DNA of 64,000 nucleotides from Treponemataceae bacterium (GTDB taxonomy: Bacteria > Spirochaetota > Spirochaetia > Treponematales > Rectinemataceae): positions 832,001-896,000 of the forward strand of contig CAXXVZ010000003.1 in NCBI GenBank assembly GCA_963678065.2, in the 5' to 3' direction. Under the pieces are notes generated by a model that saw nothing but the letters and a program-made list of their open reading frames with translations, ran no database searches and was not told the DNA's origin. The translations under genes and the position numbers were made by a program. Positions 1-64,000 of this stretch are shown piece by piece. Numbering within the stretch: position 1 is the first letter of the stretch; every line of letters begins with the position of its first letter.

Positions 1-204
1 GGCTACATCGAATCGGCGAGCACAGAGCGGTTTTCCGCCCACATTCTTGTGACGACAAAGCGGGATGTGGTCGAGGGCGAGGTGCTCGCTCCAGTGGGGA
101 ATGCGGGATTCTCGACGGGGGTGCACGTCCACTGGGAGATCCACCGGCAGTGCGGGCAGCTCGATCCATACGAAAAGCGGATCAATCCAGAGGACTACAT
201 TTGA
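1..204 (+). CDS. M23-family peptidase C-terminus (probable phage endolysin), 5'-partial
   Basis: Frame 1 reads ...VGNAGFSTGVHVHWEIH...INPEDYI*, matching the M23 GxSTGxHxHxE and NP motifs. Not in the ORF track because the start is outside the window. Confidence 0.8.
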   Translation, partial: GYIESASTERFSAHILVTTKRDVVEGEVLAPVGNAGFSTGVHVHWEIHRQCGQLDPYEKRINPEDYI

Positions 205-455
205 AGAAGCCGAACGCGTTTCAGGAGAACTCGGGCGCGACGTCGATGCGGCGAGTGCTGGCGCTCGGGTGCTTTGTCGAGCAGGCGTATCTGTACTACG
301 AGTGCGCGAGGACGGGGGCAATGAGCGCGCTGTATGCGGGGATGGCCTGTGAGGTTGGGATGCTGATTCTGTTGTTCTTTACGACCTGGGAGGATTTGAA
401 GGGGCTTGTGGAGGCGGTGAAGAGTTTGAAGGGGCGTGGTGGCGATCAGGAGTGA
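201..455 (+). CDS. putative holin (small two-TM protein)
   Basis: TTG start overlaps the M23 stop, GAGGA RBS upstream, 84 aa with two hydrophobic segments and a charged tail; directly follows the endolysin. Confidence 0.55.
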   Translation: MKKPNAFQENSGATSMRRVLALGCFVEQAYLYYECARTGAMSALYAGMACEVGMLILLFFTTWEDLKGLVEAVKSLKGRGGDQE

Positions 456-469
456 TGAAGGGAGTGGGA

Positions 470-1051
470 ATGTGGAGAAGAATCGGGTGTGGTTTGTGCT
501 TGGCGCTTGTGGGGCTCTGTCCCTCATTCTCGCAGGAGTCTATTTCGCAGGCCGAAGCGTCGCAGCCGATGCAGACAGACGAGTACTTGAAGGAGAGTTT
601 GGTCGACTTGCAGCGGATCTTTCGGGCCTTGGAGACGAACTCAGGGACTATGAAGAGGCCCGTCGGGAGTCTGTCCTTCAGCTTGCCGGAGCTGTCGAGA
701 AGTTGGAGGGAAACGTCGCAGCGGCTGGAGATGCTCTCGGGCTCGTTCGGGAGAATCGAGAGGATATCGTCCGACTTGGACACGAGCTCGCAGAGGCTCG
801 AGGGATCCTTGATGGGCTTGCAGGCGGATTTGTCCGGGATCAGGAGCGTCTTGCTCTCGGTATCCGGGATGTTGCAGAGATCGGAAGAATCGACTCAGAA
901 AATGAGGAGCTTGCTCGACGCGGCAGCGAGAGAGTCAGGGAAGTTGCGGAACGATGTGGAATCAACCTTCCGGAGGCAGAGGATTGAGGTGTGGATTTTA
1001 TGGGGACTTGTGGGGATGTTGGTCGTGGAGAGAGTGCGATCCTTGCTGTGA
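470..1051 (+). CDS. spanin-like protein: signal peptide + coiled coil + C-terminal TM, overlapping the previous gene in another frame
   Basis: ATG at 470 after GGAG; MWRRIGCGLCLALVGLCPSFSQE signal-like N-terminus, Ser/Leu heptads, terminal VWILWGLVGMLVV. Confidence 0.5.
   Translation: MWRRIGCGLCLALVGLCPSFSQESISQAEASQPMQTDEYLKESLVDLQRIFRALETNSGTMKRPVGSLSFSLPELSRSWRETSQRLEMLSGSFGRIERISSDLDTSSQRLEGSLMGLQADLSGIRSVLLSVSGMLQRSEESTQKMRSLLDAAARESGKLRNDVESTFRRQRIEVWILWGLVGMLVVERVRSLL
472..987 (+). CDS. i-spanin (Rz)-like protein: N-terminal TM + coiled coil
   Basis: GTG at 472; hydrophobic VWFVLGACGALSLILAGVYF then a long heptad-like helical region; lysis-module position. Confidence 0.5.
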   Translation: MEKNRVWFVLGACGALSLILAGVYFAGRSVAADADRRVLEGEFGRLAADLSGLGDELRDYEEARRESVLQLAGAVEKLEGNVAAAGDALGLVRENREDIVRLGHELAEARGILDGLAGGFVRDQERLALGIRDVAEIGRIDSENEELARRGSERVREVAERCGINLPEAED

Positions 1052-1145
1052 GCGTGGCGTACGTATACTATGAGCACCAATTGTTATTAACTTAGCATTA
1101 TGTGATATAATAATTAATAATCAGACTGCTACGATAGAGGGAGCC

Positions 1146-1418
1146 ATGAACAGGAAAGATATTCAGGAATTGAGGGTGTATCTGAACTCGCTGAAGCGGC
1201 TCATCGACAAATACGACGACATGAAGAACCGGATCACGTTTCATGAAATCGAAATCAAACTGAATTTCAGGGATGCACGGCAGGGGTCCGAGAGGCTTAT
1301 TGCTGAGATCGAGAAAACGGAGCGAATCATCACAGATTACCTTGAAAAACATCCGAAGCGGAATGACAGGAAAGCTCACCGTTACCTAGAGAAGGTGGGT
1401 GGTACGATACGGGATTAG
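1146..1418 (+). CDS. hypothetical protein
   Basis: GAGGGAG RBS, 90 aa charged helical protein, AT-rich upstream region. Confidence 0.6.
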   Translation: MNRKDIQELRVYLNSLKRLIDKYDDMKNRITFHEIEIKLNFRDARQGSERLIAEIEKTERIITDYLEKHPKRNDRKAHRYLEKVGGTIRD

Positions 1419-1463
1419 CGTTCGGGATGGTGGGGAACTTACGGGCACTCGGTGTCAGAAATT

Positions 1464-2206
1464 CTACAATCCTTTTCGGGTTTCGCGTGCTTTCCGGTCT
1501 ATATTCCGAAACTCTTCGAGGAAGTGGAAGGGGTACTGGAGGTAGGTGCGGCCAAAACCTTCCTGAAGGATGGCGCGTTGAAGCATGTGCCATCGGGAAG
1601 GTATACGTAGGCGAGAAGGCGTCCGTATTTGTCGCGGAGATCCCAGTCGAAGGCGAGAAGGACTTCCTTTCGGAGAAGTCTGATCTTGGTGAAGTCACTC
1701 GCCTCTTTTCCGAAGACTTGGACTGGTTTGCGGGGATCGACAGTCTCGGGGGTGTCGACTCCGAGGAGGCAGATTGTTTCCTCGGGGTGGATTCCCGGAG
1801 GCGGGTTTGCGATGGTGACGTGGACGGTGTCGTTGTCGACGTGTTTGCTGACGTGGGCGGGGAGCATACAGGAGAGGTCGGCGGTGGACGATGAGGCGAC
1901 TTCTGCGAGATCGACACGGTAGAGGTCCGGGTTTGCGGTCAGTTTTGGAGGTTCCGGCTGAGGGTTCGGTTTGGGCGGACGGCGGACGCTGCAAGGTTTG
2001 AGGTGGCGGGCGATCGCCTCGGTGAGGGGGATCGGGATGGAGGATTTCTTGAGGTAGGCGTAACCGAGGGCGTGGTATTTGGCGCCGAATGTGGTGATGT
2101 AGACGGTGGGATCCTGGGACCAGGCGGATATAATGGAAAGAAAGAGGATGAAAACGAGAGGGAGAGTGCGGAATTTCTTCACTGTGTATTCCGGGGCTGG
2201 GGGCAT
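1464..2206 (-). pseudogene. thermonuclease (SNase-like) with signal peptide, frameshifted
   Basis: VDNDT, LLGVDTPE and DKYGRLLAYVY motifs. After CFNA (~1575) the C-terminus AILQEGFGRTY...ARETRKGL continues in another frame and stops at TAG where W (KGLW) is expected. Confidence 0.8.
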
Positions 2207-2449
2207 GGTGTACAGGGAGAACTTGGGTAAGCAGTGGGTTTCAGGTATTCGGGTTGGTTGAATACGATGATGGTTCCCAATAGGCCTATTCCTATGAGAT
2301 GATCTATATGTGATTGTCACCTGTTTCGGGCGCGGGTGAAACGAGAAGGTAATCACGTTCAGCAAACACAAGTGACCATTTAAGGACAGATAGGAATAGA
2401 GTCGAGCACGATTATTCGCTTTTTAGCGAAAACCGGGTTAAAAGAGATC

Positions 2450-3493
2450 ATGAGTCATTATTTATCATATTTTGATTTACTGAAACAATTTGAACAAGAT
2501 ACACCACGTCGATTTTTACCTGTCTCAACAGATTTACCATATGAATGGGTCGATTATGGTGAAGATGAGGGGCGAATTATTACTTCAAGCAATTCCCCCG
2601 CTGCATCACCATATTTGTATAGAGGACAAACAGTTAAAATCACTCCTTGTCTCCCAACACTATTCAGGGGTATGGATTTTGTTAACAGTTTATATGATCT
2701 GAGCATGAAACAAATCTGGGGGTATTATTCGAACAGAGCTAGGATGTTTGAATTTTTTGATATTCTGAGAGAGCATCCGGCAGTCCTGTACTCAAAAAAA
2801 ATAAAATTGCATGTGGATCTAGTGGCAATCGCTCAGCACTACGGATTCAAGACAGAATGCCTGGATATGTCAGAGAGTCCTGCTGTTGCAGGTTTTTTTG
2901 CCACACATGAGTGGCAAGGCAACAGGTATTCCCCGCTGTATAAAGGGGTTGGAGTAATTTACCGAATCGAATGGCCTTCCCGAATGAAAACCAAAGCTGA
3001 GGTTCTCACGTGTCCCCTGGAAGTTATTGGTTATCAAGTTATGCCACGGCCAACTGAACAAAAAGCATGGGTCTATAAGCTCAGAATGGGACAGGATTTT
3101 GAAAGGCAAGATGTAGAGATTTTTACTTTCGATCGAGACCATAGCTGTACTTCATACCTAACTGACCTCTTCAATAACGGGGAAGAATTGTTGCCAGAGG
3201 ACGAACTTGCTGGTTTGGCAAACAGTATTATCCATAATCCATTCATTTCTGAAGATCATTTCATCCTCGCAATGCAAAGCGAAGGAGTTCTGGACGATCA
3301 GATACTCAAAACTATCGAGCAGATTAATGCAACAAATCCCACTACGTTGACGGTCAAAAAAAGAAAAACTGTTCGTTTTCAGAAAAAGCATCTTAAAAAA
3401 ATGGAAAAGACATACTCTGAGAAATGCGATTATTTTCTAACTCATGTAGGATTCAGGCCAGTTTTTTCTCCAAATGTTGAAGAAAATATTTGA
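2450..3493 (+). CDS. FRG domain protein
   Basis: LYRGQ and AQHYGFKTECLDMSESPAVAGFFA motifs; low GC. Confidence 0.85.
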   Translation: MSHYLSYFDLLKQFEQDTPRRFLPVSTDLPYEWVDYGEDEGRIITSSNSPAASPYLYRGQTVKITPCLPTLFRGMDFVNSLYDLSMKQIWGYYSNRARMFEFFDILREHPAVLYSKKIKLHVDLVAIAQHYGFKTECLDMSESPAVAGFFATHEWQGNRYSPLYKGVGVIYRIEWPSRMKTKAEVLTCPLEVIGYQVMPRPTEQKAWVYKLRMGQDFERQDVEIFTFDRDHSCTSYLTDLFNNGEELLPEDELAGLANSIIHNPFISEDHFILAMQSEGVLDDQILKTIEQINATNPTTLTVKKRKTVRFQKKHLKKMEKTYSEKCDYFLTHVGFRPVFSPNVEENI

Positions 3494-3566
3494 TCGGGAA
3501 TGAGTTATCGATATAGCATTGAGCTACTTTTTTAACCCAAAATACTATTCACACAACTTCTGGCTT

Positions 3567-6500
3567 CTATTCCGGATTGCCTTCTCTCGGAAAAACCGGG
3601 GAGCCGGGGGACCAGAGTTCGACCGAGTCGGAGTGTTCGGTGTAGTAGACAGGGTCGGTTGTGATACGAATGGGCTCTTTGAGGCCGGGGCTTGAGTAGG
3701 AGTAGTCTTTGCCGAGGCAGGAGCGGTTTTCGTAGCCGGGAGGGAGGAGGTCGGGGTTCTGAAGGATGGTGTTGAGGAATGGGAGGTCGTAGGCGGGTTT
3801 TGTGGATGCGGGAAGTTCGAAAAGTTCATCGCCGGTTTCGTCGATGTCGAAGGTGGATTTTTCCTGTTCGAGTACTTCCTGGTAGATGGTGTCATGCATC
3901 TCGTCGCGTCGTTTTTGGCGTTCGGGGCCTTCGGCAAAGGAGACGTCGGTGATGAGTTTGGGGAGTCTGGAGAGGATGGGCTGGAGGCGGCCGACGAAGT
4001 TCTCGAAGAGGTGAATGCGTTTCCGCAAGGCGATGTAGACGTCTGTCTCGACGGTGTCGGCATAGTGGAGGTTTCGGATGGCGATTTCGGGGTAGCGCTG
4101 GCCGAGGCGGTCGATGCGGCCGATGCGCTGTTCGACACGCATGGGGTTCCAGGGCATGTCGTAATTGATGAGGGCTCCGCAATACTGGAAGTTGAGTCCT
4201 TCGGCGGCGGCGTCGGTGCAGAGGAGAATTTCCGCATCTCCGGCTTTGAAGCGGCGTTTAATGTCTTCACGGCTCACGATGCTCCATGAACCGTCTGTTC
4301 GGCGATATTCGCCTCCGCGGCCGGAAAAGCAGAGTACGCGGAAGCCGCATTCGCTGACGAGGTAGTCGCGCAGGAAGTCGAGGGTATCCGTGAATTGAGT
4401 AAAGACGAGTGTTTGGCGATAGTTCTGGCTTGTGAGATCGAGCAGGATTGTCTTCAGGCGCAGTGCTTTTGTATCGGTGGGAAGGCGCATGACCTGGGCG
4501 AGGAGTTCGTGGAGGGATCCACGTTCTTCACGGAGGAGGACTTGGCGTTCGGAATTGTGCGGGTCCATAAGATCTGCTATGGCTTGGTCGGTGATTGCTT
4601 CTGGCTCAAGCTCATCATCGTACTCTTCGGATTCAAATGGAAGAACATCTTTTCCGGATATGGCCCGGTCCGATTCGAGGTTCATGAGGCGTTTTTCAAG
4701 TGTTCTCTTGAGGGCTGCGAAGCTTGAGGAGAGGCGTTTGCGGTAGATGGTCATCACGAAGCCGACGGCGGTGCGGGTTTCTTCGGAGGCGTTGTTGTAG
4801 GTGGTCGAGATGTAGTCTTCGACTGCGCTGTACACGTCCCTCTCTTCGTCGGAGAGGGTGATGAAGTCGTCGTGGACGTTGCGTTTGGGAACGGGAGTGG
4901 AAATCATGCCGGCGGCGTAATATTTGCGCAGGAGTTCGCGGGTGTTGCGGGAAACGAGGCGTTTTGTGATGGATTCTCCGCGAAGGATCTTCTTGAAGAG
5001 TCTGCGGTGTGCATTGGTCAACTGGCGGAGGGGGATGATGGAGGGTGCGTGAATGGCATCCATGACGGTGCGGATCGCATACTCGTCACCATTGGCATAC
5101 TTGCGAGCCAGACTGGGTTGATCGGAGGCGCCATAATAGGTTTCAAGGGCGACGAAGAGTGCGGCGGCTTTTCTCATCCGTTCGGGATCGGGGTTGTCTT
5201 CTGCGGTGATGTCGAAATAGTCGAGGAATGAGGACTCTGTCCATTCGGGTGGAACGCCCAGGGTTTTAAGGAGGTCCCAGACTTCGATGGGGCCGACCTG
5301 GAGCGGGGTCGCGGTGAGGAGAAGGAGGCCGTTGGTCCGTGCGGACAATCCGCCGAGGAGGCGGAGCATGCGGTTGGGTTCGTACTTGGGTGAGGTAGCC
5401 CCACCCTTTCGCCTGGCGTGATGGGCTTCGTCGACGACGATGAGATCGTATTTATCGGCCACTTCGAGGAGTTCAGCGCGGTGGTCTTCGCGTCGCATGA
5501 GGTGGTGGGAGACGATGGCAAAGGGTGTCTCGTGCCACGTGTTCCGGCTTACGGTCCGCACGGGCTTTTCCTGGATACCTTCGCGATAGTAGGGAGAATC
5601 GCAGAACGTGAGGGTGGAGCCGTCGTAGATCGGCCAATTGAGGTTGAACTTTTCGCGGAGTTCGAACTGCCATTGCTGGACGACGGAGGCGGGCGCGAGG
5701 ACGATGGCACGTTTGATTTTTCCTGCGAGGATGCCTTGTCTGAGGACGATGCCTGCCTGGATAGTCTTGCCAAGTCCGACTTCATCCGCAATGAGGAGGC
5801 GGGGTGGCCAATGCTGGTACATTCTGAAGAAGGCCCGGATTTGGTGGGGCCAAAGATCGACGGCACCTGTCGCGGCGGCGACGAAATCTCCGGATGGGCT
5901 TTGTGAAGGAGCTAGTCGTATGAATGTCCATGTTTTGGCTCTCTCGTCATGGGCGGGAACGGGGACAGATTCCGGAGGCGCGGGCGATCTTGTGGCGATA
6001 AGCCCTTTGAGGCGTACAGGCTGTTCGCCGTTTTCAGGAAGATAGTCGCGCAAGCCTTCCAGGAGAGCGGTATGGACATCGTAGACACGGGCTCCGTCAT
6101 CGCGATCGTACCAGAGATCGCCAAAGGATGCTTCCTGGGCGTCGACATGGTCGCGGTCGCCCTCTTTCCATGAGCGGAAGACGTGGAAGCCTTCCCAGTT
6201 CTGGAGCCAGCCAGAAGGGGTTTCGTTGTTGCTACCGGAAAACGCAATACGATCGCCGGTCTTGTCCTCGATGATGCCGCCCTTCTCGTGGAAGATGGGG
6301 CCGGGGGTGGGTTTGCGATTTGTGTCGCAGGGGACTGCGAGGCGGACATCAAGATGGCCGTTGGCGATCATCCAGGTGAGAAACTCGAGGGCCTGACGGT
6401 CTTCATCGTTTGCCGGGGTATAATCGAACATGGCAAGGCTTTTTTCGAGAATGGATCGAAGTTCTTCGCCGCGTTCGATCGCGGCAAGTTCGGCTTCGGC

Positions 6501-6722
6501 GAGGGTCCAGCCTACGATGAGGCGCATCCGGCCGCCGTTGACGACGAGCTGTTCCAGTCCGCGGGATATCAGGTTTAATATTCCCGCCGAGAAATAGCCG
6601 GTGGTCCGGTCATACCGGATGGCAGAGGACAGGGCGGGGAAGTAGAAATCGGCGATGAGTGAATCGGTACTACGCGTGCGTTTGTAGAGCGGCTTCCACT
6701 TTGTATCCTGCAATATCGGCAT
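3567..6722 (-). CDS. PLD-like nuclease fused to SNF2 helicase (restriction-like defence)
   Basis: N-terminal HEK...GSNNET PLD-like motif; LIADEVGLGKT, DEAHH, LLTATP and EQRIGRIDR helicase motifs. Confidence 0.9.
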   Translation of the reverse strand: MPILQDTKWKPLYKRTRSTDSLIADFYFPALSSAIRYDRTTGYFSAGILNLISRGLEQLVVNGGRMRLIVGWTLAEAELAAIERGEELRSILEKSLAMFDYTPANDEDRQALEFLTWMIANGHLDVRLAVPCDTNRKPTPGPIFHEKGGIIEDKTGDRIAFSGSNNETPSGWLQNWEGFHVFRSWKEGDRDHVDAQEASFGDLWYDRDDGARVYDVHTALLEGLRDYLPENGEQPVRLKGLIATRSPAPPESVPVPAHDERAKTWTFIRLAPSQSPSGDFVAAATGAVDLWPHQIRAFFRMYQHWPPRLLIADEVGLGKTIQAGIVLRQGILAGKIKRAIVLAPASVVQQWQFELREKFNLNWPIYDGSTLTFCDSPYYREGIQEKPVRTVSRNTWHETPFAIVSHHLMRREDHRAELLEVADKYDLIVVDEAHHARRKGGATSPKYEPNRMLRLLGGLSARTNGLLLLTATPLQVGPIEVWDLLKTLGVPPEWTESSFLDYFDITAEDNPDPERMRKAAALFVALETYYGASDQPSLARKYANGDEYAIRTVMDAIHAPSIIPLRQLTNAHRRLFKKILRGESITKRLVSRNTRELLRKYYAAGMISTPVPKRNVHDDFITLSDEERDVYSAVEDYISTTYNNASEETRTAVGFVMTIYRKRLSSSFAALKRTLEKRLMNLESDRAISGKDVLPFESEEYDDELEPEAITDQAIADLMDPHNSERQVLLREERGSLHELLAQVMRLPTDTKALRLKTILLDLTSQNYRQTLVFTQFTDTLDFLRDYLVSECGFRVLCFSGRGGEYRRTDGSWSIVSREDIKRRFKAGDAEILLCTDAAAEGLNFQYCGALINYDMPWNPMRVEQRIGRIDRLGQRYPEIAIRNLHYADTVETDVYIALRKRIHLFENFVGRLQPILSRLPKLITDVSFAEGPERQKRRDEMHDTIYQEVLEQEKSTFDIDETGDELFELPASTKPAYDLPFLNTILQNPDLLPPGYENRSCLGKDYSYSSPGLKEPIRITTDPVYYTEHSDSVELWSPGSPVFPREGNPE

Positions 6723-6731
6723 GATTGGGCC

Positions 6732-9707
6732 TTACACCTCAGGCCAGAGTTCGAGCTGGGCGGGCTTGCCGATCCGGTCGGAGAAGGCGAGCCTGCGCAG
6801 GTTTTCCAGCACTTCGAAGTCATTGGCGCTCGGCGCGAGGGCTTCCGACAGGTCGATGCCTGTGAATTGTCGCGACGGCGGAAGGACTTCCAGGACGGCT
6901 TCGAGGGTGGCGAGGAAGGCTGCGTCGTCATCAAGACCCGCGCGGGTAATCTGGTCGCGCGCGGTCTGAAGGGTGCCGCGCCTCGCGGCGATGATGGCGT
7001 GGTGGATAGCATCAAGCCGTGAACGCGAGCCGTCGGCCGGGCCTAAGCCTCCTGCGGCGGCCCGTGTCTCGGCGTCCCAGAGGGTGATGTCGGAGCCTTT
7101 TTTGGCGGCGATGTGGCCGCAGATATCCTTGTCGAGGTCAAGGCCGACGACGCGGGCGAGCTGGAGCGCTTCGTCGTACTCGAAGACGGGGGCTTCGAAG
7201 GCGTCCCAGGCAAGGACAAAGAACTCGGTCAGGGAATCGAGGTGGGCTTGGCGGGAGATGGACGAGAGCTGGGCAAGCCTCCATTCGGTGACTTCGCGCC
7301 GGGCGACGAGGAGGACGTCCTCGGGCATGACGAGGTAGGGATCGACCTTCTCGAATTCCAGATCCGTCTGCGCTTTCTTGCCGGATTTTACCGCATCCTT
7401 CGGGCTTGCGCGGCGGACAGGCCACCGTGACGAAAAAACTTCGAGGGCTGGGCCGAAGCTCGCGAGGTAGAGGTCGATTCCGCGGATGCTGCTTTCGCGG
7501 TAGTGCTCGATCCGCTCGCGGACCCGTGCGCGAACCTGTGGCTCAAGATCTTCCCAGAAGACGGTGTCTGTGTCGTTCTGGACGAGGCGTAGACGGCAGA
7601 CAAGGAAGACGGTGGAGTTGCAGGCGGCTTTATCCCTGATGTGCAAGGAACCTTCGGCCTCGGTGTTGACCGGCCAGGATGCGGTAACCACGAAGCCCGC
7701 CTCCATGAGTCCCGAAGTGAGGGCATCCCATGCACCGACTGCCTTGTGGGTGAACATGAGGACCATGATGCCGTCGTCGGTGAGGACGCGGCGGCACTCG
7801 CGGAAGATTGTCATCATGCGGTAGCGGTAGTCCTCGTTGGCGAGTTTGGAGGCTCCCTTCTGACCCTGGAACTTGGCGGGGTTAGCGACAGCCTCGCGGT
7901 CCTTGTCGGTGAGCATGCGGGTGAAGAGCTCGGGATAGAGCTCCCCCGCCGTGCGCTTGAGCCAGACATAGAAGAAGTCTGAAAGTTCGGCGTACATGAC
8001 ATTGTTATAGTAGGGCGGGTCCATGACAACAGCATCGACACTTCCGGAGGCGATTTCTTCCAGATTGTCGGCCGATCCGCAGGTGACGGTGACCTTTGGA
8101 CGATCTGGAGAACTGGCATGGGTATCGAAGTCCAGCTCGGCGTGGGTGCCTGCTTTTGCGGCTTTTCTGGCCGATTTGCCTTCGCCAGGTCTGACCATTT
8201 CGACGAGTTCGGTTATACAGGCTTCGGTCTTTTCAAATGCCCAATCATAACCAAGCCCTGTGATTAGTGGAGCCATCTCGGCGTATGAGGCGACAAAAGC
8301 AAAATCATGCCGGTCAAAAATTGAACGAACACGCCCAATCGTTGAATCCCATCGACATGAACGAGTTCCATAATTTAGCATTGTGTCCAGTGCGAGCGCG
8401 ATATATGCAAAGGTGGCCTTGTCGATTTCGCTGAATTTGGGGTCGGAACGGGCTTCGTCGAGGAGTTCGTGGAAGGCGCGAACACTCATCGCGTGGCACC
8501 AGAGTTGACGCGGATTGAATAGATCGCGCCATTTGGGCATGCCATACTGAATGGGTCTGTCATCGTTTATATCTCTCGGAACGTCCTCTGTCGGGACCCA
8601 GCCACGCATCTCCCACTCGGGGATGAGGTCCTTTACCTGTACGGAAAGATCTTCCATGACGTCATCTACCGGGCGGGGGGCGCGGTAGCCGCATACCCAG
8701 GACTCTTTGTCCTTGCCTGCCTTGGTCTTCTTGACGACTTTCTCTTTGTACACGACGGTATAGAGGCGCTCGCCCATCGCTCCAGCCTGAGCCTGACGTT
8801 TGACTTCTTTCCCGTCCACGACTCGCTTGCAGTCAGGGAATGGGCAGAGGGCATCACCGCCTTTTACTGTGCCTTCGGACTGGTGTTTGAGGTCGGTGAC
8901 GATCTCGAAATGGCAGGTGCGGCCTTCGCTTCCGGGGCCACTTTTTAGGTCGGGAAGGAGTCTGACTCCGGTGCCGTCAGGGGCGAGGCGCCAGTTGGGG
9001 GAGAGGGGGATCTGGCCTCCACAGTAGGGGCAGTGGATGGTCCGGGCAAATAAATAACCTAAAACTTGGCGACTATTTTCTTCAGGTGGGAAGATGCCTT
9101 GAAGATATGGCTCGACTCTTTTCAAGAATGAGCTGCAAAGGTCTCTGAAAAGTGGAATAAGATTGCCACCATTTTTAATCGGTGCTTCTACGGTTTGCCG
9201 TAAAAGAGTCACAGCAACAGGATTGATATCATTCGCGATGGTATCCAACCCCAACCGCGCTGATTCGAAAGGAATACTGCCACCACCGGCGGTCGGATCA
9301 AAAACCACAGGATTGGTGTTGATTCCAAGCTTAAGAGTATTTTTTTTAAGCCATGCTTTCTCTTCATTTGAAGGACTATATGAAAAGGCACGTGGATAGC
9401 CGTAGATATTTAGACCTAGATTCTCTCCGGTTTGCTTAGCAATGTCTATTTTTTTTCTCACATTCACCGGATCTCCATGTATCCCAAGTACATACATGAA
9501 CTTTTTCCGCCCTTCCTCATCCGCCCCGACACTGGCAGGAAGAAGCGCACCGAGAACCGCAGCGCGACTCGCAACAAGGGGACGGCGAGCCCACCAGACG
9601 TGGAGGCGATTGGGTGCCGGAAATGGGGTCATGGGCGTCCGCTCACGTATCGATTCTATTCCAATCTCTGCTATCGGCAACCATTCTTCTATCAGCCTGC
9701 GGGACAT
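6732..9707 (-). CDS. DUF1156-type adenine DNA methyltransferase with Zn ribbon
   Basis: LHVWWARRPL, DPTAGGGSIP (motif I), CPYC/CPFPDC, DPPY (motif IV). Confidence 0.9.
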   Translation of the reverse strand: MSRRLIEEWLPIAEIGIESIRERTPMTPFPAPNRLHVWWARRPLVASRAAVLGALLPASVGADEEGRKKFMYVLGIHGDPVNVRKKIDIAKQTGENLGLNIYGYPRAFSYSPSNEEKAWLKKNTLKLGINTNPVVFDPTAGGGSIPFESARLGLDTIANDINPVAVTLLRQTVEAPIKNGGNLIPLFRDLCSSFLKRVEPYLQGIFPPEENSRQVLGYLFARTIHCPYCGGQIPLSPNWRLAPDGTGVRLLPDLKSGPGSEGRTCHFEIVTDLKHQSEGTVKGGDALCPFPDCKRVVDGKEVKRQAQAGAMGERLYTVVYKEKVVKKTKAGKDKESWVCGYRAPRPVDDVMEDLSVQVKDLIPEWEMRGWVPTEDVPRDINDDRPIQYGMPKWRDLFNPRQLWCHAMSVRAFHELLDEARSDPKFSEIDKATFAYIALALDTMLNYGTRSCRWDSTIGRVRSIFDRHDFAFVASYAEMAPLITGLGYDWAFEKTEACITELVEMVRPGEGKSARKAAKAGTHAELDFDTHASSPDRPKVTVTCGSADNLEEIASGSVDAVVMDPPYYNNVMYAELSDFFYVWLKRTAGELYPELFTRMLTDKDREAVANPAKFQGQKGASKLANEDYRYRMMTIFRECRRVLTDDGIMVLMFTHKAVGAWDALTSGLMEAGFVVTASWPVNTEAEGSLHIRDKAACNSTVFLVCRLRLVQNDTDTVFWEDLEPQVRARVRERIEHYRESSIRGIDLYLASFGPALEVFSSRWPVRRASPKDAVKSGKKAQTDLEFEKVDPYLVMPEDVLLVARREVTEWRLAQLSSISRQAHLDSLTEFFVLAWDAFEAPVFEYDEALQLARVVGLDLDKDICGHIAAKKGSDITLWDAETRAAAGGLGPADGSRSRLDAIHHAIIAARRGTLQTARDQITRAGLDDDAAFLATLEAVLEVLPPSRQFTGIDLSEALAPSANDFEVLENLRRLAFSDRIGKPAQLELWPEV

Positions 9708-9785
9708 GTAATGCTCCTATTTACGATGCACGAACGCGGCAGCATTGCTGCTCAAGTTTTACGGGAGTTGCACACAGGTATGGAA

Positions 9786-10406
9786 TCATACAGATGAACC
9801 CTTCCCGTCCTCAGCTGATCCAGTGCCGACACAGGCAACAAGGCGTTCGAAGGCGTCGACACAGTGCCTGAAGGATCGCGATGCACGATACGCCTCATCG
9901 ATATCAAAGCTGGCTGTCAGTTTTACCTGATCGATGGTTTCGGAGTAAGCGCGTCCTGGAATGAGCCGTTCGGTCAGCTGCCCTTTCGCGTTGCGCTTTG
10001 ACTCAGGATGGATTGGGGCCTGGGCGTCCGGTTTGAACCTGAGAACCGTACGAACTGAGTCGAACGAGGCGAGAAACCAGCTTTCGAATTCCCGATAGGC
10101 CACCACAAGCTCGCAGGGAGTACCGCGCGCTGCCGTTCTCGCGACTTCAAGAAGCTCGGGAGCGCGTTCCCTGGGGCAAAGGTCGTCCGCGTCGAACAGA
10201 ATAAAGATGGCGGCACAGTCTTCCTGACTCCGGGCAAATGCCACGCGTTTGGCAAGCTTTTCCGGATTGGTGAGGTCGGATACCGTGGATCGTATCGGCG
10301 AAGCAATACTCAGGGAGTAATTTCCCGTACGCTCTTGCAGGCGGCGAAGCAGGAGGGGAAGCGCTTTTACCTCGCCGTAGCCTTCGACAATGGGAACAAG
10401 TGTCAT
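9786..10406 (-). CDS. DUF4276-family (TOPRIM-like) protein
   Basis: IVEGYGE, DADD, EFESWFLA, SRSF motifs; translationally coupled to the upstream ATPase. Confidence 0.8.
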   Translation of the reverse strand: MTLVPIVEGYGEVKALPLLLRRLQERTGNYSLSIASPIRSTVSDLTNPEKLAKRVAFARSQEDCAAIFILFDADDLCPRERAPELLEVARTAARGTPCELVVAYREFESWFLASFDSVRTVLRFKPDAQAPIHPESKRNAKGQLTERLIPGRAYSETIDQVKLTASFDIDEAYRASRSFRHCVDAFERLVACVGTGSAEDGKGSSV

Positions 10407-11614
10407 GAAAGCACGTCGAAGAGTGGAAGCTGGGCGGGACGGAAATCTTCCGTAAACAGTCTGTTTTTTCCAGGTTGCAGACTGTCAGTGCGAAGAAGCT
10501 CTCCGGCACCGAGTAGATGGGTTCTCAGACTCTCCTTGACCGAATCCGAAGGAGGAAGAATGTGGGTGGCGCCATGGTCCCAGGTCACACAGCGGATATT
10601 GTTTTCCCCTATCCAGCGGGCATCCAGCAATTCGGGACTGTGCGATGTAACAATGACTTGTGTACCCTCCGCCGCTTCCATGATGGCATCCATGACCGCG
10701 CCGAGAGCGCCTGGGTGAATCGTGGCTTCGGGCTCCTCGATGACGACGAGCGAGGGTTTGGGAGTCTGAAAAAACGCAAGAAGGATACCGAGTATCCTGA
10801 CCGTCCCATCGGACATATTGAAGGATTCGAACTTGAGTTGATGATTATTTCCGACATTCTGCTTGAACTCGAAGGTCATTTTGTTCCCGCGACTCACTGC
10901 ATTCACAGATTCGGTATCAGGAACCGCGTTAGAAAGGTATTCCAGAAGCCTTTCGTAATTTTCTTTATTGTTTTTTGTCAAAGTTTTGAGAACACTCGCC
11001 GCATTGGAGCCATCGGATTTGAGCGCCGTTCCGGCGTCGGCATCCTGCATTTCTTTCATGGCTTTGGGAACGATCGAATAGACTCTGAATCCGCTCAAGA
11101 TACGATAGATCGGGGCGAAGCGCTCATCCCCGGCGACAAGCGGAAGGCACAAGGATTGCGGGGAAACCGGGGGATGAAGGTTCTGGACATTCGGACTGGA
11201 CTTAAACGAATCGGTCCTGTCATACCAGTAGGCATTTCCATCATACAATTTCAGATAGCACTGCTCGCGGAGCACCTCGAATCCATAATCCGGTTTGGCG
11301 CGGATCTCGAACGAGAAGAAACCATTACGGATCGTTCCACCATCATCGCCGATCTCCACCTTGATGCCGAAATTGGCCGGGTAGCCTTTGCCGGAAGCCC
11401 TATGGCGGACCGAGGAAATGCCGGCTCTGTTGTCAAAAACCACGTCCAGGGGGGATCTCATGGCATCAGCGATAAATCCGAAGATATCGGCGAAGTTGCT
11501 CTTGCCGGAACCATTTCGGCCGACAACAAAGAGAGGATTGTCGAGTGGGATATCTGCGGCCACGATGCTGCGAAAGCGTTTGACGACGATCCGTTTTACT
11601 ATCGGAGCTTTCAT
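10403..11614 (-). CDS. AAA_21/ABC-type ATPase
   Basis: GRNGSGKS Walker A, MSDGT signature, IEEPE Walker B, TSHS H-loop; start trimmed to MKAPIV. Confidence 0.9.
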   Translation of the reverse strand: MKAPIVKRIVVKRFRSIVAADIPLDNPLFVVGRNGSGKSNFADIFGFIADAMRSPLDVVFDNRAGISSVRHRASGKGYPANFGIKVEIGDDGGTIRNGFFSFEIRAKPDYGFEVLREQCYLKLYDGNAYWYDRTDSFKSSPNVQNLHPPVSPQSLCLPLVAGDERFAPIYRILSGFRVYSIVPKAMKEMQDADAGTALKSDGSNAASVLKTLTKNNKENYERLLEYLSNAVPDTESVNAVSRGNKMTFEFKQNVGNNHQLKFESFNMSDGTVRILGILLAFFQTPKPSLVVIEEPEATIHPGALGAVMDAIMEAAEGTQVIVTSHSPELLDARWIGENNIRCVTWDHGATHILPPSDSVKESLRTHLLGAGELLRTDSLQPGKNRLFTEDFRPAQLPLFDVLS

Positions 11615-11618
11615 CTTT

Positions 11619-12080
11619 TTACCGTCCCCGTGATGGTTCGACGAGCAGGATTCGCAAGGCGGCAAGCACTCTCCGGGGGTATTTGCGGTGCATGGCCATG
11701 CCAAGCCAGTACGCGGATTCTTCCCGGCCCATGCGTTCGATACCATTGGACACGGAACGCATGTACTCGGCATTATGCATTGGAGCCAACGTGCGGAACA
11801 GTAATCCGAGACTCATGGCAAGGTCCTCGGGCAGAGTATAGGCGACTGGAACTTCGGAAAGCAGGCCGGCGACCGCGATCTCGCGCTCCTTGAGGCGCTT
11901 TACGACACGATGTTCGACCAGGGCAAGGTTGCGACCACGCAGACCGGCTACGCGAAGGCGCGCCCTGAGGTTTGGTGTGGCAGTAGAAGGAAGCTGCCAG
12001 ACTTCCAGTTCAAGGTCGGAGGGTCCGTGCTGGACGGCTTTCAGTTCGTATCGTGGCTGTGCATCCATTCGGTTCTCCAT
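11619..12080 (-). CDS. DUF3780-like small protein of DUF499 systems
   Basis: Immediately downstream of DUF499; C-terminal EESAYW...ALRILL pattern. Confidence 0.6.
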   Translation of the reverse strand: MENRMDAQPRYELKAVQHGPSDLELEVWQLPSTATPNLRARLRVAGLRGRNLALVEHRVVKRLKEREIAVAGLLSEVPVAYTLPEDLAMSLGLLFRTLAPMHNAEYMRSVSNGIERMGREESAYWLGMAMHRKYPRRVLAALRILLVEPSRGR

Positions 12081-12083
12081 TCT

Positions 12084-15000
12084 TTATTGCTTCGGAAACG
12101 CACGAAGCGAAGCGTTCATGGCACTCAGTCCAAGACGGGTCAGGGATTCCTGCAGGCGGTTCGGACCTTCGCCTGTTGTAGAAAATCCGTCGCTTTCGTA
12201 GAGGACCCGGTACTCCAACTGGACTGTCCTTTCGCGAACAGGTCTCAGCATAGTGACAAGAAAATCCTTGAAAGGAGCCCCTTCTTCCAGAGTACCGGAA
12301 AAATCCACCACACAGGAACCGGAAGAGGCAGTTTTCCAGCTGGCCTTGATCTTGAGCAATTTCTTGCCGGCAAGCATGGCGAACTGCGGCATCAGACTGA
12401 AGGCGTCAATATCATAGGCAGAAATTTCGATACGGGCAAGGGCAGCGATTTTCTTGGACTCTGTCTCGTCCCAGAGGATGGCAAAGCATTCTTTGAGAGG
12501 CTTATTGTCGATGAAAATCGGACCGGCGACGCCTGAAGTGCTATCAGTGCCACCACCCTCCCCTCCTGTTCCCTCCCTTACCTCCGAAATCGGGGTCGGA
12601 GGCGGTACGACAACCGTTCGGGGCCAGATGGATTCCGCAGCGGCCTGGACCAGTGTGTAAATCCAGCTCTGTTCGTCGATCTGGATCATGGCCCGCGGAT
12701 CTTTGGGACCGCAGACAAGATCTCCCCGCCTGTAGACGAAATAGTCGGAATCGATGCCTGCCTGGAGGATCTTGATGAAGGCGCCGTCAGCGGCGAGCAT
12801 CGGAAGCGCGGGATCCCGGTAGAACTCGACTCGCAGGGCAAGCGTCGTCTGAACGCCTCGCTTGAGCGGCGTGCGGTCGATGATGAACACGGGTGAGTAG
12901 GGCTGATCAGCAGTATCGTAGAGTTTTTTCACATCATGGAGGTAGCGCTCGACCTGTTTCTGTCCGGAACCGGGATCGGCCGAGGTATTGGGAATATCGA
13001 GGACAGCATGCTTGAGGCTGATGCCGGGTTCGAACTGCTCAACTTTCGGGTAGAGAATATGCCGGTAGCATTGCTGAACTGATACTGCCAGATCGGAAAT
13101 GGCAGTCTGCGCGAGTTCGCGGATCTTGTCCTGCTGATGCGGCGGCAGGGAACGGATGCGATCCGGGGCTTTCATCGCATCGAGGGCAAGCTTGCGACGG
13201 GATTTTTGCTTCATCTCGTCCTTGCGCCCATGATCCGCCACGACAAACACAACATTGTTGCGTCCGATCCGCAAGTCCTTATTGGCTCCCTTGTACTGCC
13301 AGATGTTTTTGACAAGATCAGGCAGCGCCTGAGTGATGCCGCCGAGATCGCAGGCGTCGTAACTCACCACAGAAAGCACTGGCCGGTTTGGACGTGCATC
13401 ATCGGGGACATCAGAAGGCGAAGATGGGAAGTGAACCTGTTCGAATGTGGTGCCTTTGAAAATCATTTTAATCAGATCATCAAGGACGGCGCGGGCATCT
13501 CCGGAATCGACATTACGCTCTTCGCGCCTGATGAGCATGGTGAGGTTGGCGTCCTGCAGGAACCGAAGCGGGGCATTGGGACGATCATCGCGGTAGGCTG
13601 AATTCTCGACAAACCTGCGCTCCGCGTCCTGGAGATAGCCAAGGTCGACACCGGGTGCAAGCACGGAATAATACAGCTCGGGCTTTTTGCAGCCCTGGAG
13701 GTCGGGATTGAGAGCTAGGGAATGGCAGAGCACGGTCCGCGCCACCATGGAGGCATAGGGCGGCATACCCGCGTACTCGCGCGCATCCGTCACTTGCGCC
13801 CATGAGGGCGTATTGCGGTCCTGCGAGGCGACATCGGATTTTACCGCTGGGGTAAGCTGGGACTGATTGAGGCGGGTGAGGATTTCATTGGAAATGGATT
13901 CGTCGCCCGGGTTTATATGCCAGGTATGGATGGAGAGCGCATTGGCCGGTCTGTCCTGCCAGAGTACACGGACAGTTTTTGCGAGAAGCCGGAGCATGCC
14001 ACGAACACGCTGGAAGGTCGGCAGGGTCGAGAGTTTGAGCGTGAGGACGGACATAAGCTCGGGGTGGAGGGGATAGGATGCCATGAACTGTTTTTCCCAG
14101 TCTCCGTGGTTCTTGTCCTGGGGCAGGTCGCTCTTGTGACGCTCCCATAGAAGTCGGTAAGCATCCACAAGCTGTCCGGAATCATGCTCAGACACTTGAG
14201 CGAAGAGGCGCCGCTTCAGAACCTTGGCTGTCTCTTCGTCTCCTGTCGGGTCGATGAGCACGGCTTTGCGCGCGGAAATGCTTTCGGCTTCCATAAAGAA
14301 GTTGGCGATCATGTTCGCGATCGCCTCATTCTCCTTACCGTGGGCATCGGTCGACGAGTTGTTCTTGCCGACTGCGAGTGTGAATACGATGGCGGCCTTC
14401 GGACTTGATTCGACTGCCTTGAAGATGGTTGTCAGGAAGGAGGCGAGCCTCTCATCCATGTCAGGCCATTTGCTGCGGGCTTTGCGGAGGTAGACTGCGA
14501 GTTCGTCCACCAGGATGAGGCAGGGTTCGTTTCCAATAAGCTCGCGGAGTGTGTCGGCACCGGGAGGGATGCCCAGCTCGTCGCTCTGGCGAATCCGCTC
14601 ATAACCGGCTTTGCCCGCAAGGGCTAGAGCGAGTTCGCCCCAGGGGGTGAATGCTTTGATGCAATGCTCGGGATAGGAGTGGCCATTGATGGGATCGATG
14701 TTCTCGCCCTCGAGGCCCGCGATCCTGACGGATGTTACGGGGAGAATGGCGGGATCGATGAAGTCGGCAATGTTCGGGACGCTGCGTGCGGATGCTACGG
14801 CGTGGACCAGGGCAATGAGGCTATGGGTTTTACCGCCGCCGAAGCTGGTATGAAGGCGGAAAATACTTGAAAGCTGTCGTAGGTCGCCCGTGAGCCGGTA
14901 GCATACCTGGGTCAGGAGATTCTTGAGGCCCGCCGTGGGATAGGTGAAGGCGAAGAATTTCTCAGGATCGCAGTATTCTTGTGATCCTTCCGAACGGAGA

Positions 15001-15098
15001 ACCTGCGCGAGGTCGGCCGCAAAGTCGGATTCGGAGATACTGCCATGGAGGACGTCGTCACGGGGGGTGCAAAGATCGAAGATTGTGGGCAAGGGCAT
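12084..15098 (-). CDS. DUF499 AAA+ ATPase
   Basis: FAADL, FFAFTYPT, TSFGGGKTH, ILVDEL, YPLHP and FQRVRGMLRLL motifs. Confidence 0.9.
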   Translation of the reverse strand: MPLPTIFDLCTPRDDVLHGSISESDFAADLAQVLRSEGSQEYCDPEKFFAFTYPTAGLKNLLTQVCYRLTGDLRQLSSIFRLHTSFGGGKTHSLIALVHAVASARSVPNIADFIDPAILPVTSVRIAGLEGENIDPINGHSYPEHCIKAFTPWGELALALAGKAGYERIRQSDELGIPPGADTLRELIGNEPCLILVDELAVYLRKARSKWPDMDERLASFLTTIFKAVESSPKAAIVFTLAVGKNNSSTDAHGKENEAIANMIANFFMEAESISARKAVLIDPTGDEETAKVLKRRLFAQVSEHDSGQLVDAYRLLWERHKSDLPQDKNHGDWEKQFMASYPLHPELMSVLTLKLSTLPTFQRVRGMLRLLAKTVRVLWQDRPANALSIHTWHINPGDESISNEILTRLNQSQLTPAVKSDVASQDRNTPSWAQVTDAREYAGMPPYASMVARTVLCHSLALNPDLQGCKKPELYYSVLAPGVDLGYLQDAERRFVENSAYRDDRPNAPLRFLQDANLTMLIRREERNVDSGDARAVLDDLIKMIFKGTTFEQVHFPSSPSDVPDDARPNRPVLSVVSYDACDLGGITQALPDLVKNIWQYKGANKDLRIGRNNVVFVVADHGRKDEMKQKSRRKLALDAMKAPDRIRSLPPHQQDKIRELAQTAISDLAVSVQQCYRHILYPKVEQFEPGISLKHAVLDIPNTSADPGSGQKQVERYLHDVKKLYDTADQPYSPVFIIDRTPLKRGVQTTLALRVEFYRDPALPMLAADGAFIKILQAGIDSDYFVYRRGDLVCGPKDPRAMIQIDEQSWIYTLVQAAAESIWPRTVVVPPPTPISEVREGTGGEGGGTDSTSGVAGPIFIDNKPLKECFAILWDETESKKIAALARIEISAYDIDAFSLMPQFAMLAGKKLLKIKASWKTASSGSCVVDFSGTLEEGAPFKDFLVTMLRPVRERTVQLEYRVLYESDGFSTTGEGPNRLQESLTRLGLSAMNASLRAFPKQ

Positions 15099-15165
15099 AG
15101 GGGCTCCCGGATTATATGATATTTGTATTATTTCAGCATCCCAAGTTATCAAGGGATAGCATACT

Positions 15166-15348
15166 TTAAATTCGTAAACGACGACAGGTTGTTTTTGAGG
15201 TTACGTTTGACTTATGGGCAAGCCTCTCCCAAAAGCTTCGGTTGTTCGCTGCGAATGCAGGTACAACCAGCGTGGTGAAAGCTAAGAATGACATGATGAT
15301 TCTGAACGAGCTCCGCAAAGTATCTCTCATAAGGTTCCTTCCTTTCAT
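15166..15348 (-). CDS. short, probably truncated secreted protein (last cassette remnant)
   Basis: Signal-peptide-like sequence ending AFA; follows a GTTGGAG core site. Confidence 0.35.
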   Translation of the reverse strand: MKGRNLMRDTLRSSFRIIMSFLAFTTLVVPAFAANNRSFWERLAHKSNVTSKTTCRRLRI

Positions 15349-15418
15349 TATTTGTTGTTGTCAGGCCCCTTGTCTTGTTTCCGCTTCTGACGTCCTAGAG
15401 CAAGACCGAGAATCACTG

Positions 15419-15514
15419 CTCCAACGATTATAACTACCCAGGCTACTTTCGAGTTGCCGGTTTGAAATAGTATGGCGGTAATTGCGGCAAAGGCGACTGA
15501 GATGGCTGTTGGGA
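15419..15514 (-). other. degenerate attC-like site
   Basis: TCCCAAC ... imperfect inverted repeat ... GTTGGAG just after the stop of 15535-16110. Confidence 0.45.
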
Positions 15515-15534
15515 TTTGTCTCATCGCAGCCCTC

Positions 15535-16110
15535 CTAGCGTGCAGGTTCTATGCTATTTAGGAATGGCTCGAAGAACTCCCTGTTCGCCTTTTCAAATCT
15601 TTCGACCGCCGTGCCGCAGGTGATGATAAAGCCCCTTTTGCCGATAACAAAAGTGATGCTCCGCATCGTGCCCAAGACATTTCCCTTCATCTGGTATTGA
15701 TGTTCAACTGCCTTGAACTTTCCATCCTTGCCGATGTTGATGAACCGTACAACAATTCGCTTATACCCCGGGACTGGGAATGGCTTTGACTCGATCATTT
15801 GCTTGAAACCATCTAGGTCTGACTCAGTCACGCCGTCAGCGATTTTAATGTTCACATTCTCGTCCCTGAAAGCAGGATTGACCAGGAAAAACGGCGTCTC
15901 TCCGGATATACGTGAGCGAAGAGGTCCAGGATTCTCAGCGGAATAGAGATCAATCCCTTGGGGGACCAGGAACGCCAACCCAACTTGCTTGTTTTCGACT
16001 CTACTTCCCGTAGGGGTGTCTGTGCTCTTCGTTTGAGCCTGACCTTGTGGAACGAGGGTCATAAGGGCAAGAAGAACGGAAACGATTAGAGTTGCTGTTT
16101 TCACCTTCAT
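15535..16110 (-). CDS. cassette-borne secreted protein (possibly PsbP/DcrB-like fold)
   Basis: AGGAGG RBS, signal peptide, starts 33 nt after the GTTCGGT core site. Confidence 0.7.
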   Translation of the reverse strand: MKVKTATLIVSVLLALMTLVPQGQAQTKSTDTPTGSRVENKQVGLAFLVPQGIDLYSAENPGPLRSRISGETPFFLVNPAFRDENVNIKIADGVTESDLDGFKQMIESKPFPVPGYKRIVVRFINIGKDGKFKAVEHQYQMKGNVLGTMRSITFVIGKRGFIITCGTAVERFEKANREFFEPFLNSIEPAR

Positions 16111-16136
16111 TGTTTGTGATCCTCCTTTTTTTAGTT

Positions 16137-16251
16137 ACCGAACATAGAGTTCAGTTGCCCCACCGAATGAAGTCCTGCAATCACAGTTCCATGAATTGGA
16201 GCGACACTTGCATACGGCCTTATAGGGGTCAACTGCAACGACTTGTTAGGA
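16137..16251 (-). other. attC site
   Basis: TCCTAAC-AAGTC-GTTGCAGTTGACC ... GGGGCAACTGAAC-TCTAT-GTTCGGT; canonical arms with extrahelical bases. R'' complements the cassette start GTTAGG at 17288. Confidence 0.9.
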
Positions 16252-16348
16252 TCCTCAGGGCGGCCAGGGCACATGCTATTCCATCGGCTTGTCTTGCGGG
16301 TGCAGCCGGATGCTACGTCAAGAACGATTGGAATGCGCCGGGCTAAGT

Positions 16349-17263
16349 TCACGCGTACCAAACGACATGGCCTGAGGAGTCTTCGATTCTGTTCCAGCAC
16401 CAGCTGAGATTCCCTTCCATCCCCCGGCGGTTGACAAAATTCTCAGCAACTCTCTCCATGAGCGCAAGACCTCCTTTGGCCAGCAGCATTTCGCCTATCT
16501 CTCGCCCACGTCTGTGTCTTCCTTCTGTGTTATATGCTTCGGTAGAACCACCAATCAACCCATCTGCCTTGTCGATTGCCAGAAGCTCATCAACGTATTG
16601 ATCCAGTTCCGCGCCTAGGCTGTAAGCTTGGGCGAGATCGGTTCCGTGTTCGTCCTCGTGACTTCTCAGCGCCGCGGTCAGACACCTTGAACACGCGACC
16701 CAGAGAGGACGGCCGTCGCCGCCGCTCAAGTAGGACAATGTGGACGCGTTGCGCCCGAGATCCCTCTCAAAGTCGGCCCGTCGATCCTCAGGGATTGTCA
16801 TAAATACCGTGCGCTCAAAGCCGATAGCCATGCAGAAGTTGCATCGCATCTGGGAATCGAGGCGAAATGGCCAGCCATCCCACTCGACACAAAACGTGCG
16901 GCCGCAACTCGGGCATCCAACTTGGATGACATAGTTGGCCTTCGGGTTCTCCTGTTGTCGATTGACATACCACGCAACTTCGCGACCTCGTTCTGGGAAG
17001 ACAACATCGTACGCCACCTTCCCACACCAGGGGCACTGCGGATTTTCTAGAGAGATGCCTTGATATCCGAAGAAGACTTCAACCTGCTTAGGAGTCCAGC
17101 CCACAGGGCAGCCCGGCCGATCTTCGCAAGGGACTTGCACAGGGGTCTTGCAGGCAGGACAAACCAAGCTTGTTCCATAGGCAGGGTTCCTCCGGGGTAG
17201 TGTCACGTTCTCGCCACATGAGCGACAGCGCGTTGTCCAAGTAGTCTCCGAGGTATCTGTCAT
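16349..17263 (-). CDS. cassette-borne multi-Zn-ribbon hypothetical protein
   Basis: AAGGAG RBS, ATG at 17263; six CxxC motifs (CRSC, CPAC, CPWC, CPSC, CNFC, CSRC). Confidence 0.75.
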   Translation of the reverse strand: MTDTSETTWTTRCRSCGENVTLPRRNPAYGTSLVCPACKTPVQVPCEDRPGCPVGWTPKQVEVFFGYQGISLENPQCPWCGKVAYDVVFPERGREVAWYVNRQQENPKANYVIQVGCPSCGRTFCVEWDGWPFRLDSQMRCNFCMAIGFERTVFMTIPEDRRADFERDLGRNASTLSYLSGGDGRPLWVACSRCLTAALRSHEDEHGTDLAQAYSLGAELDQYVDELLAIDKADGLIGGSTEAYNTEGRHRRGREIGEMLLAKGGLALMERVAENFVNRRGMEGNLSWCWNRIEDSSGHVVWYA

Positions 17264-17281
17264 TCGTGGTCTCCTTAGTGT

Positions 17282-17362
17282 GCCTAACATTATCGTTCTA
17301 TCCTGCGGAATCGAGCGACAAACGACTCTCGTTGCGCCGAAGGATAGCGGCACAAATAGAAT
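17282..17362 (-). repeat. partial diverged copy of the recombinase/HUH element terminal hairpin
   Basis: Aligns by eye with 19771-19851 (shared TTCTATCCTGCGGAATCG); ends in core site GTTAGGC. Confidence 0.75.
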
Positions 17363-17384
17363 GTTTTGAACAACCGGGCCACAG

Positions 17385-17480
17385 ACCGCACGTTGGCGAA
17401 ATAACCAAGAAGCAAATGGAACTCTACAAATCACTCGGAGTAGAGACCCCGACCAAGGTATAATTGAATGGGAACTCAGG
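17385..17480 (+). mobile_element. IS1634-like right-end remnant
   Basis: Encodes VGEITKKQMELYKSLGV..*, similar to the C-terminus of the 22673 transposase, then GGGAACTCAGG resembling that element's terminal repeat. Left border uncertain. Confidence 0.65.
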
Positions 17481-17865
17481 ATACAACAGCCCGGTACCAT
17501 TTCACGCCGCCTTAATGCCGGAGGCCGTCCACCCAGTACACAGGTTTCCCGATGGACTCTTTTCACAGTGCACACGCTAATCACTGCTTTTGACCTCGTC
17601 AAACTCACTTTCGACACTTCTTCGGACGGTTCACTTTCGTTCGTCTCCTGATACCACACCTGACCCCGTCATGCAGGGCCTTTTCCAGATACGTTCACCA
17701 CCGGGACTCTTTATCCAAGCAGCTTCTGGCGGTTTGAGACCGGCTCCTGTAAGCAGATCCCAAGGCTCCCGTTTCCTTGCGAAAATGGTTCCTCATCTGT
17801 CGCATAGCTCCTATGACACCTCCTGAATCTCCATTCAAAGGTGCCCATCAGATCTCGTGGCACAC
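17481..17865 (-). ncRNA. group II intron 5' fragment (domain I), IIB-like
   Basis: Begins GTGTG; contains GAAAGTGAACC..GTGTCGAAA and GGCGGCGTGA segments recognisable as domain I; stem-loop with EBS1 candidate AGCGTGT complementary to the upstream exon at 6/7; no RT ORF remains. Confidence 0.7.
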
Positions 17866-17879
17866 AGCGGGTGTTAGGC
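17866..17879 (-). other. attC left end (R'' plus spacer) interrupted by the intron
   Basis: GCCTAAC-ACCCGCT directly precedes the intron 5' end. Confidence 0.6.
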
Positions 17880-18008
17880 CACTCAGATTTATGATAATCT
17901 CTATGTCTTTTTAGTCATGATTGTCTATTGCTGTTGCATGTAGTTTTTGTCTGCTAACGCTTTTGGCATGTATCTGGTAACAGTATTACTTCTTCCTTGT
18001 AATACACG

Positions 18009-18425
18009 TCATATTTTAATATTCAAATATAGTAATGCAATACTGGCAAACAATAAAAGCATCAAAATAACATTGCAGAGATTTGGTATATGGTACCCTA
18101 TGATCTTCCTTCTAGATTTATTCTTTCCCAATTTTGTTCTTGCCAAGTCGTCAATATCTATTGCAGGATGTTTTTTATTTTCTGTTCTCAGTCTCTCATC
18201 AATAATCAGATCTAATTTGTATTGCGACCTTTTGATTGTTTCCGCCATTAGTATGCAAATGGTTAAGCCGATACCCAATATGACGACACTAATCCAAGGA
18301 TTCACGCCCAGTGAAGCAACAGCACCTCCTATAATGATGGAGAAGAAGGTAAGAAAAAAATTGAATCTTTGACATAAAAGATTTTCCAAAAACGCCCTTT
18401 CATCACTCATGCTCCATTCTGACAT
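18009..18425 (-). CDS. cassette-borne small membrane protein (3 TM)
   Basis: GGAGG RBS, three hydrophobic segments, low GC. Confidence 0.75.
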   Translation of the reverse strand: MSEWSMSDERAFLENLLCQRFNFFLTFFSIIIGGAVASLGVNPWISVVILGIGLTICILMAETIKRSQYKLDLIIDERLRTENKKHPAIDIDDLARTKLGKNKSRRKIIGYHIPNLCNVILMLLLFASIALLYLNIKI

Positions 18426-18970
18426 ACTTCCTCCATATAAGAGAAAAGGATCGAAGTTTGCTTCATAAAAACCTATTTGCCCGACTGTGCGTCAGATTCA
18501 TTTTTCCTTTTTTTCTTTAAAAATCAAGTTTTCTTTCTATTGCTCATTTGTTGCAGAAGAAATGTAGTTGTGGCAAAGACTCTTGCTTTTCGATACTTAC
18601 AGCATAGCCTTCCTAGTACGCGAGGTTTTTCAAACCGCTTTTGTTGGTATCCGATTTCTTTTGTAGCCAATTTCTGCATAATTTTCATGTCCATAAAGCA
18701 AATGACCGATTTCATGCAAGAACATGAAGGTAATAGCTATTGTAAATATATTATTTGCAAAACCTATGAACAATTCCGATTCACTAGTAGGATTTCCAAC
18801 AAAGTCCGGAGATGGAAGTCCGTTTGGCCAATCTGAAAATCCATTTAAAGCTATTTGCATACAATAATTTTTCATCATATAAATATGATGATTCATTCCG
18901 TCGGTATCTGGTAAAAACTCTGCATCGGGATTAACGAGCAATAGTTCATTTGTTTTTTCTTGAAAAGCGA

Positions 18971-19517
18971 ATCAACTACCCCGCAGCAAGCTGCGGGGTA
19001 TGAAGAAGCTCTATTCAAACAACGCTAGCTGTTTGCTCTGATATATTGATTCATACTCTACGGGATTCCTTCCTTGATTCTTCACATATTCCGTTATTGT
19101 TTCTTCATTGCCATACTTCCCTACTGTGCCTACATAGTACCCTTTCGTCCACAATTCTCCACCCCATAATATTCTTTTTACTTCTGGCCTTCGTGCAAAT
19201 AGCTCTCTCGCGGTTATACTTTTTATTGTTTGCACTATTTGTTTTGGACTACTTGTTGGTACTGATTGTACTAGAAAATGTACATGATCTTTTTCTGTTC
19301 CTATCTCCAAAAAATGTATTTCATATCTGTTTTCAATTTCTAAACAAATTTTCTTTATTTCATCTTCAACATCATTCGTTATTACTACTCTTCTATACTT
19401 TGCAGGACATACTATGTGATACATCAACACTGACACATTATGGCTCTTATGGATAAACTCACTCATACTCTATTTTACTACGACGCAGCAAGCTGCGGGG
19501 AATTATACCCGTAGAGA
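18971..19517 (-). mobile_element. IS200-type element, copy 1 (547 bp)
   Basis: Subterminal CGCAGC-TT-GCTGCG hairpins, ends TCTCTACG...TTGAT, no target duplication, inserted 3' of TTCAA. Confidence 0.92.
19011..19466 (-). CDS. tnpA: IS200/IS605 Y1 transposase
   Basis: YHIVCPAKYRR, DHVH (HUH), LWTKGYYV, YVKNQ. Confidence 0.95.
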   Translation of the reverse strand: MSEFIHKSHNVSVLMYHIVCPAKYRRVVITNDVEDEIKKICLEIENRYEIHFLEIGTEKDHVHFLVQSVPTSSPKQIVQTIKSITARELFARRPEVKRILWGGELWTKGYYVGTVGKYGNEETITEYVKNQGRNPVEYESIYQSKQLALFE

Positions 19518-19770
19518 TTGAAAAATAACAAAACACCACAAATAGTTTAAAAACTTTCTGACACACAAATTTGTTTCGTTTCATAAACAAACTTAGGTCC
19601 ATAAAACTTTTTTAAATCTGGATCTACATATATTCTTCGATTAATTTTGCCTGTTAAACTTGAATGTAATGCAATCACATCCGAGTTTATACTTTCAAAT
19701 TTTGAAAGAATGTTCACTTTTAATGCCATTACTGGCGTCATCTTTTTCCCTTTTTTCGCGCGAAGCGTCC

Positions 19771-19880
19771 ACCCAACATTAGCATTCTATCCTGCGGAAT
19801 CGCGCAACACACGATTCTCGATGCACTACAGGAGGGTGGCACACCGAGAATTCGATTCTGCAGGATAGAACGTGTTGCAC
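19771..19880 (-). other. non-canonical attC-like hairpin of the recombinase/HUH cassette (copy 1)
   Basis: GTGCAACA-CGTTCTATCCTGCAGAATCG ... CGATTCCGCAGGATAGAATG-CTAA-TGTTGGGT. Confidence 0.75.
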
Positions 19881-20172
19881 TGAACCGTCGTCCCCTATGG
19901 GTACTGTATCAAGTCTTCACATCAAATTGAAGAACAATCCGGGGTTTCTCGGTACTACAAGGCGGGAAATGAGAGGAGACGCGCGTAACGGGACGATTTT
20001 TTTTATTAACGGGCATGTACACGGCAGTACGATTTTTATCCGTAAGCGTGATCATGGGCAATGCCTTATTCAGAGCAGTTTTTACCTGCCGGGAATTGTG
20101 AGGGGATGAAGGGAATACAGGCACAATGGGCGGATGTTCGGTGAAATTCGGACTCAGGAGTCACACCCTCGT

Positions 20173-21381
20173 TCAGGCAAACACCGCCCTGTTCGGTTCC
20201 GGTCCATGGATTTCCCGCAGGAACGCAAGCCGCGATGTGAGCCAATGCGGCCCCGATGACGACACCCCGATCGGATGGTGAATGCTCAGAGGCAGTCCGC
20301 ATCGCGGGCAGCGGGAAACGGCGCACGGTTCGACGCGGGGAGCCTCCATCGCGCTCCCGTGTGCCGGGAATTCGTCGGTTTCAGGCCGGTTCGGGAGTGA
20401 ATCGGACGAGGATGCGATGAGCGCACGCACGCGGACAAGGGAAGCGGTCCGGTCCCGGTTCCCCATGAAGCCGAAATAGCGGATCTTCCGCAGTCCTTTG
20501 GGCAGGATGTGCAGGGTGAACTTTCGGATGAACTCGTCACAGGACAGGCTCATCACTCTTCTCGCATGCCCCGCGGCGCGGTCGATCCACGAAAAACTCA
20601 CTCTCTCCTGAGTGGCACAGACGATGCGGGGTTCGCTGATGCCGACGCGATGCGTGTAGCGGCCCAAGTATTTGACCACCTGGCCGGGACCACCGAAGGG
20701 TGGCTTGGCATAGACGACGAAGTCCTTGCGAGCGGCAGCGCACACCGCATCGCGGAGCACCGATTCGTCGCCGCACAGGTCATGTCTGCCGATGGACTGC
20801 TCAAGACGGCTCAGGAGTTTGCCGCGAAACACCGCTGACAGGCGCTTGACCGAAACGAGGTAGGTGGGGTTCCCCGCTATCCAGCGCGAGAAGTCGGACG
20901 AAATACCTCCTGTGGGTACGATACAATGGATGTGCGGGTGGAAAGCGAGCTTCTGGTTCCAGGTGTGGAGGATGGACATGCCGCCCACGCGGGCACCGAG
21001 GTTGGCGGGATTGGCGCAGACATCCTTAAGGGTTTCGTGGACCGAGAGGAAGAGCGCCCGGTAGAATGCGTGGCGGTTGGAAAGGGCAAGGTAGTGCAGT
21101 TCGTGGGGGACCGTGAAGACCACATGGAAGTACCCGCAGGGTAAGAGTTCGCCAAGGCGCGCGCGCACCCAGCGCGCACACGCGGCACCTTGGCAGAGCG
21201 GGCAATGCCGGTCACGACAGGAATTGTAGTGAACCTCGCGGTGCCCGCACTCGCACGAAAGAACATTCCCTCCGAGTCGCTCCGTCTTGCAGTCGGCTAT
21301 GTGAGAGAGGACGCTCCGTTCCTGACCGGTGAGCCAGGAGAGCGCCATCCCCCGCCGCGCTATGTCGCCTAGTGCGCTCAT
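20173..21381 (-). CDS. IS91-family (Y2, HUH) transposase
   Basis: Zn domain SCRDRHCPLC, HVVFTVP, HPHIH, YLGRY, KIRYFG; ATG overlaps the recombinase stop. Confidence 0.93.
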   Translation of the reverse strand: MSALGDIARRGMALSWLTGQERSVLSHIADCKTERLGGNVLSCECGHREVHYNSCRDRHCPLCQGAACARWVRARLGELLPCGYFHVVFTVPHELHYLALSNRHAFYRALFLSVHETLKDVCANPANLGARVGGMSILHTWNQKLAFHPHIHCIVPTGGISSDFSRWIAGNPTYLVSVKRLSAVFRGKLLSRLEQSIGRHDLCGDESVLRDAVCAAARKDFVVYAKPPFGGPGQVVKYLGRYTHRVGISEPRIVCATQERVSFSWIDRAAGHARRVMSLSCDEFIRKFTLHILPKGLRKIRYFGFMGNRDRTASLVRVRALIASSSDSLPNRPETDEFPAHGSAMEAPRVEPCAVSRCPRCGLPLSIHHPIGVSSSGPHWLTSRLAFLREIHGPEPNRAVFA

Positions 21382-22265
21382 CGGGGCTTTCCCGCGGAGT
21401 GCACACCTGGTGCCGGGAGATGGTCGAGGGGGTTGCGGACACTCTGGAGATGATGCGTCGCCACGTGCAGGTACACTTCCGTCGTCTGGATGGAGCTGTG
21501 ACCGAGCATGGACTGGATGGTGCGCAGGTCGGTGTGGTCTTCGAGTAGGTGGGTTGCGAAGCAATGCCGGAGCGTGTGCGGCGAGATATGCTTCTCGATT
21601 CCGGCTTTTCGTGCGATAGCGGGGACCATCCTCTGGATACCACTCGGATCCAGCGGGCCATCGTTCTTGGCACCCGGGAAGAGCCAGGTTTTCGGCTTGA
21701 CGAGGCACGAGCGATAATAGGCTCGCAATATCCCGAGGAGGTGGGAACTGAGCTGGACATGCCGATCCTTGCCACCTTTGCCTTGCCGGACGTGCACGAG
21801 CATCATCGTACTGTCGATGTCGGGTATCTGGAGCTTGACCAATTCGCCAAGGCGCAGGCCGGTGGAGTACAGCGTGGCGATGATCGCATAGTACTTGGGA
21901 TTCAGCCGCGCGGTTTCCAGAAGAGCTGCTACCTCTTCTTTGGACAGTATGGACGGAAATCGCCTTCGTCTGCGCTGGAACGGAATGTGTTTGACCGTGA
22001 AATCGCAGGTGCGCACGTTCTTGAAATAGAACCTGAGGGCGCAGACCATCTGGTTGAAGAGAGACCAAGATACTTTTTCTTCATTGACGAGATGATACTG
22101 CCACTCCTGGATGTCGGCCGATGTGACACAGGCGATCGGCTTGTCAAGCTGTTCAAGGTACCGCTTGAGGACGGAGACATAGGTGCTGATGGTCTTGGTG
22201 GCGTAGTTGCGGATGACCAGCGCTTTGCGCATGGCTTCGAGTTCGAGTGCGAGTTCGTAGTGCAT
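21378..22265 (-). CDS. tyrosine recombinase (IntI-related, no obvious I2 insertion)
   Basis: SAM-like N-terminus, TGLR, GKGGKDR, HTLRH, LGH..IQTTEVY, NPLD end; GGAGG RBS. Confidence 0.93.
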   Translation of the reverse strand: MHYELALELEAMRKALVIRNYATKTISTYVSVLKRYLEQLDKPIACVTSADIQEWQYHLVNEEKVSWSLFNQMVCALRFYFKNVRTCDFTVKHIPFQRRRRRFPSILSKEEVAALLETARLNPKYYAIIATLYSTGLRLGELVKLQIPDIDSTMMLVHVRQGKGGKDRHVQLSSHLLGILRAYYRSCLVKPKTWLFPGAKNDGPLDPSGIQRMVPAIARKAGIEKHISPHTLRHCFATHLLEDHTDLRTIQSMLGHSSIQTTEVYLHVATHHLQSVRNPLDHLPAPGVHSAGKPR

Positions 22266-22376
22266 TGGATACCTCCGGCGTGATGATGCCAGAAGTATCC
22301 GTGGTCTATGAATGTGCCCGAACCTCGCAAAAGGTAGGAATGAAAGCGAATCCTCCACCGCTGGTACAGCGGTTTA

Positions 22377-22487
22377 GTGCAACATTGATTTAACCTGCAA
22401 AGGCGAATTGGCGCGCGTTGTGCTAAGGAGCGAAGCGATTGCACAACGCGTGACAAACGCTTTTGTCAGGTTGAAATCTTTGTTAGG
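22377..22487 (-). other. attC site
   Basis: GCCTAAC-AAGATTTCAACCTGAC ... GCAGGTTAAATCAAT-GTTGCAC. R'' is the exact complement of GTTAGGC at 32316-32322. Confidence 0.92.
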
Positions 22488-22530
22488 CGACTTTGATTGA
22501 TATAAAACACTTGATTTATAATATTCATAA

Positions 22531-24282
22531 CCTGAAATCCCGGGAATGATTTAACCTACAAGACTTTTTACGCACAGAACAGGAATAATTCCTACTATTA
22601 TCACGACATACATAGTGACAGGTCCTTCAGGTGTAGGCATAATGTGTTTAACCTACACAAAGAGGGACTGCCATGTCATGCATAGTCCACCAGAAAGTCG
22701 GTCAGCACACCTACCTGTATGAGTCAGTCTCCTACCGTGATGAACGGGGTAAGCCACGGGCGCATCGGGTTCCCATCGGAAAACTAGACCCGGACACGGG
22801 GCAGGAAATCTACAAGCAGGAATACGTGTCGCGTATGGTAGCAGCGGGAACTCCGATCGCTGTCTATTCGCCACCACCGACTTTCACAGAACAGGATGTG
22901 CAGAAATCCTCAGTCCTGCATACCGGCATGGCCCTTTTGTTGAAGCAGTGTGCACAACAAACCGGACTTTCCGAAGTTTTGCGCGATGCATTCCCCCAGA
23001 CACACGAACTTTTATTTGCACGTGCCTGCCACATCGTCTGCCGCGGGGAACCGTCCGCATATTGCGAGCAGTGGCTGGAAGACACCGACCTCGCAGTTCC
23101 CGCCCGGCTCAGCTCGCAACGGATTTCGGATCTTGTGTCTTCACTGCCAGCATCCCAGGTTCTGCGGTTTTATCAGGCATGGGTCGCCACGCGCAGTGAA
23201 CAGGAATATCTGGCGCTGGATATCACCAGCATCTCGTCGTATTCACAGCTCATCGACGATGTGGACTGGGGATACAATCGCGATCAGGAAAAACTGCCAC
23301 AAGTGAATATCTGTCTGCTCACCGGGGAAGAGTCACACCTTCCCGTGCGCATGGTTGTCTATGACGGAAGCATCAAGGACGTGAACACCCTGAGAACGAC
23401 GATGGCCGGTCTCACCGACGGTATCGGATCAAAGGTTCGCATCGTCACCGACAAGGGCTTCACCAGCAAACGGAATATCGAAGCCATGCTCGCGTTCGGG
23501 AATGTGGAGTTCATCATGGCCCTCCCGTTCACGCTCACCTTTGCGGAAAACCAGGTGCGCAGCGAGAAAAAGGATATCGCGGATATCCGGAATACCATGA
23601 TGAGCGGCAGCGATGTCTTCTATGGCGTGACCAAGCGGCGTACATGGGGCACAACGGAGCTGTATACCCACATCTGCTATAACGAGGTGAAAGCGACTCG
23701 TGAACGGAACCATCTGTATGGCTATGTCGCGAACCTGCGATCGCAGGCGCTGTGCGACCCGTGGAACGAGAAACTGAAAGCCGAGTTTGCAGAATATCTC
23801 ATCATCAGAAAATCGGAGAAGCGAGAGGATGGAGTCACGGTTACCATCCGCCAGGATGTGGTGGACGAGCATCTGGCTCATGCCGGGTGGATGGTGTGCG
23901 TGAGCAATTCCGTGGATACCGTGCAGGAAGCGATCAGGATCTACCGGGCAAAGGATGTGGTGGAAAAAAGCTTTCTGCGCACCAAGAACAGCCTGGGTAT
24001 CAACCGGCTACGGGTACACTCCCAGCAAGCGATGGATGGAATGATGCTGGTAGCCTTCATCGCATTGATTCTCAACAGTCATATCCATCGGATCATGCTG
24101 GAGAAAAACCTATACCGGAACATGAGCATGACGGATCTGGTGAAAACGATGGAGAAACTCAAGGTCATGGTCATCGGTGATACGCGAATCGATTTCCCTG
24201 CTACCAAGAAGCAAAAAGAGATTGCAGAGGCTTTCGGTCTCACGAGCCTTTCTGTAGGTTAAATAATAGGCGGGATTTTAGG
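22531..24282 (+). mobile_element. IS1634-family element
   Basis: Terminal IRs CCTGAAATCCCG / CGGGATTTTAGG, 6-bp TSD TCATAA, subterminal TTTAACCTACA repeats. Confidence 0.92.
22673..24262 (+). CDS. IS1634-family DDE transposase
   Basis: LDITSISSYS, GYNRD, TDKGF, YRAKDVVEKSF. Confidence 0.92.
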   Translation: MSCIVHQKVGQHTYLYESVSYRDERGKPRAHRVPIGKLDPDTGQEIYKQEYVSRMVAAGTPIAVYSPPPTFTEQDVQKSSVLHTGMALLLKQCAQQTGLSEVLRDAFPQTHELLFARACHIVCRGEPSAYCEQWLEDTDLAVPARLSSQRISDLVSSLPASQVLRFYQAWVATRSEQEYLALDITSISSYSQLIDDVDWGYNRDQEKLPQVNICLLTGEESHLPVRMVVYDGSIKDVNTLRTTMAGLTDGIGSKVRIVTDKGFTSKRNIEAMLAFGNVEFIMALPFTLTFAENQVRSEKKDIADIRNTMMSGSDVFYGVTKRRTWGTTELYTHICYNEVKATRERNHLYGYVANLRSQALCDPWNEKLKAEFAEYLIIRKSEKREDGVTVTIRQDVVDEHLAHAGWMVCVSNSVDTVQEAIRIYRAKDVVEKSFLRTKNSLGINRLRVHSQQAMDGMMLVAFIALILNSHIHRIMLEKNLYRNMSMTDLVKTMEKLKVMVIGDTRIDFPATKKQKEIAEAFGLTSLSVG

Positions 24283-24632
24283 TCATAACTATTATTCTCC
24301 CCTACTTTCTTACAAGATTCCTGATATGAAGTGACCCGTCAAGTGAGAATCGTTTTCGCCTTTTCTTTTTCACCTCTCTCTTTCCGGCAGGGTCGCCCGA
24401 GCAAAGGCCGAAGAAGCTGTAGCCGACGGTTGATCACTCTGATATTCGTGGGTTCGCCCCGAAGGGTTGCCAACATGGTCGTGAATTCGTCGGGAGCTGC
24501 CTCGGACTAGGTGCGCGAGTCCGGCCGATGAAGGCTTGTCGCATAGGAACCGCGAGGATTCTCCTTTCCGCGTGCCCTTCAGCCTTTGCCCGCACGACCC
24601 TGCCATCATGTACGTCCCTCTCCTTTCCGCGT

Positions 24633-25072
24633 TTAAGCAGCCGTTTTCCGCTCGACCGCGACGCCAATCGCCCAAATGAAACCAAGCATTTCCCGCGCCA
24701 CCGCCGTGACAACCTGCTGCTTGTTCTTGCCCCTCGCCAAGAGTCTCGCGTAGCGACTATGAAGTCGGTGCCGTGCCTTCGTCGCGATCTCCTGTATTTC
24801 CGGTGCCAGGTGCTCTTGTCGAGCTTTCATGACCCTGCTCAGTAGCGGTCTGTACCGTTGTGACCACGCAGCCTCGACGATGATCCTCCTGAGGTGCGCG
24901 TTCCCGGTCTTTGTGATTCTCCCTCGCTGGGTCCGTTCGCCGCTGGAGTTTTCGCTCGCGACCGCTCCCGAATGCCCCATGAGCTGCCGCAGGATCGAAA
25001 ACCGGGTCAGCTGTCCTACCTCCGCTACAATCGTTACCGCCGATACCTTGGCGATGCCACGAAGCGCCTGCA
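24633..25072 (-). pseudogene. IS110 transposase C-terminal part
   Basis: SENSSG, ITKTGNAHLRR, AVARE; joins the N-terminal part in frame (EALQA-LRGIAK). Confidence 0.9.
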
Positions 25073-25133
25073 TGGAAATGGCAAGTAGTTTTCCCCACCA
25101 TATGGCAACTAGGAATCCCCACCCGGTAGAGGG

Positions 25134-25874
25134 TTATTCCTCCTTCTTTGCAGAGATGCGATATGACTCCCCTGACAGGGAGAAAATCTTTGCGTGATGC
25201 ATGAGACGATCCAACAGGGCTGCGGTCATAACCTCGTCGCCCATGAGTTCTGACCAAGAGTTCAGGTCCTTGTTGCTCGTCACGACGATAGAGGCACGTT
25301 CATAGAGATCCGAGACGAAGGTGAAAAAGAGATTGGCTTCCTTGCGCTCGATAGGAGTGTAGCCAATCTCATCAATGATCATGAGGTTGGCCTTCGCGAG
25401 CCGGCTTAGCCTGAACTGAGCGCTGCGTGCGGCGTCAGAGCGCACGAGGAGCTTCACCAGTGAGGTCATGCGCTCGTAACAAACCGAATAGCCTTTGCGT
25501 ACGGCCACATGGCCAAGAGCGATTGCGAGATGGGTCTTTCCGAGTCCAGGAGGCCCGAAGAGCAGAAGGTTCTCGTGACGGTCTATCCAAGAGCACTCGG
25601 TGAGCTCAGAGAGGTCTCGTTTTCCAATTCCTGCTACTCGGCCGAGTTTGAAATCCTCGAGGCGCTTTACGACGGGAAAATGGGCCATGGCGAGGCCTCG
25701 TTTGAGGCGCCTGTCGCCGCGATCCTGTAGTTCGACGTCCACGAGGGTCTCGAGGAAGGCAAGGCATGTCAGTCCCCCGCTTTCAGCTTGTTTAAGAAGC
25801 TCAGGAAGCCGTGACGACGCGCCACGAAGCCGCAGGGACTCCAGTTTACGAGCGGATTCTGCGAGGGCGCTCAT
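25134..25874 (-). CDS. istB: IS21 helper ATPase
   Basis: GPPGLGKTHLA, IIDEIGY, ALLDRLMHH, GESYR. Confidence 0.95.
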   Translation of the reverse strand: MSALAESARKLESLRLRGASSRLPELLKQAESGGLTCLAFLETLVDVELQDRGDRRLKRGLAMAHFPVVKRLEDFKLGRVAGIGKRDLSELTECSWIDRHENLLLFGPPGLGKTHLAIALGHVAVRKGYSVCYERMTSLVKLLVRSDAARSAQFRLSRLAKANLMIIDEIGYTPIERKEANLFFTFVSDLYERASIVVTSNKDLNSWSELMGDEVMTAALLDRLMHHAKIFSLSGESYRISAKKEE

Positions 25875-27418
25875 TCTTCGTGCCTCTGCGTATCGACGAG
25901 CGCGTCGAGGAATCGCTGATACTCGCTGACCGAGCGTGTGGCAACTAGTGGAAGGTCTCTGGTTTGATGAAGGCCGCGGTACGGCGAAGGCGCCACTGCG
26001 GGCACTGGCGTCGTGCTGTTGACCGCGTCGATGAGATCCTGGGCGCTTGCAAGTCCTCTATCCAGGCAGAACTTCAATGCAAGCACGAGTTTCTCTCTGT
26101 CGATGTTGCGCTTGAGAAGCTTCCGAAGTCGGCCAGCGTGCTCCCGGAAGTAGCGTCGATACTCGGTATAGATACCATCGACGAAGCTCCCCCACTCGGG
26201 AAGATCATCTACTGCGGCGACAAGATCCGCGCGGAGCGTTTCCTGGGATCCTTCGCGATCGCGATAGTGAGCCTTGTCCAGCACCGTTCCGCCGGGTGTT
26301 GCCGCTTCGCGATGCGCCGCGATCTGGATACCCGTCTTCGTATCGAATACCAGGATGAGTCCGTCCTTGCGCTCGATAGTGACCTCGTTGAGCCGGTACG
26401 AGCTCGGCACCGAGTACCTGGTCGCGGCGATCGATATAAGGCTTTTCTGATCCACGTTACGGCTCTCTCGGCAGCCCGATGCGGTGTCCGCGCGGAAAAT
26501 AGACGCTCGGAGCGCCCGCAAGACGGGTTTCTCGTGCGCTTCGAAGTCCGCGAGCGGCATGAGACGCGTGGCTTGGCTCAGTTTTGCGTTCACTCGTAAG
26601 AGCCATTTGCGCATGCCTGCCTGGAGTTCGTCGAAGGTCGCGAAGCAGCGGCTCGAGAAATAGCTCGTTTTGACGTATTTGACCGCATTCTCGACCTTTC
26701 CTTTCGATTCCGGATCGGCCGCACGGCAGACACGGAGCCGCAGTCCCTGTTCTGCGACGAACTCAGCAAAGGCTTTTGTCGTCGTGAGGTCGCCAAGGTT
26801 TTCCGTCACAATCATTGTCCGGTCCTGATCCATGACGAGTTCTTCGGTGATACCGCCAAAAAACTCGAAGGCGTCCAGGAGATGGCCGATCACATCCTCG
26901 CTGGTAAAGGGCCTGGATTGGGCCGCTACGTAGCGGTAACGGCTTCGTGAGAGTACTACGACAACAAACCAAGCCTTTCCGATGTTCGTCGTCTCTACGC
27001 CGAAATCAATCTGAGCCTGCTTGCCGTAGGCCAGAGGCTCCACAGGACGATATTCCCGACACAGGCCCACCTTAATCGCACCGGATGCCTTGAGATACGT
27101 CAGGTAGTTCCGCAACGTACGGTCCGAGCCTGGAAGCTCTCCGTATTTCTCGCTTAAGTAGTCGTGGACGGACGATGAGTAGACCATCCTGCCTTCGTGG
27201 TTCTTTTTAAAAATCTCGAGGATTTCGTCCTTGTAGACCGAAAAAGCCTTACCGCGTTCTGCCATTCGCTCGAGATACCGTAAGAATTGGTCATTGTCCA
27301 TGCGCAGGTACTTTCTCACGGTCTTGCGGTCCTTGCCAAGTTTTACCGCTAGTGCGCTGACTGTGAGTCCTTGCCTGTGCCCTGTTCGTACGATGTTGTA
27401 GTCCTTCATGGTAATCAT
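25871..27418 (-). CDS. istA: IS21 transposase
   Basis: HTH DRKTVRKYL, AQIDFG, ESKGKVE. Confidence 0.95.
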   Translation of the reverse strand: MITMKDYNIVRTGHRQGLTVSALAVKLGKDRKTVRKYLRMDNDQFLRYLERMAERGKAFSVYKDEILEIFKKNHEGRMVYSSSVHDYLSEKYGELPGSDRTLRNYLTYLKASGAIKVGLCREYRPVEPLAYGKQAQIDFGVETTNIGKAWFVVVVLSRSRYRYVAAQSRPFTSEDVIGHLLDAFEFFGGITEELVMDQDRTMIVTENLGDLTTTKAFAEFVAEQGLRLRVCRAADPESKGKVENAVKYVKTSYFSSRCFATFDELQAGMRKWLLRVNAKLSQATRLMPLADFEAHEKPVLRALRASIFRADTASGCRESRNVDQKSLISIAATRYSVPSSYRLNEVTIERKDGLILVFDTKTGIQIAAHREAATPGGTVLDKAHYRDREGSQETLRADLVAAVDDLPEWGSFVDGIYTEYRRYFREHAGRLRKLLKRNIDREKLVLALKFCLDRGLASAQDLIDAVNSTTPVPAVAPSPYRGLHQTRDLPLVATRSVSEYQRFLDALVDTQRHEE

Positions 27419-27514
27419 TTCTTGTGCCGCATGCTCGCAAGCATAGCGGCCAAGGCCCCTGTGGGTGGGGAATTCTATTTGCCAACTGCTGGGGAATTCA
27501 GTTTACCATTTCCA

Positions 27515-28212
27515 GCCTGCAATGCCTCGATGACTTCCTTCATGACTGCTGGCGCCGTTGCCACCGCCTCGTCGATCTGCCCTTCGAGCCGCTTGATCCG
27601 AAGCGAACAATGCTCGACCTCGTTCACGTAATCTTCGAGCGTGCATTGTTGGGCCTGTTGGTCGAATTTCACCTGTGCCTTGACCCACGCCATATACTGC
27701 TGCGTCCACGCTCGTAGTTTCTCGGGTGGCCTCGTCCCATGCCTCAGGAGAAACTTGCCCAGCCGGTGTCGTGCCCGGAGTTCGTCGCGCTTCGCCGCCT
27801 CCCGCGCTCGAACGAGATCCCGCAATGCTTCGTGCGCGGCGTCCGGAACCCACACGGCCGTCAGCTCGCCGGCTCGATAACTCCTCGCAAGCCGCTCCGC
27901 ATCCCGACGATCCGTCTTGACCCGATCACCGGCTTTCATCGGCACCAAGGTCGGGGCGATTACCGCGCACTCGTTTCCGAGCTTCTCAAGTTGCCAGTAG
28001 AGTACGTATCCTGTCGGTCCCGCTTCATAACATGCCTTCCAGGTCCCTCCGGCGTTCAGTTTCTTCACGAGCCGTTGCACTGACTCAGGACGATTCGGCA
28101 CGGTCCCCAGAAACCTGACTTCACCCTCCGGCTCTGCCACCGCCACCGCGATCGTGTCCGCATGGACATCGAACCCTACACATCGCACCGCCTTTCCGCT
28201 ATACTTCTTCAT
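27515..28212 (-). pseudogene. IS110 transposase N-terminal part
   Basis: VGFDVH, YEAGPTG, VKTDRRDA (DEDD RuvC-like). Confidence 0.9.
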
Positions 28213-28289
28213 GACCGCCCCCTTCGTATGTAGCTCTACGCTACCTTCTCCCGATCGTAGCGCAACCTACGCGTCTACGCTCGGGGCGG

Positions 28290-29732
28290 TCACTTCATTA
28301 TGACTAAACTATTCCTATACATTTGAAGTTTTCTTTTTAACAATCGATTCTGAATTGTTGTATATATATAAGATATAGTACAAGCAGTTCCAGAAAAAAT
28401 GTCTGCCACTGCAGCGACAGTTCTTAGTGAAAAACCGAGAAATATCATATTTGATTTCAATAAAGGTCCCCAAAAAGTTAAATAAACTGAAGTAAAAAAT
28501 ATCACAATATATACGCATGTGACAATGATCCCCGGCAATTTTTCGTTTCGACTACTAGCTATAGCACCTTCAGTAGCCTCCCAATTAAAACTATCTGCAC
28601 CACGCAACTGTAATAATACTTCCAATTTGGCCATATGAAAACCAAGATCATTCATTCCACTAATTAAAGAAAATAGTACCATGCCTGATAAGGCAGTTAG
28701 AATTGGAAGAAAGGCAATCATCTCAGTTTTATTGCTTATAACAGAATATACGAATAAGCCCGCCATCGCACTAAGTGATCCAACACTTACAGAAGAAAAA
28801 AAACTTTCTATCGCTAATATTTCTGAAAATCTGAGCTTATATGATTCTAAAAGCAGTTGAAAGTTTTCTTGGGCGCTTATTTTCAGGGTTTTTTGAGAAT
28901 CAATCAATTCTATCTGGTTTTTAAGAGTATCACTTCGTTCTTTGATAGTAGTGTCTTGTTTAGTTACGAGTTCAACAACTGGTACACCACCATAAGTTCG
29001 TCCTGATTGGAGCGTGGTGTTTTTAGGGACCAGACTATTAGCTCCTACTACAACATCATCTTCAAGAATTACACCAGGGAGAATGGTTGCATATTGTCCA
29101 ATTGTCACGCGATCCCCTATGTGAATCTGTTTCCGTATAATATTACCTCTCTCTCCAGAATGTCCATTCAACACACAATCACCACCAATTATACAATTCT
29201 CCCCGATATTAAGGATGCCCCAATCGTTTACACGCATGGAAGCAATTATTGTTCCCTTACCAATTTTTGCCCCCATGCCTCGATAGAATAAGCTTAATAG
29301 TGGCGTGCCTCGAATCAGGGGGAGAAATAAATGTTCTGCTAATATGAGGGATGCTTCTGATAAAAAAAAGGAGATATTTCTCCAATCATCTACCTTTCGC
29401 ACTCCTTCCCATTTTGAACCAGGCAAGATTTTATTAATAATTATTAGTAACAGTAATAAAACAAACCCAAATGTGACATATCCACTAATTATTGCTAGTG
29501 CAATTAATAACAAAGCGACTATCTTGGATGGTATGGTTATATTCAGTTCTGAAATATTAGTACCGATATATAATGCAGCTGATATAGCTATTGCGCAAAT
29601 GCAAATACCTAGGACATAAATCAGTGCATAGACTAACAAACGAGCTAGCTTGTAAAGTATTCGGATGACAAAATGATAAACGCTTGTAAATTTTTTAGTC
29701 ATGTAATCAATTATCTTCTTTAAATTCCACAT
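28290..29732 (-). CDS. membrane protein with hexapeptide-repeat acyltransferase domain
   Basis: GAKIGKGT/IGENCIIG/IGDRVTIG repeats, VGANSLV, YGGVP; TMs on both sides. Last codons come from the IS110 end. Confidence 0.8.
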   Translation of the reverse strand: MWNLKKIIDYMTKKFTSVYHFVIRILYKLARLLVYALIYVLGICICAIAISAALYIGTNISELNITIPSKIVALLLIALAIISGYVTFGFVLLLLLIIINKILPGSKWEGVRKVDDWRNISFFLSEASLILAEHLFLPLIRGTPLLSLFYRGMGAKIGKGTIIASMRVNDWGILNIGENCIIGGDCVLNGHSGERGNIIRKQIHIGDRVTIGQYATILPGVILEDDVVVGANSLVPKNTTLQSGRTYGGVPVVELVTKQDTTIKERSDTLKNQIELIDSQKTLKISAQENFQLLLESYKLRFSEILAIESFFSSVSVGSLSAMAGLFVYSVISNKTEMIAFLPILTALSGMVLFSLISGMNDLGFHMAKLEVLLQLRGADSFNWEATEGAIASSRNEKLPGIIVTCVYIVIFFTSVYLTFWGPLLKSNMIFLGFSLRTVAAVADIFSGTACTISYIYTTIQNRLLKRKLQMYRNSLVIMK

Positions 29733-29751
29733 CTTGCATTTCTCCGTTTAA

Positions 29752-30298
29752 TCTCTACGGGTATAATTCCCCGCAGCTTGCTGCGTCGTAGTAAAATAGA
29801 GTATGAGTGAGTTTATCCATAAGAGCCATAATGTGTCAGTGTTGATGTATCACATAGTATGTCCTGCAAAGTATAGAAGAGTAGTAATAACGAATGATGT
29901 TGAAGATGAAATAAAGAAAATTTGTTTAGAAATTGAAAACAGATATGAAATACATTTTTTGGAGATAGGAACAGAAAAAGATCATGTACATTTTCTAGTA
30001 CAATCAGTACCAACAAGTAGTCCAAAACAAATAGTGCAAACAATAAAAAGTATAACCGCGAGAGAGCTATTTGCACGAAGGCCAGAAGTAAAAAGAATAT
30101 TATGGGGTGGAGAATTGTGGACGAAAGGGTACTATGTAGGCACAGTAGGGAAGTATGGCAATGAAGAAACAATAACGGAATATGTGAAGAATCAAGGAAG
30201 GAATCCCGTAGAGTATGAATCAATATATCAGAGCAAACAGCTAGCGTTGTTTGAATAGAGCTTCTTCATACCCCGCAGCTTGCTGCGGGGTAGTTGAT
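29752..30298 (+). mobile_element. IS200-type element, copy 2
   Basis: Same sequence as copy 1; inserted 3' of TTTAA. Confidence 0.92.
29803..30258 (+). CDS. tnpA: IS200 Y1 transposase
   Basis: Protein identical to 19011-19466. Confidence 0.95.
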   Translation: MSEFIHKSHNVSVLMYHIVCPAKYRRVVITNDVEDEIKKICLEIENRYEIHFLEIGTEKDHVHFLVQSVPTSSPKQIVQTIKSITARELFARRPEVKRILWGGELWTKGYYVGTVGKYGNEETITEYVKNQGRNPVEYESIYQSKQLALFE

Positions 30299-30845
30299 TC
30301 TCTACGGGTATAATTCCCCGCAGCTTGCTGCGTCGTAGTAAAATAGAGTATGAGTGAGTTTATCCATAAGAGCCATAATGTGTCAGTGTTGATGTATCAC
30401 ATAGTATGTCCTGCAAAGTATAGAAGAGTAGTAATAACGAATGATGTTGAAGATGAAATAAAGAAAATTTGTTTAGAAATTGAAAACAGATATGAAATAC
30501 ATTTTTTGGAGATAGGAACAGAAAAAGATCATGTACATTTTCTAGTACAATCAGTACCAACAAGTAGTCCAAAACAAATAGTGCAAACAATAAAAAGTAT
30601 AACCGCGAGAGAGCTATTTGCACGAAGGCCAGAAGTAAAAAGAATATTATGGGGTGGAGAATTGTGGACGAAAGGGTACTATGTAGGCACAGTAGGGAAG
30701 TATGGCAATGAAGAAACAATAACGGAATATGTGAAGAATCAAGGAAGGAATCCCGTAGAGTATGAATCAATATATCAGAGCAAACAGCTAGCGTTGTTTG
30801 AATAGAGCTTCTTCATACCCCGCAGCTTGCTGCGGGGTAGTTGAT
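30299..30845 (+). mobile_element. IS200-type element, copy 3 (tandem)
   Basis: Abuts copy 2 with no spacer (TTGAT|TCTCTACG). Confidence 0.9.
30350..30805 (+). CDS. tnpA: IS200 Y1 transposase
   Basis: Identical protein. Confidence 0.95.
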   Translation: MSEFIHKSHNVSVLMYHIVCPAKYRRVVITNDVEDEIKKICLEIENRYEIHFLEIGTEKDHVHFLVQSVPTSSPKQIVQTIKSITARELFARRPEVKRILWGGELWTKGYYVGTVGKYGNEETITEYVKNQGRNPVEYESIYQSKQLALFE

Positions 30846-30897
30846 TTTATCAATCTGGCTATTCCACACTATAACAATCCTTACTTCTCACCTAATG

Positions 30898-32217
30898 CTA
30901 TTCATTCGCTTTTGCTGTTTTTAGGTATTTTGAAGGACTTCGAAAAACATGTTTATCGATAAATACAGCAGACAAAATGAATACATTAATTACAAATAGT
31001 AATGCCATATCGACAGATATAACAATCTTATGCTTAAAATATCTATTTTTATAATCTACAATTGACATTAATAATCCGCAAAATAGTGGCCAACATAGTA
31101 TAGGGAGTAGGAAATATAATATAGTTGTGGATACACCTAATAGCATTGCTACAATTCCTGAAGACCAAAATAAGATAAAAAGAGGTGCAATGTATGGCAA
31201 CGAGAAAAACCTTAAGCAATCTATTCGTAAGAGAATTGGTATTTTCTTAGCAGTGCATGAAACAGAAATATGTCTATCAGCTAAATCCAACCATCCACGA
31301 GACCATCCAAAACGTTGATCAATGAACTCGGTCAATTTCTCTGGAACTAATGATTCAGTAGATATATCTTGGCGTAGCTCTACTTTGTATCCACCCAAAG
31401 CAAGTCTAAATGAAAGATCTATATCATCCAGGAGTAAAGACTCATCTATTTTGAATTGGTGCTTTTCAAATAACGAACGTGAAAAAAAACCTTGTCCTCC
31501 TCCATAAAAACTAAACCCTCCAATTTTTCCGTTTGCTTCAATTTCAAGACGTTCAATGATATTTCGCTCTACTGATTGAGCTCGAACCAAAATATTTTTC
31601 TCATTATTATGTGTTTGAAGCATTCCTTGAATAACCAATTCTTTTTTTGAGTTACCAAATATTCTTGATAGAGTAATGAGAGAATCTTGATCCATTGTGT
31701 GATCTGAATCCAAGAAAGCGACCACGTCGGTATGGGGAGCATTATATAACCCATATGCAATCGCTGCTCCGCGTCCTGCTGGTGGAGTTTTTTTTATTAC
31801 AACCACTATCCTATTGTCGGATTTAGCCTGCTTTTCGATATACTGTAGTGTACCGTCACTAGATGTCGATTCAATAATGTAGCAAAAATAGAGTGATCCA
31901 CAATAGATAAGCGATTGCATTTTCGGAATTGTTTTTTCTAGAATAGGACGTTCGTTTAGACATGGAATTATTAAGCATATGCTTGGCAAATTGCTACAGT
32001 TACTTTCTTGATATGAGGAGTCCAGCTTGGAAAGTGTTACCAGTATGCAATACCGAACTATAATAAGTCCAGAGACTACTATTCCAATATAACATAGAGG
32101 GATAACAAGAAACTGAAAATAAGATAGAACAGCGATCGCAACGATCATTAATCCAGGCCCTGTGATTATTGCAATTGTTCTAACCCTAAGGCGTTTATGA
32201 TTTTCATCTACTTCCAT
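30898..32217 (-). CDS. GT2-family membrane glycosyltransferase
   Basis: IIPCLNE, SSDGT, FLDSD, LDDID, QRFGW (QxxRW-like), flanking TMs. Confidence 0.88.
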   Translation of the reverse strand: MEVDENHKRLRVRTIAIITGPGLMIVAIAVLSYFQFLVIPLCYIGIVVSGLIIVRYCILVTLSKLDSSYQESNCSNLPSICLIIPCLNERPILEKTIPKMQSLIYCGSLYFCYIIESTSSDGTLQYIEKQAKSDNRIVVVIKKTPPAGRGAAIAYGLYNAPHTDVVAFLDSDHTMDQDSLITLSRIFGNSKKELVIQGMLQTHNNEKNILVRAQSVERNIIERLEIEANGKIGGFSFYGGGQGFFSRSLFEKHQFKIDESLLLDDIDLSFRLALGGYKVELRQDISTESLVPEKLTEFIDQRFGWSRGWLDLADRHISVSCTAKKIPILLRIDCLRFFSLPYIAPLFILFWSSGIVAMLLGVSTTILYFLLPILCWPLFCGLLMSIVDYKNRYFKHKIVISVDMALLFVINVFILSAVFIDKHVFRSPSKYLKTAKANE

Positions 32218-32315
32218 ATAAACCTTACCTCTTACATATATTAATTGTGTCTAATTTTTAATCTAATAATACATTGACTTATAGTATTATGGGACTTAAT
32301 AAGCGCGAAGCGTCC

Positions 32316-32425
32316 GCCTAACATTAGCATTCTATCCTGCGGAATCGCGCAACACACGATTCTCGATGCACTACAGGAGGGTGGCACACCGAGAATTCGA
32401 TTCTGCAGGATAGAACGTGTTGCAC
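32316..32425 (-). other. non-canonical attC-like hairpin (copy 2)
   Basis: Same as 19771-19880 but ends in GTTAGGC. Confidence 0.75.
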
Positions 32426-32717
32426 TGAACCGTCGTCCCCTATGGGTACTGTATCAAGTCTTCACATCAAATTGAAGAACAATCCGGGGTTTCTCGGTAC
32501 TACAAGGCGGGAAATGAGAGGAGACGCGCGTAACGGGACGATTTTTTTTATTAACGGGCATGTACACGGCAGTACGATTTTTATCCGTAAGCGTGATCAT
32601 GGGCAATGCCTTATTCAGAGCAGTTTTTACCTGCCGGGAATTGTGAGGGGATGAAGGGAATACAGGCACAATGGGCGGATGTTCGGTGAAATTCGGACTC
32701 AGGAGTCACACCCTCGT

Positions 32718-33926
32718 TCAGGCAAACACCGCCCTGTTCGGTTCCGGTCCATGGATTTCCCGCAGGAACGCAAGCCGCGATGTGAGCCAATGCGGCCCCG
32801 ATGACGACACCCCGATCGGATGGTGAATGCTCAGAGGCAGTCCGCATCGCGGGCAGCGGGAAACGGCGCACGGTTCGACGCGGGGAGCCTCCATCGCGCT
32901 CCCGTGTGCCGGGAATTCGTCGGTTTCAGGCCGGTTCGGGAGTGAATCGGACGAGGATGCGATGAGCGCACGCACGCGGACAAGGGAAGCGGTCCGGTCC
33001 CGGTTCCCCATGAAGCCGAAATAGCGGATCTTCCGCAGTCCTTTGGGCAGGATGTGCAGGGTGAACTTTCGGATGAACTCGTCACAGGACAGGCTCATCA
33101 CTCTTCTCGCATGCCCCGCGGCGCGGTCGATCCACGAAAAACTCACTCTCTCCTGAGTGGCACAGACGATGCGGGGTTCGCTGATGCCGACGCGATGCGT
33201 GTAGCGGCCCAAGTATTTGACCACCTGGCCGGGACCACCGAAGGGTGGCTTGGCATAGACGACGAAGTCCTTGCGAGCGGCAGCGCACACCGCATCGCGG
33301 AGCACCGATTCGTCGCCGCACAGGTCATGTCTGCCGATGGACTGCTCAAGACGGCTCAGGAGTTTGCCGCGAAACACCGCTGACAGGCGCTTGACCGAAA
33401 CGAGGTAGGTGGGGTTCCCCGCTATCCAGCGCGAGAAGTCGGACGAAATACCTCCTGTGGGTACGATACAATGGATGTGCGGGTGGAAAGCGAGCTTCTG
33501 GTTCCAGGTGTGGAGGATGGACATGCCGCCCACGCGGGCACCGAGGTTGGCGGGATTGGCGCAGACATCCTTAAGGGTTTCGTGGACCGAGAGGAAGAGC
33601 GCCCGGTAGAATGCGTGGCGGTTGGAAAGGGCAAGGTAGTGCAGTTCGTGGGGGACCGTGAAGACCACATGGAAGTACCCGCAGGGTAAGAGTTCGCCAA
33701 GGCGCGCGCGCACCCAGCGCGCACACGCGGCACCTTGGCAGAGCGGGCAATGCCGGTCACGACAGGAATTGTAGTGAACCTCGCGGTGCCCGCACTCGCA
33801 CGAAAGAACATTCCCTCCGAGTCGCTCCGTCTTGCAGTCGGCTATGTGAGAGAGGACGCTCCGTTCCTGACCGGTGAGCCAGGAGAGCGCCATCCCCCGC
33901 CGCGCTATGTCGCCTAGTGCGCTCAT
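32718..33926 (-). CDS. IS91-family transposase
   Basis: Identical translation to copy 1. Confidence 0.93.
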   Translation of the reverse strand: MSALGDIARRGMALSWLTGQERSVLSHIADCKTERLGGNVLSCECGHREVHYNSCRDRHCPLCQGAACARWVRARLGELLPCGYFHVVFTVPHELHYLALSNRHAFYRALFLSVHETLKDVCANPANLGARVGGMSILHTWNQKLAFHPHIHCIVPTGGISSDFSRWIAGNPTYLVSVKRLSAVFRGKLLSRLEQSIGRHDLCGDESVLRDAVCAAARKDFVVYAKPPFGGPGQVVKYLGRYTHRVGISEPRIVCATQERVSFSWIDRAAGHARRVMSLSCDEFIRKFTLHILPKGLRKIRYFGFMGNRDRTASLVRVRALIASSSDSLPNRPETDEFPAHGSAMEAPRVEPCAVSRCPRCGLPLSIHHPIGVSSSGPHWLTSRLAFLREIHGPEPNRAVFA

Positions 33927-34810
33927 CGGGGCTTTCCCGCGGAGTGCACACCTGGTGCCGGGAGATGGTCGAGGGGGTTGCGGACACTCTGGAGATGATG
34001 CGTCGCCACGTGCAGGTACACTTCCGTCGTCTGGATGGAGCTGTGACCGAGCATGGACTGGATGGTGCGCAGGTCGGTGTGGTCTTCGAGTAGGTGGGTT
34101 GCGAAGCAATGCCGGAGCGTGTGCGGCGAGATATGCTTCTCGATTCCGGCTTTTCGTGCGATAGCGGGGACCATCCTCTGGATACCACTCGGATCCAGCG
34201 GGCCATCGTTCTTGGCACCCGGGAAGAGCCAGGTTTTCGGCTTGACGAGGCACGAGCGATAATAGGCTCGCAATATCCCGAGGAGGTGGGAACTGAGCTG
34301 GACATGCCGATCCTTGCCACCTTTGCCTTGCCGGACGTGCACGAGCATCATCGTACTGTCGATGTCGGGTATCTGGAGCTTGACCAATTCGCCAAGGCGC
34401 AGGCCGGTGGAGTACAGCGTGGCGATGATCGCATAGTACTTGGGATTCAGCCGCGCGGTTTCCAGAAGAGCTGCTACCTCTTCTTTGGACAGTATGGACG
34501 GAAATCGCCTTCGTCTGCGCTGGAACGGAATGTGTTTGACCGTGAAATCGCAGGTGCGCACGTTCTTGAAATAGAACCTGAGGGCGCAGACCATCTGGTT
34601 GAAGAGAGACCAAGATACTTTTTCTTCATTGACGAGATGATACTGCCACTCCTGGATGTCGGCCGATGTGACACAGGCGATCGGCTTGTCAAGCTGTTCA
34701 AGGTACCGCTTGAGGACGGAGACATAGGTGCTGATGGTCTTGGTGGCGTAGTTGCGGATGACCAGCGCTTTGCGCATGGCTTCGAGTTCGAGTGCGAGTT
34801 CGTAGTGCAT
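33923..34810 (-). CDS. tyrosine recombinase
   Basis: Identical translation to copy 1. Confidence 0.93.
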   Translation of the reverse strand: MHYELALELEAMRKALVIRNYATKTISTYVSVLKRYLEQLDKPIACVTSADIQEWQYHLVNEEKVSWSLFNQMVCALRFYFKNVRTCDFTVKHIPFQRRRRRFPSILSKEEVAALLETARLNPKYYAIIATLYSTGLRLGELVKLQIPDIDSTMMLVHVRQGKGGKDRHVQLSSHLLGILRAYYRSCLVKPKTWLFPGAKNDGPLDPSGIQRMVPAIARKAGIEKHISPHTLRHCFATHLLEDHTDLRTIQSMLGHSSIQTTEVYLHVATHHLQSVRNPLDHLPAPGVHSAGKPR

Positions 34811-34921
34811 TGGATACCTCCGGCGTGATGATGCCAGAAGTATCCGTGGTCTATGAATGTGCCCGAACCTCGCAAAAGGTAGGAATGAAAGCGAATCCTC
34901 CACCGCTGGTACAGCGGTTTA

Positions 34922-34942
34922 GTGCAACAATAATTAGGCTGA
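34922..34942 (-). other. attI-like site
   Basis: AGCCTAATTATTG^TT resembles the attI1 simple site (CCCTAAAACAAAG^TT); no attC hairpin arm upstream; head of the array. Confidence 0.55.
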
Positions 34943-35475
34943 TCCCTGTAAGTTTCGGTACACAGCTTTCCAGTCCCTATAAAATTCCCTGTTACTACTC
35001 ACTGCACTCTCACAACCTTTTTCTCGTCAATACTTTATAGCTCAGGCGTTATTGGTATGCGGTATTTTATGCGAATCCGCATAAGTCCCCTAATCCTCAA
35101 AAGGGATCCAGACACTATAGCTTCTCCTGTAGGACATCGCTAATGAACACTAGAGCTTCACCCAAGCCATACACATGTCTTTCCTAGCAGTAGCCTGATC
35201 ACTGGTCGATCGCTCCCTGACCGCGGCCGAAACACGCTGATCACCGTAAAGACAATCTGTAGGCTAGTATAACTTCTTTTTTCTTGAATGCAACCGAACT
35301 TGGTTATTTCTTTTGTTGGAACCTATTTGCAGTTGTGAAATACCGTTCCCCAGAGCCTGCTTTTCCCATGAAGATTATTTTGCGCAATCGATCACAACCC
35401 TCTGAGTCGGGAAAACAATGCATATTTCAGAGGTAGCCTCTTGTATACTTAATGTTTGTATAGTATGTATCGATT

Positions 35476-36279
35476 ATGGACGATCATGAGGAATCAGCCT
35501 GCGACATCCGCGTCGGGACGTCGGGGTACGACTATCTCGAGTGGCGAGGGGGCTTTTATCCGGAAGAGCTACCGCGAAAGGAATTCCTTCGCTTCTACAG
35601 CGGGATTTTCCGCACGGTGGAACTCAACTACACCTACTATCGGCAACCGAACGCCGAGAGTATGGCCACGTTGGCGAGGCAGACTCCGGCGACTCTGGAC
35701 TTCTCCGTCAAGGCGAACCAGAGCTTGACGCATGAGGTCAACGAAGGCTCGGTCGGCGAGGATATCAAGGCATTCCGGCAGGGCATCGAGCCATTGCACA
35801 AAGCGGGGAGGCTCTGCGCTGTGCTGATGAGTTTTCCCTTTTCGTTTCATTATCGCCCTCCGGAACGGACGTATCTTTCATGGCTACTCGGGGAACTTGA
35901 GGATCTCCCTCTGGTCGTCGAATTCCGCAGCATCGACTGGTATACGGCGCGGGTGATCGATGGGCTCAAAGAGCGACGGGTGGGAATCTGTACGGTGGAT
36001 GAGCCTCTCCTCCCCGGACTGCCGCCCGTGTCCGACCTCGTGACTTCCGACCTCGCCTATATCCGGTTTCACGGACGGAATGTGGAGACCTGGTGGTCGG
36101 GAGATTCCGCCACCCGGTATGACTATCTCTACTCCGAGTCCGAGCTGAAAGGCTGGAAACCGCGGATCGGCGCGATGATGGAACAGGCGAAAAAACTCCG
36201 TGTATTCTTCAACAACCATCGCTCTGGTCAAGCCACGACGAATGCACGCGACCTGCAGAGGCTCCTTACCGAGGTCTGA
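35476..36279 (+). CDS. DUF72 family protein
   Basis: VGTSGYDY, VELNYTYY, YIRFHGRN, RYDYLYS, FFNNH. Confidence 0.92.
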   Translation: MDDHEESACDIRVGTSGYDYLEWRGGFYPEELPRKEFLRFYSGIFRTVELNYTYYRQPNAESMATLARQTPATLDFSVKANQSLTHEVNEGSVGEDIKAFRQGIEPLHKAGRLCAVLMSFPFSFHYRPPERTYLSWLLGELEDLPLVVEFRSIDWYTARVIDGLKERRVGICTVDEPLLPGLPPVSDLVTSDLAYIRFHGRNVETWWSGDSATRYDYLYSESELKGWKPRIGAMMEQAKKLRVFFNNHRSGQATTNARDLQRLLTEV

Positions 36280-36280
36280 G

Positions 36281-37477
36281 ATGGCGTACGGAACGATTTT
36301 GCACGTCAACATGGTAGGCATCCTCGCGGCAGTAGAGGAAGGGCTCGACCGAGATCTCAAGGGAAGGCCCTTTGTCGTCGCCATGGCACAAGCGGCCCGA
36401 TCCTGCGTGCTCGACCTCTCGCCCTGTGCCTACCGCGAGGGGCTGCGGGCGGGAATGCCCCTCACACTTGCGCGGAACCTCGTTCCGGGCCTCTCTGTCC
36501 GCGCCCCTAACCTCAAGCTCTGTCAGATGGCCGATGAAATTCTGTTACGTGAAGCCCTCAGCTGTACTCCTCTCGTGGAGCGGGCTGGTGTCGGACACCT
36601 TTTTTTGGACCTTGCGGGCACAACCCGACTTTTGGGTCCCCCTGAGGATGCAGCCCAGCGGATTCGCACGCGCATTCTGAACAAAACCGGATTGCATCCG
36701 ACGCTGGCGCTCGCTTCGACGAAGACGGCGAGCAAGGTCGCCACCCGCGTGTTCCGTCCGGGCGGCTTTGTTGCACTCTCGTCGACGGATGAAAGCGCTC
36801 TTGTCCGAGGTCAACCGGTGAACCTCCTGCCAGGTGTCGGCCCAGTCCTTACTGCCCGACTGTGCACGCTCGATATCAACGATATCGGTGGGCTGGCCGA
36901 TCTTACTACGGAGGAAGCAGTCGCGATCGGCCCACGCGGGCCATTTCTTGTCTGTCGTGCACGCGGGAATGACAATTCGCCAGTGAATCCTGACCCGCCC
37001 GAACGGCGAGCGTTCCATGGGGTGGCACTCTACGAGCCGGACACAACCGACCCTGAGACCCTTCGCGTACGGCTCGCGGAAACTCTGTCGGAGCTCGCGT
37101 TTGCGCTTCGGAGATCCGGTAGTGGCACGCACCGGGTATGCATACAGGTTTACTACACCGACGGCTCCACGAGCGAGGCTTCAGGAAAATCAGGGCGCCT
37201 TTTGTCCCGCGACGACGAGCTTTACCGTCTCGCCCTAGAGACTCTTGTGCGAGCGAAAACGCGGCGTGTGAGGATCCGCCGTATCGGTATTGAACTCTCC
37301 CTTCTGGATTCGGCCGGCCCCGAACTTGATCTCTTTACGCCGATCGAAGGCAAGCGGACGCGCCTCCAGACGGCGGTAGACCGGGTACGGAGCCGGTATG
37401 GCCCCGGAGCCCTTGTTCCAGGCGCCCTGTACGCGCTCACGGGCCGCCAGCTCTCCGGGGCCGAGGCGCTGGCATGA
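36281..37477 (+). CDS. Y-family polymerase-like protein, probably catalytically inactive (ImuB-like)
   Basis: DinB-like layout (LPGVG, VDRVRSRYG), but catalytic D and SIDE motifs replaced by HVNMVG and AGVGH. Confidence 0.8.
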   Translation: MAYGTILHVNMVGILAAVEEGLDRDLKGRPFVVAMAQAARSCVLDLSPCAYREGLRAGMPLTLARNLVPGLSVRAPNLKLCQMADEILLREALSCTPLVERAGVGHLFLDLAGTTRLLGPPEDAAQRIRTRILNKTGLHPTLALASTKTASKVATRVFRPGGFVALSSTDESALVRGQPVNLLPGVGPVLTARLCTLDINDIGGLADLTTEEAVAIGPRGPFLVCRARGNDNSPVNPDPPERRAFHGVALYEPDTTDPETLRVRLAETLSELAFALRRSGSGTHRVCIQVYYTDGSTSEASGKSGRLLSRDDELYRLALETLVRAKTRRVRIRRIGIELSLLDSAGPELDLFTPIEGKRTRLQTAVDRVRSRYGPGALVPGALYALTGRQLSGAEALA

Positions 37478-40398
37478 TCGCGCCGCTCTTTGTGCGCTCG
37501 GCGTACTCCTTTCACTGGGGGACGGCCATGCCCGCAGTACTCGCGAAGGCTGCCAAGAAAATGGGCTACGAATCGCTCGCCTTGACCGACCGGAACAGTG
37601 TCCATGGGATTCCTGTCTTTGAAGAAGCCTGCGGAAAAGAAGGGATCAAGCCCATTTTCGGCGCTGAACTACGGTATGAGGGGGGACGAAGCCTCCTCCT
37701 TGCTAGGACTCGGGCGGGGTTTTCGGCGATCTGCCGAATCCTGAGCCTGCGCTCGGAAGGAAGGCTCGATGCACGGGCGATACTATTGGGAAGGCAGGAA
37801 GGGCTTTCGGTCCTCACGGATGATGTAGAGTTTTTAGCGACGACATCGAGAAATCCGGAGCTCTACGCGCTGTTGACGCTAGGGAACCGGCGATACTGGA
37901 AAGCCTTGATCGCGACGGGGCAGGCTCCGATCGCGGCCCCAGAGGTTGTCTTTTTTTCACCTGAAGATCGGAAGATTCAGCGCCTTCTCGTCGCGATCGG
38001 GAGTAACCGATGCGTCGATGAGGTTCGGGAGGAGGAACTAGCCGGCCCTGAAGCTGTCGTGGTGGACCCAGAAGCGATGTGTCGGGAATTCGCCGGCGTG
38101 CCAGAAGCCCTGACAAACAACGAAAAGCTCTGTGAATCCGTAGAGATGCATACGCTCTTTGGCGGATGGGTCTTTCCTCATTATCCGACGGGGAACGGGG
38201 AGCGCGCGGCGGATCTGCTTCGGAAACGGGTGCTGATCGGCGCCTCGAAGCGGTATGGAAGTATCAAGCCGAAGATCCGGGAGCGGATCGACTACGAACT
38301 CAGGGTAATCGAAGAAAAGGGATTCTCTGATTATTTCTTGGTTGTGAAAGATATCGTGTCGGGTGCAAGCCGAAGCTGCGGGCGGGGAAGTGCGGCGGCG
38401 AGTGTTGTGTCCTACGCTCTAGGCATAACGGACGTGGATCCGATCCGCCACGGATTGTATTTTGAACGCTTTTTGAATCCGGGGCGAACGGATCCGCCTG
38501 ATATCGATGTGGACTTTGCCTGGGATGAGCGGGATGATCTCCTCGCGGGAGTAATCGCCGGCTTCGGCGAGGCCCATGCGGCACGCGTGGCAAACCATGT
38601 GTGTTTTCAACCCCGCTCGGCGTTGCGCGAGACGGCCCGCGCTTTGGGGCTGCCGGATGGGGAAATTTCAGCCTTTGAGCAAGCGCTGACCGCGGACCCT
38701 TTGAGGACCTGCGAGGATACCGACGCAACCTGGAAGGGAATCCTTCTGCTTTCGGAGTCACTTATCGGATTACCGCGTCACCTTGGCGTGCATTCCGGGG
38801 GGCTGATTGTGGTGCCGGATGCGCTGTGTGACCATGTGCCTCTCGAACGCACTGGCACCGGAATCCGGGTGACAGCCTGGGATAAAGAGGGGGTCGAGGC
38901 ATCTGGACTCATCAAAATTGATCTTTTGGGGAATCGGTCGTTGGCGGTGGTGCGGGATGCCTTGGCGAATCTAGAAGGCAATGGGAACGGGATCGATGAG
39001 GATTTGTGGAAGCCGATCGACGATGCGGCCACCGTGGAACTGCTGGCGCGCGGCGATTCGATGGGCGTTTTTTATGTTGAGTCCCCCGCCATGCGGATGT
39101 TACAGAAAAAGACGGGGAAAGGGGATTTTGAGCACCTTGTCATCCACTCATCAATAATCAGACCCGCTGCCAACAGGTTTATAAACGAGTATATCGACCG
39201 TCTGAAAGGGAAACCGTATATGCCCCTCCACCCGCGACTTTCGGGACAGCTTGCTGAGACCTATGGGATCATGTGCTACCAGGAGGATGTCTGCAAGGCG
39301 GCAATCGCGCTCGCGGATTTTTCTGCCATGGAGGCTGATAAACTCCGCAAGATTCTCTCCAAAAAGGATGTCGGGACCCGAATTGAGGCGTATCGATCGA
39401 AATTCTTCGAGGGCGCACGGGGGAATAACGTCGCGGAACGGACAATCGCGGAGGTATGGGCGATGATCGTGTCGTTTTCGGGGTACTCGTTTGTAAAGGC
39501 GCATAGTGCGAGCTACGCTATGCTCTCGTTCCGCTCGGCCTACCTTCGACGCCATCACCCAGCGGAATTTATGGCCTCAGTGCTGAGCAATCATGGGGGC
39601 TATTACTCTACCTTGGCCTATGTAAGCGAGAGTCGAAGGATGGGGTTGACCGTACGGCCTCCCGACGTAAACGCAAGCGAAACGCGCTGCATAGGCAGGG
39701 GGAATGAGATCCGGTTCGGGCTTTCGATGATCACATCGTTCGGGGAGGCAGCAGTCGTCGACATCCTTGAGGAACGGGCTGCCCGTGGGCCGTTTTCAAG
39801 CGTGGAGGATTTCTCCCGACGGGTCTCGCTCGATAGGACTGCGGCCGAAGCCCTCGTCGGATCCGGGGCTCTGGATTCACTGACGGGCGGTCCGTACCAT
39901 GCGGAAACGCTCATGCGCCTTCTGTGCGTTTACACGTCGGGCGAGAGTGACGGGCAACGGAGTGCAGAGTTGGCCTTCGACGAGGCACCTGTGGTGCGAG
40001 CGAAACAGAGAAGACCGGATTCTGTGAGAAAAATTCTTGAAGCCGAGATGCGTTATCTAGGGACAACGCTTGGAGCACACCCTCTCGAACTTTGGCCGCA
40101 GGCTCTATCCCGACCTCGGAGTCTCGCACGGGATCTTTCCAGGCTAAGGGGGAGAATCGTAGATCTAGTCGGCTGGCCGATCACTTCGAAACCGGTTTTA
40201 ACTGCTACCGAGGATGTAATGGAGTTTATCTCCTTCGAGGATGAGACCGCTCTGTACGAGACGGTTTTGTTTCCTGATGCGCTCCGGAGGTTCCGCCACC
40301 TGCTGTTCAGCGATGGGCCGTTGCTTGTACGAGGTCGCGTCGAGGAGGACCGGGGAGCGATTTCTGTAACCGTGATGGCTTTGGAACGTGTGCGGTGA
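37474..40398 (+). CDS. dnaE2: error-prone DNA polymerase III alpha (DnaE2-type)
   Basis: PHP domain, GRGSAA, PPDIDVDF, KIDLLG, YQED, FVKAHSASY, C-terminal OB fold; operon context. Confidence 0.88.
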   Translation: MIAPLFVRSAYSFHWGTAMPAVLAKAAKKMGYESLALTDRNSVHGIPVFEEACGKEGIKPIFGAELRYEGGRSLLLARTRAGFSAICRILSLRSEGRLDARAILLGRQEGLSVLTDDVEFLATTSRNPELYALLTLGNRRYWKALIATGQAPIAAPEVVFFSPEDRKIQRLLVAIGSNRCVDEVREEELAGPEAVVVDPEAMCREFAGVPEALTNNEKLCESVEMHTLFGGWVFPHYPTGNGERAADLLRKRVLIGASKRYGSIKPKIRERIDYELRVIEEKGFSDYFLVVKDIVSGASRSCGRGSAAASVVSYALGITDVDPIRHGLYFERFLNPGRTDPPDIDVDFAWDERDDLLAGVIAGFGEAHAARVANHVCFQPRSALRETARALGLPDGEISAFEQALTADPLRTCEDTDATWKGILLLSESLIGLPRHLGVHSGGLIVVPDALCDHVPLERTGTGIRVTAWDKEGVEASGLIKIDLLGNRSLAVVRDALANLEGNGNGIDEDLWKPIDDAATVELLARGDSMGVFYVESPAMRMLQKKTGKGDFEHLVIHSSIIRPAANRFINEYIDRLKGKPYMPLHPRLSGQLAETYGIMCYQEDVCKAAIALADFSAMEADKLRKILSKKDVGTRIEAYRSKFFEGARGNNVAERTIAEVWAMIVSFSGYSFVKAHSASYAMLSFRSAYLRRHHPAEFMASVLSNHGGYYSTLAYVSESRRMGLTVRPPDVNASETRCIGRGNEIRFGLSMITSFGEAAVVDILEERAARGPFSSVEDFSRRVSLDRTAAEALVGSGALDSLTGGPYHAETLMRLLCVYTSGESDGQRSAELAFDEAPVVRAKQRRPDSVRKILEAEMRYLGTTLGAHPLELWPQALSRPRSLARDLSRLRGRIVDLVGWPITSKPVLTATEDVMEFISFEDETALYETVLFPDALRRFRHLLFSDGPLLVRGRVEEDRGAISVTVMALERVR

Positions 40399-40734
40399 GG
40401 CTTTGTACGGTTGAGGCTCATGATCATTCTCTATCAGGCTATATCAGTATTACAAACACGATGCAGGAAATGTATAATTAATAATTTTTATATCATTTTT
40501 TGAAGCAAACGTGGACTTTCCGCACGATAGTATGTCGGAGGTACACGATGACCATCATCATTGTCTTCTTGCACACGAGATGCAGTCCGATTGTTTTTTC
40601 GGCGACCCGATCCTGTGCCGAGCGACGGCCGCCCTCCCCTTCCGAGTTCTTCTTTCACCCCGCTTTCCAGCCAAAGATTCTATCCGCTGCTGCTTGTATG
40701 AAAGCCCTCCCCTCTGTCGCCAGGCGGCGCGCAG

Positions 40735-40953
40735 GTGAGGGCTGAAACCCTGGAACGATACGCACAGAAGACTCGGTGTTTCCTGGCCAGCGAGCGCGGG
40801 CGGCGCGAGTATCGCTACGCCCGTTTCGTTGGCGGGATGTCCCATCTGCCGGCCCTGACGATGTGCGTCAGGATCGCAACCGGGATCGAAAGCTACGAAC
40901 GATTGTGCGCAATCGCCTATTATATGGATAAAACCAGAGACAAGGCGGCCTGA
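40735..40953 (+). CDS. hypothetical protein
   Basis: Short ORF before the phage-like early genes. Confidence 0.35.
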   Translation: MRAETLERYAQKTRCFLASERGRREYRYARFVGGMSHLPALTMCVRIATGIESYERLCAIAYYMDKTRDKAA

Positions 40954-41154
40954 ACCGAAAACCGCTTTTCCACACAATGCCGGGAACTCACAGCATACGG
41001 AAGGGATACCACGGATGACGCACGCGAATGCATTCACTTCACTTGCTCACTATCTGGATAAAAGATCTTATCACACAGCTTCATACTTCGTAACAATCGC
41101 TCTGGTCGTCGAAGCCAGCCGCATTGACCTTGTTTTTTCACGAAGCGAGGCGGC

Positions 41155-41346
41155 ATGAACGGCGTGGAAAAACAGTATTACTCAATCGAAGAGACCGCAC
41201 GGTATTTTGGTTGTTCCTCTCTGACCGTTCGCCGGTGGGTGAAAAAGAATCTCTTGCCATCGTTGAAATTGGGAGGGCGCCGTTTGATTCCGATTACGGC
41301 GCTATTACGGCTGCACGACCAGTTGTATGACAAAGAGGTCGCTTGA
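41155..41346 (+). CDS. excisionase-like HTH protein
   Basis: YSIEETARYFGCSSLTVRRWVK...LPSLKLGGRRLIP. Confidence 0.85.
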   Translation: MNGVEKQYYSIEETARYFGCSSLTVRRWVKKNLLPSLKLGGRRLIPITALLRLHDQLYDKEVA

Positions 41347-41618
41347 CCCGTTCGACGATCACCGGAGACTGCATGACACTCGATGAATTTCTCGCCCGCC
41401 ACCAGCGACAGGTTCGGCGGGCGAAACCAAAATTGCATATTCACGCTATCGATACGGATGAGGTTTTCAGGCCCGCGACGCTCGGGCGCGCGAGCGCGCG
41501 GCTCGAGGTGCTGCTTTTTAATACGACACTGCACTTTGGGATCCACAGGTACTCGGGGAAGCTCCTTCCGGGGCTTGTGGTGCACCGGCTGGGCGTGTAC
41601 TCGGGAGGCCGAATTTGA
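41343..41618 (+). CDS. phage-like hypothetical protein
   Basis: Coupled starts and stops with both neighbours. Confidence 0.55.
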   Translation: MTRSTITGDCMTLDEFLARHQRQVRRAKPKLHIHAIDTDEVFRPATLGRASARLEVLLFNTTLHFGIHRYSGKLLPGLVVHRLGVYSGGRI

Positions 41619-41995
41619 GGACGTTCCGGGATGAGGGCAGCCGCGTTGGCGCGGATGGACAGATGGAATTGTTCCCGTTCCAGCCGGTGACGCGCCGGCG
41701 GGAGGCGTCGATCGATGAGAGATTTTTGGCTTTCCACTACGCGAACCCGCATGTGTACCGCAACCTTTTAGTTCTGGCCCATCAGCTGAAGAGGGCCGGA
41801 AGGGAGCGGATCGGGATCAAACTGCTCTTCGAGAAGCTTCGATGGGAGTACCTGACGCGGACAGATCAGGCTATGGATGCATACGCGATCAACAACGATT
41901 TTACGTCGCGATACTCGCGGCTGTTGATGCAGGATCCGGGGCTTGCGGGGATGTTCAAGACGCGGGCGCTCCGGGATACGAGGAAGAGCGCATAG
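41615..41995 (+). CDS. phage-like hypothetical protein
   Basis: FHYANPHVY..LRWE..INND..YSRLLM pattern; GGGAGG RBS. Confidence 0.65.
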   Translation: MRTFRDEGSRVGADGQMELFPFQPVTRRREASIDERFLAFHYANPHVYRNLLVLAHQLKRAGRERIGIKLLFEKLRWEYLTRTDQAMDAYAINNDFTSRYSRLLMQDPGLAGMFKTRALRDTRKSA

Positions 41996-42046
41996 GGTGG
42001 AGATGGCGGGGACCGGGAGTTCGGCCCCCGCACTGCAAGGACTGGA

Positions 42047-42925
42047 ATGCACGTGTGGCTGAGACTCTATGTGGAGGTCCTGAACGATCCGAAAGTGCAA
42101 AAGCTTGAGGGAAAAACCTTTAGGACCTGGGTGAACTTGCTGTGTGTCGCGAAACAGGCTGACAAGGCAGGTGCACTGCCAGGGCGAGAGGATATCGCCT
42201 TTCTTTTACGTATGGAGGCGGGAGAGCTCGAGACGCAGCTCGACACGTTACGGGCCGCGGGGCTTGTCGAGGGGGAGAGGGATCTCGCGATGCACGGGTG
42301 GAGGGGGCGGCAGTATGACTCGGACGCGGACAGGACGGCGCTGGAACGAAAGCGCCGGCAACGGAAGAGGGAGAGCGAGCGCGCCGGGAAGGATGGTGGG
42401 GGGGGGCCTACTCTCAGGGATGTTGTCGCCGGACTAGTCACGAGTTCCGTTACAAATTCTGTCACGCGTGACGGATTCCAAGATGTCACGCGTACAGAGC
42501 AGAGCAGAAGCAGAGAGAGAGTCAGAGCAGATACAGAAGAGGGAGGGGAACTGGTCCGGCTTCCTCCTGCTGATCTGCTTCTTTCGGAGTGGGTGAGCCG
42601 ACGGAATTCGGCTGTCGGGTTTCTGGTCGGGTTTGATGAGCGGGACCGGGGGTATTCGGATCAGGCGCTCGCGAAGCTTGGGGGGGATCTGGAGCTCGCG
42701 CTCTCCTGTGTGGATTGGTATTTCTCACACTGGCAGGACTTCTGGTTCGCCTGCAAGCAGGGGGACGGGTATAGGGGGCCGAGTTTGCGGAGGCCGGAGT
42801 TTTGTTTTCGATCGTTTGCCGATCATATCGAGGCATGTATTCCGCCTGTACGCGCGGGGGGGCGTGATGTTTTGGAGGCGGACAGAGCTGTCGGGATGGG
42901 GGATCCAGACGATGAGCCGTTTTAG
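42047..42925 (+). CDS. phage replication initiator/replisome-organiser-like protein
   Basis: WLRLYVEVLNDPKV..WVNLLC, HGWRGRQ, ERKRRQR, VT repeats. Confidence 0.75.
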   Translation: MHVWLRLYVEVLNDPKVQKLEGKTFRTWVNLLCVAKQADKAGALPGREDIAFLLRMEAGELETQLDTLRAAGLVEGERDLAMHGWRGRQYDSDADRTALERKRRQRKRESERAGKDGGGGPTLRDVVAGLVTSSVTNSVTRDGFQDVTRTEQSRSRERVRADTEEGGELVRLPPADLLLSEWVSRRNSAVGFLVGFDERDRGYSDQALAKLGGDLELALSCVDWYFSHWQDFWFACKQGDGYRGPSLRRPEFCFRSFADHIEACIPPVRAGGRDVLEADRAVGMGDPDDEPF

Positions 42926-43400
42926 CGGCTGGAGGATGTGGGTGGGCGATTTGCGAGAAACGTTCATGAAGTCGATTGAACGGGATTATGGGGTGTATCC
43001 GGGGCGCTCGTGCGAACAGGGAAATGGTCATTTCGAGTCAGAGCGGGACAGGATCCGGCGCTGGCTTTTTTTGCGGTTTGATCAGAATCGGGAGGTGTTT
43101 GTGATGATTTTTGATGCGATTAGGGAGAATATCCCTCCTCGATATGGGGCCCCGGATCTTGCGACGATAAAACGAGCGGTAGAGCGGTATCAGGAGGAGT
43201 ACGGGGTCAGGTTGTACGCGAAGCCGGAGGCCCGGGATTTCGTGCCTATCGTGCGAACGGAGGAAGATATATGGGAAGCTGAGAAGGTGCAGCGCCTTGC
43301 TGAGGAAGCCGGTATCAATACACAGAGGGAGGGGTGGTTTACAGAGTATCTTTTGCGCGAGACTGGGAGAAATCGGGAAGGGATGGAGAGGTCGGCTTGA
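42912..43400 (+). CDS. phage-like hypothetical protein
   Basis: ATG at 42912 overlaps the initiator end. Confidence 0.55.
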   Translation: MSRFSGWRMWVGDLRETFMKSIERDYGVYPGRSCEQGNGHFESERDRIRRWLFLRFDQNREVFVMIFDAIRENIPPRYGAPDLATIKRAVERYQEEYGVRLYAKPEARDFVPIVRTEEDIWEAEKVQRLAEEAGINTQREGWFTEYLLRETGRNREGMERSA

Positions 43401-43663
43401 TACTGGGCGGGCCGGATTTCCTTTTCACAGTGTGGATTTCATGAAGGTTGAACTATCAAATCTGACACATAATAGAGGGGTGTGGACTGGTATTCCTGGA
43501 CGCCAGGCATCATAGAGTCGGGGGACTTCCTGTTCCTTATCAATAGCAGCTGTTTATTAGTGTCTATTTTATATGAATGACTTCAAAATCTATTGTATTT
43601 TACTTAAGCTGATTTATATTTACTAGAAGAAGAGAAAATAAATTTTCTCTTCTTGGAGAATTT

Positions 43664-44410
43664 ATGCAGAAAAGATTTCTCCCAGTTTTGCCATTAGCCG
43701 TTGTTTTATTAACATCGTGTGCAAGTGTCACTGCAACCAAAACATCCCGTGATGATTTTACTATTTCTGGCATACGTTATTATCTTCCACGTCCGTATAT
43801 ACTTGTCACCTCATCAACAACCATGGTTGAAAAAGCAGCTACCTCAGTTGTGAGATATGAAATAATATGGTTACCTGATTATAGCCAACAATATGCTATT
43901 TCAGTTAACTCGGGGCTTGGGAAAACAACAACAAATCTAACTTTTGAAAATGGATGGCAGTTTAATAAACTTGACTCAACTACTGACACAACAACTGTCA
44001 CAGATTCAATTAAAGCTCTCATTACTGAAGTGTCAAATCTTTTGACAACTAATAAGGGATTAAGCAATTCTAACGTTCTAGATGGATTATATAGGATAAA
44101 CTTCAATGAAAATGGAGAAATGAAAGGATTATCTTTAATTTCCAATTTCAGATATGCATCCATACCTGTAGAGCGGTTAAATGTAAAAGAAATAAAACAG
44201 ATCAAGATACAAGAGACGATTGACCTAATTACTTCAAAATATCCAGAGAATGGAAATGATGAATATTGGTGTTGCGATAGTCCAAACATCCTGTATATTG
44301 ATGCTATATCTGGTTCAATGACCGGACTCGCTATAGGGTCTACAGCAGTCAAAGCAATCTCCAGCTCTGGAAATACTCTTGCCACTTTTACTATTGAAGT
44401 AGTCCAATAG
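43664..44410 (+). CDS. putative lipoprotein with C-terminal Ig-like domain
   Basis: LLTSC lipobox, GIRYYLPRPY, low GC. Confidence 0.75.
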   Translation: MQKRFLPVLPLAVVLLTSCASVTATKTSRDDFTISGIRYYLPRPYILVTSSTTMVEKAATSVVRYEIIWLPDYSQQYAISVNSGLGKTTTNLTFENGWQFNKLDSTTDTTTVTDSIKALITEVSNLLTTNKGLSNSNVLDGLYRINFNENGEMKGLSLISNFRYASIPVERLNVKEIKQIKIQETIDLITSKYPENGNDEYWCCDSPNILYIDAISGSMTGLAIGSTAVKAISSSGNTLATFTIEVVQ

Positions 44411-44995
44411 ATTCGATTCTTAAGTTGTATTCATCATCTTCACTATATGTATGATCCTTTTATAGTGGAGGTTTGAGAGGACCTCCTCTGTGGTTTCTTT
44501 GTTTGCTGAGGAATGTGAGTTTATCCACAGTCACTGTACTAGATGCGACATGTCCACGAAAATCAGGTTAGGCCAGCTTGATTGTTGTATTGGGACAAGT
44601 TAAAAGAAACGAGTGAGACTTTCATCATAATGGTATTCTTGGTGATGAACCTCATGGCGTTGACAGGTGTTGGCGAGGAGAAAGGCGAAAGTCTTTTTTG
44701 TGTCGCTTATTGATACCATTGTTGAGATGGCTAGAAAGCAAGTTTTTATGCAAGAGTGGTGGCAAAGAACTGCCTGAAAGATAGGAAAGTGGGTTCTTCA
44801 GGAGCCCCTATATAGACACGCATGGTTCTCTCCATGAGACGCCAAAGCTACGGGCTATGATGAGCACCATGCCCAGAGCGTCGATACGTGACGGAGTCTT
44901 GAGAAAGAGGTCGTTGTCCATGAGCCGATCCTTGAGGAAGGCAAGGTCGCGGTAGGGACGCTGGAATGAGTAAACCACCACCTGCAAAGCAGGTG

Positions 44996-45234
44996 AGTAC
45001 TATGACTCGACAACCGACGTCTTGTTCGACCTGTCGGCTCAGGACGAAAGCCAGGGCACAGGCTTCCATAGCCACTGTGTCAGTTGCATGAAGGCTTGCG
45101 CAAAGTTGTGTTCGACCATGTATGTCCGTTTTGTAGCTTGACCGGATTGCGGGCTTCCCATCGCAAAGAATGCACACTTCCATGCTCTTTTTTGCCAGAT
45201 CGATACCGACAAACCTGCTCTTTCTCTGTTCCAT
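44996..45234 (-). pseudogene. IS110 transposase N-terminal fragment
   Basis: FVGIDLAKKS, VAMEAC, then loss of homology. Confidence 0.8.
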
Positions 45235-45509
45235 TCGATCCCTCCCGGATATAAAATGAGGGATGGGAGTCCTGCACTCTTCGCGGGGTACGCCGAGCTC
45301 CTATTCGCGGTGGTGCTGCCACAGCGGCACCCCGCACTTTTTTGTTCGGCGGCCGGTTTTGGTTTCTCATGCTGCCGAGGTCTTCTCGTTTGAGACGTTG
45401 CCTCTCAGCTGCGGGCCAACCGGCCACTGGCTCCCAAATCCCGTCGGATTTAGGATACTCCGCTTCAATGCGCATGCAATAATCATAAAGACTCGCTGCG
45501 GGGTAGTTG

Positions 45510-45950
45510 ATCGAGCTGCGCAATCGCGGTGTCCAAGACATACTCATCGCCGCCGTAGACGGCCTGACAGGATTTTCGGAAGCCATCAACGCGGTGTTTC
45601 CGAATACTGACGTTCAGCTATGCATCGTCCATATGGTCCGCAGTTCGCTCAAGTATGTCCCGTACAAAGACCGGAAAGCGATTGCCGCCGGCCACAAGAC
45701 AATCTATCTATCGCCATCCGAGGAAACAGCTGCAGCCGCCCTTGATGCCTTCGCGGAAGCGCGGGATAGAAGCTATCCCATGATCGCGCGTTCCTGGCGA
45801 ACCCGGTGGCCTGAGGTATTTCCTTTCCTCACGTTTCCGGACGTTATTCGGAAGGTCGTATATACGACGAATGCGATCGAGTCGGTGAACTACACGATTC
45901 GATCGGTCACCCGAAACCGGTAGTCCTTCCCAACGACTAATGCCACTGGA
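45510..45950 (+). pseudogene. IS256 transposase internal fragment
   Basis: ELRNRGVQDILIAAVDGLTGF, QLCIVH, YTTNAIES. Confidence 0.9.
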
Positions 45951-46063
45951 ACCGCATAGTCGATCCCAAGTCACAGCTACCCGCCGTCGCTTCCATGATC
46001 AATGACCTCTCAAGCCGTGACTCTCGGGTCTTTCTGAACATCAATAATCAGCCTGCACGTCGG

Positions 46064-46267
46064 TTACGCGGCTTCCCCTGCTCGAATGGATTTCGTCCGT
46101 GACTGCTTGATTCCAACAACATGACCATCGTGCATCGTGACTTCAAATCCAGCCGACCCGTAGTCTGGCAGAGAGTCAAGGAGTCGCTCCACCTCCATCA
46201 TAATAACTGTGCGGACGGTGACCGAAATTAACCGTGCCGCTGCTTTGCTTTCGTGACTCTCGTTCAT
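46064..46267 (-). CDS. small hypothetical protein
   Basis: AAGGAG RBS; YGSAGFEVTMHDG. Confidence 0.55.
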   Translation of the reverse strand: MNESHESKAAARLISVTVRTVIMMEVERLLDSLPDYGSAGFEVTMHDGHVVGIKQSRTKSIRAGEAA

Positions 46268-47121
46268 GGGTGCTCCTTAGGGAAAACCAGTATGGATTTT
46301 TCCTATGCGACCCGAATACAATGTGCACCAGAAATATCGACAGGGCAATCCCCCCAATTCCAGCCCACATTAGTGATATTTTGTATCGATCCTCGACAGC
46401 CACAATCAGCCTAAATCAGACAATACCTGTTCCGGAGACTGGAATCATGAAAATAAATAGAAATTAATGGTTTTTCAAGGCAATCATTGGCCAAGTTCCG
46501 AATGGCTCACTTTCATTGCGGAGAATGCAGGTAGTCGAGCGGGCCCTTTTCTTGTACCTGTCTGGCTCTCCGGGTGTTGATTCGCTTCGTGTCAGTGATT
46601 ACATGCATCGGCTTCTTATCAGTTTTTCTGCTGTCATGACTTGAGTAAATCTATGATAGTAAATAAATACTAATGAATATGTCATACTCAAATATTAGCT
46701 TGATGCAAATTTCCTTACAGAAAATATATTTGTCAACAATGTATGTATTGAATGTAATATATATAGAATATAATGTAAGAAATCTATATATCAATAAAGT
46801 GAAATTTTACGCTTGATACAACACTTCTCTTTTTCGGATCGGATGAACAATACTAGATGCACCCGAAATAGGAATACAAATTTGCATTATTGTTTGTAAT
46901 ACAATAATGTCTATATGAGATCGCATAACCATTGAGTAAGGTTACTCGAAAAGTTACTTTTTGACGTGGAAAATTACATCTTTCATCTTGATTTCCCTGA
47001 TATTCAATGATAGTATTTGTGATGTTAAGATATAGGTATGTCTTAACTACGTAATTATTTAAGCCGGATTAATGCTAACGTGTGATAGTGTTTGATTGTT
47101 ATTGATATATTGCTTGAGAGG

Positions 47122-47164
47122 GCCTTCCAAGCTGGAGACGTGGGTTCGACTCCCATCGGTCGCT
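47122..47164 (+). other. tRNA-Gly(TCC) 3' fragment; probable right att site of the island
   Basis: Anticodon loop CTTCCAA, T-arm GTGGG-TTCGACT-CCCAT, acceptor 3' strand; no D-arm or 5' acceptor strand upstream. Confidence 0.85.
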
Positions 47165-47565
47165 TAAAAAAAATTAATATTCCTGCATAATCCATCGAAA
47201 TGGTCAATTTCAATCAGGATAATCATCCCATCTTGACAGAAACAATCACATGATCGAAAGTTATCGAGAGTCGTGCATGACAACGTGACCCTGTCGTGCC
47301 TTGAGCCAGAAGGAATTGGCAGGATCGCGGGCTGACTGGAAATTCCGACCTTTTCTCCACAGGAGCGTGGAATGGAAACGGTCCCCAGATCAAAGAGATA
47401 GAAATCTACGAGAACCCGTGAAAACTGGGAAGCAATTTGCTTCACCTGGCATGATTCGATCAGAGTATCTCTCCAGTTGCCGACCATGACCTGTGCTGTC
47501 AACCATGGGCCAGTCCGTGTTACGCGGATCTCCTCGGATAGTGGCAGGATTTAAGGAGAAGCTCG

Positions 47566-49041
47566 ATGAAACTGACCAGCCTCGCGATCTTCATGGTGAT
47601 TCTGTTGACTGGGCGCGTAGCCGCAGCCGATTTCGTGCCAGTGCCAGTCGGGACAGGCTTTCCTGCGTTTCGTCTGCCGGCGGCAGCCCCCGGCGGCCAT
47701 ATCGTCTACAGCAGAATACTTCCGGGCAAGGCGGTAGCCGCCGGATTGCAGGCGGATTTATTGATCTCCAAGCTTTTCGTCATGAATCCGGACGGCACCG
47801 GTGCGCAGCCCTTCCTCGCGACCCCGGATCTTTCACAGTTCAAGGAAGCCAGATGGTCGCCCGCGTACGATCGGCTCGCTTTCACCTCGGACTTCCTGAA
47901 CTCGCGCTCCGCATGCATGACCGACATCTTCGAGGCGCGCGCCGACGGGCTCGTACGCCGCGTGACCGGCCAGGATATTGTCGGCCCCGCTCCAGCGGGG
48001 TATGGGTCGGTCCACGGGCGTGTCGATCCCAATTCCTCCGATGGCTCCATCGCCGGCCGGTATGGCTCGGAAATCAACATCACGGCGCAGGGCGCCAATG
48101 GTGCCATCGTCCATCCGGGACTGCAGAACAATGACTTCATCATCCCACAGGTTGCGGCAGGAGATGCAGTCTGGATCAAAGTCTGGGCTTCCTCCCAGAT
48201 TGGGACGTTGAAGTTGGTGACGGTCCGCCCCGGCGAGACCACTGATGCGGGAGTAATCAAACTGAACGAGGGCGTGTTCACGGCGAGCAAAGGCAGTCTG
48301 TCGACTGATGGAAGATTCCTGGTGGGAATGGGAGGGATTTCCCAGATAACGATGACACAGGGAGGCCTCAACACCGCCATTGGCCAGACAGCAGAGGCTT
48401 TTCAGCCAGGACTGCAAAAGACACAAGAGGGATCTGAATCGATCTGCATCTACGACAGGCTGACCGGGGCATTGGTAGGGAGCGTAGACAACGGCAAGCT
48501 GGCCTATGAGACGGCCAGAGACCCGGCCCTGTCGCCTGACGGAACGTGGATCGCGTGCGCGTGGGGGAAGGCGACCCAGGAGAACCTGTCGCTCTTGTCG
48601 CTGGAGAGTGTCATGGCTGGGCGCCCCTCTCCTCAGGTTCTGGTTCCGGGGCAGATGCTGATGTTCCAGCCGGGAGCGCCGATGGTGGGCTGCGGAACTC
48701 CCGCCTGGTCTCCCGACGGGCGCTGGATCGTCTTCACCCGGACGGTCGTGCTGAGTGGAGGTATCTGCAGTGGAGGGATCTGGGTAGTCTCGCCCAGTGG
48801 TTCGGGTCTGAGAGAGATTGCCTCGCTGGGGATCGGGCGTATCTGCTGTCAGCCCTGCTTTTCTCCCGATGGGAAAAAGGTAGCATTCACTGCTCTGACC
48901 GGAAAGTTTGGTCCGATCAAGATTGAGCAACTCATCGGACAGCAGTTCAGCCTGGACCTGTTCACGGTGGATCTGCAGACCGGGAGGATCGAGCAGATCA
49001 CGCGGGACGGCGCGTCCTGTGAGCCCGCTTGGGGCCGTTAA
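47566..49041 (+). CDS. secreted TolB-like (PD40 repeat) protein
   Basis: Signal peptide; WSPAY, LSPDG, WSPDG, FSPDG repeats. Confidence 0.8.
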   Translation: MKLTSLAIFMVILLTGRVAAADFVPVPVGTGFPAFRLPAAAPGGHIVYSRILPGKAVAAGLQADLLISKLFVMNPDGTGAQPFLATPDLSQFKEARWSPAYDRLAFTSDFLNSRSACMTDIFEARADGLVRRVTGQDIVGPAPAGYGSVHGRVDPNSSDGSIAGRYGSEINITAQGANGAIVHPGLQNNDFIIPQVAAGDAVWIKVWASSQIGTLKLVTVRPGETTDAGVIKLNEGVFTASKGSLSTDGRFLVGMGGISQITMTQGGLNTAIGQTAEAFQPGLQKTQEGSESICIYDRLTGALVGSVDNGKLAYETARDPALSPDGTWIACAWGKATQENLSLLSLESVMAGRPSPQVLVPGQMLMFQPGAPMVGCGTPAWSPDGRWIVFTRTVVLSGGICSGGIWVVSPSGSGLREIASLGIGRICCQPCFSPDGKKVAFTALTGKFGPIKIEQLIGQQFSLDLFTVDLQTGRIEQITRDGASCEPAWGR

Positions 49042-49139
49042 GGCGCTTTCTCCGTGCTCGGGAGAGGATCTCTTTCGCCCTTTCGTGGTATGGAGAGCAT
49101 CCAGAGAGCAGTCCGAGAAGAAGTCTTGCGCAGTCACTC

Positions 49140-50237
49140 TCAGGTCGACGAGTCTCCCCCGAGCAGCTCGATCCTCGTGAACACGCTGTCGAGGCTGTCC
49201 GATCGGAGAACGAAGCGCTTGCACTCTCCCCTTCCCAGCACTTCAACGCCGAGAGCTTCGCGTTCGAGGTATTCGCTCGGGTCCTCGCCGCAGCGGAAGT
49301 GGACAAGTGAAATCTGCTTGCCCGCGATTTCGATGCCGGTGAACCCGTGTCGACCTGTGGCGCAGCCGGAGTTGAACATGCAGGGAATCAGGAGGGCCTT
49401 ATCCTCGTACAGACTCGTGGAAAGATCGTGGCGCATCTCGTGACGCCGCATTCCCTCGATCGCGGTCCGGAAAATGCCGATGAGTCGGGCTATCTCTCTC
49501 CGCCTCTCGGTGTCGGCGCCGGGATACTCGCCGAGGAGAATCTCGATGGACCATCGCAGGCTGTCGTATTTCGAGAAGGACTCGAAGAGTGGCCTGTGGG
49601 TGTGTCCCGTAATCGTCACGATGCCCGCCTGCCGCGTCGCGCGGTATATCTTGCGCTCGGCGCGGTAGCGGTGCAGTGATTCGGGAGAAACGCTGGAATT
49701 ACGTATGTGGAAAGGTTTTGCGAGATAGCGCAGGAAGAAGTCGGAGACCTCGTTCATCTTCGCATAGACATGGTTGGCCTGGTGGCCGTGGAAAACCAGG
49801 ATTTTCTTCCCGCCCATGTCCAGCACAAGGCTCTCGATGAGCCGATAGGGATAGGAATCGAGCGAGAGCAGGCCGAGATCGTGGTTGCCCACTATCTTTC
49901 TCAACCTGTTCTCCGCGGCGAAAGCATCAAAGACAGCGAAAAGTTCTGCCCATGCCCTCTTTATGGCGTCGTACCGGAATTTCCCAAGGTCTTCAATGTC
50001 TCCGTTGAGGACAAGGGTGTAGCCCTGCGGAAGGTAATAACCACCCAGAACGAAGAGAATCTGGCTCCTGTTCCTCCTGAGATCGTCGGCCGAGGAGCCA
50101 TTCCCCATGTGAAAGTCGCTCAGGAAGACAAGCTTGGACTCATCGCTGAGCTTTTCAGTCGGGCCTTCCTTGAGCATATGGTCGAAGCGGGCCATGAACT
50201 CGTCGAACCTCAATTCGCATGCCCCCTTCAGGAACAT
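49140..50237 (-). CDS. calcineurin-like metallophosphoesterase
   Basis: SDFH, GDIED, GNHD, FHGH, GHTH; start uncertain. Confidence 0.85.
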   Translation of the reverse strand: MFLKGACELRFDEFMARFDHMLKEGPTEKLSDESKLVFLSDFHMGNGSSADDLRRNRSQILFVLGGYYLPQGYTLVLNGDIEDLGKFRYDAIKRAWAELFAVFDAFAAENRLRKIVGNHDLGLLSLDSYPYRLIESLVLDMGGKKILVFHGHQANHVYAKMNEVSDFFLRYLAKPFHIRNSSVSPESLHRYRAERKIYRATRQAGIVTITGHTHRPLFESFSKYDSLRWSIEILLGEYPGADTERRREIARLIGIFRTAIEGMRRHEMRHDLSTSLYEDKALLIPCMFNSGCATGRHGFTGIEIAGKQISLVHFRCGEDPSEYLEREALGVEVLGRGECKRFVLRSDSLDSVFTRIELLGGDSST

Positions 50238-50302
50238 ACTTCGGCGCCAACCCAACCGGCATCATCCCGATACGGATTTTCCCTGTCTGAAACTCTGCCC
50301 GC

Positions 50303-51652
50303 TCAGCGTTCGGGAATGGAGAGATCGTACTCGTGGATCTTGTTGAGCAAGGTCCGCCTGGTTATGCCGAGCTCCTCGGCCGTCCGCTCTCTGTGATATG
50401 TGTTCCGCAACAGAGCCTTCTCGATAGCCTCTCGCTCGAGTTCGGCGAGGCTTCTGACCTTCTCCCTGTTTCCGTTCTCTCCCCTCCCGGATGAAGCGCG
50501 CGACCCGCCGCTAAAGAATACAAAATCGCGAAGCTGCAGGACGGGTCCGTCCGAAAGGATCACTGCCCGTTCGATGGCATTCTCGAGCTCCCGCACATTT
50601 CCGGGAAAATCATAACTCTGCAGCTGCGAGAGAGCCTCGGGGGAGATGCCTTGGATCTTTCTGCCGAGCTCCGCGGCGAAGCGGCCGAGAAAGTGCCCCG
50701 CGAGCAGGGGTATGTCGCCCCTGCGCTCGCGCAAGGGGGGCAGAGAGAGACGGATGACATTGATCCGGTAATAGAGATCCTCTCGGAACCGTCCCTCGCG
50801 GACTTCCGCCTCGAGGTTCTTGTTTGTGGCGGCCACGATGCGCGCGTCGAAGGGTATGCCTTTGAGGGCGCCGAGTCTCTGCACCTTTCTGTCCTGGATG
50901 GCCCTGAGGAGCTTGACCTGGAGATGGAGGGGAATTTCGCCGATCTCATCGAGAAAAAGGGTGCCGCCATGGGCGGTCTCGAAAAGTCCGGCCTTGCGCG
51001 CATCTGCGCCGGTGAAGGCCCCCTTCTCGTAGCCAAAAAGCTCGCTCTCCATGAGTTGTTCGGGAAGGGCTCCCATGTTGACGGGAACAAAGGCTCCTTG
51101 TCTGCCGGAGAGCGTGTGTATCATCCTCGCCACGACTTCCTTGCCCGTTCCGCTCTCGCCCGTCACGAGGATGGTGGCCTGCGAAGGGGCGGCACGGTTC
51201 ACGAGCCTCAGGACTTCCCGCATGCCGTGGCTATCCCCTATGAGGTCAGGTCCCCCCTCCTTCCTGCGCCCCGCATCGAGCGATGACTGGGCGTTCCGGC
51301 CGGCGACAGCCTTCTGGAGGCGCATGAGGAGCTCGTCCGGATCGAAGGGTTTGACGAGGTAGTCGTAGGCGCCGAGTTTCATGGCGAGCACCGCGTCCCT
51401 GACCTCGCCGTGGGCCGAAATGACGATAACAGGCACCGAGGGGCCCGATTCGCGTATCCACCGGAGCAAGTCGAGTCCATCCAGACCTGGCATGCGCAGG
51501 TCAGTCACGACGGCGTCGAAGGGTTCTTCCTCGAGAAGCTTCTTGCCCGAGAGTCCGTCGTGGGCGAGGCTCACTTCCACCGCCTCGGGTTCGAGAAAAT
51601 CGGCGAGCGAACGGGCGAGCCGTTTTTCATCGTCGACGATAAGAACCTTCAT
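50303..51652 (-). CDS. sigma-54-dependent response regulator (NtrC family)
   Basis: REC domain, GESGTGKE, GAFTGA, Fis HTH. Confidence 0.95.
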   Translation of the reverse strand: MKVLIVDDEKRLARSLADFLEPEAVEVSLAHDGLSGKKLLEEEPFDAVVTDLRMPGLDGLDLLRWIRESGPSVPVIVISAHGEVRDAVLAMKLGAYDYLVKPFDPDELLMRLQKAVAGRNAQSSLDAGRRKEGGPDLIGDSHGMREVLRLVNRAAPSQATILVTGESGTGKEVVARMIHTLSGRQGAFVPVNMGALPEQLMESELFGYEKGAFTGADARKAGLFETAHGGTLFLDEIGEIPLHLQVKLLRAIQDRKVQRLGALKGIPFDARIVAATNKNLEAEVREGRFREDLYYRINVIRLSLPPLRERRGDIPLLAGHFLGRFAAELGRKIQGISPEALSQLQSYDFPGNVRELENAIERAVILSDGPVLQLRDFVFFSGGSRASSGRGENGNREKVRSLAELEREAIEKALLRNTYHRERTAEELGITRRTLLNKIHEYDLSIPER

Positions 51653-51721
51653 GCGCCTCTCCTTGCCTGCAAAAAACCGCTCCGTCTTGAAACTATCGGG
51701 CGGATGCCTATACTTTACACC

Positions 51722-52558
51722 ATGAGAGAATCGGTAAGAAGCAGAAAAATCAGGGAGCCCGCGGTTTCCGGACTATTCTATCCGGGGAGCGCCCCGCTTC
51801 TCAAGGAACAGGTGCGAGGCCTGCTCGACACGAGCTTTCCCTGCCTCGACACTGCGCGCGCCATCACCTCTCCGCATGGCTGCTTTGATTTTTCAGGCTC
51901 CATCGCGGCGATGGCCTGGAAGGCCGCCTCTGGCCGCCAGGAAGTGCAGACCGTCGTGATTCTTTCGCCCTATCACAGGGCGACGGACGACTCTGTCTAC
52001 TTCACGGAATCAGAAGTATTCGGGACGCCATCGGGAAAGATCGATGTCGATCTCGAACTCGTTTCCGAATTGCAGGACTGCGCCACGGGATTCACCGTGG
52101 ACGACATCCCCCATCTCGTGGAACACGGTATCGAAGTCCAGCTCCCGTTCATGAGGGCCATCTTCCCGGAGGCCAAACTCGTTCCGATACTCATGGGCCG
52201 ACCCTCACTCCGCTCCACTATATCCCTCGCAAAAGCTCTCGGCCTCGTCTTCGCAAACTGCATGGACCACTGTCTCTTCGTCATCTCTTCCAACATCACG
52301 GCAGACAGAGACAGGGCGAAGGCGGGGGAAAAAGCGGGGCTGCTGCTGTCGCGCGCCCTGTCGGGTGACTGGAAAGCCATCCTCGACACGTCGGTCGCCG
52401 AGGAATATCCCTGCGGTTCATCCTGTCTCGCCGCCTTCATGGCCTCTTCCCTGGCTGCTGACCTCTCGCCCCAGGTGCTGGCCACCGGCGACTCGGCCGG
52501 ATTCGGCACCTGCGAGGAAGCCTACGTCGTGGAATACGCAGCCCTCGCCTTCGCCTGA
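51722..52558 (+). CDS. MEMO1-family protein (AmmeMemoRadiSam protein B)
   Basis: IREPAVSGLFYP, EHGIEVQLPF, PCG. Confidence 0.88.
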   Translation: MRESVRSRKIREPAVSGLFYPGSAPLLKEQVRGLLDTSFPCLDTARAITSPHGCFDFSGSIAAMAWKAASGRQEVQTVVILSPYHRATDDSVYFTESEVFGTPSGKIDVDLELVSELQDCATGFTVDDIPHLVEHGIEVQLPFMRAIFPEAKLVPILMGRPSLRSTISLAKALGLVFANCMDHCLFVISSNITADRDRAKAGEKAGLLLSRALSGDWKAILDTSVAEEYPCGSSCLAAFMASSLAADLSPQVLATGDSAGFGTCEEAYVVEYAALAFA

Positions 52559-52578
52559 ACTGCTGCCAGGCCGTTCTT

Positions 52579-53766
52579 TCAGTTCGAGGCTTCTGCCCGG
52601 CTTTCCGGCTTGTCACTCCGCTTCAGTTTCTTCATGACTTTTTTGTACCAGAACACCCGTCCGAGTTCGGCGAAGCGAAATAGCGTGTAGGCGAGCTTGC
52701 GGCAGGGATAGTCCCAGGAACCGGCCTTGTGGAGGATGGAGCCTCCAAAGCCTGTCTTGAAGCGGTAGAGTCCCGCCATGGGATGACCGGGATCGTCTGT
52801 GGGCGGGATGCCATAAAAATCGTAGTCGATGCAGCCAAAGGCATGCGCGGCGCGTATGGCGGCCCACTGCAGGGCATAGGCGGGCATGAGGTTGCGTTGC
52901 TGGTCTGATGAAGCGCCGTAGAGATAGACGGCGCGGCCGTTCATGAAGAGAGTTATGATGGCGGCGAGATCCTCTCCGGCATGGCGGGCAATCCAGATCC
53001 TGAGATCGGCGCCCGAACCGGCCTCGGTCGCCAGCGCCGCAAGTCGTTCATAGTAGGCCCGTGGGTGCAGGGCTATCCTGTCCCTGCGTGCGGTGAGCTC
53101 GTAGAGGCGATAGAACCGTCCGACGGCCTCAAGACCCTTGTCAGCCTTCTCCCCCACGCACGCTTCTTCTATTTCGACACCTTTTTTTTCGGCGAGCCTG
53201 ATGTTGTAGCGCCACTTCGGTTTCATGGCGGCGAGAAGCTCTTCCACGCCGAGTCCGAGATCGAGAAGGACTGTGTCGGGCGGCTGGACGTCGGAGGCTG
53301 CACGCACGAGCGGTTTCCCGACAGAAGGCCGCGCGAGCCCTGGCACGGCTCCGGGTTCCTCCGCCCCAAGCTCTTCCCTCAGCGCCCAGGGAGGATCGAA
53401 GCGGATGAACAGACAGCGGGACGAGAGCTCGGCGCGCAACGCGCGCGACAGCTCTGCGAGAAAGCCAGCCCTCTCCCCTTCGGGCAGGCCGAAAGCTGGA
53501 CCGTCGGGAACATACGCAAAGGTAAAGATACCCGCGACTTTCCGCTCGAGCACGAGGAGGGTCGACTGCTCTCCCCGCCACTCGATGCTGAACAGCCTGT
53601 CCTTCCACCCGAAAGCGCGTTTGAACTCACCCCAAAAGGGAGTCTGAAGGAAACTCGCCCGCGGGAATCCGTCCGCTCCGGCCAGCGCACGCAGTCCACC
53701 ATACTCCGCTTTGTCCAGGGTGTCATCGCGGGCGTCCTGGCGCGCGGGGACGACGCGGATGGTCAA
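52579..53766 (-). CDS. FemABX-family peptidoglycan amino-acid transferase
   Basis: FLQTPFWGEFK, KWRYNIRLAEKKGV, YLYGAS, YDFYGIP, FKTGFGG. Confidence 0.9.
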   Translation of the reverse strand: MTIRVVPARQDARDDTLDKAEYGGLRALAGADGFPRASFLQTPFWGEFKRAFGWKDRLFSIEWRGEQSTLLVLERKVAGIFTFAYVPDGPAFGLPEGERAGFLAELSRALRAELSSRCLFIRFDPPWALREELGAEEPGAVPGLARPSVGKPLVRAASDVQPPDTVLLDLGLGVEELLAAMKPKWRYNIRLAEKKGVEIEEACVGEKADKGLEAVGRFYRLYELTARRDRIALHPRAYYERLAALATEAGSGADLRIWIARHAGEDLAAIITLFMNGRAVYLYGASSDQQRNLMPAYALQWAAIRAAHAFGCIDYDFYGIPPTDDPGHPMAGLYRFKTGFGGSILHKAGSWDYPCRKLAYTLFRFAELGRVFWYKKVMKKLKRSDKPESRAEASN

Positions 53767-56099
53767 CCGACCTCGCCCTCGGGAACCAGTCCCAGAACGA
53801 AGGCGTTTTCATCGGCCTGCAGTTTCTTTGTGCCGCAGAAAACCGAGCCCCCTTCGGCGCGCAAGGGGATGGAGAAGAATGTGTCGACGTCGATCTCTGG
53901 CGGGACATGGCTCTCGCCGGATTGTCCCTCAAGCCTGACGCTGGCGCCCGGCGAGGCCCAGGGAGCACAGAGGACTTCGACGGCTTCCTTGCCGCCCTCC
54001 CCTTTCCGGGAGGCCGCGAGGAGCATGCCCCGGCTCTCGGTGCCGCGGAGTTTTGCAGGCTTCAGGTTGTTCACAAGGACGATGTTCTTGCCGAGGAGTT
54101 CCTCTTCTCTGTAGTAGGGCACGAGGCCCGATACGATCACGCGCTCCGCGCCGGAACCGTCGTCCAGTGTCTCGATGTAGAGCTTGTCCGCCTTGGGATG
54201 GCGCTCGATCTTCACGATCTTCGCGACGCGCAGGTCGACGAGCTTCGCAAAGCGCTCCTCGACGGGAAGATCGGCGAAAGGCAGCGGGGCCACAGCTTTG
54301 GCCGGAGTCAGGGCAGGTTTTCCTTCTTTCTTCGGTTCGGCGGCGGCTGGTCCCGGCGCTGAGGCGCCCGATACGGCATCGGCGGAAACAGTCGCGGCGC
54401 TCCCTCGCTCAGCCCTCTCCTTCTGGCTTCCGGAATATCGGGCGCGGTACTCGGCAATCTTCTCGTCCTCGAGCTTCGCGAAGAGGACTTCGCTTCGCAG
54501 TACCCTGTCGAGGCCCTCGGTCTTTCCGATATCGGACCAAGCGAGACCCTCGCCGCCGATAGTCTTTCCAAAGAAGGATGCGAGCTTGTCGGCGACAGCG
54601 GGCATGTAGGGATGCGCGATGATGGCGAGATCCTTGACTATGTACGTGAGGTCGCGGATGAGGGCAGCAGCCTTCGCGGGCTCGCTCGTCCGGGTCTTCC
54701 AGGGTTCGCCGTCCTGGAAGTGCTTGTTGGCGAGATTGGCGAGCTGGAAGGCGCTCCGGAAGGCGTCGCGCAGCTCGGCGCGCTCGAATCTGGCCGTGAC
54801 CTCGTCTTCGAGTTCCTGCACCTTCGCGCGGAAGATGGGATCGGGCTCTCCTTCGGGAATGACTCCGCCGTAGTAGCGGGACACGAAGGTCAGGGTGCGG
54901 TTCACGAGGTTGCCGAGGTTGCCGATGAGTTCGGCGTTCACCTTCTCCTGAAAATCGGTCCAGGTGAAGGTGAAGTCGCTCTTTTCCGGGCGGTTGTAGA
55001 AGATGTAGAAACGCCAGACATCGGCGGGTATGCCGGACTCGACCGCGTCGTTGCCGAATACGCCGACGCCGGCCGACTTGGAGAACTTGCCCGCCTCGTA
55101 GTTGAGGTATTCGGTGGAGGACATGTGGTGGAGCATGGTCCACTTCCTGCCCGAGCCGAGGAGACTCGAGGGGAAGATGACCGTGTGGAAGGGGATATTG
55201 TCCTTGCCGATAAACTGGAAGAGTTCGGTGTTTTCGGGATCGCGCCACCAGGATTCCCAGGAGAATCCCTTCTCGTCACCGGCGCAGGCGGTTATGGAGA
55301 TGTAGCCGATGGGAGCGTCGAACCAGACATAGAAGACCTTGTCCTCGAAGCCTTTCTTGGGAACGGGGATGCCCCACTTGAGGTCGCGGGTGATCGCGCG
55401 CTCCTTGAGGCCGTCGCGGATCCAGGCCTGGGTCATCTGGATGGCGTTGTTCGCCCAGAAGCCCTTCACGGAAGCTTCCTTCATCCAGGCTTCGAGCTTC
55501 GGGCGGACGGCGGGAAGATCGATGTAGAGATGAGTCGTCGACTTGAGGTGGGGAGTGCCACCGCATACGGAACATTTCGGTTCCTTCAGTTCGGTCGGAT
55601 CGAGGAGTTTCCCGCAGGACTCGCACTGGTCGCCTCTGGCTCCCGGATAGCCGCATGCGGGGCAGGTCCCCCTCACATAGCGGTCGGCGAGGAAACGCGC
55701 GCAGCTGTCGCAGTAGAGCTGCTCTATCGTCTGCTGTTTGATGAAGCCGTTTTTGTCCAGGTCGAGGAAGATCGACTGGGTGATCTCGGTCTGGCGCTGG
55801 GTCGAGGTGCGGCCGAACTTGTCGAAATCAATTCCGAACCATGAATAGATATCGCGGTGCAGGGCGTGGAAGCGGTCGCAGAGTTCGCGCGGCGTGATGC
55901 CTTCCTCGAGGGCCTTGGTCTCTGTGGCAGTGCCGTACTCGTCCGTACCGCAGACATAGAGGGTCTCGTAGCCGCGAAGGCGGCAGAAGCGGGCGAAGAC
56001 GTCCGCCGAAAGGACCTGTATGAGATTTCCCAGGTGGGGAACATTGTTGACATAGGGAAGTGCGGAGGTGATGAGGCGTCGTTTCATGGTTAAGGACAA
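53763..56099 (-). CDS. metG: methionine--tRNA ligase
   Basis: PHLGN, Zn knuckles, YVWFDAP, KFSKS, C-terminal tRNA-binding domain. Confidence 0.97.
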   Translation of the reverse strand: MSLTMKRRLITSALPYVNNVPHLGNLIQVLSADVFARFCRLRGYETLYVCGTDEYGTATETKALEEGITPRELCDRFHALHRDIYSWFGIDFDKFGRTSTQRQTEITQSIFLDLDKNGFIKQQTIEQLYCDSCARFLADRYVRGTCPACGYPGARGDQCESCGKLLDPTELKEPKCSVCGGTPHLKSTTHLYIDLPAVRPKLEAWMKEASVKGFWANNAIQMTQAWIRDGLKERAITRDLKWGIPVPKKGFEDKVFYVWFDAPIGYISITACAGDEKGFSWESWWRDPENTELFQFIGKDNIPFHTVIFPSSLLGSGRKWTMLHHMSSTEYLNYEAGKFSKSAGVGVFGNDAVESGIPADVWRFYIFYNRPEKSDFTFTWTDFQEKVNAELIGNLGNLVNRTLTFVSRYYGGVIPEGEPDPIFRAKVQELEDEVTARFERAELRDAFRSAFQLANLANKHFQDGEPWKTRTSEPAKAAALIRDLTYIVKDLAIIAHPYMPAVADKLASFFGKTIGGEGLAWSDIGKTEGLDRVLRSEVLFAKLEDEKIAEYRARYSGSQKERAERGSAATVSADAVSGASAPGPAAAEPKKEGKPALTPAKAVAPLPFADLPVEERFAKLVDLRVAKIVKIERHPKADKLYIETLDDGSGAERVIVSGLVPYYREEELLGKNIVLVNNLKPAKLRGTESRGMLLAASRKGEGGKEAVEVLCAPWASPGASVRLEGQSGESHVPPEIDVDTFFSIPLRAEGGSVFCGTKKLQADENAFVLGLVPEGEVG

Positions 56100-56162
56100 T
56101 AATCGTCCGGTCGAGGGGCTGTCAAGTTCGGCGACCTCATGATACTATTCCGACCCGAAGAA

Positions 56163-56453
56163 ATGGTAGTATCGATGATCCAGGTCGTCTTCGAATTGCC
56201 CGAATCGACGTCCCTCAAAGACAAACGCCGCGTTGTCTCCGCGGTCAAGGAAAGGACCAGGCGCAAATTCCGCGTCTCCTGCGCTGAGGTGGATCTCCAC
56301 GATTCCCTCCGCTTCGCGCAGGTCGGGGCCGCCCTCGTGTCCAATTCCCGGGAATTCGGGGAGAAGGTGATGGAGTCCGTCCTCTCTTTCATGGAGGATT
56401 CCTTCGACATCAAGATCCACGATTCGCAGATCCATTCCGAGATATTCGACTGA
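56163..56453 (+). CDS. DUF503 family protein
   Basis: SLKDKRRVV, FRVSCAEVD. Confidence 0.88.
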   Translation: MVVSMIQVVFELPESTSLKDKRRVVSAVKERTRRKFRVSCAEVDLHDSLRFAQVGAALVSNSREFGEKVMESVLSFMEDSFDIKIHDSQIHSEIFD

Positions 56454-56491
56454 AAACCGCGCCGCGCCGGCGCTCATCCGGAGGTTTTCCC

Positions 56492-57136
56492 GTGAAATCA
56501 AGGCCCCGATACGCTTTCCCCGCCCTCCTTCTTGCCGCCCTCGCGATGATCCTGATCCTGTCCTCCTGCGTCGACACCGACGCGCGGATCAGCATCGACA
56601 AAAAAGGCTCCGGAAACATCGTTCTCGGCTACACCGTCGCAGAAGGGCTCCTCAAGACCGGAGAGCTCGAGGCGAATGCCCGCCTCATCCCCTTCCCCGT
56701 CTCCCGCGAGGATTTCGAGCGGGGCATCGCGGGCACAAAAGGTCTCAGGCTCGTCTCGTATTCGCGCAGGGACAGCAAGGATGGAGCCATCATCTCCGCG
56801 AATATCGGCTTCGACACGCCCGCGGCCCTCGCGGCCTTCCTCGATCCCCGCGGCGAACGGGCGGCCTGGAAATCCGATGGCGGCAAGAACACCCTCACGC
56901 TGACCCTCGCTGGCGGCAATCCTTCACTCGACCCGGATATCGCCGCGCTTCTCAGGGAAGCCGCTGGTCAGGCCTCATTCAAAATTTCATTCAAGCTCCC
57001 CGCACCGGCCAGCTCCTCCACCCTCTCCGGCCAGACCGGAAAGCTTACGACCTCGGGAGACAAGACATCCTACGCGGTTCCCTTGGCGGAAATCGCGACA
57101 TCGGGATCTCCGATCGTCTGGGAAATCGTCTGGTAA
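56492..57136 (+). CDS. putative lipoprotein
   Basis: ILSSC lipobox. Confidence 0.75.
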   Translation: MKSRPRYAFPALLLAALAMILILSSCVDTDARISIDKKGSGNIVLGYTVAEGLLKTGELEANARLIPFPVSREDFERGIAGTKGLRLVSYSRRDSKDGAIISANIGFDTPAALAAFLDPRGERAAWKSDGGKNTLTLTLAGGNPSLDPDIAALLREAAGQASFKISFKLPAPASSSTLSGQTGKLTTSGDKTSYAVPLAEIATSGSPIVWEIVW

Positions 57137-57249
57137 CCCGGCAGCCCCGAGCCCGAATGCGGCGGCCAAGGCGGTGCACTCGATTACTCGATTCGGCCGG
57201 AGGGCCAGACAGCGCAGCCTCCGGCGATGCAGCGTCGGCGAGCTCTCCA

Positions 57250-58446
57250 TCAGCGCGGGTCGCCCGTGCGCCTGCCACGCGATTGGGCGCCGAGTTGCAC
57301 GGCCCGCACTATTTTCCCGAGCCCCTTTTTCTCGATTGAAAATACTGCCTCTTCCGCCGCGCGCGATTTATCCTTCGTCGTGCCGAACAGATCGCCTTGA
57401 CTCTCCTGTTCCCTTTTTTCGATATCGGCATAGCCGAGCCCGATGAGGCGAATCGCCATGCCCCGATTCCACGCTTTTTCCAGGAGGGCGAGCGCATCGG
57501 AATAGGTCTCATCCGCGGTGTCGTAAGGGGCGATCCGGGAGAGTCGCCGCGATATCGTCGAGAAATCGCTGTAGCGCAGTTTGAGCACCACAGTGCGAGA
57601 GCTGAAACCCTCATCCCACATCCTGTAGGCGAGTTCATCCGAAAGCTGGCGCAGCAGCAGCGATACCTCGACGGAATCGGCGCAGTCGAGGTCGAAGGTC
57701 CGCTCCGTGCTCATCGATTTCGATCTGCTCTCCCCCGACATCATTCCCGGGTCCATACCGCGGCTCGCCCTGTACAGAAAACCGCCGCAACCCGCGCCGA
57801 AGCGGGACAGGAGTCTGGATTCGGTCCAGGTCGCGAGTTCCGCGACCGAGCCGATGCCCGCCTCGAGAATGCGCTCGCGCGTCTTGCCTCCCGCACCCCA
57901 CAATTTTTCCAGGGGAAGTCGCCGCATGAAATCGGCCTCGGCGCCCTCGGACACCTCGACGAGACCGCGCGGTTTTTCGAGCCCCGACGCGATCTTCGCG
58001 ACATAATGATTCGAGGCGATTCCGATGGACACGGTCATCCCTGTCCAGTCCTCGACCTCGCTGCGAAGTCGTTCGGCTGCGGCGCGTGGCAGACCCCACA
58101 ATCGCTGTGTTCCCGTCATGTCGAGAAAAGCCTCATCCACGGACACACGCCTGAAATCGGGACTGTAAGATTTGAGAATCTCCATGACCCTGGCTGACAC
58201 CTCGCAGTAGCGCGACATGCGAACGGGCAGGAATATTCCCTGCGGACAGAGTCTGTACGCCTCCGACACCGGCATCGCCGAATGAACGCCGAATGCGCGC
58301 GCTTCGTAAGAGCATGTGGAAACCACTCCGCGATGCCCCGGCGCGGCCCCTACCATCACGGGCTTTCCCACGAGTCCGGGATTATCCCGCTGCTCCACCG
58401 AAGCGAAAAATGCGTCGATGTCGATGTGGAAAATAACCTTGCCCAT
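57250..58446 (-). CDS. dinB: DNA polymerase IV
   Basis: HIDIDAFFASVEQ, CSYEAR, SVDEAFLD. Confidence 0.93.
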   Translation of the reverse strand: MGKVIFHIDIDAFFASVEQRDNPGLVGKPVMVGAAPGHRGVVSTCSYEARAFGVHSAMPVSEAYRLCPQGIFLPVRMSRYCEVSARVMEILKSYSPDFRRVSVDEAFLDMTGTQRLWGLPRAAAERLRSEVEDWTGMTVSIGIASNHYVAKIASGLEKPRGLVEVSEGAEADFMRRLPLEKLWGAGGKTRERILEAGIGSVAELATWTESRLLSRFGAGCGGFLYRASRGMDPGMMSGESRSKSMSTERTFDLDCADSVEVSLLLRQLSDELAYRMWDEGFSSRTVVLKLRYSDFSTISRRLSRIAPYDTADETYSDALALLEKAWNRGMAIRLIGLGYADIEKREQESQGDLFGTTKDKSRAAEEAVFSIEKKGLGKIVRAVQLGAQSRGRRTGDPR

Positions 58447-58611
58447 TATGCGCACAGCATATGGATGAGGGCTCCGCTCAGTCAACGCACTGAGGCCGCG
58501 CGACGACCGGAGGGAAGGTGCATTTTCATGCAATCCTTGACAGCAAATGATAATTCATGTAATTTTAGATGATTAATTCACAATTTCTACCTATTTCGGA
58601 GGAAAATCCCG

Positions 58612-61600
58612 ATGGCAAAAACCAAATACGTCTTTGCGTTCGGCGGCGGCACCGCTGAAGGCGCCGGCATGAGCAAAGACATTCTCGGAGGCAAGGGATC
58701 AGGTCTCATGGACATGACCTCTATCGGTCTCCCCGTTCCCGCAGGATTCACGGTCGGCATCCCCGCCTGTGAAGAATATTACAAGGCAGGACGCAAGCTC
58801 CCCAAGAGCGTCGTCGACGAAGTCAAGGCCGCCGTCGTCAAGCTTGAGAAGACCGTCGGGAAGAAACTGGGCGACAACAAGGATCCTCTCCTCGTCTCCG
58901 TCCGCTCCGGCGCGGCGCGCTCTATGCCCGGCATGCTCGAGACCATCCTCAATCTCGGACTCAACGACATGTCCGTCGAGGGTCTCGCCATCAAGACGAA
59001 CAACGCCCGCTTCGCCTACGACAGCTACCGCCGCTTCATCCAGATGTACTCCACCACGGCGATGGGCCTCTCCAAGGAGCCCATGGAGGAGATGCTCTCC
59101 GAGATGAAGAAAAAAGTCGGCGTCAAGAGCGACACCGATCTCTCCGCCGAGAATCTCAAGGAACTCTGCGAGGAATTCAAGGCTTTCTACAAGGCGAACA
59201 AGGGCGACGATTTCCCCCAGGATCCCATGGAGCAGCTCTGGGGCGCCATCGACGCCGTCTTCAATTCCTGGGAAGCCGAGAAATCGGTGACCTATCGCCG
59301 CGTCGAGAAGATCACCGATCTCAAAGGCACCGCAGTCAACGTCGTGCAGATGGTCTTCGGAAATAAAGGCGACACTTCCGGCACCGGCGTCTGCTTCACC
59401 CGCGACCCGAACTCCGGCGCGAACGAATTCTACGGCGACTGCCTCATCAATGCCCAGGGCGAAGATGTCGTGGCCGGCATCCGCACCCCGATGAAGCTCG
59501 TCGAGCTCGAGACCCGCCTTCCCAAGGCCTACAAACAGCTCTGTCAGGTCCGCAAGATCCTCGAGAAGAACTTCAAGGAGATGCAGGACCTCGAGTTCAC
59601 GATCGAGGACGAGAAGCTCTACATGCTTCAGTGCCGCACCGGCAAGCGCCTTCCCTCCGCGGCTTTCAAGATCGCCGTCGACATGGTGAACGAGAAACTC
59701 ATCACCAAAGCCGAGGCCATCTCCCGCATCACCCCCGAGCAGATCGAGGGTGTCTTCTACCCTGTCATCGACATCGCCAAGGTCGGGCCCGCCAAGCTCA
59801 AGGAGCTGAAGATCGCCACAGGCATCGACGCCGTCCCCGGTGCCGCGACCGGCAAACTCGTCTTCACCGCCGCCGAGGCGGAAGCCCGCGCAGCCGCAGG
59901 CGAGAGCGTCATCCTCCTCCGCAAAGAGACCTCCCCTGAAGACGTCGGCGGCATGCACGCCGCACAGGGCATCCTCACCGCCACCGGCGGCAAGACCTCC
60001 CACGCGGCCGTCGTGGCCCGCGGCTGGGGCAAGTGCTGCATCGTCGGCTGCGAAGCCCTCGACATCGACGAGAAGGCGAAGACGCTCAAGGTCGGCGGCA
60101 AAATTCTCGTGGAAGGCGACGAAGTCACCCTCAACGGAACCACCGGCGAGGTATTCCTCACCGCGCTGCCCCTCAAGAAACCCGAGCAGACCAAGGAGTT
60201 CAAAACCCTTCTCTCCTGGTGCGACGAGATCCGCACCCTCAAGGTCCGCACAAACGCCGACACCCCCTACGACTCGGTCAAGGCCGTCGAACTCGGCGCG
60301 GAAGGCATCGGCCTCTGCCGTACGGAGCACATGTTCTTCGACACCGAAGAGCGCCGCCTCGCCATCCAGGAGATGATCGTCGCCGACAACCTCGAGGCCC
60401 GCAAACTCGCCCTCGCCAAGCTCCTTCCCTTCCAGCGCGAGGATTTCATCGGAATCTTCAAGGCCATGAACGGCAAGCCCGTCACCATCCGCCTCATCGA
60501 CCCCCCTTTGCACGAGTTCACACCGAAGGATGAGGCCGGCGTCAAGAGACTCAGCGAGGCGACCGGTCTCTCCCCCGAGAAGATCCAGCTCCGCTGCGAT
60601 CAGCTCCACGAGTCCAACCCCATGCTCGGACACCGTGGCTGCCGCCTCACCATCACCTATCCCGAGATCCTCGAGATGCAGGTCACGGCCATCATCGAGG
60701 CCGCCGTCGAGTGCGCCAAGAAGAAGGTCGTCGTCTCCCCCGAGATCATGATCCCCCTCGTCATCGACCGCAAGGAACTCAAGATCCTCGTCGACCAGAC
60801 CAGGGTCGTAGCCGACGCCATCATCGCCAAGGCCAAATCCAAGATCACCTACCTGGTCGGCACCATGATCGAGATTCCGCGCGCCGCCCTCCTCGCCAAC
60901 GAGATCGCCGAAGTCGCCGAGTTCTTCTCCTGCGGGACCAACGACCTCACCCAGATGACCCTCGGCCTCTCGCGCGACGACGCGGGCCGCTTCCTGCCCG
61001 ACTATGTCCGGACTGAAAAAGAAGGCGGCAAGGAAATCTTCGCCCAGGACCCCTTCGTCAGCCTCGACCAGTCCGGCGTCGGCCAGCTCGTCAAAATGGC
61101 CATCGAGAAGGGCCGCTCCACCCGCAAGAACCTCAAGGTCGGAATCTGCGGCGAGCACGGCGGCGAAGCCCGCTCCGTCAAGTTCTGCCACGCAGTGGGC
61201 ATGAACTACGTCTCCTGCTCTCCCTACCGCGTCCCCATCGCCCGCCTCGCCGCCGCCCAGGCCGCCATTGAAGAGAAGAAAGTCATCGCCGTGGCCAAGG
61301 CTGAAGCGAAGGCCCTCAAGGAAGCTGCCGCGGCCAAGGCCGCCGCAAAAGTTGCACCCCGCGCCAAAAAGGCCGTCAAGGTTGTCGCTGAGGTGAAGAA
61401 GCCCGGCCGCGGCCGGCCCGCCGCCGCGAAGCCCGAAGTTGCGGTCAAGGTAGCCAAGCTCTCCGCCAAGACCACCCCCAAGGCTGCGACAAAAGCCGCC
61501 GCCAAGATTGTCACCGTCAAGGAAGAGCCCAAGAAGGCTGGCCGCAAGCCCACCGGAGCCGTCAAGGCGGCTGACAAAGCCGCTCCCGTGAAGGCTGTCA

Positions 61601-61770
61601 AGGCGGCTGACAAAGCCACTCCCGTGAAGGCTGTCAAGGCAGTCAAGGAGACCGCAAAGAAAGCTGTCGCCGAGAAGCCCGCGAGGGGCAGAAAGGCCGC
61701 CGTGGCCGAGGTTCCGGCGACCAAGAGGTCCGTCGGAAGGCCGAAGGGCACCGGCAAGAAAGCCAAGTAA
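58612..61770 (+). CDS. ppdK: pyruvate, phosphate dikinase with long Lys/Ala-rich C-terminal extension
   Basis: LLVSVRSGA, AQGEDVVAG, GGKTSHAAVVARG, GLCRTEHMF, GICGEHGG. Confidence 0.97.
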   Translation: MAKTKYVFAFGGGTAEGAGMSKDILGGKGSGLMDMTSIGLPVPAGFTVGIPACEEYYKAGRKLPKSVVDEVKAAVVKLEKTVGKKLGDNKDPLLVSVRSGAARSMPGMLETILNLGLNDMSVEGLAIKTNNARFAYDSYRRFIQMYSTTAMGLSKEPMEEMLSEMKKKVGVKSDTDLSAENLKELCEEFKAFYKANKGDDFPQDPMEQLWGAIDAVFNSWEAEKSVTYRRVEKITDLKGTAVNVVQMVFGNKGDTSGTGVCFTRDPNSGANEFYGDCLINAQGEDVVAGIRTPMKLVELETRLPKAYKQLCQVRKILEKNFKEMQDLEFTIEDEKLYMLQCRTGKRLPSAAFKIAVDMVNEKLITKAEAISRITPEQIEGVFYPVIDIAKVGPAKLKELKIATGIDAVPGAATGKLVFTAAEAEARAAAGESVILLRKETSPEDVGGMHAAQGILTATGGKTSHAAVVARGWGKCCIVGCEALDIDEKAKTLKVGGKILVEGDEVTLNGTTGEVFLTALPLKKPEQTKEFKTLLSWCDEIRTLKVRTNADTPYDSVKAVELGAEGIGLCRTEHMFFDTEERRLAIQEMIVADNLEARKLALAKLLPFQREDFIGIFKAMNGKPVTIRLIDPPLHEFTPKDEAGVKRLSEATGLSPEKIQLRCDQLHESNPMLGHRGCRLTITYPEILEMQVTAIIEAAVECAKKKVVVSPEIMIPLVIDRKELKILVDQTRVVADAIIAKAKSKITYLVGTMIEIPRAALLANEIAEVAEFFSCGTNDLTQMTLGLSRDDAGRFLPDYVRTEKEGGKEIFAQDPFVSLDQSGVGQLVKMAIEKGRSTRKNLKVGICGEHGGEARSVKFCHAVGMNYVSCSPYRVPIARLAAAQAAIEEKKVIAVAKAEAKALKEAAAAKAAAKVAPRAKKAVKVVAEVKKPGRGRPAAAKPEVAVKVAKLSAKTTPKAATKAAAKIVTVKEEPKKAGRKPTGAVKAADKAAPVKAVKAADKATPVKAVKAVKETAKKAVAEKPARGRKAAVAEVPATKRSVGRPKGTGKKAK

Positions 61771-61816
61771 ACCACGCTTATTCGCCTGAGTTATGCGCCT
61801 TCTTCACGGTAGGCGC

Positions 61817-61854
61817 ATAAAGAGGCCCCCGGAAAAATCCGGGGGCCTCTTTAT
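61817..61854. terminator. bidirectional intrinsic terminator
   Basis: ATAAAGAGGCCCCCGGA-AAAA-TCCGGGGGCCTCTTTAT between convergent ppdK and dtd; a second hairpin lies at 61791-61820. Confidence 0.85.
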
Positions 61855-61867
61855 TGACAGGTCAATC

Positions 61868-62317
61868 CTAGAAAATCTTTTTCGAATCGAGGAGGATGGT
61901 GACCGGCCCCTCGTTCGTGTAGCTCACCCTCATCACGGCCTGGAATTCCCCCGTCTCAACCGGAAGGCCGTAGATTTTCAGTTCCTCGACAAAGGCCGTG
62001 TACAGGCCCCGCGCCATTTCGGGCGCCGCGGCGTCGGAATAGCCGGGTCGCCTGCCCTTGCGCGCGTCGGCGAAGAGCGTGAACTGGGAGACCGCGAGGA
62101 TGCCTCCTCCTCTATCGAGGATGGAGAGATTCATCTTTTCATCCGCATCCATGAAGATACGCAGGTTGACGATTTTTTCCGCGAGCCAGCGCGCATCTTC
62201 CCTGCTGTCATCCTTCCCGACCCCAATATAGACGAGGAGTCCGTCGCCGATAGCTCCCTTCGTCACTCCCTGCACCGTCACGCGCGCGTCGCTCACCCTC
62301 TGCAGCACAACCCTCAT
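61868..62317 (-). CDS. dtd: D-aminoacyl-tRNA deacylase
   Basis: MRVVLQRV, SQFTL, KGRRP, NEGPVT. Confidence 0.97.
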   Translation of the reverse strand: MRVVLQRVSDARVTVQGVTKGAIGDGLLVYIGVGKDDSREDARWLAEKIVNLRIFMDADEKMNLSILDRGGGILAVSQFTLFADARKGRRPGYSDAAAPEMARGLYTAFVEELKIYGLPVETGEFQAVMRVSYTNEGPVTILLDSKKIF

Positions 62318-63192
62318 CTGCCTTCTCCCGTAATCAAAACAACGCGTTCCGCCTCAAGCGTGAAACGCGTACCTTTCGTCACGATTCGTCCCTCGACCTC
62401 GACGGCAGAGCCGGCCGCAGGAGGCTTTTCTGCACACACCACCTTCACGAGAGCTTCAACCAGTTTCAGGTCGACGCTCCCTGCCACGAGGAGGAAACTG
62501 CCGCCTGTCGCGAGGCTTTCAGTGTTCGAGGCTACGCCTCTCCATCTCACCTTCGCGTTTGCGAATTTCTCAGGATCGGCCAGGACATCGCCTGGCGCGG
62601 GGCCGAAGACGACCGCGGCTCCAGATACGATCCGGCCTTCAGGGCCGGACTGTCCGGGCTCTTCCGGGCCTTTCCCCATGAAAACAAGGACACCCGCCAC
62701 GGCCAGCACGAGAAAGACGACTTCCACGATCCATACGAAAATCCTGCGCCTGTGCGGGTCCGACAGCCCACGGTCAGGAAGGATGCCATCGATGCGGGGA
62801 ATCACCACATTCGCGCCGTTCCTCCCGGAATTCTGTCTCGACCTGATGATGTCCATGGCTCTGCGGGCATACGGATCATCCGGACTTCCTTCGAGGATGC
62901 CGAGGCAGAGCCCGGCGGCCGCAGCGTCGTCGCCTCTGGCCACAAGGGCCGCGACGAGGCAGAGGCAGATATCTCTGTCCGAAGGCGCGAGCTGCTGCGC
63001 GCGATTCAGGTAGGTCACGGCGGCGAGGTAATCTTCCAGGCGAAGGAAGGATGAGCCGAGGAGACGGTAGAATTCTGCCGAGTTCCGGTACAGGGGAATC
63101 ATGGGCTCCAGGAGCAGTGTCAACTTCTTCCAGCGCCCGAAGGCGTGCAGCCTCCTGGCCTTCGCGAGAGGATCATCCTTCATGCGGCTCAT
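62314..63192 (-). CDS. TPR-containing membrane protein
   Basis: TPR-like helices, central TM; ATGA coupling at both ends. Confidence 0.7.
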   Translation of the reverse strand: MSRMKDDPLAKARRLHAFGRWKKLTLLLEPMIPLYRNSAEFYRLLGSSFLRLEDYLAAVTYLNRAQQLAPSDRDICLCLVAALVARGDDAAAAGLCLGILEGSPDDPYARRAMDIIRSRQNSGRNGANVVIPRIDGILPDRGLSDPHRRRIFVWIVEVVFLVLAVAGVLVFMGKGPEEPGQSGPEGRIVSGAAVVFGPAPGDVLADPEKFANAKVRWRGVASNTESLATGGSFLLVAGSVDLKLVEALVKVVCAEKPPAAGSAVEVEGRIVTKGTRFTLEAERVVLITGEGR

Positions 63193-64000
63193 TTCCCGTT
63201 GTATTTCCCCTGCAAAGCGGTGATCCTCCGCTTCCACTCCGCCAGCTGCGAGTCCGAAACGCTGCCTGGATTGGCGATGCCTGCGTTTATCTTGCCGAGC
63301 AAATCCCACAATTCAGCGATATCGGCTTCCATGGCAGTTCGCCGTGCCACGGGCGCAGCGGATGCCGCCGGCGCAGGCGCGGAAGCGGCCGGCGTACTCG
63401 CAGCCGGAGCTGCGACAGATGCAGTGGAAGCTGCAAGGATCGCCGCTGCGGTGGATGGCACGACCGATGCCGCCGCGGCTGGGGTCGCGACGGGGGCCGG
63501 AAGGACGGCGGGCGCCGATGATGTAGCGGGAGTCGGCGTCGGCGATACGATCGTTGGTCCGGAAGGAAGGACCACAGGTCCGGCAGGGGCCGCGGCGGAA
63601 ACAGTGGTGACTGGCGACGAGGCCGGCGTCTCCCCTGTCACAACAGTCGGCGGCGGTGCGGTGGCCTGGCTACCCTGCGATGTCGCGGCGGGCTGAGCGG
63701 TTATCAAGGGGACCGAAGAAGCCTTTGTCACATCGGAGGAGGATTTGGCGACCAGGGCTTTTCCGGGCAGGGACACCATGTTGAAGCTGAGCTTCCACAC
63801 CGCGTTCCGCGCAAGGTTTTCGGGGAGCCAGTACAGTGCCATGGCCGAATCGTTGATCGAGAAAGGAGCGAAGGAGAATCCCCGAAGACCGCTCGCCTCG
63901 AAAGACCAGTTGGAATCGGAGAGACGCTTCCAGTTGGCAAGCACGATTTCGTCAGGTGGCGTGATGCCCTCGCCCGCGAGATCGACCCGGAGTGTCGCGT
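63189..64000 (-). CDS. hypothetical protein with Ala/Pro/Thr-rich linker, 5'-partial
   Basis: Frame open to the window edge. Confidence 0.7.
   Translation of the reverse strand, partial: ATLRVDLAGEGITPPDEIVLANWKRLSDSNWSFEASGLRGFSFAPFSINDSAMALYWLPENLARNAVWKLSFNMVSLPGKALVAKSSSDVTKASSVPLITAQPAATSQGSQATAPPPTVVTGETPASSPVTTVSAAAPAGPVVLPSGPTIVSPTPTPATSSAPAVLPAPVATPAAAASVVPSTAAAILAASTASVAAPAASTPAASAPAPAASAAPVARRTAMEADIAELWDLLGKINAGIANPGSVSDSQLAEWKRRITALQGKYNGK

Follow-up and report, generated by a model that had tools for sequence, protein, structure and literature searches.

A two-gene IS91-type element with an IntI-related recombinase at integron attC and attI sites of a Treponemataceae genome

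The 64-kb window, by which we mean the whole stretch of DNA analyzed here, contains two 100% identical copies of a 2606-bp unit that encodes a tyrosine recombinase and an IS91-type Y2 transposase. This unit is probably a mobile element that inserts itself, because relatives with the same end design multiply in integron-free bacteria. It is likely to be an intact, recently active member of a recombinase-bearing branch of the IS91 family, belonging to a subclade that homes to integron att sites. It is not a true integron cassette, since its end hairpin fails a model of the host attC sites and its recombinase lacks the insertion specific to IntI.

Copies, boundaries, and target sites

Identity between the window copies runs for 2610 bases (19775-22384 and 32320-34929), and each copy has G^TT at its start and at its end (Table 1). 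A comparison of flanks revealed no target-site duplication at any of the three copies in the genome, as the flanks of the window copies diverge immediately at the boundaries. The third copy (C3:2358872-2361472) is 98.9% identical, has the same boundaries, and is positioned after an attC; all three copies directly follow att sites, two of them attC and one attI. The attC preceding copy 1 scores 68.5 bits with a host-attC model built without that site, and its fold has a z of -7.2. The attI-type site preceding copy 2 matches the attI beside the genome's intI at 31 of 37 bases, with the last 20 identical; only two such attI sites occur in the 5.27-Mb genome, and a promoter scan at the attI found nothing. 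The first-pass annotation had described two identical 2606-bp units bounded by G^TT, free of target duplication and placed after a canonical attC and an attI-like site, respectively, and this description is borne out. Its start at position 19771 is accounted for by a GGACGC-type motif shared after each copy, which we rejected as part of the element, the motif being generic to this genome's cassettes.

Table 1. Features of the element copies and their surroundings in the window
Feature	Position (copy 1 or single)	Position (copy 2)	Strand	Basis or remarks
Element copy 1	19777..22382		(-)	2606 bp, bounded by two G^TT crossover points
Element copy 2		32322..34927	(-)	Identical to copy 1; occupies first position after attI
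Tyrosine recombinase, 295 aa	21378..22265	33923-34810	(-)	PF00589 + PF13495
IS91-type Y2 HUH transposase, 402 aa	20173..21381	32718-33926	(-)	PF04986 + PF14319
Left end: TT, GCAC tetranucleotide, GC hairpin	22358..22382	34903-34927	(-)	Family motif
oriIS-like motif, family consensus TTCAATCCCCATAG	19895..19912	32440-32457	(-)	Internal
Inverted copy of left end	19875..19887	32420-32432	(-)	R''-box role
Terminal hairpin	19777..19870	32322-32415	(-)	Arms 19860-19870 + 19785-19795
Canonical attC of upstream cassette, copy 1 target	22377..22488		(-)	Host-attC model and fold
attI-type site without adjacent intI, copy 2 target		34926..34962	(-)	Match to host attI
Single cassette between both copies	22383..32321		(-)	Glycosyltransferase 30898-32217, hexapeptide-repeat gene 28290-29732
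Remnant right end of related element	17288..17362		(-)	77-81% identical; G^TT end kept, cassette next

The cassette between the two copies has a start complementary to its own R'' box and is interrupted by two IS200 elements, a split IS110, one IS21, and one DDE element. Two layouts were seen, attI-element-cassette-element and cassette-element-same cassette. The first-pass annotation had seen no host IntI; IntI is indeed absent from the window, but the genome encodes an intact one outside it, at C3:97196-98137 (450.6 bits, cut-off 265).

We also inspected unitigs of public sequencing runs, with the source sample possibly among them. They contain the right junction of copy 1 at single-copy depth (16.4 in run X2 and 9.1 in X3) and the element itself at approximately 3 to 4 times that depth, and those of X2 also contain the attI junction of copy 2. 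Neither a circle junction nor an empty site was seen in the unitigs of four runs, where contigs drop rare forms.

Element genes and end design

The recombinase has a complete catalytic set (R153, K178, H245, R248, H271, and Y280), kept in 104, 98, 105, 104, 101, and 99 of 105 distinct relatives, respectively. It is a close relative of IntI and not itself an IntI, because the IntI-specific insertion is missing in an alignment with two IntI proteins and its TIGR02249 score of 205.7 bits is below the cut-off of 265; its match to 2A3V is split. No relative was found when viral contigs were searched with this protein. A recombinase tree placed the element proteins in one clade (0.98) beside IntI (0.54) and suggests att targeting in several of its branches, but we set it aside as support given its single outgroup and several odd placements. 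The start of the Y2 gene overlaps the recombinase stop. Its product contains HPHIH, Y238/Y242, and a zinc domain and matches NF033538 at 359 bits (cut-off 125); among 103 relatives, YxxxY occurs in 101 and the HUH pattern in 84. Both genes are under purifying selection (dN/dS of approximately 0.12 to 0.17).

The ends of the family follow one design: the left end is terIS-like, an oriIS-like motif lies internally, a second copy of the left end is present in inverted orientation, and a hairpin with a bulge is predicted to close upon circularization. The left end resembles terIS of IS801 and IS1294 by sequence likeness to two fetched elements, with the main junction 2 bases outside the terIS cut; its motif is present at 61 of 69 family loci, and it appears to double as one recombinase arm. 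The oriIS-like motif lies approximately 130 bases inside the right end, and its likeness to IS91 oriIS was judged by eye from two fetched elements. It is found in 61/80 cases versus 1/80 in the control, with an IS91 target tetranucleotide within 0 to 4 bases in only 4 of 106. The complementarity of the unit's start to its own GTGCAAC box, already noticed in the first-pass annotation, extends over 13 to 14 bases. At the variable positions of the left end, this inverted copy changes in step with it (57, 54, and 51 of 62 paired versus 30, 30, and 24 expected, among kin that are non-independent).

The terminal hairpin combines a perfect inner stem that has no extrahelical base with a one-sided 4-base bulge, an asymmetric spacer, and a variable loop, with the crossover at 19777/19776. 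The inner stem is present in 45/61 cases versus 4/61 in the control, and the predicted circle junction of the unit folds at a z of -6.2. The hairpin has no match to the host-attC model, which was built from 15 spirochaete sites only, even at an E value of 10 with filters off; a divergent attC receives 26.7 bits under the same model.

Family targets and mode of insertion

The family of this element is very large, with 7974 of the 8000 scored candidates at E 1e-30, and in it the recombinase gene lies upstream of the Y2 gene at 82 of the 85 loci with room upstream. In the copies' own clade, 13/13 left junctions fall at attC or attI with G^TT. Across the family, a strict attC scan accepts 8 of the 172 distinct left flanks, a floor because it overlooks attI and damaged attC; by eye, att-like sites that it missed were recognized, for example, at L026, L040, L292, L301, L302, G867, and G822. 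Such recombinase sites serve as targets in several subclades, and att targeting is a subclade trait, with other targets in most relatives. The position at integron core sites, as first described, holds for the clade but not for the family at large. A mirrored scan for backwards insertion at the R'' box found none among the 172 left flanks.

Crossover register could be followed in multicopy sets. In G885, a single 6.4-Mb contig with 46 Y2 matches and 23 intact copies examined, the crossover is mostly N^TT, with a non-TT dinucleotide at 5/23 left junctions. When donor and daughter copies were linked by haplotype, these junctions were compatible both with an inherited dinucleotide and with a second register; they probably reflect occasional use of a second register (that of the IS91 terIS position) or branch migration. 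The left dinucleotide is TT at 20/20 junctions in G892 and 8/9 in G883/G884, the right dinucleotide varies (2/20 and 7/9, respectively), and three copies on a Mesorhizobium plasmid follow the same N^TT pattern. Dimers in head-to-tail arrangement occur often (at about 10 loci, counted by eye), and permuted dimers in G885 (B-A and A-B), which carry unique haplotypes, point to a dimer circle.

IntI was not found in G885, G879, or G880, genomes in which relatives with the same ends multiply; G075 and G131, which host close relatives, also have IntI. We consider it likely that the family does not need IntI; in this genome, the host enzyme may contribute. Independence from host IntI, as originally proposed, is supported by these relatives but not by the three copies studied here, whose host has IntI. 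Likewise, the description of a self-mobilizing cassette with an IntI-like recombinase is sound in its G^TT junctions at attC and attI, its conserved catalytic residues, and its selected genes, but the end is no canonical attC and the recombinase is no IntI.

The model that best fits these observations, and which we regard as reasonably probable, has the element insert itself as a single-stranded circle through the action of its own recombinase. A circle would form first, placing the left end beside the terminal hairpin. Starting at the internal oriIS-like site, the Y2 enzyme would make or amplify a single-stranded circle of the bottom strand, mainly in the role of a rolling-circle initiator and less as the definer of both ends. 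The circle junction would fold into a long bulged hairpin of attC-like layout lacking the extrahelical base, and the IntI-related recombinase, the putative strand-joining enzyme, would carry out a single strand exchange with the target at N^TT, which for this unit means attI or attC at G^TT. Replication would then resolve the exchange, and the new copy would be oriented like a cassette and flanked by no duplication. In support of this model, the available part of PMC13181058 describes a bottom-strand single-stranded circle as the working intermediate of IS91, the same strand that IntI uses in attC according to the available part of PMC11023631. Counting against it, the internal position of the oriIS-like motif means that plain IS91 ori-to-ter copy-out, starting from one integrated copy, would leave the end hairpin behind, and the first circularization of a single integrated copy is unexplained. 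The two layouts seen here also fit IntI shuffling, and the non-TT junctions in G885 leave room for joining by the Y2 enzyme.

IS608-type enzymes use a base-pairing guide, and we considered whether the Y2 enzyme performs both copy-out and paste-in, guided by the inverted copy and hairpin, with the recombinase as an accessory (e.g., in dimer resolution or target holding). The terIS-like left end, the covariation of the internal complement with the core, and the use of the terIS register in some events are in line with this explanation; the frequent dimers would make a resolvase useful, and IS91 TnpA alone inserts bottom-strand circles in the part of PMC13181058 available. However, the main crossover equals the IntI register and not the terIS position 2 bases away, the oriIS-like motif lacks an adjoining IS91 target tetranucleotide, several subclades target recombinase sites, and the junction consists of two inverted arms flanking a spacer. 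On balance, joining by the Y2 enzyme is unlikely.

It is more doubtful still that the unit is a passenger cassette in this clade, excised and inserted by host IntI through its attC-like end, with its own enzymes mattering little for the moves seen. An intact host IntI, its presence also in G075 and G131, the exact G^TT register, the cassette orientation, and the first position at attI would all be expected of such a passenger. Nevertheless, the attC model leaves the unit's end unscored under settings that detect a divergent attC, the inner stem has no extrahelical base and the spacer is asymmetric, IntI-free genomes show the same ends and register, and purifying selection acts on both genes. 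Finally, an assembly error or a duplication by homologous recombination is largely refuted and highly improbable: the copies are identical and the assembly has 6.7% contamination, but the flanks diverge exactly at the crossover points, the third copy has the same boundaries, and the unitigs back separate junctions at 3- to 4-fold element depth, so that the duplication stands against the artefact raised in the first-pass annotation.

Significance and relation to known systems

To our knowledge, it has not been explained what the recombinase does in IS91-like elements, and how single-strand attC recombination arose is an open question in the field. Both become testable with one two-gene element, because a huge family joins a recombinase close to IntI with a circle junction of attC-like folding. 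Beyond insertion of a circle by the element's own recombinase, we tentatively suggest that the recombinase-bearing IS91 branch may be a distinct autonomous class, namely rolling-circle replicons whose attC-like junction hairpin is inserted by their own IntI-sister recombinase via one strand exchange. Such replicons could be the free-living counterpart, possibly the source, of attC/IntI; subclades would be retargeted by short-core covariation, and the att subclade would be a self-propelled cassette parasitizing integron arrays. The unit would represent a third kind of integron-array parasite, able to take the first, best-expressed position. The available part of PMC4889954 reports 50 cases of non-IntI recombinases beside attC sites, some of which such elements may explain. 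If the core can be retargeted, the element would offer a compact site-specific insertion tool.

The pair of recombinase and Y2 genes is already known. A tyrosine recombinase gene lies upstream in several IS91-family elements, including ISShvi3, ISSod25, ISAzo26, and ISWz1 (ISfinder), and those of the ISShvi3/ISSod25 type have the same two-gene layout as the unit. A paper on Shewanella oneidensis mobile elements reportedly tied ISSod25 integrases to attC sites. The available text of bioRxiv 542381 places IS91-borne recombinases in an integron-like subgroup that lacks the IntI insertion, which agrees with its absence from this unit; neither end design nor crossover register, internal ori, or mechanism is described in that text. 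In the accessible portions of the literature searched, we found neither the end design nor the mechanism described; an account may exist in subscription journals, ISfinder/TnCentral, or supplements, which lie outside that scope.

The unit shares with IS91, IS801, and IS1294 a Y2 HUH enzyme, the lack of target duplication, a terIS-like left end, and an oriIS-like motif. In those elements oriIS is at the extreme right end, whereas the ori-like motif of the unit is internal and has no CTTG or GTTC target beside it; the right end of the unit is instead an additional inverted copy and hairpin, the crossover is N^TT, and the recombinase takes the place of Orf121. Integron cassettes resemble the unit in having G^TT boundaries, a start complementary to their own R''-like box, and a hairpin closed by circularization, as well as in their orientation and their use of attI and attC as targets. 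Unlike a cassette, the unit has no canonical attC at its end and carries its own enzymes, including a recombinase that lacks the IntI insertion, and its relatives move in the absence of IntI and into targets other than integrons. CTX phage and similar phages integrate as a folded single strand at dif by means of host XerC/D. The unit is similar in its presumed rolling-circle single strand, hairpin recombination site, and tandem copies, but it has its own recombinase and no phage genes, and all three copies are at attC or attI and not at dif. Group IIC-attC introns and IS1111-attC elements also home to attC in cassette arrays, according to the available parts of PMC3001079 and PMC9229058. These elements use unrelated enzymes and interrupt the attC, whereas the unit enters at the crossover point and the upstream attC stays intact.

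Bounded copies of the element and their arrays

The element, a tyrosine recombinase (295 amino acids) paired with an IS91-type Y2 transposase (402 amino acids) in each of its two window copies, is real, well bounded and recently active. Comparison of the copies bore out the first-pass annotation, which had described two identical units with G^TT edges and no target duplication. The canonical attC it placed ahead of copy 1 scores 68.5 bits with an attC model built from other sites, and a third copy, outside the window, follows a canonical attC that scores 74.6 bits with this model; the attI-like site the annotation saw before copy 2 matches the attI adjoining intI in the source genome, G000. 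The duplication was also checked as a possible assembly artefact, and unitigs of public runs back separate junctions and a 3-4-fold element depth.

Positions of the element copies, attI-type sites and neighbouring features (window coordinates unless contig C3 of G000 is named)
Feature	Position	Strand	Remarks
Element copy 1	19777-22382	minus	2606 bp, G^TT at both edges
Element copy 2	32322-34927	minus	2606 bp, identical to copy 1, G^TT at both edges
Element copy 3	C3:2358872-2361472		98.9% identical, boundaries as in copies 1 and 2
attI-type site	C3:98296		heads array, with intI
attI-type site	34926-34962		heads array, without intI
attI-type site	C3 near 2358247		heads array, without intI
Group II intron, 5' part	17390-17870	minus	Rfam group-II-D1D4-2 at 17658-17778
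IS200 copies, three near-identical	18966-19522, 29747-30303, 30294-30846		two head to tail
Defence-like cluster (DUF499, AAA ATPase, DUF4276, DUF1156 methylase, SNF2 helicase)	3567-15152	minus	one side of array
DUF72, Y-family polymerase, DnaE2-like mutasome genes	35476-40398	plus	other side of array

The window array runs attI, element, one IS-riddled cassette, element, more cassettes; at the third locus, behind another attI-like site, a 624-bp cassette lies on either side of the element, its two copies being 99.4% identical. The three attI-headed arrays of G000 are separate, its intI stands in tandem orientation with its attI, and about 24 attC-like sites were counted. Because this intI is intact, the earlier remark about an unseen host IntI is true of the window and false of the genome. 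The window intron sits 7 bases past an attC R'' box in cassette orientation; IIC-attC introns usually have the orientation opposite to the cassette. Full copies lie near C3:118109 and C5:775425 (contigs of G000), and the intI array carries three further insertions of the same kind. Arrays in two other genomes (G131 and G075) alternate the element with single cassettes, often toxin-antitoxin pairs.

A hairpin end conserved across the family

The element is not a true cassette: unlike an integron cassette, it has no canonical attC at its end, and its recombinase, catalytically complete in its residues, lacks the IntI insertion and scores under the IntI cut-off. The host-attC model, which finds a divergent attC in the window at 26.7 bits, gives no match to the element end even when filters are switched off and E is raised to 10. 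The predicted circle junction folds as a single long stem (z = -6.2) whose inner arm is perfect and which bulges by 4 bases on one side. IS91-borne recombinases likewise lack the insertion, according to portions of bioRxiv 542381.

Transposase relatives number at least 7974 at E 1e-30 among 8000 scored, with the recombinase upstream in 82 of the 85 loci that have room for it. Element ends are conserved across phyla. The left-end motif, present in 61/69 loci, looks like terIS when compared with two canonical elements, and a motif 3' of the transposase resembles IS91 oriIS. Once elements with short flanks, or whose inverted left-end copy matched at <10/12, are left out, the ≤70 bases upstream of that copy hold this oriIS-like motif in 61 of the 80 distinct elements (control window, 1/80). 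An IS91 target tetranucleotide follows it, within 0-4 bases, in only 4/106; after it comes the inverted copy, covarying with the left end, and then an inner stem with variable loop (45/61; control, 4/61). Since this design recurs across the family, the cassette-like hairpin belongs to the family as a whole and was not borrowed from integrons in this genome.

Crossover register and targets

In multi-copy sets, the dinucleotide ahead of the left motif is constant at the left junction and variable at the right. TT stands at left in 20/20 copies of genome G892, with a variant at right in 2/20 (one copy with a broken left end left out); the figures for G883/G884 are 8/9 and 7/9, and three Mesorhizobium copies follow the same pattern. 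From this asymmetry we infer that the crossover usually falls at N^TT, which is also the register of IntI and lies two bases off the IS91 terIS cut. Counting against a single register are variant left dinucleotides in 5 of 23 copies of genome G885, on different haplotypes; interior variation there is confined to 16/2502 columns. Two G885 dimers with unique haplotypes are mutual permutations (B-A, A-B), which points to a putative dimer circle, a reading under which one step must have used the second register or branch migration. At loci L249 and L255 (G885), two copies occupy one repeated target; their junctions are one base apart, and 1-2 target bases occur on both sides.

Among clade relatives (Rectinemataceae and Spirochaetota, per sequence records) and the source genome, 13/13 left junctions lie at an att site, exactly at its G^TT (source genome, 3; relatives, 8 and 2, the last 2 by eye). 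The host-attC model matches 8/8 left sites of one set of relatives, 4 of them training sites, and at 11/11 right junctions (the source-genome copies and that set of relatives) TT and a cassette start follow. The expectation of such ends in homologues stands for this clade and does not extend to the family as a whole, where a strict attC scan accepts 8 of 172 distinct left flanks (control, 1/5505); further flanks resemble attI or damaged attC by eye. Subclades differ in their targets: attC/attI, GATT-type repeats, GAC cores, CGTTT cores. Among loci L059, L064, L075, L080, L129, L134 and L139, one subclade inserts at TTATG-starting inverted repeats, which we take to be ends of RIT recombinase elements; another, in rhizobia, at GGGATTCCC-type repeats. 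An internally deleted 585-bp derivative (L325:935-1520, locus reverse strand) keeps both ends and follows an attC. Near 1520 of L322 (reverse strand), an attC left half is fused, via a 6-base common stretch, to the final 14 bases of an element end, probably a deletion footprint.

Mechanism and known systems

IS91 acts via a bottom-strand single-stranded circle (parts of PMC13181058), and IntI recombines the folded attC bottom strand with double-stranded attI (parts of PMC11023631). In cassette orientation, the IS91 circle strand is the one that IntI uses in attC, and because of this shared strand we lean towards a model in which the element's own recombinase inserts the folded single-stranded circle. 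The Y2 enzyme would more probably amplify the circle or copy between tandem units than define both ends, since the ori-like motif is internal; that it carries out every joining step, guided by the hairpin, seems rather unlikely.

The original proposal, insertion of HUH-made ssDNA by the element's own recombinase independently of IntI, gains from relatives that multiply in G885 (a single contig of 6.4 Mb holding 46 transposase matches), G879 and G880, genomes in which IntI had no match at E 1e-45, and loses from the IntI of the source genome; such a match is present in 7/10 multi-copy genomes examined. Rhizobial plasmids hold multiple copies with the same ends, and the survey in PMC4889954 had no integrons in alpha-proteobacteria. 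Movement of this clade by host IntI, for which the intact intI speaks, is an improbable reading.

The recombinase-transposase gene pair is already known, and ISSod25 integrases are reportedly linked with attC sites in a paper on Shewanella oneidensis mobile elements. A literature search, with supplements and ISfinder pages outside its scope, gave no account of ends, register or mechanism, nor did the accessible parts of PMC5001619, PMC5737581, PMC8876359 and PMC7923331. The proposed mechanism is plausible and open to direct test, and it has apparently not been described before. Among known systems, ISShvi3 beside attC has been noted as a new cassette structure (part of PMC9229058), and ISWz1-bounded circles have been reported (part of PMC11322121).
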